From the NCBI GenBank assembly GCA_009914755.4, contig CP086569.2:28384001-28448000 (forward strand): a stretch of DNA of 64,000 nt, in the 5' to 3' direction. Positions 1 through 64,000 of this stretch are shown in pieces. Positions within the stretch are counted from its first letter, which is position 1; every line of letters begins with the position of its first letter. The stretch comes from the human T2T-CHM13v2.0 reference genome, Homo sapiens. The translations under genes and the position numbers were made by a program. A model generated the notes under the pieces. That model did no database searches. It saw only the letters and a program-made list of their open reading frames with translations, and was not told where the DNA came from.

Positions 1-82
1 GAATGGTATGGAATGGATAGTAATGGACTGGAGTGAAATGGACTGGAAAGGAATGGACTCAAATTGAAAGGGCTCGAAAGGA
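1..82. repeat. Partial HOR copy (3' end of the upstream unit)
   Basis: Matches the end of the other HOR copies (for example 3550–3631): ggtatggaatggatagtaatggactggagtgaaatggactggaaagg. Confidence 0.9.
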
Positions 83-3000
83 ATGGAGTCAAATGGAATG
101 GTCTGGAATGGAATGAACACGAATGTAATGCAATCCAATAGAATGGAATCGAATGGCATGGAATATAAAGAAATGGAATCGAAGAGAATGGAAACAAATG
201 GAATGGAATTGAATGGAATGGAATTGAATGGAATGGGAACGAATGGAGTGAAATTGTATGCAGTAGAAGAGAATAGAATGGAATGCAAGCGAAAGGAAAG
301 GAATGGATTGGAATGGAATGGAATTCATTGGAATGGAAGGGAATGTAGTGTAATGGACAGGCCTGGAATAAAGTGGAATGCTACGGTCTCGAATGGAATA
401 AAAATGTATGGAATGGAATGCAATGAAACGGAATCGAATGTCATAGAATGTAATGGAATGCAAAAAAATGGACTCCTAAATCATTGACTGGAAAGGCTGG
501 GTGTCGAAAGGAATTGACTCCAATGGAATGGAATCGAATGGAATGGAAGTGAATAGAATCGAACTAAATCGCATGGAATGGAATTGATAGGAACGGAATG
601 GAAAGGAATGCAATGATTTGGCATGGAATGGAATCGAATGTCATCGAATGGAATGGAATGGAATGCAATGGAATGGAATGTATTAGAATGTAATGAACTT
701 TAATGGAATGTACTCGAATGGATTCGACTGGAATGGAATGTTCTGGAAGTGAATGGACTCCAATGGAATGGATTGAAAAGGAATGGAATCGTACGGAATG
801 GAATCTAATGGAATGGAATTAAATGGAAATGAATCAAATTGAATGGCACGGAATTGAATTGAATGGAATCGAATGCGATGGAATCTAATGAAACGGAAAG
901 GAAAGGAATGGAATGGAATGGAATGGGCTGGAATAGAAAGGAATCGAAACGAATGGAATGGAATCGAACTGAAGAGACTGGAATGGAATGCACTGGAATG
1001 GAAGGGAGTGTAATGGAATGTTCTCAAAAAAAATGGAATCGAATGGAATGGAATTGAATGGAACGGAATAGAGTCGAATGGAATTGAATGGAATGGAATG
1101 GACTAGAGTGAAATGGAATCGAACCACAAGGAATGGACAGGAAGAGAATGGTCTCGAATTGAATGGAATCGTATGGAATGGCATCAAACGGAATGGAATG
1201 GACAGCCACGGAATGGAATGCACTCGAATGCAATGGAGTCGAAACTAATGGACTGGAATAGAATGGACTCGACTGGTACGGACTCCAATGGAATGGAATC
1301 GAATGGAAGGGAATCGAACGGAATGGACTCGAAGGGAAAAGACTGCAATGGAAAGGTCTCGAATGGAATGGAAATTAATGGAATGGAATGGAATCGAATG
1401 AAATGGAGTCAAAAGGAATGGAATCGAATGGCAAGAAATCGAATGTAATGGAATCGCAAGGAATTGATGTGAACGGAACGGAATGGAATGGAATCCAAAG
1501 AAATGGAATAGAATGGAATGGAATCGAATGGAAAGGACTCGAATGGAAATCACTCGAATAGAATGCAATTTAATAAAATAGGATGAAATGTAATGGAATG
1601 GAATGGAAAGGAATCGAAACGAAAGGAATGGAGACAGATGGAATGGAATGGAACAGAGAGCAATGGTATAGAATGGAATGGAATCATCTGTAATGGAATT
1701 GAATGGAATGGAATAATATGAAATGGAATGGAGTGGAATGGAATGCCCTTGAATTAAATGGACTGGAATGGAATGGACTCGAACAGAGTGGAATGGAAAG
1801 TGTTGAGATAGAATGGAATGGACTCCTTTGGAATGGTCTTGTATGCAATGCAATGGACTGGCAGGGAATCAAAAGGAATGTAATCGAATGGATTGGACTG
1901 GAATGCAATGGACTCGAATAGATTGGAAACGGAATGCAAAGGAATGGAATGGAATAGTATGGAATGGAATGGAAAGGAATGGAGTGGAATAGACTAGAGT
2001 GGAATGGAATGGACTCGAAAGCAATGGACTGGAATGGAACTTTCTTGAATGGACTGGAATCAAACGGAATGGAATGCAATGCAATCAAATGGCATGGAAT
2101 AAAACAGAATGAAAGAGAATCAAATGGAATTGAATCGAATGGAATCGAATGGATTGGAAAGGAATAGAGTGGAATGGAATGGAATTGACTCAAATGGAAT
2201 GGACTAGAATGGAATGGATTCGAATGGAAGGCAAAGGAATGGAATCTATTGGAATGGACAGCAATGGAATGGAAAGGAAGGGATTGGAATGGACTCGAAT
2301 GGAATGGACTGCAATAGAAAAGATTCGAATGGAATGAAAAAGAATTGAATGGAATAGAACAGAATGGAATCAAATCGAATGAAATGGAATGGAATAGAAA
2401 GGAATGGAATGAAATGGAATGGAAAGTATTCGAATGGAATGCAATCGAATGGAATGGAATCGAACGGAATGGAATAAAATGGAAGAAAACTGGCAAGAAA
2501 TGGAATCGAAATGAATGGAGTGTTATGGAACGGACTCAAAAGGAATTGAATGTAATAGAATGGAGTGGAGTGGACTCGAATATAATGGACTGGAATGGAA
2601 TGAAATCACATGGAATGGGAACGAATGGAATGGAATGGAAAGGAATGGAATCGAATGGAAAGGAATCGAATGGAAGGGAATGAAATTGAATCAACAGGAA
2701 TGGAAGGGAATAGAATAGACGGTAATGGAATGGACTCGAATAGAATGGACACGAATGCTCAAATTGAATGGACTCGAATGGAATGGAAACGAAAGGAATG
2801 TCATCGAATGGAATTGAATCGATTGGAATGAAATCGCATAGAATGGAGTGGAATCAAATGGAATTGAATCGAAAGGAAAGGAAGCGAATGGACTGAAATG
2901 AAATGGAATGGAATTGAATGGAAAGTAATGCAATGGAATAGAATGGAACGAAATTTCACGGAATGGAATCAAACTGAATGGAATCAAATCAATGGAATAT

Positions 3001-3631
3001 AATCAAATGGAATGGAAAGGAATTGAATGGAGTAGATGGGATTGGATGGGATTGGAATGAAATGTACTGGAAAGGACTCGAATTTCATGAAACGGAATGG
3101 AATGAATTGGAACGGAATGGACTCGAATGGAATGGAATGTCATGGAATGGCATCAAATGGAATGGCATCAAATGGAATGGAATCGAATGCAATGGAATGC
3201 TATGGAATGGAATGGAATGCATTGGAATGGAATGTCCTCTAATGGAATGGATTCGAGTGGAATGGAATCGAATATAATGGAGTCGAATGAAATGGAATTG
3301 AAAGGAATGGGATCGAATACAATGGAATATACTGGAATGTAATGTAATGAAGTCGAATGTAATTGACTGGAATGGAATGTAAATGAATGGAATGTAATCG
3401 AATGGAAAGTAATCCAATGGAATAGAATCTAATGCAATAAAATCGACTCAGATAGAGTAGAATGTAATGGAATGGAGTGCAGTGCAATGGAATGGAATGG
3501 AATGGAATGCAATGGAATGGAATGGCATGGAATGGAATGGAATGGGATGGAATGGTATGGAATGGATAGTAATGGACTGGAGTGAAATGGACTGGAAAGG
3601 AATGAACTCAAATTGAAAGGGCTCGAAAGGA
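83..3631. repeat. HOR copy 1 (3549 bp)
   Basis: Phase anchor is the start of the 134-aa artefact ORF (83..487), which recurs at 3632. The copy has a GGCC site at about 360–363 and a GAATTC site at 323–328. Its ORF variant ends ...NGLLNH, shared with copy 2. Confidence 0.9.
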
Positions 3632-6600
3632 ATGGAGTCAAATGGAATGGTCTGGAATGGAATGAACACGAATGTAATGCAATCCAATAGAATGGAATCG
3701 AATGGCATGGAATATAAAGAAATGGAATCGAAGAGAATGGAAACAAATGGAATGGAATTGAATGGAATGGAATTGAATGGAATGGGAACGAATGGAGTGA
3801 AATTGTATGCAGTAGAAGAGAATAGAATGGAATGCAAGCGAAAGGAAAGGAATGGATTGGAATGGAATGGAATTCATTGGAATGGAAGGGAATGTAGTGT
3901 AATGGACAGGCCTGGAATAAAGTGGAATGCTATGGTCTCGAATGGAATAAAAATGTATGGAATGGAATGCAATGAAACGGAATCGAATGTCATAGAATGT
4001 AATGGAATGCAAAAAAATGGACTCCTAAATCATTGACTGGAAAGGCTGGGTGTCGAAAGGAATTGACTCCAATGGAATGGAATCGAATGGAATGGAAGTG
4101 AATAGAATCGAACTAAATCGCATGGAATGGAATTGATAGGAACGGAATGGAAAGGAATGCAATGATTTGGCATGGAATGGAATCGAATGGCATCGAATGG
4201 AATGGAATGGAATGCAATGGAATGGAATGTATTAGAATGTAATGAACTTTAATGGAATGTACTCGAATGGATTCGACTGGAATGGAATGTTCTGGAAGTG
4301 AATGGACTCCAATGGAATGGATTGAAAAGGAATGGAATCGTACGGAATGGAATCTAATGGAATGGAATTAAATGGAAATGAATCAAATTGAATAGCACGG
4401 AATTGAATTGAATGGAATCGAATGCGATGGAATCTAATGAAACGGAAAGGAAAGGAATGGAATGGAATGGAATGGGCTGGAATGGAAAGGAATCGAAACG
4501 AGTGGAATGGAATCGAACTGAAGAGACTGGAATGGAATGCACTGGAATGGAAGGGAGTGTAATGGAAGGTTCTCGAAAAAAATGGAATCGAATGGAATGG
4601 AATTGAATGGAACGGAATAGAGTCGAATGGATTTGAATGGAATGGAATGGACTAGAGTGAAATGGAATCGAACCACAAGGAATGGACAGGAATAGAATGG
4701 TCTCGAATTGAATGGAATCGTATGGAATGGCATCAAACGGAATGGAATGCACTCGAATGCAATGGAGTCGAAACTAATGGACTGGAATAGAATGGACTCG
4801 ACTGGTACGGACTCCAATGGAATGGAATCGAATGGAAGGGAATCGAACGGAATGGACTCGAAGGGAAAAGACTGCAATGGAAAGGTCTCGAATGGAATGG
4901 AAATTAATGGAATGGAATGGAATCGAATGAAATGGAGTCAAAAGGAATGGAATCGAATGGCAAGAAATCGAATGTAATGGAATCGCAAGGAATTGATGTG
5001 AACGGAACGGAATGGAATGGAATCCAAAGGAATGGAATAGAATGGAATGGAATCGAATGGAAAGGACTCGAATGGAAATCACTCGAATAGAATGCAATTT
5101 AATAAAATAGGATGAAATGTAATGGAATGGAATGGAAAGGAATCGAAACGAAAGGAATGGAGACAGATGGAATGGAATGGAACAGAGAGCAATGGTATAG
5201 AATGGAATGGAATCATCTGGAATGGAATTGAATGGAATGGAATAATATGAAATGGAATGGAATGGAATGGAATGGAATGCCCTTGAATTAAATGGACTGG
5301 AATGGAATGGACTCGAACAGAGTGGAATGGAAAGTGTTGAGATAGAATGGAATGGACTCCTTTGGAATGGTCTAGTATGCAATGCAATGGACTGGCAGGG
5401 AATCAAAAGGAATGTAATCGAATGGATTGGACTGGAATGCAATGGAATCGAATAGATTGGAAACGGAATGCAAAGGAATGGAATGGAATAGTATGGAATG
5501 GAATGGAAAGGAATGGAGTGGAATAGACTAGAGTGGAATGGAATGGACTCGAAAGCAATGGACTGGAATGGAACTTTCTTGAATGGACTGGAATCAAACG
5601 GAATGGAATGCAATGCAATCAAATGGCATGGAATAAAACTGAATGAAAGAGAATCAAATGGAATTGAATCGAATGGAATCGAATGGATTGGAAAGGAATA
5701 GAGTGGAATGGAATGGAATTGACTCAAATGGAATGGACTAGAATGGAATGGATTCGAATGGAAGGCAAAGGAATGGAATCTATTGGAATGGACTGCAATG
5801 GAATGGAAAGGAAGGGATTGGAATGGACTCGAATGGAATGGACTGCAATAGAAAGGATTCGAATGGAATGAAAAAGAATTGAATGGAATAGAACAGAATG
5901 GAATCAAATCGAATGAAATGGAATGGAATAGAAAGGAATGGAATGAAATGGAATGGAAAGGATTCGAATGGAATGCAATCGAATGGAATGGAATCGAACG
6001 GAATGGAATAAAATGGAAGAAAACTGGCAAGAAATGGAATCGAAATGAATGGAGTGTTATGGAACGGACTCAAAAGGAATTGAATGTAATAGAATGGAGT
6101 GGAGTGGACTCGAATATAATGGACTGGAATGGAATGAAATCACATGGAATGGGAACGAATGGAATGGAATGGAAAGGAATGGAATCGAATGGAAAGGAAT
6201 CGAATGGAAGGGAATGAAATTGAATCAACAGGAATGGAAGGGAATAGAATAGACGGTAATGGAATGGACTCGAATAGAATGGACACGAATGCTCAAATTG
6301 AATGGACTCGAATGGAATGGAAACGAAAGGAATGTCATCGAATGGAATTGAATCGATTGGAATGAAATCGCATAGAATGGAGTGGAATCAAATGGAATTG
6401 AATCGAAAGGAAAGGAAGCGAATGGACTGAAATGAAATGGAATGGAATTGAATGGAAAGTAATGCAATGGAATAGAATGGAACGAAATTTCACGGAATGG
6501 AATCAAACTGAATGGAATCAAATCAATGGAATATAATCAAATGGAATGGAAAGGAATTGAATGGAGTAGATGGGATTGGATGGGATTGGAATGAAATGTA

Positions 6601-7165
6601 CTGGAAAGGACTCGAATTTCATGAAACGGAATGGAATGAATTGGAACGGAATGGACTCGAATGGAATGGAATGTCATGGAATGGCATCAAATGGAATGGC
6701 ATCAAATGGAATGGAATCGAATGCAATGGAATGCTATGGAATGGAACGGAATGCATTGGAATGGAATGTCCTCTAATGGAATGGATTCGAGTGGAATGGA
6801 ATCGAATATAATGGAGTCGAATGAAATGGAATTGAAAGGAATGGGATCGAATACAATGGAATATACTGGAATGTAATGTAATGAAGTGGAATGTAATTGA
6901 CTGGAATGGAATGTACATGAATGGAATGTAATCGAATGGAAAGTAATCCAATGGAATAGAATCTAATGCAATAAAATCGACTCAGATAGAGTAGAATGTT
7001 ATGGAATGGAGTGCAGTGCAATGGAATGGAATGGAATGGAATGCAATGGAATGGAATGGAATGGAATGGAATGGAATGGGATGGAATGGTATGGAATGGA
7101 TAGTAATGGACTGGAGTGAAATGGACTGGAAAGGAATGGACTCAAATTGAAAGGGCTCGAAAGGA
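3632..7165. repeat. HOR copy 2 (3534 bp)
   Basis: Anchor ORF at 3632..4036 is nearly identical to copy 1 (both NGLLNH). The internal landmark segments are all present. Confidence 0.9.
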
Positions 7166-10100
7166 ATGGAGTCAAATGGAATGGTCTGGAATGGAATGAA
7201 CACGAATGTAATGCAATCCAATAGAATGGAATCGAATGGCATGGAATATAAAGAAATGGAATCGAAAAGAATGGAAATAAATGGAATGGAATTGAATGGA
7301 ATGGAATTGAATGGAATGGGAACGAATGGAGTGAAATTGTATGCAGTAGAAGAGAATAGAATGGAATGCAAGCGAAAGGAAAGGAATGGATTGGAATGGA
7401 ATGGAATTCATTGGAATGGAAGGGAATGTAGTGTAATGGACAGGCCTGGAATAAAGTGGAATGCTACGGTCTCGAATGGAATAAAAATGTATGGAATGGA
7501 ATGCAATGAAACGGAATCGAATGTCATAGAATGTAATGGAATGCAAAAAAATGGACTCCAAAATCATTGACTGGAAAGGCTGGGTGTCGAAAGGAATTGA
7601 CTCCAATGGAATGGAATCGAATGGAATGGAAGTGAATAGAATCGAACTAAATCGAATGGAATGGAATTGATAGGAACGGAATGGAAAGGAATGCAATGAT
7701 TTGGCATGGAATGGAATCGAATGGCATCGAATGGAATGGAATGGAATGCAATGCAATGGAATGTATTAGAATGTAATGAACTTTAATGGAATGTACTCGA
7801 ATGGATTCGACTGGAATGGAATGTTCTGGAAGTGAATGGACTCCAATGGAATGGATTGAAAAGGAATGGAATCGTACGGAATGGAATCTAATGGAATGGA
7901 ATTAAATGGAAATGAATCAAATTGAATAGCACGGAATTGAATTGAATGGAATCGAATGCAATGGAATCTAATGAAATGGAAATGATAGGAATGGAATGGA
8001 ATGGAATGGGCTGGAATAGAAAGGAATCGAAACGAATGGAATGGAATCGAACTGAAGAGACTGGAATGGAATGCACTGGAATGGAAGGGAGTGTAATGGA
8101 ATGTTCTCGAAAAAAATGGAATCGAATGGAATGGAATTGAATGGAACGGAATAGAGTCGAATGGAATTGAATGGAATGGAATGGACTAGAGTGAAATGGA
8201 ATCGAACCACAAGGAATGGACAGGAAGAGAATGGTCTCGAATTGAATGGAATCGTATGGAATGGCATCAAACGGAATGGAATGGACAGCCACGGAATGGA
8301 ATGCACTCGAATGCAATGGAGTCGAAACTAATGGACTGGAATAGAATGGACTCGACTGGTACGGACTCCAATGGAATGGATTCGAATGGAAGGGAATCGA
8401 ACGGAATGGACTCGAAGGGAAAAGACTGCAATGGAAAGGTCTCGAATGGAATGGAAATTAGTGGAATGGAATGGAATCCAATGAAATGGAGTCAAAAGGA
8501 ATGGAATCGAATGGCAAGAAATCGAATGTAATGGAATCGCAAGGAATTGATGTGAACGGAACGGAATGGAATGGAATCCAAAGGAATGGAATAGAATGGA
8601 ATGGAATCGAATGGAAAGAACTCGAATGGAAATCACTCGAATAGAATGCAATTTAATAAAATAAGATCAAATGTAATGTAATGGAATGGAAAGGAATCGA
8701 AACGAAAGGAATGGAGACAGATGGAATGGAATGGAACAGAGAGCAATGGTATAGAATGGAATGGAATCATCTGGAATGGAATTGAATGGAATGGAATAAT
8801 ATGAAATGGAATGGAATGGAATGGAATGCCCTTGAATTAAATGGACTGGAATGGAATGGACTCGAACAGAGTGGAATGGAAAGTGTTGAGATAGAATGGA
8901 ATGGACTCCTTTGGAATGGTCTAGTATGCAATGCAATGGACTGGCAGGGAATCAAAAGGAATGTAATCGAATGGATTGGACTGGAATGCAATGGACTCGA
9001 ATAGATTGGAAACGGAATGCAAAGGAATGGAATGGAATAGTATGGAATGGAATGGAAAGGAATGGAGTGGAATAGACTAGAGTGGAATGGAATGGACTCG
9101 AAAGCAATGGACTGGAATGGAACTTTCTTGAATGGACTGGAATCAAACGGAATGGAATGCAATGCAATCAAATGGCATGGAATAAAACAGAATGAAAGAG
9201 AATCAAATGGAATTGAATCGAATGGAATCGAATGGATTGGAAAGGAATAGAGTGGAATGGAATGGAATTGACTCAAATGGAATGGACTAGAATGGAATGG
9301 ATTCGAATGGAAGGCAAAGGAATGGAATCTATTGGAATGGACAGCAATGGAATGGAAAGGAAGGGATTGGAATGGACTCGAATGGAATGGACTGCAATAG
9401 AAAGGATTCGAATGGAATGAAAAAGAATTGAATGGAATAGAACAGAATGGAATCAAATCGAATGAAATGGAATGGAATAGAAAGGAATGGAATGAAATGG
9501 AATGGAAAGGATTCGAATGGAATGCAATCGAATGGAATGGAATCGAACGGAATGGAATAAAATGGAAGCAAACTGGCAAGAAATGGAATCGAAATGAATG
9601 GAGTGTTATGGAACGGACTCCAAAGGAATTGAATGTAATAGAATGGAGTGGAGTGGACTCGAATATAATGGACTGGAATGGAATGAAATCACATGGAATG
9701 GGAACGAATGGAATGGAATGGAAAGGAATGGAATCGAATGGAAAGGAATCGAATGGAAGGGAATGAAATTGAATCAACAGGAATGGAAGGGAATAGAATA
9801 GACGGTAATGGAATGGACTCGAATAGAATGGACACGAATGCTCAAATTGAATGGACTCGAATGGAATGGAAACGAAAGGAATGTCATCGAATGGAATTGA
9901 ATCGATTGGAATGAAATGGCATAGAATGGAGTGGAATCAAATGGAATTGAATCGAAAGGAAAGGAAGCGAATGGACTGAAATGAAATGGAATGGAATTGA
10001 ATGGAAAGTAAAGCAATGGAATAGAATGGAACGAAATTTCACGGAATGGAATCAAACTGAATGGAATCAAATCAATGGAATATAATCAAATGGAATGGAA

Positions 10101-10719
10101 AGGAATTGAATGGAGTAGATGGGATTGGATGGGATTGGAATGAAATGTACTGGAAAGGACTCGAATTTCATGAAACGGAATGGAATGAATTGGAACGGAA
10201 TGGAATCGAATGGAATGGAATGTCATGGAATGGCATCAAATGGAATGGCATCAAATGGAATGGAATCGAATGCAATGGAATGCAATGGAATGGAATGGAA
10301 TGCATTGGAATAGAATGTCCTCTAATGGAATGGATTCGAGTGGAATGGAATCGAATATAATGGAGTCGAATGAAATGGAATTGAAAGGAATGGGATCGAA
10401 TACAATGGAATATACTGGAATGTAATGTAATGAACTCGAATGTAATTGACTGGAATGGAATGTACATGAATGGAATGTAATCGAATGGAAAGTAATCCAA
10501 TGGAATAGAATCTAATGCAAGAAAATCGACTCAGATAGAGTAGAATGTAATGGAATGGAGTGCAGTGCAATGGAATGGAATGGAATGCAATGGAATGGAA
10601 TGGAATGGAATGGAATGGAATGGAATGGAATGGGATGGAATGGTATGGAATGGATAGTAATGGACTGGAGTGAAATGGACTGGAAAGGAATGGACTCAAA
10701 TTGAAAGGGCTCGAAAGGA
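7166..10719. repeat. HOR copy 3 (3554 bp)
   Basis: Anchor ORF at 7166..7570 (variant KRMEING, NGLQNH). Confidence 0.9.
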
Positions 10720-13700
10720 ATGGAGTCAAATGGAATGGTCTGGAATGGAATGAACACGAATGTAATGCAATCCAATAGAATGGAATCGAATGGCATGGAA
10801 TATAAAGAAATGGAATCGAAGAGAATGGAAACAAATGGAATGGAATTGAATGGAATGGAATTGAATGGAATGGGAACGAATGGAGTGAAATTGTATGCAG
10901 TAGAAGAGAATAGAATGGAATGCAAGCGAAAGGAAAGGAATGGATTGGAATGGAATGGAATTCATTGGAATGGAAGGGAATGTAGTGTAATGGACAGGCC
11001 TGGAATAAAGTGGAATGCTACGGTCTCGAATGGAATAAAAATGTATGGAATGGAATGCAATGAAACGGAATCGAATGTCATAGAATGTAATGGAATGCAA
11101 AAAAATGGACTCCAAAATCATTGACTGGAAAGGCTGGGTGTCGAAAGGAATTGACTCCAATGGAATGGAATCGAATGGAATGGAAGTGAATAGAATCGAA
11201 CTAAATCGAATGGAATGGAATTGATAGGAACGGAATGGAAAGGAATGCAATGATTTGGCATGGAATGGAATCGAATGGCATCTAATGGAATGGTATGGAA
11301 TGCAATGGAATGGAATGTATTAGAATGTAATGAACTTTAATGGAATGTACTCGAATGGATTCGACTGGAATGGAATGTTCTGGAAGTGAATGGACTCCAA
11401 TGGAATGCATTCAAAAGGAATGGAATCGTACGGAATGGAATCTAATGGAATGGAATTAAATGGAAATGAATCAAATTGAATAGCACGGAATTGAATTGAA
11501 TGGAATCGAATGCAATGGAATCTAATGAAACGGAAAGGAAAGGAATGGAATGGAATGGAATGGGCTGGAATGGAAAGGAATCGAAACGAATGGAATGGAA
11601 TCGAACTGAAGAGACTGGAATGGAATGCACTGGAATGGAAGGGAGTGTAATGGAGGGTTCTCGAAAAAAATGGAATCGAATGGAATGGAATTGAATGGAA
11701 CGGAATAGAGTCGAATGGAATTGAATGGAATGGAATGGACTAGAGTGAAATGGAATCGAACCACAAGGAATGGACAGGAATAGAATGGTCTCGAATTGAA
11801 TGGAATCGTATGGAATGGCATCAAACGGAATGGAATGCACTCGAATGCAATGGAGTCGAAACTAATGGACTGGAATAGAATGGACTCGACTGGTACGGAC
11901 TCCAATGGAATGGATTCGAATGGAAGGGAATCGAACGGAATGGACTCGAAGGGAAAAGACTGCAATGGAAAGGTCTCGAATGGAATGGAAATTAGTGGAA
12001 TGGAATGGAATCGAATGAAATGGAGTCAAAAGGAATGGAATCGAATGGCAAGAAATCGAATGTAATGGAATCGCAAGGAATTGATGTGAACGGAACGGAA
12101 TGGAATGGAATCCAAAGGAATGGAATAGAATGGAATGGAATCGAATGGAAAGGACTCGAATGGAAATCACTCGAATAGAATGCAATTTAATAAAATAGGA
12201 TGAAATGTAATGGAATGGAATGGAAAGGAATCGAAACGAAAGGAATGGAGACAGATGGAATGGAATGGAACAGAGAGCAATGGTATAGAATGGAATGCAA
12301 TCATCTGGAATGGAATGGAATGGAATGGAATGGAATGGAATGCCCTTGAATTAAATGGACTGGAATGGAATGGACTCGAACAGAGTGGAATGGAAAGTGT
12401 TGAGATAGAATGGAATGGACTCCTTTGGAATGGTCTAGTATGCAATGCAATGGACTGGCAGGGAATCAAAAGGAATGTAATCGAATGGATTGGACTGGAA
12501 TGCAATGGACTCGAATAGATTGGAAACGGAATGCAAAGGAATGGAATGGAATAGTATGGAATGGAATGGAAAGGAATGGAGTGGAATAGACTAGAGTGGA
12601 ATGGAATGGACTCGAAAGCAATGGACTGGAATGGAACTTTCTTGAATGGACTGGAATCAAACGGAATGGAATGCAATGCAATCAAATGGCATGGAATAAA
12701 ATAGAATGAAAGAGAATCAAATGGAATTGAATCGAATGGAATCGAATGGATTGGAAAGGAATAGAGTGGAATGGAATGGAATTGACTCAAATGGAATGGA
12801 CTAGAATGGAATGGATTCGAATGGAAGGCAAAGGAATGGAATCTATTGGAATGGACAGCAATGGAATGGAAAGGAAGGGATTGGAATGGACTCGAATGGA
12901 ATGGACTGCAATAGAAAGGATTCGAATGGAATGAAAAAGAATTGAATGGAATAGAACAGAATGGAATCAAATCGAATGAAATGGAATGGAATAGAAAGGA
13001 ATGGAATGAAATGGAATGGAAAGGATTCGAATGGAATGCAATCGAATGGAATGGAATCGAACGGAATGGAATAAAATGGAAGCAAACTGGCAAGAAATGG
13101 AATCGAAATGAATGGAGTGTTATGGAACGGACTCAAAAGGAATTGAATGTAATAGAATGGAGTGGAGTGGACTCGAATATAATGGACTGGAATGGAATGA
13201 AATCACATGGAATGGGAACGAATGGAATGGAATGGAAAGGAATGGAATCGAATGGAAAGGAATCGAATGGAAGGGAATGAAATTGAATCAACAGGAATGG
13301 AAGGGAATAGAATAGACGGTAATGGAATGGACTCGAATAGAATGGACACGAATGCTCAAATTGAATGGACTCGAATGGAATGGAAACGAAAGGAATGTCA
13401 TCGAATGGAATTGAATCGATTGGAATGAAATCGCATAGAATGGAGTGGAATCAAATGGAATTGAATCGAAAGGAAAGGAAGCGAATGGACTGAAATGAAA
13501 TGGAATGGAATTGAATGGAAAGTAAAGCAATGGAATAGAATGGAACGAAATTTCACGGAATGGAATCAAACTGAATGGAATCAAATCAATGGAATATAAT
13601 CAAATGGAATGGAAAGGAATTGAATGGAGTAGATGGGATTGGATGGGATTGGAATGAAATGTACTGGAAAGGACTCGAATTTCATGAAACGGCATGGAAT

Positions 13701-14233
13701 GAATTGGAACGGAATGGAATCGAATGGAATGGAATGTCATGGAATGGCATCAAATGGAATGGCATCAAATGGAATGGAATCGAATGCAATGGAATGCAAT
13801 GGAATGGAATGGAATGCATTGGAATAGAATGTCCTCTAATGGAATGGATTCGAGGGGAATGGAATCGAATATAATGGAGTCGAATGAAATGGAATTGAAA
13901 GGAATGGGATCGAATACAATGGAATATACTGGAATGTAATGTAATGAACTCGAATGTAATTGACTGGAATGGAATGTACATGAATGGAATGTAATCGAAT
14001 GGAAAGTAATCCAATGGAATAGAATCTAATGCAAGAAAATCGACTCAGATAGAGTAGAATGTAATGGAATGGAGTGCAGTGCAATGGAATGGAATGGAAT
14101 GCAATGGAATGGAATGGAATGGAATGGAATGGAATGGAATGGAATGGGATGGAATGGTATGGAATGGATAGTAATGGACTGGAGTGAAATGGACTGGAAA
14201 GGAATGGACTCAAATTGAAAGGGCTCGAAAGGA
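10720..14233. repeat. HOR copy 4 (3514 bp)
   Basis: Anchor ORF at 10720..11124. Minus-strand ORFs are conserved with copy 5. Confidence 0.9.
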
Positions 14234-17200
14234 ATGGAGTCAAATGGAATGGTCTGGAATGGAATGAACACGAATGTAATGCAATCCAATAGAATGGAAT
14301 CGAATGGCATGGAATATAAAGAAATGGAATCGAAGAGAATGGAAACAAACGGAATGGAATTGAATGGAATGGAATTGAATGGAATGGGAACGAATGGAGT
14401 GAAATTGTATGCAGTAGAAGAGAATAGAATGGAATGCAAGCGAAAGGAAAGGAATGGATTGGAATGGAATGGAATTCATTGGAATGGAAGGGAATGTAGT
14501 GTAATGGACAGGCCTGGAATAAAGTGGAATGCTACGGTCTCGAATGGAATAAAAATGTATGGAATGGAATGCAATGAAACGGAATCGAATGTCATAGAAT
14601 GTAATGGAATGCAAAAAAATGGACTCCAAAATCATTGACTGGAAAGGCTGGGTGTCGAAAGGAATTGACTCCAATGGAATGGAATCGAATGGAATGGAAG
14701 TGAATAGAATCGAACTAAATCGAATGGAATGGAATTGATAGGAACGGAATGGAAAGGAATGCAATGATTTGGCATGGAATGGAATCGAATGGCATCGAAT
14801 GGAATGGAATGGAATGCAATGGAATGGAATGTATTAGAATGTAATGAACTTTAATGGAATGTACTCGAATGGATTCGACTGGAATGGAATGTTCTGGAAG
14901 TGAATGGACTCCAATGGAATGGATTCAAAAGGAATGGAATCGTACGGAATGGAATCTAATGGAATGGAATTAAATGGAAATGAATGAAATTGAATAGCAC
15001 GGAATTGAATTGAATGGAATCGAATGCAATGGAATCTAATGAAACGGAAAGGAAAGGAATGGAATGGAATGGAATGGGCTGGAATGGAAAGGAATCGAAA
15101 CGAATGGAATGGAATCGAACTGAAGAGACTGGAATGGAATGCACTGGAATGGAAGGGAGTGTAATGGAGGGTTCTCGAAAAAAATGGAATCGAATGGAAT
15201 GGAATTGAATGGAACGGAATAGAGTCGAATGGAATTGAATGGAATGGAATGGACTAGAGTGAAATGGAATCGAACCACAAGGAATGGACAGGAATAGAAT
15301 GGTCTCGAATTGAATGGAATCGTATGGAATGGCATCAAACGGAATGGAATGCACTCGAATGCAATGGAGTCGAAACTAATGGACTGGAATAGAATGGACT
15401 CGACTGGTACGGACTCCAATGGAATGGATTCGAATGGAAGGGAATCGAACGGAATGGACTCGAAGGGAAAAGACTGCAATGGAAAGGTCTCGAATGGAAT
15501 GGAAATTAATGGAATGGAATGGAATCGAATGAAATGGAGTCAAAAGGAATGGAATCGAATGGCAAGAAATCGAATGTAATGGAATCGCAAGGAATTGATG
15601 TGAACGGAACGGAATGGAATGGAATCCAAAGGAATGGAATAGAATGGAATGGAATCGAATGGAAAGGACTCGAATGGAAATCACTCGAATAGAATGCAAT
15701 TTAATAAAATAAGATCAAATGTAATGTAATGGAATGGAAAGGAATCGAAACGAAAGGAATGGAGACAGATGGAATGGAATGGAACAGAGAGCAATGGTAT
15801 AGAATGGAATGGAATCATCTGGAATGGAATTGAATGGAATGGAATAATATGAAATGGAATGGAATGGAATGGAATGCCCTTGAATTAAATGGACTGGAAT
15901 GGAATGGACTCGAACAGAGTGGAATGGAAAGTGTTGAGATAGAATGGAATGGACTCCTTTGGAATGGTCTAGTATGCAATGCAATGGACTGGCAGGGAAT
16001 CAAAAGGAATGTAATCGAATGGATTGGACTGGAATGCAATGGACTCGAATAGATTGGAAACGGAATGCAAAGGAATGGAATGGAATAGTATGGAATGGAA
16101 TGGAAAGGAATGGAGTGGAATAGACTAGAGTGGAATGGAATGGACTCGAAAGCAATGGACTGGAATGGAACTTTCTTGAATGGACTGGAATCAAACGGAA
16201 TGGAATGCAATGCAATCAAATGGCATGGAATAAAACAGAATGAAAGAGAATCAAATGGAATTGAATCGAATGGAATCGAATGGATTGGAAAGGAATAGAG
16301 TGGAATGGAATGGAATTGACTCAAATGGAATGGACTAGAATGGAATGGATTCGAATGGAAGGCAAAGGAATGGAATCTATTGGAATGGACAGCAATGGAA
16401 TGGAAAGGAAGGGATTGGAATGGACTCGAATGGAATGGACTGCAATAGAAAGGATTCGAATGGAATGAAAAAGAATTGAATGGAATAGAACAGAATGGAA
16501 TCAAATCGAATGAAATGGAATGGAATAGAAAGGAATGGAATGAAATGGAATGGAAAGGATTCGAATGGAATGCAATCGAATGGAATGGAATCGAACGGAA
16601 TGGAATAAAATGGAAGCAAACTGGCAAGAAATGGAATCGAAATGAATGGAGTGTTATGGAACGGACTCAAAAGGAATTGAATGTAATAGAATGGAGTGGA
16701 GTGGACTCGAATATAATGGACTGGAATGGAATGAAATCACATGGAATGGGAACGAATGGAATGGAATGGAAAGGAATGGAATCGAATGGAAAGGAATCGA
16801 ATGGAAGGGAATGAAATTGAATCAACAGGAATGGAAGGGAATAGAATAGACGGTAATGGAATGGACTCGAATAGAATGGACACGAATGCTCAAATTGAAT
16901 GGACTCGAATGGAATGGAAACGAAAGGAATGTCATCGAATGGAATTGAATCGATTGGAATGAAATCGCATAGAATGGAGTGGAATCAAATGGAATTGAAT
17001 CGAAAGGAAAAGAAGCGAATGGACTGAAATGAAATGGAATGGAATTGAATGGAAAGTAAAGCAATGGAATAGAATGGAACGAAATTTCACGGAATGGAAT
17101 CAAACTGAATGGAATCAAATCAATGGAATATAATCAAATGGAATGGAAAGGAATTGAATGGAGTAGATGGGATTGGATGGGATTGGAATGAAATGTACTG

Positions 17201-17767
17201 GAAAGGACTCGAATTTCATGAAACGGAATGGAATGAATTGGAACGGAATGGACTCGAATGGAATGGAATGTCATGGAATGGCATCAAATGGAATGGCATC
17301 AAATGGAATGGAATCGAATGCAATGGAATGCTATGGAATGGAATGGAATGCATTGGAATGGAATGTCCTCTAATGGAATGGATTCGAGTGGAATGGAATC
17401 GAATATAATGGAGTCGAATGAAATGGAATTGAAAGGAATGGGATGGAATACAATGGAATATAGTGGAATGTAATGTAATGAACTCGAATGTAATTGACTG
17501 GAATGGAATGTACATGAATGGAATGTAATCGAATGGAAAGTAATCCAATGGAATAGAATCTAATGCAATAAAATCGACTCAGATAGAGTAGAATGTAATG
17601 GAATGGAGTGCAGTGCAATGGAATGGAATGGAATGGAATGCAATGGAATGGAATGGAATGGAATGGAATGGAATGGAATGGGATGGAATGGTATGGAATG
17701 GATAGTAATGGACTAGAGTGAAATGGACTGGAAAGGAATGGACTCAAATTGAAAGGGCTCGAAAGGA
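14234..17767. repeat. HOR copy 5 (3534 bp)
   Basis: Anchor ORF at 14234..14638 is identical in translation to copy 4. Confidence 0.9.
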
Positions 17768-20700
17768 ATGGAGTCAAATGGAATGGTCTGGAATGGAATG
17801 AACACGAATGTAATGCAATCCAATAGAATGGAATCGAATGGCATGGAATATAAAGAAATGGAATCGAAGAGAATGGAAACAAACGGAATGGAATTGAATG
17901 GAATGGAATTGAATGGAATGGGAACGAATGGAGTGAAATTGTATGCAGTAGAAGAGAATAGAGTGGAATGCAAGCGAAAGGAAAGGAATGGATTGGAATG
18001 GAATGGAATTCATTGGAATGGAAGGGAATGTAGTGTAATGGACAGGCCTGCAATAAAGTGGAATGCTACGGTCTCGAATGGAATAAAAATGTATGGAATG
18101 GAATGCAATGAAACGGAATCGAATGTCATAGAATGTAATGGAATGCAAAAAAATGGACTCCAAAATCATTGACTGGAAAGGCTGGGTGTCGAAAGGAATT
18201 GACTCCAATGGAATGGAATCGAATGGAATGGAAGTGAATAGAATCGAACTAAATCGAATGGAATGGAATTGATAGGAACGGAATGGAAAGGAATGAAATG
18301 ATTTGGTATGGAATGGAATCGAATGGCATCGAATGGAATGGAATGGAATGCAAGGCAATGTAATGTATTAGAATGTAATGAACTTTAATGGAATGTACTC
18401 GAATGGATTCGACTGGAATGGAATGTTCTGGAAGTGAATGGACTCCAATGGAATGGATTGAAAAGGAATGGAATCGTACGGAATGGAATCTAATGGAATG
18501 GAATTAAATGGAAATGAATCAAATTGAATAGCACGGAATTGAATTGAATGGAATCGAATGCAATGGAATCTAATGAAACGGAAAGGAAAGGAATGGAATG
18601 GAATGGAATGGGCTGGAATGGAAAGGAATCGAAACGAATGGAATGGAATCGAACTGAAGAGACTGGAATGGAATGCACTGGAATGGAAGGGAGTGTAATG
18701 GAAGGTTCTCGAAAAAAATGGAATCGAATGGAATGGAATTGAATGGAACGGAATAGAGTCGAATGGAATTGAATGGAATGGAATGGACTAGAGTGAAATG
18801 GAATCGAACCACAAGGAATGGACAGGAATAGAATGGTTTCGAATTGAACGGAATCGTATGGAATGGCATCAAACGGAATGGAATGGACAGCCACGGAATG
18901 GAATGCACTCGAATGCAATGGAGTCGAAACTAATGGACTGGAATAGAATGGACTCGACTGGTACGGACTCCAATGGAATGGAATCGAATGGAAGGGAATC
19001 GAACGGAATGGACTCGAAGGGAAAAGACTGCAATGGAAAGGTCTCGAATGGAATGGAAATTAATGGAATGGAATGGAATCGAATGAAATGGAGTCAAAAG
19101 GAATGGAATCGAATGGCAAGAAATCGAATGTAATGGAATCGCAAGGAATTGATGTGAACGGAACGGAATGGAATGGAATCCAAAGGAATGGAATAGAATG
19201 GAATGGAATCGAATGGAAAGGACTCGAATGGAAATCACTCGAATAGAATGCAATTTAATAAAATAGGATGAAATGTAATGGAATGGAATGGAAAGGAATC
19301 GAAACGAAAGGAATGGAGACAGATGGAATGGAATGGAACAGAGAGCAATGGTATAGAATGGAATGGAATCATCTGCAATGGAATTGAATGGAATGGAATA
19401 ACATGAAATGGAATGGAATGGAAAGAAATGCCCTTGAATTAAATGGACTGGAATGGAATGGACTCGAACAGAGTGGAATGGAAAGTGTTGAGATAGAATG
19501 GAATGGACTCCTTTGGAATGGTCTAGTATGCAATGCAATCGACTGGCAGGGAATCAAAAGGAATGTAATCGAATGGATTGGACTGCAATGCAATGGACTC
19601 GAATAGATTGGAAACGGAATGCAAAGGAATGGAATGGAATAGTATGGAATGGAATGGAAAGGAATGGAGTGGAATAGACTAGAGTGGAATGGAATGGACT
19701 CGAAAGCAATGGACTGGAATGGAACTTTCTTGAATGGACTGGAATCAAACGGAATGGAATGCAATGCAATCAAATGGCATGGAATAAAATAGAATTAAAG
19801 AGAATCAAATGGAATTGAATCGAATGGAATCGAATGGATTGGAAAGGAATAGAATGGAATGGAATGGAATTGACTCAAATGGAATGGATTCGAATGGAAG
19901 GCAAAGGAATGGAATCTATTGGAATGGACTGCAATGGAATGGAAAGGAAGGGATTGGAATGGACTCGAATGGAATGGACTGCAATAGAAAGGATTCGAAT
20001 GGAATGAAAAAGAATTGAATGGAATAGAACAGAATGGAATCAAATCGAATGAAATGGAATGGAATAGAAAGGAATGGAATGAAATGGAATGGAAAGGATT
20101 CGAATGGAATGCAATCGAATGGAATGGAATCGAACGGAATGGAATAAAATGGAAGCAAACTGGCAAGAAATGGAATCGAAATGAATGGAGTGTTATGGAA
20201 CGGACTCAAAAGGAATTGAATGTAATAGAATGGAGTGGAGTGGACTCGAATATAATGGACTGGAATGGAATGAAATCACATGGAATGGGAACGAATGGAA
20301 TGGAATGGAAAGGAATGGAATCGAATGGAAAGGAATCGAATGGAAGGGAATGAAATTGAATCAACAGGAATGGAAGGGAATAGAATAGACGGTAATGGAA
20401 TGGACTCGAATGGACACGAATGCTCAAATTGAATGGACTCGAATGGAATGGAAACGAAAGGAATGTCATCGAATGGAATTGAATCGATTGGAATGAAATC
20501 GCATAGAATGGAGTGGAATCAAATGGAATTGAATCGAAAGGAAAGGAAGCGAATGGACTGAAATGAAATGGAATGGAATTGAATGGAAAGTAAAGCAATG
20601 GAATAGAATGGAACGAAATTTCACGGAATGGAATCAAACTGAATGGAATCAAATCAATGGAATATAATCAAATGGAATGGAAAGGAATTGAATGGAGTAG

Positions 20701-21296
20701 ATGGGATTGGATGGGATTGGAATGAAATGTACTGGAAAGGACTCGAATTTCATGAAACGGAATGGAATGAATTGGAACGGAATGGACTCGAATGGAATGG
20801 AATGTCATGGAATGGCATCAAATGGAATGGCATCAAATGGCATGGAATCGAATGCAATGGAATGCTATGGAATGGAATGGAATGCATTGGAATGGAATGT
20901 TCTCTAATGGAATGGATTCGAGTGGAATGGAATCGAATATAATGGAGTCGAATGAAATGGAATTGAAAGGAATGGGATCGAATACAATGGAATATAGTGG
21001 AATGTAATGTAATGAACTCGAATGTAATTGACTGGAATGGAATGTACATGAATGGAATGTAATTGAATGGAAAGTAATCCAATGGAATAGAATCTAATGC
21101 AATAAAATCGACTCAGATAGAGTAGAATGTAATGGAATGGAGTGCAGTGCAATGGAATGGAATGGAATGGAATGCAATGGAATGGAATGGAATGGAATGG
21201 AATGGAATGGGATGGAATGGTATGGAATGGATAGTAATGGACTGGAGTGAAATGGACTGGAAAGGAATGGACTCAAATTGAAAGGGCTCGAAAGGA
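17768..21296. repeat. HOR copy 6 (3529 bp); 15-bp-deletion subtype; first unit of the duplicated dimer
   Basis: Anchor ORF at 17768..18172 (variant NRVECK). Rare variants MHSTLFSS, HSTIFHCIPSHS and GMGWNTMEYSGM are shared only with copy 8. Around 19.88 kb it lacks ggactagaatggaat. Confidence 0.9.
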
Positions 21297-24200
21297 ATGG
21301 AGTCAAATGGAATGGTCTGGAATGGAATGAACACGAATGTAATGCAATCCAATAGAATGGAATCGAATGGCATGGAATATAAAGAAATGGAATCGAAGAG
21401 AATGGAAACAAACGGAATGGAATTGAATGGAATGGAATTGAATGGAATGGGAACGAATGGAGTGAAATTGTATGCAGTAGAAGAAAATAGAATGGAATGC
21501 AAGCGAAAGGAAAAGAATGTATTGGAATGGAATGGAATTCATTGGAATGGAAGGGAATGTAGTGTAATGGACAGGCCTGGAATAAAGTGGAATGCTACGG
21601 TCTCGAATGGAATAAAAATGTATGGAATGGAATGCAATGAAACGGAATCGAATGTCATAGAATGTAATGGAATGCAAAAAAATGGAATCCAAAATCATTG
21701 ACTGGAAAGTCTGGATGTCGAAAGGAATTGACTCCAATGGAATGGAATCGAATGGAATGGAAGTGAATAGAATCGAACTAAATCGAATGGAATGGAATTG
21801 ATAGGAACGGAATGGAAAGGAATGAAATGATTTGGCATGGAATGGAATCGAATGGCATCGAATGGAATGGAATGGAATGCAATACAATGGAATGTATTAG
21901 AATGTAATGAACTTTAATGGAATGTACTCGAATGGATTCGACTGGAATGGAATGTTCTGGAAGTGAATGGACTCCAATGGAATGGATTGAAAAGGAATGG
22001 AATCGTACGGAATGGAATCTAATGGAATGGAATTAAATGGAAATGAATCAAATTGAATAGCACGGAATTGAATTGAATGGAATCGAATGCAATGGAATCT
22101 AATGAAACGGAAAGGAAAGGAATGGAATGGAATGGAATGGGCTGGAATGGAAAGGAATCGAAACGAATGGAATGGAAACGAACTGAAGAGACTGGAATGG
22201 AATGCACTGGAATGGAAGGGAGTGTAATGGAAGGTTCTCGAAAAAAGTGGAATCGAATGGAATGGAATTGAATGGAAGGGAATAGGGTCGAATGGAATTG
22301 AATGGAATGGAATGGACTAGAGTGAAATGGAATCGAACCACAAGGAATGGACAGGAATAGAATGGTCTCGAATTGAATGGAATCGTATGGAATGGCATCA
22401 AACGGAATGGAATGGAATGCACTCGAATGCAATGGAGTCGAAACTAATGGACTGGAATAGAATGGACTCGACTGGTACGGACTCCAATGGAATGGAATCG
22501 AATGGAAGGGAATCGAACGGAATGGACTCGAAGGGAAAAGACTGCAATGGAAAGGTCTCGAATGGAATGGAAATTAATGGAATGGAATGGAATCGAATGA
22601 AATGGAGTCAAAAGGAATGGAATCGAATGGCAAGAAATCGAATGTAATGGAATCGCAAGGAATTGATGTGAACGGAACTGAATGGAATGGAATCCAAAGG
22701 AATGGAATAGAATGGAATGGAATCGAATGGAAAGGACTCGAATGGAAATCACTCGAATAGAATGCAATTTAATAAAATAGGATGAAATGTAATGGAATGG
22801 AATGGAAAGGAATCGAAATGAAAGGAATGGAGACAGATGGAATGGAATGGAACAGAGAGCAATGGTATAGAATGGAATGGAATCATCTGGAATGGTATTG
22901 AATGGAATGGAATAACATGAAATGGAATGGAATGGAATGGAATGCCCTTTAATTAAATGGACTGGAATGGAATGGACTCGAACAGAGTGGAATGGAAAGT
23001 GTTGAGATAGAATGGAATGGACTCCTTTGGAATGGTCTAGTATGCAATGCAATCGACTGGCAGGGAATCAAAAGGAATGTAATGGAATGGATTGGACTGG
23101 AATGCAATGGACTCGAATAGATTGGAAACGGAATGCAAAGGAATGGAATGGAATAGTATGGAATGGAATGGAAAGGAATGGAGTGGAATAGACTAGAGTG
23201 GAATGGAATGGACTCGAAAGCAATGGACTGGAATGGAACTTTCTTGAATGGACTGGAATCAAACGGAATGGAATGCAATGCAATCAAATGGCATGGAATA
23301 AAACAGAATGAAAGAGAATCAAATGGAATTGAATCGAATGGAATCGAATGGATTGGAAAGGAATAGAGTGGAATGGAATGGAATTGACTCAAATGGAATG
23401 GACTAGAATGGAATGGATTCGAATGGAAGGCAAAGGAATGGAATCTATTGGAATGGACAGCAATGGAATGGAAAGGAAGGGATTGGAATGGACTCGAATG
23501 GAATGGACTGCAATAGAAAGGATTCGAATGGAATGAAAAAGAATTGAATGGAATAGAACAGAATGGAATCAAATCGAATGAAATGGAATGGAATAGAAAG
23601 GAATGGAATGAAATGGAATGGAAAGGATTCGAATGGAATGCAATCGAATGGAATGGAATCGAACGGAATGGAATAAAATGGAAGCAAACTGGCAAGAAAT
23701 GGAATCGAAATGAATGGAGTGTTATGGAACGGACTCAAAAGGAATTGAATGTAATAGAATGGAGTGGAGTGGACTCGAATATAATGGACTGGAATGGAAT
23801 GAAATCACATGGAATGGGAACGAATGGAATGGAATGGAAAGGAATGGAATCGAATGGAAAGGAATCGAATGGAAGGGAATGAAATTGAATCAACAGGAAT
23901 GGAAGGGAATAGAATAGACGGTAATGGAATGGACTCGAATAGAATGGACACGAATGCTCAAATTGAATGGACTCGAATGGAATGGAAACGAAAGGAATGT
24001 CATCGAATGGAATTGAATCGATTGGAATGAAATCGCATAGAATGGAGTGGAATCAAATGGAATTGAATCGAAAGGAAAAGAAGCGAATGGACTGAAATGA
24101 AATGGAATGGAATTGAATGGAAAGTAAAGCAATGGAATAGAATGGAACGAAATTTCACGGAATGGAATCAAACTGAATGGAATCAAATCAATGGAATATA

Positions 24201-24835
24201 ATCAAATGGAATGGAAAGGAATTGAATGGAGTAGATGGGATTGGATGGGATTGGAATGAAATGTACTGGAAAGGACTCGAATTTCATGAAACGGAATGGA
24301 ATGAATTGGAACGGAATGGACTCGAATGGAATGGAATGTCATGGAATGGCATCAAATGGAATGGCATCAAATGGAATGGAATCGAATGCAATGGAATGCT
24401 ATGGAATGGAATGGAATGCATTGGAATGGAATGTCCTCTAATGGAATGGATTCGAGTGGAATGGAATCGAATATAATGGAGTCGAATGAAATGGAATTGA
24501 AAGGAATGGGATGGAATACAATGGAATATAGTGGAATGTAATGTAATGAACTCGAATGTAATTGACTGGAATGGAATGTACATGAATGGAATGTAATCGA
24601 ATGGAAAGTAATCCAATGGAATAGAATCTAATGCAATAAAATCGACTCAGATAGAGTAGAATGTAATGGAATGGAGTGCAGTGCAATGGAATGGAATGGA
24701 ATGGAATGCAATGGAATGGAATGGAATGGAATGGAATGGAATGGAATGGGATGGAATGGTATGGAATGGATAGTAATGGACTAGAGTGAAATGGACTGGA
24801 AAGGAATGGACTCAAATTGAAAGGGCTCGAAAGGA
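21297..24835. repeat. HOR copy 7 (3539 bp); second unit of the duplicated dimer
   Basis: Anchor ORF at 21297..21701 (KEKNVLEWNG, NGIQNH). Its translation is identical to copy 10 and differs by one residue from copy 9. Confidence 0.9.
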
Positions 24836-27800
24836 ATGGAGTCAAATGGAATGGTCTGGAATGGAATGAACACGAATGTAATGCAATCCAATAGAATGGA
24901 ATCGAATGGCATGGAATATAAAGAAATGGAATCGAAGAGAATGGAAACAAACGGAATGGAATTGAATGGAATGGAATTGAATGGAATGGGAACGAATGGA
25001 GTGAAATTGTATGCAGTAGAAGAGAATAGAGTGGAATGCAAGCGAAAGGAAAGGAATGGATTGGAATGGAATGGAATTCATTGGAATGGAAGGGAATGTA
25101 GTGTAATGGACAGGCCTGGAATAAAGTGGAATGCTACGGTCTCGAATGGAATAAAAATGTATGGAATGGAATGCAATGAAACGGAATCGAATGTCATAGA
25201 ATGTAATGGAATGCAAAAAAATGGACTCCAAAATCATTGACTGGAAAGGCTGGGTGTCGAAAGGAATTGACTCCAATGGAATGGAATCGAATGGAATGGA
25301 AGTGAATAGAATCGAACTAAATCGAATGGAATGGAATTGATAGGAACGGAATGGAAAGGAATGAAATGATTTGGTATGGAATGGAATCGAATGGCATCGA
25401 ATGGAATGGAATGGAATGCAAGGCAATGTAATGTATTAGAATGTAATGAACTTTAATGGAATGTACTCGAATGGATTCGACTGGAATGGAATGTTCTGGA
25501 AGTGAATGGACTCCAATGGAATGGATTGAAAAGGAATGGAATCGTACGGAATGGAATCTAATGGAATGGAATTAAATGGAAATGAATCAAATTGAATAGC
25601 ACGGAATTGAATTGAATGGAATCGAATGCAATGGAATCTAATGAAACGGAAAGGAAAGGAATGGAATGGAATGGAATGGGCTGGAATGGAAAGGAATCGA
25701 AACGAATGGAATGGAATCGAACTGAAGAGACTGGAATGGAATGCACTGGAATGGAAGGGAGTGTAATGGAAGGTTCTCGAAAAAAATGGAATCGAATGGA
25801 ATGGAATTGAATGGAACGGAATAGAGTCGAATGGAATTGAATGGAATGGAATGGACTAGAGTGAAATGGAATCGAACCACAAGGAATGGACAGGAATAGA
25901 ATGGTTTCGAATTGAACGGAATCGTATGGAATGGCATCAAACGGAATGGAATGGACAGCCACGGAATGGAATGCACTCGAATGCAATGGAGTCGAAACTA
26001 ATGGACTGGAATAGAATGGACTCGACTGGTACGGACTCCAATGGAATGGAATCGAATGGAAGGGAATCGAACGGAATGGACTCGAAGGGAAAAGACTGCA
26101 ATGGAAAGGTCTCGAATGGAATGGAAATTAATGGAATGGAATGGAATCGAATGAAATGGAGTCAAAAGGAATGGAATCGAATGGCAAGAAATCGAATGTA
26201 ATGGAATCGCAAGGAATTGATGTGAACGGAACGGAATGGAATGGAATCCAAAGGAATGGAATAGAATGGAATGGAATCGAATGGAAAGGACTCGAATGGA
26301 AATCACTCGAATAGAATGCAATTTAATAAAATAGGATGAAATGTAATGGAATGGAATGGAAAGGAATCGAAACGAAAGGAATGGAGACAGATGGAATGGA
26401 ATGGAACAGAGAGCAATGGTATAGAATGGAATGGAATCATCTGCAATGGAATTGAATGGAATGGAATAACATGAAATGGAATGGAATGGAAAGAAATGCC
26501 CTTGAATTAAATGGACTGGAATGGAATGGACTCGAACAGAGTGGAATGGAAAGTGTTGAGATAGAATGGAATGGACTCCTTTGGAATGGTCTAGTATGCA
26601 ATGCAATCGACTGGCAGGGAATCAAAAGGAATGTAATCGAATGGATTGGACTGCAATGCAATGGACTCGAATAGATTGGAAACGGAATGCAAAGGAATGG
26701 AATGGAATAGTATGGAATGGAATGGAAAGGAATGGAGTGGAATAGACTAGAGTGGAATGGAATGGACTCGAAAGCAATGGACTGGAATGGAACTTTCTTG
26801 AATGGACTGGAATCAAACGGAATGGAATGCAATGCAATCAAATGGCATGGAATAAAATAGAATTAAAGAGAATCAAATGGAATTGAATCGAATGGAATCG
26901 AATGGATTGGAAAGGAATAGAATGGAATGGAATGGAATTGACTCAAATGGAATGGATTCGAATGGAAGGCAAAGGAATGGAATCTATTGGAATGGACTGC
27001 AATGGAATGGAAAGGAAGGGATTGGAATGGACTCGAATGGAATGGACTGCAATAGAAAGGATTCGAATGGAATGAAAAAGAATTGAATGGAATAGAACAG
27101 AATGGAATCAAATCGAATGAAATGGAATGGAATAGAAAGGAATGGAATGAAATGGAATGGAAAGGATTCGAATGGAATGCAATCGAATGGAATGGAATCG
27201 AACGGAATGGAATAAAATGGAAGCAAACTGGCAAGAAATGGAATCGAAATGAATGGAGTGTTATGGAACGGACTCAAAAGGAATTGAATGTAATAGAATG
27301 GAGTGGAGTGGACTCGAATATAATGGACTGGAATGGAATGAAATCACATGGAATGGGAACGAATGGAATGGAATGGAAAGGAATGGAATCGAATGGAAAG
27401 GAATCGAATGGAAGGGAATGAAATTGAATCAACAGGAATGGAAGGGAATAGAATAGACGGTAATGGAATGGACTCGAATGGACACGAATGCTCAAATTGA
27501 ATGGACTCGAATGGAATGGAAACGAAAGGAATGTCATCGAATGGAATTGAATCGATTGGAATGAAATCGCATAGAATGGAGTGGAATCAAATGGAATTGA
27601 ATCGAAAGGAAAGGAAGCGAATGGACTGAAATGAAATGGAATGGAATTGAATGGAAAGTAAAGCAATGGAATAGAATGGAACGAAATTTCACGGAATGGA
27701 ATCAAACTGAATGGAATCAAATCAATGGAATATAATCAAATGGAATGGAAAGGAATTGAATGGAGTAGATGGGATTGGATGGGATTGGAATGAAATGTAC

Positions 27801-28364
27801 TGGAAAGGACTCGAATTTCATGAAACGGAATGGAATGAATTGGAACGGAATGGACTCGAATGGAATGGAATGTCATGGAATGGCATCAAATGGAATGGCA
27901 TCAAATGGCATGGAATCGAATGCAATGGAATGCTATGGAATGGAATGGAATGCATTGGAATGGAATGTTCTCTAATGGAATGGATTCGAGTGGAATGGAA
28001 TCGAATATAATGGAGTCGAATGAAATGAAATTGAAAGGAATGGGATCGAATACAATGGAATATAGTGGAATGTAATGTAATGAACTCGAATGTAATTGAC
28101 TGGAATGGAATGTACATGAATGGAATGTAATTGAATGGAAAGTAATCCAATGGAATAGAATCTAATGCAATAAAATCGACTCAGATAGAGTAGAATGTAA
28201 TGGAATGGAGTGCAGTGCAATGGAATGGAATGGAATGGAATGCAATGGAATGGAATGGAATGGAATGGAATGGAATGGGATGGAATGGTATGGAATGGAT
28301 AGTAATGGACTGGAGTGAAATGGACTGGAAAGGAATGGACTCAAATTGAAAGGGCTCGAAAGGA
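24836..28364. repeat. HOR copy 8 (3529 bp); near-identical duplicate of copy 6
   Basis: Anchor ORF at 24836..25240. Minus-strand ORFs 25558..25986, 25998..26606, 26437..26841 and 26863..27234 translate identically to their copy-6 counterparts 7068 bp upstream. Confidence 0.9.
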
Positions 28365-31300
28365 ATGGAGTCAAATGGAATGGTCTGGAATGGAATGAAC
28401 ACGAATGTAATGCAATCCAATAGAATGGAATCGAATGGCATGGAATATAAAGAAATGGAATCGAAGAGAATGGAAACAAACGGAATGGAATTGAATGGAA
28501 TGGAATTGAATGGAATGGGAACGAATGGAGTGAAATTGTATGCAGTAGAAGAAAATAGAATGGAATGCAAGCGAAAGGAAAAGAATTTATTGGAATGGAA
28601 TGGAATTCATTGGAATGGAAGGGAATGTAGTGTAATGGACAGGCCTGGAATAAAGTGGAATGCTACGGTCTCGAATGGAATAAAAATGTATGGAATGGAA
28701 TGCAATGAAACGGAATCGAATGTCATAGAATGTAATGGAATGCAAAAAAATGGAATCCAAAATCATTGACTGGAAAGTCTGGATGTCGAAAGGAATTGAC
28801 TCCAATGGAATGGAATCGAATGGAATGGAAGTGAATAGAATCGAACTAAATCGAATGGAATGGAATTGATAGGAACGGAATGGAAAGGAATGAAATGATT
28901 TGGCATGGAATGGAATCGAATGGCATCGAATGGAATGGAATGGAATGCAATACAATGGAATGTATTAGAATGTAATGAACTTTAATGGAATGTACTCGAA
29001 TGGATTCGACTGGAATGGAATGTTCTGGAAGTGAATGGACTCCAATGGAATGGATTGAAAAGGAATGGAATCGTACGGAATGGAATCTAATGGAATGGAA
29101 TTAAATGGAAATGAATCAAATTGAATAGCACGGAATTGAATTGAATGGAATCGAATGCAATGGAATCTAATGAAACGGAAAGGAAAGGAATGGAATGGAA
29201 TGGAATGGGCTGGAATGGAAAGGAATCGAAACGAATGGAATGGAAACGAACTGAAGAGACTGGAATGGAATGCACTGGAATGGAAGGGAGTGTAATGGAA
29301 GGTTCTCGAAAAAAGTGGAATCGAATGGAATGGAATTGAATGGAAGGGAATAGGGTCGAATGGAATTGAATGGAATGGAATGGACTAGAGTGAAATGGAA
29401 TCGAACCACAAGGAATGGACAGGAATAGAATGGTCTCGAATTGAATGGAATCGTATGGAATGGCATCAAACGGAATGGAATGGAATGCACTCGAATGCAA
29501 TGGAGTCGAAACTAATGGACTGGAATAGAATGGACTCGACTGGTACGGACTCCAATGGAATGGAATCGAATGGAAGGGAATCGAACGGAATGGACTCGAA
29601 GGGAAAAGACTGCAATGGAAAGGTCTCGAATGGAATGGAAATTAATGGAATGGAATGGAATCGAATGAAATGGAGTCAAAAGGAATGGAATCGAATGGCA
29701 AGAAATCGAATGTAATGGAATCGCAAGGAATTGATGTGAACGGAACTGAATGGAATGGAATCCAAAGGAATGGAATAGAATGGAATGGAATCGAATGGAA
29801 AGGACTCGAATGGAAATCACTCGAATAGAATGCAATTTAATAAAATAGGATGAAATGTAATGGAATGGAATGGAAAGGAATCGAAATGAAAGGAATGGAG
29901 ACAGATGGAATGGAATGGAACAGAGAGCAATGGTATAGAATGGAATGGAATCATCTGGAATGGTATTGAATGGAATGGAATAACATGAAATGGAATGGAA
30001 TGGAATGGAATGCCCTTTAATTAAATGGACTGGAATGGAATGGACTCGAACAGAGTGGAATGGAAAGTGTTGAGATAGAATGGAATGGACTCCTTTGGAA
30101 TGGTCTAGTATGCAATGCAATCGACTGGCAGGGAATCAAAAGGAATGTAATGGAATGGATTGGACTGGAATGCAATGGACTCGAATAGATTGGAAACGGA
30201 ATGCAAAGGAATGGAATGGAATAGTATGGAATGGAATGGAAAGGAATGGAGTGGAATAGACTAGAGTGGAATGGAATGGACTCGAAAGCAATGGACTGGA
30301 ATGGAACTTTCTTGAATGGACTGGAATCAAACGGAATGGAATGCAATGCAATCAAATGGCATGGAATAAAATAGAATGAAAGAGAATCAAATGGAATTGA
30401 ATCGAATGGAATCGAATGGATTGGAAAGGAATAGAATGGAATGGAATGGAATTGACTCAAATGGAATGGATTCGAATGGAAGGCAAAGGAATGGAATCTA
30501 TTGGAATGGACTGCAATGGAATGGAAAGGAAGGGATTGGAATGGACTCGAATGGAATGGACTGCAATAGAAAGGATTCGAATGGAATGAAAAAGAATTGA
30601 ATGGAATAGAACAGAATGGAATCAAATCGAATGAAATGGAATGGAATAGAAAGGAATGGAATGAAATGGAATGGAAAGGATTCGAATGGAATGCAATCGA
30701 ATGGAATGGAATCGAACGGAATGGAATAAAATGGAAGAAAACTGGCAAGAAATGGAATCGAAATGAATGGAGTGTTATGGAACGGACTCAAAAGGAATTG
30801 AATGTAATAGAATGGAGTGGAGTGGACTCGAATATAATGGACTGGAATGGAATGAAATCACATGGAATGGGAACGAATGGAATGGAATGGAAAGGAATGG
30901 AATCGAATGGAAAGGAATCGAATGGTAGGGAATGAAATTGAATCAACAGGAATGGAAGGGAATAGAATAGACGGTAATGGAATGGACTCGAATAGAATGG
31001 ACACGAATGCTCAAATTGAATGGACTCGAATGGAATGGAAACGAAAGGAATGTCATCGAATGGAATTGAATCGGTTGGAATGAAATCGCATAGAATGGAG
31101 TGGAATCAAATGGAATTGAATCGAAAGGAAAGGAAGCGAATGGACTGAAATGAAATGGAATGGAATTGAATGGAAAGTAAAGCAATGGAATAGAATGGAA
31201 CGAAATTTCACGGAATGGAATCAAACTGAATGGAATCAAATCAATGGAATATAATCAAATGGAATGGAAAGGAATTGAATGGAGTAGATGGGATTGGATG

Positions 31301-31892
31301 GGATTGGAATGAAATGTACTGGAAAGGACTCGAATTTCATGAAACGGAATGGAATGAATTGGAACGGAATGGACTCGAATGGAATGGAATGTCATGGAAT
31401 GGCATCAAATGGAATGGCATCAAATGGAATGGAATCGAATGCAATGGAATGCTATGGAATGGAATGGAATGCATTGGAATGGAATGTTCTCTAATGGAAT
31501 GGATTCGAGTGGAATGGAATCGAATATAATGGAGTCGAATGAAATGGAATTGAAAGGAATGGGATCGAATACAATGGAATATACTGGAATGTAATGTAAT
31601 GAACTCGAATGTAATTGACTGGAATGGAATGTACATGAATGGAATGTAATCGAATGGAAAGTAATCCAAAGGAATAGAATCTAATGCAATAAAATCGACT
31701 CAGATAGAGTAGAATGTAATGGAATGGATTGCAGTGCAATGGAATGGAATGGAATGGATGGAATGCAATGGAATGGAATGGAATGGAATGGAATGGAATG
31801 GAATGGGATGGAATGCTATGGAATGGATAGTAATGGACTGGAGTGAAATGGACTGGAAAGGAATGGACTCAAATTGAAAGGGCTCGAAAGGA
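28365..31892. repeat. HOR copy 9 (3528 bp); duplicate of copy 7 over its 5' part; 15-bp-deletion subtype
   Basis: Anchor ORF at 28365..28769. ORFs 29087..29500 and 29512..30120 are identical to 22019..22432 and 22444..23052. The 15-bp deletion near 30.46 kb is absent from copy 7. Confidence 0.9.
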
Positions 31893-34800
31893 ATGGAGTC
31901 AAATGGAATGGTCTGGAATGGAATGAACACGAATGTAATGCAATCCAATAGAATGGAATCGAATGGCATGGAATATAAAGAAATGGAATCGAAGAGAATG
32001 GAAACAAACGGAATGGAATTGAATGGAATGGAATTGAATGGAATGGGAACGAATGGAGTGAAATTGTATGCAGTAGAAGAAAATAGAATGGAATGCAAGC
32101 GAAAGGAAAAGAATGTATTGGAATGGAATGGAATTCATTGGAATGGAAGGGAATGTAGTGTAATGGACAGGCCTGGAATAAAGTGGAATGCTACGGTCTC
32201 GAATGGAATAAAAATGTATGGAATGGAATGCAATGAAACGGAATCGAATGTCATAGAATGTAATGGAATGCAAAAAAATGGAATCCAAAATCATTGACAG
32301 GAAAGGCTGGATGTCGAAAGGAATTGACTCCAATGGAATGGAATCGAATGGAATGGAAGTGAATAGAATCGAACTAAATCGAATGGAATGGAATTGATAG
32401 TAACGGAATGGAAAGGAATGAAATGATTTGTCATGGAATGGAATCGAATGGCATCGAATGGAATGGAATGGAATGCAATGGAATGGAATGTATTAGAATG
32501 TAATGAACTTTAATGGAATGTACTCGAATGGATTCGACTGGAATGGAATGTTCTGGAAGTGAATGGACTCCAATGGAATGGATTGAAAAGGAATGGAATC
32601 GTACGGAATGGAATCTAATGGAATGGAATTAAATGGAAATGAATCAAATTGAATAGCACGGAATTGAATTGAATGGAATCGAATGCAATGGAATCTAATG
32701 AAACGGAAAGGAAAGGAATGGAATGGAATGGAATGGGCTGGAATGGAAAGGAATCGAAACGAATGGAATGGAATCGAACTGAAGAGACTGGAATGGAATG
32801 CACTGGAATGGAAGGAAGTGTAATGGAAGGTTCTCGAAAAAAATGGAATCGAATGGAATGGAATTGAATGGAACGGAATAGAGTCGAATGGAATTGAATG
32901 GAATGGAATGGACTAGAGTGAAATGGAATCGAACCACAAGGAATGGACAGGAATAGAATGGTCTCGATTTGAACGGAATCGTATGGAATGGCATCAAACG
33001 GAATGGAATGGACAGCCACGGAATGGAATGCACTCGAATGCAATGGAGTCGAAACTAATGGACTGGAATAGAATGGACTCGACTGGTACGGACTCCAATG
33101 GAATGGAATCGAATGGAAGGGAATCGAACGGAATGGACTCGAAGGGAAAAGACTGCAATGGAAAGGTCTCGAATGGAATGGAAATTAATGGAATGGAATG
33201 GAATCGAATGAAATGGAGTCAAAAGGAATGGAATCGAATGGCAAGAAATCGAATGTAATGGAATCGCAAGGAATGGATGTGAACGGAACGGAATGGAATG
33301 GAATCCAAAGGAATGGAATAGAATGGAATGGAATCGAATGGAAAGGACTCGAATGGAAATCACTCGAATAGAATGCAATTTAATAAAATAGGATCAAATG
33401 TAATGGAATGGAATGGAAAGGAATCGAAACGAAAGGAATGGAGACACATGGAATGGAATGGAACAGAGAGCAATGGTATAGAATGGAATGGAATGATCTG
33501 GAATGGAATTGAATGGAATGGAATAATATGAAATGGAATGGAGTGGAATGGAATGCCCTTGAATTAAATGGACTGGAATGGAATGGACTCGAACAGAGTG
33601 GAATGGAAAGTGTTGAGATAGAATGGAATGGACTCCTTTGGAATGCTCTAGTATGCAATGCAATGGACTGGCAGGGAATCAAAAGGAATGTAATCGAATG
33701 GATTGGACTGGAATGCAATGGACTCGAATAGATTGGAAACGGAATGCAAAGGAATGGAATGGAATAGTATGGAATGGAATGGAAAGGAATGGAGTGGAAT
33801 AGACTAGAGTGGAATGGAATGGACTCGAAAGCAATGGACTGGAATGGAACTTTCTTGAATGGACTGGAATCAAACGGAATGGAATGCAATGCAATCAAAT
33901 GGCATGGAATAAAATAGAATGAAAGAGAATCAAATGGAATTGAATCGAATGGAATCGAATGGATTGGAAAGGAATAGAATGGAATGGAATGGAATTGACT
34001 CAAATGGAATGGACTAGAATGGAATGGATTCGAATGGAAGGCAAAGGAATGGAATCTATTGGAATGGACTGTAATGGAATGGAATGGAAGGGATTGGAAT
34101 GGACTCGAATGGAATGGACTGCAATAGAAAGGATTCGAATGGAATGAAAAAGAATTGAATGGAATAGAACAGAATGGAATCAAATCGAATGAAATGGAAT
34201 GGAATAGAAAGGAATGGAATGAAATGGAATGGAAAGGATTCCAATGGAATGCAATCGAATGGAATGGAATCGAACGGAATGGAATAAAATGGAAGCAAAC
34301 TGGCAAGAAATGGAATCGAAATGAATGGAGTGTTATGGAACGGACTCAAAAGGAATTGAATGTAATAGAATGGAGTGGAGTGGACTCGAATATAATGGAC
34401 TGGAATGGAATGAAATCACATGGAATGGGAACGAATGGAATGGAATGGAAAGGAATGGAATCGAATGGAAAGGAATCGAATGGAAGGGAATGAAATTGAA
34501 TCAACAGGAATGGAAGGGAATAGAATAGACGGTAATGGAATGGACTCGAATAGAATGGACACGAATGCTCAAATTGAATGGACTCGAATGGAATGGAAAC
34601 GAAAGGAATGTCATCGAATGGAATTGAATCGATTGGAATGAAATCGCATAGAATGGAGTGGAATCAAATGGAATTGAATCGAAAGGAAAGGAAGCGAATG
34701 GACTGAAATGAAATGGAATGGAATTGAATGGAAAGTAATGCAATGGAATAGAATGGAACGAAATTTCACGGAATGGAATCAAACTGAATGGAATCAAATC

Positions 34801-35446
34801 AATGGAATCTAATCAAATGGAATGGAAAGGAATTGAATGGAGTAGATTGGATTGGATGGGATTGGAATGAAATGTACTGGAAAGGACTCGAATTTCATGA
34901 AACGGAATGGAAAGAATTGGAACGGAATGGACTCGAAAGGAATGGAATGTCATGGAAAGGCATCAAATGGAATGACATCAAATGGAATGGAATCGAATGC
35001 AATAGAATGCTATGGAATGGAATGGAATGCATTGGAATGGAATGTCCTCTAATGGAATGGATTCGAGTGGAATGGAATCGAATATAATGGAGTCGAATAA
35101 AATGGAATTGAAAGGAATGGGATGGAATACAATGGAATATATTGGAATGTAATGTAATGAAGTCGAATGTAATTGACTGGAATGGAATGTACATGAATGG
35201 AATGTAATCGAATGGAAAGTAATCCAATGGAATAGAATCTAATGCAATAAAATCGACTCAGATAGAGTAGAATGTAATGGAATGGAGTACAGTGCTATGG
35301 AATGGAATGGAATGGAATGCAATGGAATGGAATGGAATGGAATGGAATGGAATGGAATGGGATGGAATGGTATGGAATAGATAGTAATGGACTGGAGTGA
35401 AATGGACTGGAAAGGAATGGACTCAAATTGAAAGGGCTCGAAACGA
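31893..35446. repeat. HOR copy 10 (3554 bp)
   Basis: Anchor ORF at 31893..32297 is translation-identical to copy 7, 10596 bp upstream. Confidence 0.9.
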
Positions 35447-38400
35447 ATGGAGTCAAATGGAATGGTCTGGAATGGAATGAACACGAATGTAATGCAATCC
35501 AATAGAATGGAATCGAATCGCATGGAATATAAAGAAATGGAATCGAAGAGAATGGAAACAAACGGAATGGAATTGAATGGAATGGAATTGAATGGAATGG
35601 GAACGAATGGAGTGAAACTGTATGCAGTAGAAGAGAATAGAATGGAATGCAAGCGAAAGGAAAGGAATGGATTGGAATGGAATGGATTTCATTGGAATGG
35701 AAGGGAAAGTAGTGTAATGGACAGGCCTGGAATAAAGTGGAATGCTACGGTCTCGAATGGAATAAAAATGTATGGAATGGAATGCAATGAAACGGAATCG
35801 AATGTCATAGAATGGAATGGAATGCAAAAAAATGGAATCCAAAATCATTGACTGGAAAGGCTGGGTGTCGAAAGGAATTGACTCCAATGGAATGGAATCG
35901 AATGGAATGGAAGTGAATAGAATCGAACTAAATCGAATGGAATGGAATTGATAGGAACGGAATAGAAAGGAATGCAATGATTTGGCATGGAATGGAATCG
36001 AATGGCATCGAATGGAATGGAATGGAATGCAATGCAATGGAATGTATTAGAATGTAATGAACTTTAATGGAATGTACTCGAATGGATTCGACTGGAATGG
36101 AATGTTCTGGAAGTGAATGGACTCCAATGGAATGGATTGAAAAGGAATGGAATCGTACGGAATGGAATCTAATGGAATGGAATTAAATGGAAATGAATCA
36201 AATTGAATAGCACGGAATTGAATTGAATGGAATCGAATGCAATGGAATCTAATGAAACGGAAAGGAAAGGAATGGAATGGAATGGAATGGGCTGGAATGG
36301 AAAGGAATCGAAACGAATGGAATGGAATCGAACTGAAGAGACTGGAATGGAATGCACTGGAATGGAAGGGATTTTAATGGAAGGTTCTCGAAAAAAGTGG
36401 AATCGAATGGAATGGAATTGAATGGAACGGAATAGAGTCGAATGGAATTGAATGGAATGGAATGGACTAGAGTGAAATGGAATCGAACCACAAGGAATGG
36501 ACAGGAATAGAATGGTCTCGAATTGAATGGAATCGTATGGAATGGCATCAAACGGAATGGAATGGACAGCCACGGAATGGAATGCACTCGAATGCAATGG
36601 AGTCGAAACTAATGGACTGGAATAGAATGGACTCGACTGGTACGGACTCCAATGGAATGGAATCGAATGGAAGGGAATCGAACGGAATGGACTCGAAGGG
36701 AAAAGACTGCAATGGAAAGGTCTCGAATGGAATGGAAATTAATGGAATGGAATGGAATCGAATGAAATGGAGTCAAAAGGAATGGAATCGAATGGCAAGA
36801 AATCGAATGTAATGGAATCGCAAGGAATTGATGTGAACGGAACGGAATGGAATGGAATCCAAAGGAATGGAATAGAATGGAATGGAATCGAATGGAAAGG
36901 ACTCGAATGGAAATCACTCGAATAGAATGCAATTTAATAAAATAGGATGAAATGTAATGGAATGGAATGGAAAGGAATCGAAACGAAAGGAATGGAGACA
37001 GATGGAATTGAATGGAACAGAGAGCAATGGTATAGAATGGAATGGAATCATCTGGAATGGAATTGAATAGAATGGAATAATATGAAATGGATTGGAATGG
37101 AATGGAATGCCCTTGAATTAAATGGACTGGAATGGAATGGACTCGAACAGAGTGGAATGGAAAGTGTTGAGATAGAATGGAATGGACTCGTTTGGAATGG
37201 TCTAGTATGCAATGCAATCGACTGGCAGGGAATCAAAAGGAATGTAATCGAATGGATTGGACTGGAATGCAATGGACTCGAATAGATTGGAAACGGAATG
37301 CAAAGGAATGGAATGGAATAGTACGGAATGGAATGGAAAGGAATGGAGTGGAATAGACTAGAGTGGAATGGAATGGACTCGAAAGCAATGGACTGGAATG
37401 GAACTTTCTTGAATGGACTGGAATCAAACGGAATGGAATGCAATGCAATCAAATGGCATGGAATAAAATAGAATGAAAGAGAATCAAATGGAATTGAATC
37501 GAATGGAATCGAATGGATTGGAAAGGAATAGAATGGAATGGAATGGAATTGACTCAAATGGAATGGATTCGAATGGAAGGCAAAGGAATGGAATCTATTG
37601 GAATGGACTGCAATGGAATGGAAAGGAAGGGATTGGAATGGACTCGAATGGAATGGACTGCAATAGAAAGGATTCGAATGGAATGAAAAAGAATTGAATG
37701 GAATAGAACAGAATGGAATCATATCGAATGAAATGGAATGGAATAGAAAGGAATGGAATGAAATGGAATGGAAAGGATTCGAATGGAATGCAATCGAATG
37801 GAATGGAATCGAACGGAATGGAATAAAATGGAAGCAAACTGGCAAGAAATGGAATCGAAATGAATGGAGTGTTATGGAACGGACTCAAAAGGAATTGAAT
37901 GTAATAGAATGGAGTGGAGTGGACCCGAATATAATGGACTGGAATGGAATGAAATCACATGGAATGGGAACGAATGGAATGGAATGGAAAGGAATGGAAT
38001 CGAATGGAAAGGAATCGAATGGAAGGGAATAAAATTGAATCAACAGGAATGGAAGGGAATAGAATAGACGGTAATGGAATGGACTCGAATAGAATGGACA
38101 CGAATGTTCAAATTGAATGGACTCGAATGGAATGGAAACGAAAGGAATGTCATCGAATGGAATTGAATCGATTGGAATGAAATCGCATAGAATGGAGTGA
38201 AATCAAATGGAATTGTATCGAAAGGAAAGGAAGCGAATGGACTGAAATGAAATGGAATGGAATTGAATGGAAAGTAAAGCAATGGAATAGAATGGAACGA
38301 AATTTCACGGAATGGAATCAAACTGAATGGAATCAAATCAATGGAATATAATCAAATGGAATGGAAAGGAATTGAATGGAGTAGATGGGATTGGATGGGA

Positions 38401-38980
38401 TTGGAATGAAATGTACTGGAAAGGACTCGAATTTCATGAAACGGAATGGAATGAATTGGAACGGAATGGACTCGAATGGAATGGAATGTCATGGAATGGC
38501 ATCAAATGGAATGGCATCAAATGGAATGGAATCGAATGCAATGGAATGCTATGGAATGGAATGGAATGCATTGGAATGGAATGTTCTCTAATGGAATGGA
38601 TTCGAGTGGAATGGAATCGAATATAATGGAGTCGAATGAAATGGAATTGAAAGGAATGGGATCGAATACAATGGAATATAGTGGAATGTAATGTAATGAA
38701 CTCGAATGTAATTGACTGGAATGGAATGTACATGAATGGAATGTAATCGAATGGAAAGTAATCCAATGGAATAGAATCTAATGCAATAAAATCGACTCAG
38801 ATAGAGTAGAATGTAATGGAATGGAGTGCAGTGCAATGGAATGGAATTGAATGGAATGGAATGCAATGGAATGGAATGGAATGGAATGGAATGGGATGGA
38901 ATGGGATGGAATGGATAGTAATGGACTGGAGTGAAATGGACTGGAAAGGAATGGACTCAAATTGAAAGGGCTCGAAAGGA
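35447..38980. repeat. HOR copy 11 (3534 bp); 15-bp-deletion subtype
   Basis: Anchor ORF at 35447..35851 (ESNRMEYKEM, NGFHWNGRESS). The 15-bp deletion is at about 37.56 kb (ORF 37473..37697, MKENQMELN variant). Confidence 0.9.
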
Positions 38981-41900
38981 ATGGAGTCAAATGGAATGGT
39001 CTGAAATGGAATGAACACGAATGTAATGCAATCCAATAGAATGGAATCGAATGGCATGGAATATAAAGAAATGGAATCGAAGAGAATGGAAACAAACGGA
39101 ATGGAATTGAATGGAATGGAATTGAATGTAATGGGAACGAATGGAGTGAAATTGTATGCAGTAGAAGAAAATAGAATGGAATGCAAGTGAAAGGAAAAGA
39201 ATGGATTGGAATGGAATGGAATTCATTGGAATGGAAGGGAATGTAGTGTAATGGACAGGCCTGGAATAAAGTGGAATGCTACGGTCTCGAATGGAATAAA
39301 AATGTATGGAATGGAATGCAATGAAACGGAATCGAATGTCATAGAATGTAATGGAATGCAAAAAAATGGAATCCAAAATCATTGACTGGAAAGGCTGGAT
39401 GTCGAAAGGAATTGACTCCAATGGAATGGAATCGAATGGAATGGAAGTGAATAGAATCGAACTAAATCGAATGGAATGGAATTGATAGGAACGGAATGGA
39501 AAGGAATGAAATGATTTGGCATGGAATGGAATCGAATGGCATCGAATGGAATGGAATGGAATGCAATGCAATGCAATGTATTAGAATGTAATGAACTTTA
39601 ATGGAATGTACTCGAATGGATTCGACTGGAATGGAATGTTCTGGAAGTGAATGGACTCCAATGGAATGGATTGAAAAGGAATGGAATCGTACGGAATGGA
39701 ATCTAATGGAATGGAATTAAATGGAAATGAATCAAATTGAATAGCACGGAATTGAATTGAATGGAATCGAATGCAATGGAATCTAATGAAACGGAAAGGA
39801 AAGGAATGGAATGGAATGGAATGGGCTGGAATGGAAAGGAATCGAAACGAATGGAATGGAATCGAACTGAAGAGACTGGAATGGAATGCACTGGAATGGA
39901 AGGGAGTGTAATGGAAGGTTCTCGAAAAAACTGGAATCGAATGGAATGGAATTGAATGGAACGGAATAGAGTCGAATGGAAGTGAATGGAATGGAATGGA
40001 CTAGAGTGAAATGGAATCGAACCACAAGGAATGGACAGGAATAGAATGGTCTCGAATTGAACGGAATCGTATGGAATGGCATCAAACGGAATGGAATGGA
40101 CAGCCACGGAATGGAATGCACTCGAATGCAATGGAGTCGAAACTAATGGACTGGAATAGAATGGACTCGACTGGTACGGACTCCAATGGAATGGAATCCA
40201 ATGGAAGGGAATCGAACGGAATGGACTCGAAGGGAAAAGACTGCAATGGAAAGGTCTCGAATGGAATGGAAATTAATGGAATGGAATGGAATCGAATGAA
40301 ATGGAGTGAAAAGGAATGGAATCGAATGGCATGAAATCGAATGTAATGGAATCACAAGGAATGGATGTGAACGGAACGGAATGGAATGGAATCCAAAGGA
40401 ATGGAATAGAATGGAATGGAATCGAATGGAAAGGACTCGAATGGAAATCACTCGAATAGAATGCAATTTAATAAAATAGGATGAAATGTAATGGAATGGA
40501 ATGGAAAGGAATCGAAACGAAAGGAATGGAGACAGATGGAATGGAATGGAACAGAGAGCAATGGTATAGAATGGAATGGAATCATCTGGAATGGAATTGA
40601 ATGGAATGGAATAATATGAAATGGAATGGAATGGAATGGAATGCCCTTGAATTAAATGGACTGGAATGGAATGGACTCGAACAGAGTGGAATGGAAAGTG
40701 TTGAGATAGAATGGAATGGACTCGTTTGGAATGGTCTAGTATGCAATGCAATCGACTGGCAGGGAATCAAAAGGAATGTAATCGAATGGATTGGACTGGA
40801 ATGCAATGGACTCGAATAGATTGGAAACGGAATGCAAAGGAATGGAATGGAATAGTATGGAATGGAATGGAAAGGAATGGAGTGGAATAGACTAGAGTGG
40901 AATGGAATGGACTCGAAAGCAATGGACTGGAATGGAACTTTCTTGAATGGACTGGAATCAAACGGAATGGAATGCAGTGCAATCAAATGGCATGGAATAA
41001 AATAGAATGAAAGAGAATCAAATGGAATTGAATCGAATGGAATCGAATGGATTGGAAAGGAATAGAATTGAATGGAATGGAATTGATTCAAATGGAATGG
41101 ACTAGAATGGAATGGATTCGAATGGAAGGCAAAGGAATGGAATCTATTGGAATGGACTGTAATGGAATGGAATGGAAGGGATTGGAATGGACTCGAATGG
41201 AATGGACTGCCATAGAAAGGATTCGAATGGAATGAAAAAGAATTGAATGGAATAGAACAGAATGGAATCAAATCGAATGAAATGGAATGGAATAGAAAGG
41301 AATGGAATGAAATGGAATGGAAAGGATTCGAATGGAATGCAATCGAATGGAAGGGAATCGAACGGAATGGAATAAAATGGAAGCAAACTGGCAAGAAATG
41401 GAATCGAAATGAATGGAGTGTTATGGAACGGACTCAAAAGGAATTCAATGTAATAGAATGGAGTGGAGTGGACTCGAATATAATGGACTGGAATGGAATG
41501 AAATCACATGGAATGGGAACGAATGGAATGGAATGGAAAGGAATGGAATCGAATGGAAAGGAATCGAATGGAAGGGAATGAAATTGAATCAACAGGAATG
41601 GAAGGGAATAGAATAGACGGTAATGGAATGGACTCGAATAGAATGGACACGAATGCTCAAATTGAATGGACTCGAATGGAATGGAAACGAAAGGAATGTC
41701 ATCGAATGGAATTGAATCGATTGGAATGAAATCGCATAGAATGGAGTGGAATCAAATGGAATTGAATCGAAAGGAAAGGAAGCGAATGGACTGAAATGAA
41801 ATGGAATGGAATTGAATGGAAAGTAATGCAATGGAATAAAATGGAACGAAATTTCACGGAATGGAATCAAACTGAATGGAATCAAATCAATGGAATATAA

Positions 41901-42529
41901 TCAAATGGAATGGAAAGGAATTGAATGGAGTAGATGGGATTGGATGGGATTGGAATGAAATGTACTGGAAAGGACTCGAATTTTATGAAACGGAATGGAA
42001 TGAATTGGAACGGAATGGACTCGAATGGAATGGAATGTCATGGAATGGCATCAAATGGAATGGCATCAAATGGAATGGAATCGAATGCAATGGAATGCTA
42101 TGGAATGGAACGGAATGCATTGGAATGGAATGTCCTCTAATGGAATGGATTCGAGTGGAATGGAATCGAATATAATGGAGTCGAATGAAATGGAATTGAA
42201 AGGAATGGGATCGAATACAATGGAATATACTGGAATGTAATGTAATGAACTCGAATGTAATTGACTGGAATGGAATGTACATGGATGGAATGTAATCGAA
42301 TGGAAAGTAATCCAATGGAATAGAATCTAATGCAATAAAATCGACTCAGATAGAGTAGAATGTAATGGAATGGAGTGCAGTGCAATGGAATGGAATGGAA
42401 TGGAATGCAATGGAATGGAATGGAATGGAATGGAATGGAATGGGATGGAATGGTATGGAATGGATAGTAATGGACTGGAGTGAAATGGACTGGAAAGGAA
42501 TGGACTCAAATTGAAAGGGCTCGAAAGGA
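38981..42529. repeat. HOR copy 12 (3549 bp)
   Basis: Anchor inferred from minus-strand ORF 38987..39571, homologous to 35453..36037. The plus-strand artefact ORF is interrupted by a ctgaaatgg variant near 39001 that creates TGA. Confidence 0.85.
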
Positions 42530-45500
42530 ATGGAGTCAAATGGAATGGTCTGGAATGGAATGAACACGAATGTAATGCAATCCAATAGAATGGAATCGAA
42601 TCGCATGGAATATAAAGAAATGGAATCGAAGAGAATGGAAACAAACGGAATGGAATTGAATGGAATGGAATTGAATGGAATGGGAACGAATGGAGTGAAA
42701 TTGTATGCAGTAGAAGAGAATAGAATGGAATGCAAGCGAAAGGAAAGGAATGGATTGGAATGGAATGGAATTCATTGGAATGGAAGGGAATGTAGTGTAA
42801 TGGACAGGCCTGGAATAAAGTGGAATGCTACGGTCTCGAATGGAATAAAAATGTATGGAATGGAATGCAATGAAACGGAATCGAATGTCATAGAATGTAA
42901 TGGAATGCAAAAAAATGGACTCCAAAATCATTGACTGGAAAGGCTGGGGGTCGAAAGGAATTGACTCCAATGGAATGGAATCGAATGGAATGGAAGTGAA
43001 TAGAATCGAACTAAATCGAATGGAATGGAATTGATAGGAACGGAATGGAAAGGAATGAAATGATTTGGCATGGAATGGAATCGAATGGCATCGAATGGAA
43101 TGGAATGGAATGCAATGCAATGGAATGTATTAGAATGTAATGAACTTTAATGGAATGTACTCGAATGGATTCGACTGGAATGGAAAGTTCTGGAAGTGAA
43201 TGGACTCCAATGGAATGGATTCAAAAAGAATGGAATCGTACGGAATGGAATCTAATGGAATGGAATTAAATGGAAATGAATCAAATTGAATAGCACGGAA
43301 TTGAATTGAATGGAATCGAATGCAATGGAATCTAATGAAACGGAAAGGAAAGGAATGGAATGGAATGGAATGGGCTGGAATGGAAAGGAATCGAAACGAA
43401 TGGAATGGAATCGAACTGAGGAGACTGGAATGGAATGCAGTGGAATGGAAGGGAGTGTAATGGAAGGTTCTCGAAAAAAATGGAAACGAATGAAATGGAA
43501 TTGAATGGAACGGAATAGAGTCGAATGGAATTGAATGGAATGGAATGGACTAGAGTGAAATGGAATCGAACCACAAGGAATGGACAGGAACAGAATGGTC
43601 TCGAATTGAATGGAATAGTATGGAATGGCATCAAACGGAATGGAATGGACAGCCACGGAATGGAATACACTCGAATGCAATGGAGTCGAAACTAATGGAC
43701 TGGAATAGAATGGACTCGACTGGTACGGACTCCAATGGAATGGAATCGAATGGAAGGGAATCGAACGGAATGGACTCGAAGGGAAAAGACTGCAATGGAA
43801 AGGTCTCGAATGGAATGGAAATTAATGGAATGGAATGGAATCGAATGAAATGGAGTCAAAAGGAATGGAATCGAATGGCAAGAAATCGAATGTAATGGAA
43901 TCGCAAGGAATGGAAGTGAACGGAACGGAATGGAATGGAATCCAAAGGAATGGAATAGAATGGAATGGAATCGAATGGAAAGGACTCGAATGGAAATCAC
44001 TCGAATAGAATGCAATTTAATAAAATAGGATGAAATGTAATCGAATGGAATGGAAAGGAATCGAAACGAAAGGAATGGAGACAGATGGAATGGAATGGAA
44101 CAGAGAGCAATGGTATAGAATGGAATGGAATCATCTGGAATGGAATTGAATGGAATGGAATAATATGAAATGGAATGGAATGGAATGGAATGCCCTTGAA
44201 TTAAATGGACTGGAATGGAATGGACTCGAACAGAGTGGAATGGAAAGTGTTGAGATAGAATGGAATGGACTCGTTTGGAATGGTCTAGTATGCAATGCAA
44301 TCGACTGGCAGGGAATCAAAAGGAATGTAATCGAATGGATTGGACTGGAATGCAATGGACTCGAATAGTTTGGAAACGGAATGCAAAGGAATGGAATGGA
44401 ATAGTATGGAATGGAATGGAAAGGAATGGAGTGGAATAGACTAGAGTGGAATGGAATGGACTCGAAAGCAATGGACTGGAATGGAACTTTCTTGAATGGA
44501 CTGGAATCAAACGGAATGGAATGCAATGCAATCAAATGGCATGGAATAAAATAGAATGAAAGAGAATCAAATGGAATTGAATCGAATGGAATCGAATGGA
44601 TTGGAAAGGAATAGAATGGAATGGAATGGAATTGACTCAAATGGAATGGACTGGAATTGAATGGATTCGAATGGAAGGCAAAGGAATGGAATCTATTGGA
44701 ATGGACTGCAATGGAATGAAATGGAAGGGATTGGAATGGACTCGAATGGAATGGACAGCAATAGAAAGGATTCGCATGGAATGAAAAAGAATTGAATGGA
44801 ATAGAACAGAATGGAATCAAATCGAATGAAATGGAATGGAATAGAAAGGAATAGAATGAAATGGAATGGAAAGGATTCGAATGGAATGCAATCGAATGGA
44901 ATGGAATCGAACGGAATGGAATAAAATGGAAGCAAACTGGCAAGAAATGGAATCGAAATGAATGGAGTGTTATGGAACGGACTCAAAAGGAATTGAATGT
45001 AATAGAATGGAGTGGAGTGGACTCGAATATAATGGACTGGAATGGAATGAAATCACATGGAATGGGAACGAATGGAATGGAATGGAAAGGAATGGAATCG
45101 AATGGAAAGGAATCGAATGGAAGGGAATGAAATTGAATCAACAGGAATGGAAGGGAATAGAATAGACGGTAATGGAATGGACTCGAATAGAATGGACACG
45201 AATGCTCAAATTGAATGGACTCGAATGGAATGGAAACGAAAGGAATGTCATCGAATGGAATTGAATCGATTGGAATGAAATGGCATAGAATGGAGTGGAA
45301 TCAAATGCAATTGAATAGAAAGAAAGGAAGCGAATGGACTGAAATGAAATGGAATGGAATTGAATGGAAAGTAATGCAATGGAATAGAATGGAACGAAAT
45401 TTCACGGAATGGAATCAAACTGAATGGAATCAAATCAAGGGAATATAATCAAATGGAATGGAAAGGAATTGAATGGAGTAGATGGGATTGGATGGGATTG

Positions 45501-46097
45501 GAATGAAATGTACTGGAAAGGACTCGAATTTCATGAGACGGAATGGAATGAATTGGTACGGAATGGACTCGAATGGAATGGAATGTCATGGAATGGCATC
45601 AAATGGAATGGCATCAAATGGAATGGAATCGAATGCAATGGAATGCTATGGAATGGAATGGAATGCATTGGAATGGAATGTCCTCTAATGGAATGGATTC
45701 GAGTGGAATGGAACCGAATATAATGGAGTCGAATGAAATGGAATTGAAAGGAATGGGATCGAATACAATGGAATATACTGGAATGTAATGTAATGAACTC
45801 GAATGTAATTGACTGGAATGGAATGTACATGAATGGAATGTAATCGAATGGAAAGTAATCCAATGGAATAGAATCTAATGCAATAAAATCGACTCAGATA
45901 GAGTAGAATGTAATGGAATGGAGTGCAGTGCAATGGAATGGAATGGAATGGCATGCAATGGAATGGAATGGAATGGAATGGAATGGAATGGAATGGAATG
46001 GAATGGAATGGGATGGAATGGTATGGAATGGATAGTAATGGACTGGAGTGAAATGGACTGGAAAGGAATGGACTCAAATTGAAAGGGCTCGAAAGGA
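42530..46097. repeat. HOR copy 13 (3568 bp, the longest)
   Basis: Anchor ORF at 42530..42934. Its near-pure GGAAT tract at about 45.92–46.03 kb is expanded. Confidence 0.9.
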
Positions 46098-49000
46098 ATG
46101 GAGTCAAATGGAATGGTCTGGAATGGAATGAACACGAATGTAATGCAATCCAATAGAATGGAATCGAATGGCATGGAATATAAAGAAATGGAATCGAAGA
46201 GAATGGAAACATACGGAATGGAATTCAATGGAATGGAATTGAATGGAATGGGAACGAATGGAGTGAAATTGTATGCAGTAGAAGAGAACAGAATGGAATG
46301 CAAGCAAAAGGAAAGGAATGGATTGGAATGGAATGGAATTCATTGGAATGGAAGGGAATGTAGTGTAATGGACAGGCCTGGAATAAAGTGGAATGCTACG
46401 GTCTCGAATGGAATAAAAATGTATGGAATGGAATGCAATGAAACGGAATCGAATGTCATAGAATGGAATGGAATGCAAAAAAATGGAATCCAAAATCATT
46501 GACTGGAAAGGCTGGGTGTCGAAAGGAATTGACTCCAATGGAATGGAATCGAATGGAATGGAAGTGAATAGAATCGAATTAAATCGAATGTAATGGAATT
46601 GATAGGAACGGAATGGAAAGGAATGAAATGATTTGGCATGGAATGGAATCGAATGGCATCGAATGGAATGGAATGGAATGCAATGCAATGGAATGTATTA
46701 GAATGTAATGAACTTTAATGGAATGTACTCGAATGGATTCGACTGGAATGGAATGTTCTGGAAGTGAATGGACTCCAATGGAATGGATTGAAAAGGAATG
46801 GAATCGTACGGAATGGAATCTAATGGAATGGAATTAAATGGAAATGAATCAAATTGAATAGCACGGAATTGAATTGAATGGAATCGAATGCAATGGAATC
46901 TAATGAAACGGAAAGGAAAGGAATGGAATGGAATGGAATGGGCTTGAATGGAAAGGAATCGAAACGAATGGAATGGAATCGAACTGAAGAGACTGGAATG
47001 GAATGCACTGGAATGGAAGGGAGTGTAATGGAAGGTTCTCGAAAAAAATGGAAACGAATGCAATGGAATTGAATGGAACGGAATAGAGTCGAATGGAATT
47101 GAATGGAATGGAATGGACTAGAGTGAAATGGAATCGAACCACAAGGAATGGACAGGAATAGAATGGTCTCGAATTGAATGGAATCGTATGGAATGGCATC
47201 AAACGGAATGGAATGGACAGCCACGGAATGGAATGCACTCGAATGCAATGGAGTCGAAACTAATGGACTGGAATAGAATGGACTCGACTGGTACGGACTC
47301 CAATGGAATGGAATCGAATGGAAGGGAATCGAACGGAATGGACTCGAAGGGAAAAGACTGCAATGGAAAGGTCTCGAATGGAATGGAAATTAATGGAATG
47401 GAATGGAATCGAATGAAATGGAGTCAAAAGGAATGGAATCGAATGGCAAGAAATCGAATGTAATGGAATCGCAAGGAATTGATGTGAACGGAACGGAATG
47501 GAATGGAATCCAAAGGAATGGAATAGAATGGAATGGAATCGAATGGAAAGGACTCGAATGGAAATCACTCGAATAGAATGCAATTTAATAAAATAGGATG
47601 AAATGTAATGGAATGGAATGGAAAGGAATCGAAACGAAAGGAATGGAGACAGATGGAATTGAATGGAACAGAGAGCAATGGTATAGAATGGAATGGAATC
47701 ATCTGGAATGGAATTGAATAGAAGGGAATAATATGAAATGGAATGGAATGGAATGGGATGCCCTTGAATTAAATGGACTGGAATGGAATGGACTCGAACA
47801 GAGTGGAATGGAAAGTGTTGAGATAGAATGGAATGGACTCCTTTGGAATGGTCTAGTATGCAATGCAATCGACTGGCAGGGAATCAAAAGGAATGTAATC
47901 GAATGGATTGGACTGGAATGCAATGGACTCGAATAGATTGGAAACGGAATGCAAAGGAATGGAATGGAATAGTATGGAATGGAATGGAAAGGAATGGAGT
48001 GGAATAGACTAGAGTGGAATGGAATGGACTCGAAAGCAATGGACTGGAATGGAACTTTCTTGAATGGACTGGAATCAAACGGAATGGAATGCAATGCAAT
48101 CAAATGGCATGGAATAAAATAGAATGAAAGAGAATCAAATGGAATTGAATCGAATGGAATCGAATGGATTGGAAAGGAATAGAATGGAATGGAATGGAAT
48201 TGACTCAAATGGAATGGATTCGAATGGAAGGCAAAGGAATGGAATCTATTGGAATGGACTGCAATGGAATGGAAAGGAAGGGATTGGAATGGACTCGAAT
48301 GGAATGGACTGCAATAGAAAGGATTCGAATGGAATGAAAAAGAATTGAATGGAATAGGACAGAATGGAATCAAATCGAATGAAATGGAATGGAATAGAAA
48401 GGAATGGAATGAAATTGAATGGAAAGGATTCGAATGGAATGCAATCGAATGGAATGGAATCGAACGGAATGGAATAAAATGGAAGCAAACTGGCAAGAAA
48501 TGGAATCGAAATGAATGGAATGTTATGGAACGGACTAAAAAGGAATTGAATGTAATAGAAGGGAGTGGAGTGGACTCGAATATAATGGACTGGAATGGAA
48601 TGAAATCACATGGAATGGGAACGAATGGAATGGAATGGAAAGGAATGGAATCGAATGGAAAGGAATCGAATGGAAGGGAATGAAATTGAATCAACAGGAA
48701 TGGAAAGGAATAGAATAGACGGTAATGGAATGGAATCGAATAGAATGGACACGAATGCTCAAATTGAATGGACTCGAATGGAATGGAAACGAAAGGAATG
48801 TCATCGAATGGAATTGAATCGATTGGAATGAAATGGCATAGAATGGAGTGGAATCAAATGGAATTGAATCGAAAGGAAAGGAAGCGAATGGAGTGAAATG
48901 AAATGGAATGGAATTGAATGGAAAGTAATGCAATGGAATAGAATGGAACGAAATTTCACGGAATGGAATCAAACTGAATGGAATCAAATCAATGGAATAT

Positions 49001-49631
49001 AATCAAATGGAATGGAAAGGAATTGAATGGAGTAGATGGGATTGGATGGGATTGGAATGAAATGTACTAGAAAGGACTCGAATTTCATGAAACGGAATGG
49101 AATGAATTGGAACGGAATGGACTCGAATGGAATGGAATGTCATGGAATGGCATCAAATGGAATGGCATCAAATGGAATGGAATCGAATGCAATGGAATGC
49201 TATGGAATGGAACGGAATGCATTGGAATGGAATGTCCTCTAATGGAATGGATTCGAGTGGAATGGAATCGAATATAATGGAGTCGAATGAAATGGAATTG
49301 AAAGGAATGGGATCGAATACAATGGAATATACTGGAATGTAATGTAATGAGCTCGAATGTAATTGAATGGAATGGAATGTACATGGATGGAATGTAATCG
49401 AATGGAAAGTAATCCAATGGAATAGAATCTAATGCAATAAAATCGACTCAGATAGAGTAGAATGTAATGGAATGGAGTGCAGTGCAATGGAATGGAATGG
49501 AATGGAATGCAATGGAATGGAATGGAATGGAATATAATGGAATGGGATGGAATGGTATGGAATGGATAGTAATGGACTGGAGTGAAATGGACTGGAAAGG
49601 AATGGACTCAAATTGAAAGGGCTCGAAAGGA
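46098..49631. repeat. HOR copy 14 (3534 bp); 15-bp-deletion subtype
   Basis: Anchor ORF at 46098..46502 (METYGMEFNG, KQKERNG). The 15-bp deletion is at about 48.21 kb. It shares the KKWKRMQWN variant and the MHSFPFFSRTFHY minus-strand ORF with copy 18. Confidence 0.9.
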
Positions 49632-52600
49632 ATGGAGTCAAATGGAATGGTCTGGAATGGAATGAACACGAATGTAGTGCAATCCAATAGAATTGAATCG
49701 AATGGCATGGAATATAAAGAAATGGAATCGAAGAGAATGGAAACAAACGGAATGGAATTGAATGGAATGGAATTGAATGGAATGGGAACGAATGGAGTGA
49801 AATTGTATGCAGTAGAAGAGAATAAAATGGAATGCAAGCGAAAGGAAAGGAATGGATTGGAATGGAATGGAATTCATTGGAATGGAAGGGAATGTAGTTT
49901 AATGGACAGGCCTGGAATAAAGTGGAATGCTACGGTCTCGAATAGAATAAAAATGTATGGAGTGGAATGCAATGAAACGGAATCGAATGTCATAGAATGT
50001 AATGGAATGCAAAAAAATGGAATCCAAAATCATTGACTGGAAAGGCTGGGTGTCGAAAGGAATTGACTCCAATGGAATGGAATCGAATGGAATGGAAGTG
50101 AATATAATCGAGCTAAATCGAATGGAATGGAATTGATAGGAACGGAATGGAAAGGAATGAAATGATTTGGCATGGAATGGAATCGAATGAAATCGAATGG
50201 AATGGAATGGAATGCAATGCAACGGAATGTATTAGAATGTAATGAACTTTAATGGAATGTACTCGAATGGATTCGACTGGAATGGAATGTTCTGGAAGTG
50301 AATGGACTCCAATGGAATGGATTGAAAAGGAATGGAATAGTACGGAATGGAATCTAATGGAATGGAATTAAATGGAAATGAATCAAATTGAATAGCACGG
50401 AATTGAATTGAATGGAATCGAATGCAATGGAATCTAATGAAACGGAAAGGAAAGGAATGGAATGGAATGGAATGGGCTGGAATGGAAAGGAATCGAAACG
50501 AATGGAATGGAATCTAACTGAGGAGACTGGAATGGAATGCACTGGAATGGAAGGGAGTGTAATGGAAGGTTCACGAAAAAAATGGAAACGAATGGAATGG
50601 AATTGAATGGAACGTAATAGAGTCGAATGGAATTGAATGGAATGGAATGGACTAGAGTGAAATGGAATCGAACCACAAAAAATGGACAGGAATAGAATGG
50701 TCTCGAATTGAATGGAATAGTATGGAATGGCATCAAACGGAATGGAATGGACAGCCACGGAATGGAATACACTCGAATGCAATGGAGTCGAAACTAATGG
50801 ACTGGAATAGAATGGACTCGACTGGTACGGACTCCAATGGAATGGAATCGAATGGAAGGGAATCGAACGGAATGGACTCGAAGGGAAAAGACTGCAATGG
50901 AAAGGTCTCGAATGGAATGGAAATTAATGGAATGGAATGGAATCGAATGAAATGGAGTCAAAAGGAATGGAATCGAATGGCAAGAAATCGAATGTAATGG
51001 AATCGCAAGGAATGGATGTGAACGGAACGGAATGGAATGGAATCCAAAGAAATGGAATAGAATGGAATGGAATCGAATGGAAAGGACTCGAATGGAAATC
51101 ACTCGAATAGAATGCAATTTAATAAAATAGGATGAAATGTAATGGAATGGAATGGAAAGGAATCGAAACGAAAGGAATGGAGACAGATGGAATGGAATGG
51201 AACAGAGAGCAATGGTATAGAATGGAATGGAATCATCTGGAATGGAATTGAATGGAATGGAATAATATGAAATGGAATGGAATGGAATGGAATGCCCTTG
51301 AATTAAATGGACTGGAATGGAATGGACTCGAACAGAGTGGAATGGAAAGTGTTGAGATAGAATGGAATGGACTCGTTTGGAATGGTCTAGTATGCAATGC
51401 AATCGACTGGCAGGGAATCAAAAGGAATGTAATCGAATGGATTAGACTGGAATGCAATGGACTCGAATAGATTGGAAACGGAATGCAAAGGAATGGAATG
51501 GAATAGTATGGAATGGAATGGAAAGGAATGGAGTGGAATAGACTAGAGTGGAATGGAATGGACTCGAAAGCAATGGACTGGAATGGAACTTTCTTGAATG
51601 GACTGGAATCAAACGGAATGGAATGCAATGCAATCAAATGGCATGGAATAAAATAGAATGAAAGAGAATCAAATGGAATTGAATCGAATGGAATCGAATG
51701 GATTGGAAAGGAATAGAATGGAATGGAATGGAATTGACTCAAATGGAATGGACTAGAATGGAATGGATTCGAATGGAAGGCAAAGGAATGGAATCTATTG
51801 GAATGGACTGCAATGGAATGGAATGGAAGGGATTGGAATGTACTCTAATGGAATGGACTGCAATAGAAAGGATTCGAATGGAATGAAAAAGAATTGAATG
51901 GAATAGAACAGAATGGAATCAAATCGAATGAAATGGAATGGAATAGAAAGGAATGGAATGAAATGGAATGGAAAGGATTCGAATGGAATGCAATCGAATG
52001 GAATGGAATCAAACGGAATGGAATAAAATGGAAGCAAACTGGCAAGAAATGGAATCGAAATGAATGGAGTGTTATGGAACGGACTCAAAAGGAATTGAAT
52101 GTAATAGAATGGAGTGGAGTGGATTCGAATATAATGGACTGGAATGGAATGAAATCACATGGAATGGGAACGAATGGAATGGAATGGAAAGGAATGGAAT
52201 CGAATGGAAAGGAATCGAATGGAAGGGAATGAAATTGAATCAACAGGAATGGAAGGGAATAGAATAGACGGTAATGGAATGGACTCGAATAGAATGGACA
52301 CGAATGCTCAAATTGAATGGACTCGAATGGAATGGAAACGAAAGGAATGTCATCGAATGGAATTGAATCGATTGGAATGAAATGGCATAGAATGGAGTGG
52401 AATCAAATGGAATTGAATCGAAAGGAAAGGAAGCGAATGGACTGAAATGAAATGGAATGGAATTGAATGGAAAGTAATGCAATGGAATAGAATGGAACGA
52501 AATTTCACGGAATGGAATCAAACTGAATGGAATCAAATCAATGGAATATAATCAAATGGAATGGAAAGGAATTGAATGGAGTAGATGGGATTGGATGGGA

Positions 52601-53194
52601 TTGGAATGAAATGTACTGGAAAGGACTCGAATTTTATGAAACGGAATGGAAAGAATTGGAACGGAATGGACTCGAATGGAATGGAATGTCATGGAATGGC
52701 ATCAAATGGAATGGCATCAAATGGAATGGAATCGAATGCAATGGAATGCTATGGAATGGAACGGAATGCATTGGAATGGAATGTCCTCTAATGGAAAGGA
52801 TTCGAGTGGAATGGAACCGAATATAATGGAGTCGAATGAAATGGAATTGAAAGGAATGGGATCGAATACAATGGAATATACTGGAATGTAATGTAATGAA
52901 CTCGAATGTAATTGACTGGAATGGAATGTACATGAATGGAATGTAATCCAATGGAAATTAATCCAATGGAATAGAATCTAATGCAATAAAATCTACTCAG
53001 ATAGAGTAGAATGTAATGGAATGGAGTGCAGTGCAGTGGAATGGAATGGAATGGAATGCAATGGAATGGAATGGAATGGAATGGAATGGAATGGAATGGA
53101 ATGGAATGGGATGGAATGGTATGGAATGGATAGTAATGGACTGGAGTGAAATGGACTGGAAAGGAATGGACTCAAATTGAAAGGGCTCGAAAGA
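49632..53194. repeat. HOR copy 15 (3563 bp)
   Basis: Anchor ORF at 49632..50036 (NVVQSNRIESNG, NKMECK). Confidence 0.9.
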
Positions 53195-56100
53195 ATGGAG
53201 TCAAATGGAATGGTCTGGAATGGAATGAACACGAATTTAATGCAATCCAATAGAATGGAATCGAATGGCATGGAATATAAAGAAATGGAATCGAAGAGAA
53301 TGGAAACAAACGGTATGGAATTCAATGGAATGGAATTGAATGGAATGGGAACGAATGGAGTGAAATTGTATGCAGTAGAACAGAATAGAATGGAATGCAA
53401 GCGAAAGGAAAGGAATGGATTGGAATGGAATGGAATTCATTGGAAAGGAAGGGAATGTAGTGTAATGGACAGGCCTGGAATAAAGTGGAATGCTACGGTC
53501 TCGAATGGAATACAAATGTATGGAATGGAATGCAATGAAACGGAATCGAATGTCATAGAATGTAATGGAATGCAAAAAAATGGAATCCAAAATCATTGAC
53601 TGGAAAGGCTGGGTGTCGAAAGGAATTGACTCCAATGGAATGGAATCGAATGGAATGGAAGTGAATAGAATCGAACTAAATCGAATGGAATGGAATTGAT
53701 AGGAACGGAATGGAAAGGAATGCAATGATTTGGCATGGAATGCAATCGAATGGCATCGAATGGAATGGAATAGAATGTATTAGAATGTAATGAACTTTAG
53801 TGGAATGTACTCGAATGGATTCGACTGGAATGGAATGTTCTGGAAGTGAATGGACTCCAATGGAATGGATTCAAAAGGAATGGAATCGTACGGAATGGAA
53901 TCTAATGGAATGGAATTAAATGGAAATGAATCAAATTGAATAGCACGGAATGAATTGAATGGAATCGAATGCAATGGAATCTAATGAAACGGAAAGGAAA
54001 GGAATGGAATGGAATGGAATGGGCTGGAATGGAAAGGAATCGAAACGAATGGAATGGAATCGAACTGAAGAGACTGGAATGGAATGCACTGGAATGGAAG
54101 GGAGTGTAATGGAAGGTTCTCGAAAAAAATGGAATCGAATGGAATGGAATTGAATGGAACGGAATAGAGTCGAATGGAATTGAATGGAATGGAATGGACT
54201 AGAGTGAAATGGAATCGAATCACAAGGAATGGACAGGAATAGAATGGTCTCGAATTGAATGGAATCGTATGGAATGGCATCAAACGGAATGGAATTGACA
54301 GCCACGGAATGGAATGCACTAGAATGCAATGGAGTCGAAACTAATGGACTGGAATAAAATGGACTCGACTGGTACGGACTCCAATGGAATGGAATCGAAT
54401 GGAAGGGAATCGAACGGAATGGACTCGAAGGGAAAAGACTGCAATGGAAATGTCTCGAATGGAATGGAAATTAATGGAATGGAATGGAATCGAATGAAAT
54501 GGAGTCAAAAGGAATGGAATCGAATGGCAAGAAATCGAATGTAATGGAATCGCAAGGAATTGATGTGAACGGAACGGAATGGAATGGAATCCAAAGGAAT
54601 GGAATAGAATGTAATGGAATCGAATGGAAAGTACTCGAATGGAAATCATTCGAATAGAATGCAATTTAATAAAATAGGATGAAATGTAATGGAATTGAAT
54701 GGAAAGGAATCGAAACGAAAGGAATGGAGACAGATGGAATGGAATGGAACAGGTAGCAATGGTATAGAATGGAATGGAATCATCTGGAATGGAATTGAAT
54801 GGAATGGAATAATATGAAATGGAAAGGAATGGAATGGAATGCCCTTGAATTAAATGGACTGGAATGGAATGGACTTAAACAGAGTGGAATGGAAAGTGTT
54901 GAGATAGAATGGAATGGACTCCTTTGGAATGGTCTAGTATGCAATGCAATCGACTGGCAGGGAATCAAAAGGAATGTAATCGAATGGATTGGACTGGAAT
55001 GCAATGGACTCGAATAGATTGGAAACGGAATGCAAAGGAATGGAATGGAATAGTATGGAATGGAATGGAAAGGAATGGAGTGGAATAGACTAGAGTGGAA
55101 TGGAATGGACTCGAAAGCAATGGACTGGAATGGAACTTTCTTGAATGGACTGGAATCAAACGGAATGGAATGCAATGCTATCAAATGGCATGGAATAAAA
55201 TAGAATGAAAGAGAATCAAATGGAATTCAATCGAATGGAATCGAAAGGATTGGAAAGGAATAGAATGGAATGGAATGGAATTGACTCAAATGGAATGGAC
55301 TAGAATGGAATGGATTCGAATGGAAGGCAAAGGAATGGAATCTATTGGAATGGACTGCAATGGAATGGAATGGAAGGGATTGGAATGGACTCGAATGGAA
55401 TGGACTGCCATAGAAAGGATTCGAATGGAATGAAAAAGAATTGAATGGAATAGAACAGAATGGAATCAAATCGAATGAAATGGAATGGAATAGAAAGGAA
55501 TGGAATGAAATGGAATGGAAAGGATTCGAATGGAATGCAATCGAATGGAATGCAATCGAACGGAATGGAATAAAATGGAAGCAAACTGGCAAGAAATGGA
55601 ATCGAAATGAATGGAGTGTTATGGAACGGACTCAAAAGGAATTGAATGTAATAGAATGGAGTGGAGTGGACTCGAATATAATGGACTGGAATGGAATGAA
55701 ATCACATGGAATGGGAACGAATGGAATGGAATGGAAAGGAATGGAATCGAATGGAAAGGAATCGAATGGAAGGGAATGAAATTGAATCAACAGGAATGGA
55801 AGGGAATAGAATAGACGGTAATGGAATGGACTCGAATAGAATGGACACGAATGCTCAAATTGAATGGACTCGAATGGAATGGAAACGAAAGGAATGTCAT
55901 CGAATGGAATTGAATCGATTGGAATGAAATCGCATAGAATGGAGTGGAATCAAATGGAATTGAATCGAAAGGAAAGGAAGCGAATGGACTGAAATGAAAT
56001 GGAATGGAATTGAATGGAAAGTAAAGCAATGGAATAGAATGGAACGAAATTTCACGGAATGGAATCAAACTGAATGGAATCAAATCAATGGAATATAATC

Positions 56101-56722
56101 AAATGGAATGGAAAGGAATTGAATGGAGTAGATGGGATTGGATGGGATTGGAATGAAATGTACTGGAAAGGACTCGAATTTCATGAAACGGAATGGAATG
56201 AATTGGAACGGAATGTACTCGAATGGAATGGAATGTCATGGAATGGCATCAAATGGAATGGAATCGAATGCAATGGAATGCTATGGAATGGAATGGAATG
56301 CATTGGAATGGAACGTCCTCTAATGGAATGGATTCGAGTGGAATTGAATCGAATATAATGCAGTCGAATGGAATGGAATTGAAAGGAATGGGATCGAATA
56401 CAATGGAATATACTGGAATGTAATGTAATGAACTCGAATGTAATTGACTGGAATGGAATGTACATGAATGGAATGTAATCGAATGGAAAGTAATCCAATG
56501 GAATAGAATCTAATGCAAGAAAATCGACTCAGATAGAGTAGAATGAAATGGAATGGAGTGCAGTGCAATGGAATGGAATGGAATGGAATGCAATGGAATG
56601 GAATGGAATGGAATGGAATGGAATGGAATGGAATGGGATGGAATGGTATGGAATGGATAGTAATGGACTGGAGTGAAATGGACTGGAAAGGAATGGACTC
56701 AAATTGAAAGGGCTCGAAAGGA
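53195..56722. repeat. HOR copy 16 (3528 bp)
   Basis: Anchor ATG at 53195 lies inside ORF 53177..53599. A 1-bp deletion (ctcgaaagaatgg) removes the upstream stop. Small deletions are present near 53.77 kb and 53.95 kb. Confidence 0.9.
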
Positions 56723-59700
56723 ATGGAGTCAAATGGAATGGTCTGGAATGGAATGAACACGAATGTAATGCAATCCAATAGAATGGAATCGAATGGCATG
56801 GAATATAAAGAAATGGAATCGAAGAGAATGGAAACAAACGGAATGGAATTGAATGGAATGGATTTGAATGGAATGGGAACGAATGGAGTGAAATTGTATG
56901 CAGTAGAAGAGAATAGAATGGAATGCAAGCGAAAGGAAAGGAATGGTTTGGAATGGAATGGAATTCATTGGAATGGAATGGAATTCATTGGAATGGAAGG
57001 GAATGTAGTGTAATGGACAGGCCTGGAATAAAGTGGAATGCTACGGTCTCGAATGGAATAAAAATGTATGGAATGGAATGCAATGAAACGGAATCGAATG
57101 TCATAGAATGTAATGGAATGCAAAAAAATGGAATCCAAAATCATTGACTGGAAAGGCTGGGTTTCGAAAGGAATTGACTCCAATGGAATGGAATCGAATG
57201 GAATGGAAGTGAATAGAATCGAACTAAATCGAATGGAATGGAATTGGTAGGAACGGAATGGAAAGGAATGAAATGATTTGGCATGGAATAGAATCGAATG
57301 GCATCGAATGGAATGGAATGGAATGCAATGCAATGGAATGTATTAGAATGTAATGAACTTTAATGGAATGTACTCGAATGGATTCGACTGGAATGGAATG
57401 TTCTGGAAGTGAATGCACTCCAATATAATGGATTCAAAAGGAATGGAATCGTACGGAATGGAATCTAATGGAATGGAATTAAATGGAAATGAATCAAATT
57501 GAATAGCACGGAATTGAATTGAATGGAATTGAATGCAATGGAATCTAATAAAACGGAAAGGAAAGGAAGGGAATGGAATGGAATGGGCTGGAATGGAAAG
57601 GAATCGAAACGAATGGAATGGAATCGAACTGAAGAGACTGGAATGGAATGCACTGGAATGGAAGGGAGTGTAATGGAAGTTTCTCGAAAAAAATGGAATC
57701 GAATGGAATGGAATTGAATGGAACGGAATAGAGTCGAATGGAATTGAATGGAATGGAATGGACTAGAGTGAAATGGAATCGAACCACAAGGAATGGACAG
57801 GAATAGAATGGTCTCGAATTGAATGGAATCGTATGGAATGGCATCAAACGGAATGGAATGGACAGCCACGGAATGGAATGCACTCGAATGCAATGGAGTC
57901 GAAACTAATGGACTGGAATAGAATGGACTCGACTGGTACGGACTCCAATGGAATGGAATCGAATGGAAGGGAATCGAACGGAATGGACTCGAAGGGAAAA
58001 GACTGCAATGGAAAGGTCTCGAATGGAATGGAAATTAATGGAATGGAATGGAATCGAATGAAATGGAGTCAAAAGGAATGGAATCGAATGGCAAGAAATC
58101 GAATGTAATGGAATCGCAAGGAATGGATGTGAACGGAACGGAATGGAATGGAATCCAAAGGAATGGAATAGAATGGAATGGAATCGAATGGAAAGGACTC
58201 GAATGGAAATCAATCGAATAGAATGCAATTTAATAAAATACGATGAAATGTAATGGAATGGAATGGAAAGGAATCGAAACGAAAGGAATGGAGACAGATG
58301 GAATGGAATGGAACAGAGAGCAATGGTATAGAATGGAATGGAATCATCTGAAATGGAATTGAATGGAATGGAATAATATGAAATGGAATGGAATGGCATG
58401 GAATGCCCTTGAATTAAATGGACTGGAATGGAATGGACTGGAACAGAGTGGAATGGAAAGTGTTGAGATAGTATGGAATGGACTCGTTTGGAATGGTCTA
58501 GTATGCAATGCAATGGACTGGCAGGGAATCAAAAGGAATGTAATCGAATGGATTGGACTGGAATGCAATGGACTCGAATAGATTGGAAACGGAATGCAAA
58601 GGAATGGAATGGAATAGTATGGAATGGAATGGAAAGGAATGGAGTGGAATAGACTAGAGTGGAATGGAATGGACTCGAAAGCAATGGACTTGAAATGGAA
58701 CTTTCTTGAATGGACTGGAATCAGAGAATCAAATGGAATTGAATCGAATGGAATCGAATGGATTGGAAAGGAATAGAATGGAATGGAATGGAATTGACTC
58801 AAATGGAATGGACTAGAATGGAATGGATTCGAATGGAAGGCAAAGGAATGGAATCTATTGGAATGGACTGCAATGGAATGGAATGGAAGGGATTGGAATG
58901 GACTCGAATGGAATGGACTGCCATAGAAAGGATTCGAATGGAATGAAAAAGAATTGAATGGAATAGAACAGAATGGAATCAAATCGAATGAAATGGAATG
59001 GAATAGAAAGGAATGGAATGAAATGGATTGGAAAGGATTCGAATGGAATGCAATCGAATGGAATGGAATCGAACGGAATGGAATAAAATGGAAGCAAACT
59101 GGCAAGAAATGGAATCGAAATGAATGGAGTGTTATGGAACGGACTCCAAAGGAATTGAATGTAATAGAATGGAGTGGAGTGGACTCGAATATAATGGACT
59201 GGAATGGAATGAAATCACATGGAATGGGAACGAATGGAATGGAATGGAAAGGAATGGAATCGAATGGAAAGGAATCGAATGGAAGGGAATGAAATTGAAT
59301 CAACAGGAATGGAAGGGAATAGAATAGACGGTAATGGAATGGACTCGAATAGAATGGACACGAATGCTCAAATTGAATGGACTCGAATGGAATGGAAACG
59401 AAAGGAATGTCATCGAATGGAATGGAATCGATTGGAATGAAATCGCATAGAATGGAGTGGAATCAAATGGAATTGAATCGAAAGGAAAGGAAGCGAATGG
59501 ACTGAAATGAAATGGAATGGAATTGAATGGAAAGTAATGCAATGGAATAGAATGGAACGAAATTTCACGGAATGGAATCAAACTGAATGGAATCAAATCA
59601 ATGGAATATAATCAAATGGAATGGAAAGGAATTGAATGGAGTAGATGGGATTGGATGGGATTGGAATGAAATGTACTGGAAAGGACTCGAATTTCATGAA

Positions 59701-60235
59701 AAGGAATGGAATGAATTGGAACGGAATGTACTCGAATGGAATGGAATGTCATGGAATGGCATCAAATGGAATGGAATCGAATGCAATGGAATGCTATGGA
59801 ATGGAATGGAATGCATTGGAATGGAACGTCCTCTAATGGAATGGATTCGAGTGGAATTGAACCGAATATAATGCAGTCGAATGAAATGGAATTGAAAGGA
59901 ATGGGATCGAATACAATGGAATATACTGGAATGTAATGTAATGAACTCGAATGTAATTGACTGGAATGGAATATACATGAATGGAATGTAATCGAATGGA
60001 AAGCAATCCAATGGAATAGAATCTAATGCAATAAAATCGACTCAGATAGAGTAGAATGTAATGGAATGGAGTGCAGTGCAATGGAATGGAATGGAATGCA
60101 ATGGAATGGAATGGAATGGAAGGGAATGGAATGGAATGGAATGGAATGGGATGGAATGGTATGGAATGGATAGTAATGGACTGGAGTGAAATGGACTGGA
60201 AAGGAATGGACTCAAATTGAAAGGGCTCGAAAGGA
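56723..60235. repeat. HOR copy 17 (3513 bp); 20-bp microduplication; 52-bp-deletion subtype
   Basis: Anchor ORF at 56723..57013 is truncated by the duplicated gaatggaatggaattcattg at 56951–56990. The 52-bp deletion is at about 58.72 kb (ggactggaatcagagaatcaaatgg). Confidence 0.9.
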
Positions 60236-63200
60236 ATGGAGTCAAATGGAATGGTCTGGAATGGAATGAACACGAATGTAATGCAATCCAATAGAATGGA
60301 ATCGAATGGCATGGAATATAAAGAAATGGAATCGAAGAGAATGGAAACAAACGGAATGGAATTGAATGGAATGGAATTGAATGGAATGGGAACGAATGGA
60401 GTGAAATTGTATGCAGTAGAAGAGAATAGAATGGAATGCAAGCGAAAGGAAAGGAATGGATTGGAATGGAATGGAATTCATTGGAATGGAAGGGAATGTA
60501 GTGTAATGGACAGGCCTGGAATAAAGTGGAATGCTACGGTCTCGAATGGAATAAAAATGTATGGAATGGAATGCAATGAAACGGAATCGAATGTCATAGA
60601 ATGTAATGGAATGCAAAAAAATGGAATCCAAAATCATTGACTGGAAAGGCTGGGTTTCGAAAGGAATTGACTCCAATGGAATGGAATCGAATGGAATGGA
60701 AATGAATAGAATCGAACTAAATCGAATGGAATGGAATTGGTAGGAACGGAATGGAAAGGAATGAAATGATTTGGCATGGAATGGAATCGAATGGCATCGA
60801 ATGGAATGGAATGGAATGCAATGCAATGGAATGTATTAGAATGTAATGAACTTTAATGGAATGTACTCGAATGGATTCGACTGGAATGGAATGTTCTGGA
60901 AGTGAAAGCACTCCAATGGAATGGATTCAAAAGGAATGGAATCGTACGGAATGGAATCTAATGGAATGGAATTAAATGGAAATGAATGAAATTGAATAGC
61001 ACGGAATTGAATTGAATGGAATCGAATGCAATGGAATCTAATGAAACGGAAAGGAAAGGAATGGAATGGAATGGAATGGGCTGGAATGGAAAGGAATCGA
61101 AACGAATGGAATGGAATCGAACTGAAGAGACTGGAATGGAATGCACTGGAATGGAAGGGAGTGTAATGGAAGGTTCTCGAAAAAAATGGAAACGAATGCA
61201 ATGGAATTGAATGGAACGGAATAGAGTCGAATGGAATTGAATGGAATGGAATGGACTAGAGTGAAATGGAATCGAACCACAAGGAATGGACAGGAATAGA
61301 ATGGTCTCGAATTGAATGGAATCGTATGGAATGGCATCAAACGGAATGGAATGGACAGCCACGGAATGGAATGCACTCGAATGCAATGGAGTCGAAACTA
61401 ATGGACTGGAATAGAATGGACTCGACTGGTACGGACTCCAATGGAATGGAATCGAATGGAAGGGAATCGAACGGAATGGACTCGAAGGGAAAAGACTGCA
61501 ATGGAAAGGTCTCGAATGGAATGGAAATTAATGGAATGGAATGGAATCGAATGAAATGGAGTCAAAAGGAATGGAATCGAATGGCAAGAAATCGAATGTA
61601 ATGGAATCGCAAGGAATGGATGTGAACGGAACGGAATGGAATGGAATCCAAAGGAATGGAATAGAATGGAATGGAATCGAATGGAAAGGACTCGAATGGA
61701 AATCACTCGAATAGAATGCAATTTAATAAAATAGGATCAAATGGAATGGAATGGAATGGAAAGGAATCGAAACGAAAGGAATGGAGACAGATGGAATGGA
61801 ATGGAACAGAGAGCAATGGTATAGAATGGAATGGAATCATCTGAAATGGAATTGAATGGAATGGAATAATATGAAATGGAATGGAATGGAATGGAATGCC
61901 CTTGAATTAAATGGACTGGAATGGAATGGACTCGAACAGAGTGGAATGGAAAGTGTTGAGATAGTATGGAATGGACTCGTTTGGAATGGTCTAGTATGCA
62001 ATGCAATCGACTGGCAGGGAATCAAAAGGAATGTAATCGAATGGATTGGACTGGAATGCAATGGACTCGAATAGATTGGAAACGGAATGCAAAGGAATGG
62101 AATGGAATAGTATGGAATGGAATGGAAAGGAATGGAGTGGAATAGACTAGAGTGGAATGGAATGGACTCGAAAGCAATGGACTGGAAATGGAACATTCTT
62201 GAATGGACTGGAATCAGAGAATCAAATGGAATTGAATCGAATGGAATCGAATGGATTGGAAAGGAATAGAATGGAATGGAATGGAATTGACTCAAATGGA
62301 ATGGACTAGAATGGAATGGATTCGAATGGAAGGCAAAGGAATGGAATCTATTGGAATGGACTGCAATGGAATGGAATGGAAGGGATTGGAATGGACTCGA
62401 ATGGAATGGACTGCCATAGAAAGGATTCGAATGGAATGAAAAAGAATTGAATGGAATAGAACAGAATGGAATCAAATCGAATGAAATGGAATGGAATAGA
62501 AAGGAATGGAATGAAATGGATTGGAAAGGATTCGAATGGAATGAAATCGAATGGAATGGAATCGAACGGAATGGAATAAAATGGAAGAAAACTGGCAAGA
62601 AATGGAATCGAAATGAATGGAGTGTTATGGAACGGACTCAAAAGGAATTGAATGTAATAGAATGGAGTGTAGTGGACTCGAATATAATGGACTGGAATGG
62701 AATGAAATCACATGGAATGGGAACGAATGGAATGGAATGGAAAGGAATGGAATCGAATGGAAAGGAATCGAATGGAAGGGAATGAAATTGAATCAACAGG
62801 AATGGAAGGGAATAGAATAGACGGTAATGGAATGGACTCGAATAGAATGGACACGAATGCTCAAATTGAATGGACTCGAATGGAATGGAAACGAAAGGAA
62901 TGTCATCGAATGGAATTGAATCGATTGGAATGAAATCGCATAGAATGGAGTGGAATCAAATGGAATTGAATCGAAAGGAAAGGAAGCGAATGGACTGAAA
63001 TGAAATGGAATGGAATTGAATGGAAAGTAATGCAATGGAATAGAATGGAACGAAATTTCACGGAATGGAATCAAACTGAATGGAATCAAATCAATGGAAT
63101 ATAATCAAATGGAATGGAAAGGAATTGAATGGAGTAGATGGGATTGGATGGGATTGGAATGAAATGTACTGGAAAGGACTCGAATTTCATGAAACGGAAA

Positions 63201-63739
63201 GGAATGAATTGGAACGGAATGGACTCGAATGGAATGGAATGTCATGGAATGGCATCAAATGGAATGGCATCAAATGGAATGGAATCGAATGCAATGGAAT
63301 GCTATGGAATGGAATGGAATGCATTGGAATGGAATGTCCTCTAATGGAATGGATTCGAGTGGAATGGAATCGAATATAATGGAGTCGAATGAAATGGAAT
63401 TGAAAGGAATGGGATCGAATACAATGGAATATACTGGAATGTAATGTAATGAACTCGAATGTAATTGACTGGAATGGAATGTACATGAATGGAATGTAAT
63501 CGAATGGAAAGTAATCCAATGGAATAGAATCTAATGCAATAAAATCGACTCAGATAGAGTAGAATGTAATGGAATGGAGTGCAGTGCAATGGAATGGAAA
63601 GGAATGGAATGCAATGGAATGGAATGGAATGGAATGGAATGGAATGGGATGGAATGGTATGGAATGGATAGTAATGGACTGGAGTGAAATGGACTGGAAA
63701 GGAATGGACTCAAATTGAAAGGGCTCGAAAGGAATGGAG
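60236..63739. repeat. HOR copy 18 (3504 bp); 52-bp-deletion subtype
   Basis: Anchor ORF at 60236..60640. It carries the same 52-bp deletion at about 62.21 kb. Confidence 0.9.
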
Positions 63740-64000
63740 TCAAATGGAATGGTCTGGAATGGAATGAACACGAATGTAATGCAATCCAATAGAATGGAAT
63801 CGATTGGCATGGAATATAAAGAAATGGAATCGAAGAGAATGGAAACAAACGGAATGGAATTGAATGGAATGGAATTGAATGGAATGGGAACGAATGGAGT
63901 GAAATTCTATGCAGTAGAAGAGAATAGAATGGAATGCAAGCGAAAGGAAAGGAATGGATTGGAATGGAATGGAATTCATTGGAATGGAAGGGAATGTAGT
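63740..64000. repeat. Partial HOR copy 19 (5' end only)
   Basis: Begins with the same anchor sequence (atggagtcaaatggaatggtctggaatgg...) and is truncated by the window edge. Confidence 0.9.

What the first reader, a model, noticed from the sequence alone, without database searches (positions are those of the whole stretch)
16100..30350. Recent tandem duplication of a two-HOR dimer (~7.07 kb × 2) inside the array
Spurious-ORF translations that carry rare variants are identical at an offset of exactly 7068 bp. 17768..18172 matches 24836..25240 except for one residue. 18490..18918 equals 25558..25986. 18930..19538 equals 25998..26606. 19369..19773 equals 26437..26841. 20206..20652 equals 27274..27720. 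22019..22432 equals 29087..29500. 22444..23052 equals 29512..30120. Private variants are seen only in these pairs: MHSTLFSS, HSTIFHCIPSHS, GMGWNTMEYSGM, LIKGHSIPF...NTIPDD and VQSIPLHSF. Identity breaks down near 16.0–16.2 kb on the left and near 23.29 kb versus 30.36 kb on the right. Adjacent HOR copies elsewhere in the window differ at many of these same positions. This points to a very recent unequal sister-chromatid exchange that duplicated a dimer, giving a super-HOR layer above the 3.5-kb HOR.
Basis: seen in the sequence. Interest (0 to 1): 0.5.

Follow-up and report, generated by a model that had tools for sequence, protein, structure and literature searches.

The report
Young two-unit duplication in DYZ1 satellite
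The window is human Y-chromosome-type DYZ1 (HSat3A6) satellite, and inside it a 7,068-bp block of two repeat units really has been duplicated head to tail very recently, which is the normal, already documented way such arrays grow.

Summary
At an offset of exactly 7,068 bp, 16017-23303 matches 23085-30371 over 7,287 ungapped bases with 3 mismatches. The next-best near-identical run in the window is 2,478 bp with 6 mismatches. When the array is phased into 17 full units, V5/V7 differ by 0.03% and V6/V8 by 0.06%, against 0.46-2.19% for every other pair.

The two copies share 20 clean substitutions found in no other unit. Each of the three differences is a singleton in one copy, so it arose after the duplication.

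The identical run equals the offset plus 219 bp. That pattern fits a true tandem duplication and does not fit a gene-conversion tract.

The array is DYZ1/HSat3A6:
- about 3.5-kb units with one HaeIII site each
- about 231 GGAAT per unit
- 38-40% GC and 1 CpG per 35 bp
- the HSat3A6 marker 24-mer 30 times, and markers of the other 13 HSat2/3 subfamilies 0 times
- published DYZ1 primers matching once per unit

The "super-HOR layer" is not supported. There are only 2.03 copies, and outside the block divergence at lag 2 equals that at lags 1 and 3.

Unequal exchange, tandem duplications and whole-unit de novo gains and losses in Yq12 are already published. This is a real but ordinary event, of low interest.

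The parts
1..64000 (-). Uninterrupted DYZ1 / HSat3A6 satellite array. It holds about 18.1 units of 3,493-3,568 bp. The + strand reads GGAAT, so the published TTCCA/CATTC orientation is on the - strand.
   Evidence: TRF calls one pentamer-derived array across 1-63996. There are 18 GGCC sites, one per unit. The HSat3A6 marker 24-mer occurs 30 times on the - strand, and markers of the other 13 subfamilies occur 0 times. DYZ1 primers C, D, E and F each match exactly 18 times. GC is 38-40%. There are 231 GGAAT per unit and 1 CpG per 34.7 bp.
16017..23084 (.). Copy A of the duplicated dimer, made of unit V5 (16017-19570, 3,554 bp) and unit V6 (19571-23084, 3,514 bp).
   Evidence: V5 against V7 shows 1 substitution and 0 gap columns. 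V6 against V8 shows 2 substitutions and 0 gap columns.
23085..30152 (.). Copy B of the duplicated dimer, made of unit V7 (23085-26638) and unit V8 (26639-30152).
   Evidence: V5+V7 share 8 clean substitutions private to that pair, and V6+V8 share 12.
23085..23303 (.). Junction, or breakpoint window. This 219-bp tract is identical at 16017-16235, 23085-23303 and 30153-30371. The exchange point lies somewhere inside it and cannot be placed more finely.
   Evidence: One search confirms the three-way identity. One search shows the flanking mismatches at 16016 and at 23304/30372.
30153..30371 (.). Start of the downstream unit V9. It happens to be identical to the start of V5 and V7, and this extends the identical run beyond one period.
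18051..18051 (+). Substitution after the duplication, in copy A. This site has C where all 16 other units have G.
28028..28028 (+). Substitution after the duplication, in copy B. This site has A where all 16 other units have G.
28587..28587 (+). Substitution after the duplication, in copy B. This site has T where all 16 other units have G.

Best explanation
The window is a stretch of human-type Y-chromosome DYZ1 (HSat3A6) pentameric satellite. It is non-coding and built of tandem units of about 3.5 kb.

The ancestral order was ...V4-V5-V6-V9.... A homologous exchange between copies misaligned by exactly two units produced ...V4-V5-V6-V5'-V6'-V9..., adding 7,068 bp. The most likely form is unequal sister-chromatid exchange, because this region has no meiotic partner. 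The exchange point lies within a 219-bp tract that the start of V5 and the start of V9 share perfectly.

Three point substitutions have accumulated since then, one in copy A and two in copy B.

Shown: the duplication, its limits, its youth relative to other units, and the identity of the satellite family.

Inferred: the exchange mechanism, the sister chromatid as partner, and the absolute age. The age is about 550 generations (95% interval 113-1,607) at the pedigree Yq12 rate of 3.86e-7 per bp per generation. It is about 8,500 generations at an assumed euchromatic Y rate of about 2.5e-8 per bp per generation, which is my own approximation and is not taken from a cited paper.

No biological function is implied. 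This is ordinary array turnover.
For: - **Size of the match.** A 7,287-bp ungapped run with 3 mismatches at offset 7068 is by far the longest near-identical repeat in the window.
- **Unit matrix.** V5/V7 differ by 0.03% and V6/V8 by 0.06%, against 0.46-2.19% for the other 134 pairs. The two pairs also have zero indel differences.
- **Offset.** It equals the sum of two unit lengths, 3,554 + 3,514 bp.
- **Shared and private variants.** There are 8 + 12 clean substitutions private to the two pairs, against 1, 0, 0 and 2 singletons in V5-V8. Other units carry 2-30 singletons.
- **The three differences.** Each is a singleton against a G that is invariant in the other 16 units, so they are new mutations and not converted alleles.
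- **Run length.** Run length minus offset is 219 bp. Chance extension into flanks that are about 1.5% diverged accounts for that, and this is the signature of a duplication.
- **Tree.** NJ places V5/V7 and V6/V8 as two sister pairs with near-zero tips, in different sub-clades.
- **Literature.**
  - A four-generation pedigree found about one de novo SV per Y transmission, each adding or removing whole Yq12 (DYZ2) units (PMC12240836).
Against: No reads were available, so a false expansion by the assembler cannot be excluded directly. No orthologous Y haplotype lacking the duplication was available to show the ancestral state. The sequence cannot tell unequal crossover from replication-based mechanisms such as fork slippage or break-induced replication with template switching. 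The de novo whole-unit SVs seen in pedigrees were all in DYZ2, not DYZ1.
Confidence: 0.85

Rival explanations
1. Non-reciprocal gene conversion. Four units were already present, and a tract of about 7 kb from V5-V6 overwrote the neighbouring pair V7-V8 without changing copy number.
For: Interlocus gene conversion is active in Yq12. In pedigrees, 29% of de novo SNVs matched non-orthologous sites (PMC12240836), and 17% of events were classed as conversion in 10.64898/2026.06.03.729890. Conversion would also copy indels, and that is compatible with the zero gap differences seen.
Against: The identical run (7,287 bp) equals the donor-acceptor offset (7,068 bp) plus 219 bp. A conversion tract has no reason to match the offset to within 3%. 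The tract would also be longer than a few kb, and that upper range is from my own knowledge and was not checked against a paper. The other partial-identity segments in the window are 1.3-2.5 kb. The identity is uniform across both units and has no mosaic edges.
Confidence: 0.05
2. Assembly artefact. A single V5-V6 dimer was falsely expanded into two copies by the assembler, and the three differences are consensus or polishing errors.
For: Satellite arrays are the regions most prone to mis-assembly. In 142 Y assemblies many issues were flagged in repetitive classes (10.64898/2026.06.03.729890). No reads could be examined here.
Against: The two copies are not identical. They differ by three clean substitutions, none in a homopolymer and none an indel, which is not the usual long-read error profile. 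The whole structure with its flanks is about 14.4 kb and carries many private variants. I expect single HiFi or ONT reads to span that, so such a structure is normally resolved. The flanks join cleanly in register.
Confidence: 0.05
3. A replication-based tandem duplication produced the same product without a crossover. Candidates are fork stalling with template switching, or break-induced replication re-invading two units out of register.
For: The product is the same as for unequal exchange: a perfectly in-register junction inside a 219-bp identity tract. Established knowledge holds that pentameric satellites form non-B DNA and stall forks. [quoted passage not shown]
Against: Nothing in the sequence discriminates. 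There is no microhomology-only junction, inserted base or inversion that would point specifically to template switching.
Confidence: 0.1

Closest known systems
DYZ1 / HSat3A6 satellite of human Yq12
   Same: - Unit of about 3.5 kb with a single HaeIII site. Compare the 3.4/3.56-kb HaeIII fragment in PMC3925983 and the virtual HaeIII digest in 10.1101/2022.12.01.518658.
- Pentamer-derived, with 231 perfect GGAAT per unit, against 184-235 TTCCA per unit in PMC3925983.
- GC 38-40% and 1 CpG per 34.7 bp, against 38% and 1 per 35 bp in 10.1101/2022.12.01.518658.
- The HSat3A6 marker 24-mer is present 30 times, and markers of all 13 other HSat2/3 subfamilies are absent (Table 1 of PMC4022460).
- DYZ1 primers C, D, E and F match exactly once per unit.
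- Units are 97.8-99.5% identical, against 'over 98%' in T2T-Y.
   Different: None of the 17 HaeIII fragments has the canonical 3,564 or 3,569 bp length; they range from 3,493 to 3,568 bp. Primer A of PMC3925983 matches only with 2 mismatches, and primer H only if an indel is allowed. Chromosomal location and species could not be tested, because no human or primate genome collection was available.
Recent tandem duplications in Yq12 by unequal exchange (T2T-Y, Extended Data Fig. 8), and de novo whole-unit SVs in Yq12 (four-generation pedigree)
   Same: It is a head-to-tail, in-register gain of an integer number of satellite units. The copies are nearly identical and sit in a background diverged by 1-2%.
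   Different: The scale differs. The T2T-Y examples reach 5 Mb and span multiple DYZ1 and DYZ2 blocks. The pedigree SVs were 2.4-4.8 kb and all in DYZ2. This event is 7.07 kb, or two DYZ1 units.
Higher-order repeat (HOR) or 'super-HOR' organisation as in alpha satellite
   Same: A multi-unit block is repeated as a block.
   Different: There are only two copies, and the rest of the window shows no lag-2 periodicity. This is a single duplication event and not a periodic layer.

Membership tests
DYZ1 / HSat3A6 | Tandem unit of about 3.5-3.6 kb | tested here: met
   Best local offsets are 3,493-3,568 bp. Spacing between anchors and between GGCC sites is 3,493-3,568 bp.
DYZ1 / HSat3A6 | One HaeIII (GGCC) site per unit, giving the male-specific 3.4/3.56-kb band | tested here: met
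   There are exactly 18 GGCC sites in 64 kb, one per unit. The feature is described in PMC3925983 and 10.1101/2022.12.01.518658.
DYZ1 / HSat3A6 | Derived from the pentamer TTCCA/CATTC, with about 184-235 perfect pentamers per unit | tested here: met
   TRF periods are 10 and 15 across the whole window. There are 4,185 GGAAT, or 231 per unit. The published range is in Table 1 of PMC3925983.
DYZ1 / HSat3A6 | Carries the subfamily-specific 24-mer of HSat3A6 and not those of other HSat2/3 subfamilies | tested here: met
   TCGTTTCGATTCCTTTCCATTCCA gives 30 exact hits on the - strand. The most common specific 24-mers of the 13 other subfamilies give 0 hits (k-mers from Table 1 of PMC4022460). Only one marker per subfamily was available.
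DYZ1 / HSat3A6 | Matches published DYZ1 PCR primers | tested here: met
   For the PMC3925983 primers, C, D, E and F match exactly 18 times each, B and G match 17-18 times with 1 mismatch, A matches 16 times with 2 mismatches, and H matches only if an indel is allowed. Two 23-mers that I recalled from memory as the classic 154-bp Y-sexing primers match 18 and 19 times and define a 154-bp amplicon at 224-377. Their published source could not be confirmed in the paper library.
DYZ1 / HSat3A6 | Base composition of about 38% GC and about 1 CpG per 35 bp | tested here: met
   GC is 37.7-39.7%. CpG density is 1 per 34.7 bp. The published values are in 10.1101/2022.12.01.518658.
DYZ1 / HSat3A6 | Located in Yq12, male-specific, in blocks alternating with DYZ2/HSat1B | not testable with these tools
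   No human genome collection was available. The window holds no DYZ2. That is expected, because DYZ1 blocks are 50 kb to 3.6 Mb long.
Tandem duplication by unequal homologous exchange | Two adjacent head-to-tail copies with no spacer, and an offset equal to an integer number of units | tested here: met
   The offset of 7,068 bp equals 3,554 + 3,514 bp, and copy B starts at the base after copy A ends.
Tandem duplication by unequal homologous exchange | Copies far more alike than any other unit pair and sharing derived variants | tested here: met
   Divergence is 0.03% and 0.06% against at least 0.46% for other pairs. The pairs share 20 private clean substitutions.
Tandem duplication by unequal homologous exchange | Identical run only slightly longer than one period, which separates duplication from a conversion tract | tested here: met
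   The run of 7,287 bp equals 7,068 + 219 bp. Exact runs of 219 bp or more are common between V5 and V9 and cover 48% of bases.
Tandem duplication by unequal homologous exchange | An ancestral, unduplicated allele exists in related chromosomes, and reads support both copies | not testable with these tools
   Neither reads nor other Y assemblies were available.
Super-HOR (dimeric higher-order periodicity) | Units two apart are systematically more alike than adjacent units across the array | tested here: not met
   Outside V5-V8, divergence is 1.39% at lag 1, 1.41% at lag 2 and 1.42% at lag 3. With the duplicate collapsed, divergence rises steadily with lag.
Super-HOR (dimeric higher-order periodicity) | Three or more consecutive copies of the multi-unit block | tested here: not met
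   There are 2.03 copies. V9 differs from V5 and V7 by 1.16-1.19%.

The most novel reading that the evidence does not exclude
The V5-V6 dimer straddles a boundary between two unit lineages: V5 groups with V1-V4, and V6 groups with V9 and V11. It could be the first step of a new 7.07-kb periodicity that is being amplified, or is amplified further elsewhere in the same array outside this window. That would catch the birth of a higher-order layer in DYZ1.
Probability: 0.05. Interest if true: 0.35.

Novelty: already known. Interest (0 to 1): 0.12.

Why it matters
It matters little beyond bookkeeping. It is a clean, base-resolved example of how DYZ1 arrays gain units, with breakpoints placed within a 219-bp window. 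The event could serve as a Y-lineage structural marker or as a check on local assembly correctness. It does not change the understanding of satellite evolution. Unequal exchange, tandem duplication and whole-unit de novo SVs in Yq12 are already described in the T2T-Y, 43-Y and four-generation pedigree papers.

Tried and rejected
- **Global ungapped autocorrelation.** It was dominated by 5- and 15-bp periods, because indels of 5-bp multiples de-phase the units. I replaced it with local best-offset scans and diagonal run finding.
- **Primer source.** I tried to confirm from the literature the two 23-mer Y-sexing primers I recalled. Three paper searches and two papers read gave nothing, so that source remains from memory. 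I used the published DYZ1 primers of PMC3925983 and the Altemose 24-mers instead.
- **Unusually long breakpoint tract.** I tested whether the 219-bp tract points to a recombination preference. It does not, because 48% of V5-vs-V9 bases lie in exact runs of 219 bp or more.
- **Dimeric super-HOR across the window.** Rejected.
- **Gene conversion as the source of the three differences.** Rejected, because each derived allele is absent from all other 16 units in the window.
- **Structured RNA.** The Rfam scan of the whole window found nothing at gathering thresholds.
Full report
**What the window is**

The whole 64-kb window is one uninterrupted array derived from the pentamer GGAAT. TRF gives periods of 10 and 15 over 1-63996. 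GC is a uniform 38-40% and strand skew is strong.

Local offset scans show a higher-order unit of about 3.5 kb, with offsets of 3,493-3,568 bp. There are exactly 18 GGCC (HaeIII) sites, one per unit.

The features match the Y-chromosome satellite DYZ1 = HSat3A6 as published:
- Unit size is about 3.5-3.6 kb, defined by HaeIII.
- There are 231 perfect GGAAT per unit, against 184-235 TTCCA per unit in PMC3925983.
- CpG density is 1 per 34.7 bp and GC about 38%, against 1 per 35 bp and 38% in 10.1101/2022.12.01.518658.
- The commonest HSat3A6-specific 24-mer from Table 1 of PMC4022460 occurs 30 times on the - strand. The corresponding markers of all 13 other HSat2/3 subfamilies occur 0 times.
- Published DYZ1 primers C, D, E and F match exactly once per unit.

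Two 23-mers that I recalled from memory as classic Y-sexing primers also match once per unit and bracket 154 bp. I could not confirm their source in the paper library.

Chromosomal location and species could not be tested, because no human or primate collection was available. None of the 17 HaeIII fragments has the canonical 3,564 or 3,569 bp length.

**Checking the observation**

At an offset of exactly 7,068 bp, 16017-23303 equals 23085-30371. That is 7,287 bases with no indels and three mismatches, at 18051, 20960 and 21519.

A search of all diagonals for near-identical runs puts this one first by a wide margin. The runner-up is 2,478 bp with 6 mismatches.

I phased the array at position 16017 into 17 complete units (V1-V17) and aligned them. 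V5/V7 differ at 1 site (0.03%) and V6/V8 at 2 sites (0.06%), with no indel differences. All other pairs differ by 0.46-2.19% and by up to 113 gap columns.

About 100 mismatches are expected at the background lag-2 divergence. The Poisson probability of 3 or fewer is about 1e-38, and it is 5e-11 even against the closest other pair.

The only correction is that MHSTLFSS is literally HSTLFSS after a non-ATG start.

**What it is**

The offset equals the sum of two unit lengths, 3,554 + 3,514 bp. So one two-unit block, V5-V6, is present twice, head to tail.

V5+V7 share 8 clean substitutions found in no other unit, and V6+V8 share 12. V5-V8 carry only 1, 0, 0 and 2 singletons, where other units carry 2-30.

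Each of the three differences is a singleton against a base that is invariant in the other 16 units. They are therefore new mutations after the event, not alleles imported by conversion.

In the NJ tree the two pairs are sisters with near-zero tips and lie in different sub-clades. V5/V7 group with V1-V4, and V6/V8 with V9 and V11. The ancestral order was therefore V4-V5-V6-V9.

The 219 bases at 16017-16235, 23085-23303 and 30153-30371 are identical in all three places. The exchange point lies within this tract. Tracts of this length are common between V5 and V9, so nothing special can be read into it.

**Mechanism**

The identical run exceeds one period by only 219 bp. That is what a true duplication predicts: one period, plus a chance extension into flanks diverged by about 1.5%.

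A gene-conversion tract has no reason to match the donor-acceptor offset to within 3%. I therefore favour a gain in copy number over conversion.

The region is male-specific heterochromatin with no meiotic partner. Sister-chromatid exchanges in Yq12 are seen directly by Strand-seq, and T2T-Y attributes its recent tandem duplications to unequal exchange. Unequal sister-chromatid exchange is therefore the most likely route. This is inference, and replication-based template switching would leave the same product.

A false assembly expansion cannot be excluded without reads. The three clean substitutions between the copies argue against it.

**Age**

Three differences in 7,068 bp give about 550 generations (95% interval 113-1,607) at the pedigree-measured Yq12 rate of 3.86e-7 per bp per generation (PMC12240836; computed). 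At an assumed euchromatic Y rate of about 2.5e-8 per bp per generation they give about 8,500 generations; that rate is my own approximation (0.8e-9 per year × 30 years) and is not from a cited paper. 'Very recent' is therefore fair only in relative terms.

**The 'super-HOR' claim**

Outside V5-V8, mean divergence is 1.39%, 1.41% and 1.42% at lags 1, 2 and 3. With the duplicate collapsed, divergence simply rises with distance. There are 2.03 copies of the dimer, and V9 differs from V5 and V7 by about 1.2%. This is one event, not a periodic layer.

**Comparison with what is known, and verdict**

Several relevant facts about Yq12 are already published:
- Tandem duplication by unequal exchange.
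- More homogeneous repeat units towards the middle of arrays.
- Whole-unit de novo gains or losses at about one per Y transmission, though the observed ones were in DYZ2.
- Frequent conversion.

The finding is a correct and nicely resolved instance of a known process in a known satellite. No RNA family matches the window, and the ORFs are translation artefacts of a pentamer repeat. Interest is low.

Noticed in passing
window 8805-11282 vs 12319-14796 (units V3 8969-12482 and V4 12483-16016): This is the second-closest unit pair in the window. It differs by 0.46% (16 substitutions) and 20 gap columns, and includes a 2,478-bp ungapped run with 6 mismatches at offset 3514. It looks like an older single-unit duplication or conversion.
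   Followed up: partly
window 12319-13692 vs 15853-17226, and 8620-9917 vs 15668-16965: Two further near-identical segments exist: 1,374 bp with 2 mismatches, and 1,298 bp with 1 mismatch. Both span unit boundaries and cross the left edge of the duplication. This suggests that the V3, V4 and V5 starts were homogenised earlier.
   Followed up: no
window 30153-62038 vs 1886-30152: Divergence rises across the window. Singleton substitutions per unit are 0-11 in V1-V8 and 10-30 in V9-V17, with V14 and V15 the most diverged. The NJ tree separates a left-hand clade (V1-V9, V11) from the rest. The window may run from a homogenised zone towards a more diverged one.
   Followed up: partly
window 54982-62038 (V16, V17): These adjacent units share 9 private substitutions but differ by 1.09% and by 73 gap columns. 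V17 is the shortest unit at 3,493 bp. This looks like an old adjacent duplication followed by deletions.
   Followed up: no
whole window; GGCC sites at 360, 3909... 60513: HaeIII fragment lengths are 3,493-3,568 bp, and most differ from one another by multiples of 5 bp. None equals the canonical 3,564 bp (PMC3925983) or the 3,569 bp reported as most abundant in 6 of 7 assembled Y chromosomes (10.1101/2022.12.01.518658).
   Followed up: no
window 18051, 28028, 28587: All three substitutions after the duplication replace a G on the GGAAT strand (G>C, G>A, G>T), and none is at a CpG. With n = 3 this is too few to call a strand bias.
   Followed up: no
units V5, V7, V10; V2, V12; V11, V14: Some non-adjacent units have identical indel patterns, with zero differing gap columns, while differing by 1.4-1.9% in substitutions. 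So length variants are shared across the array.
   Followed up: no
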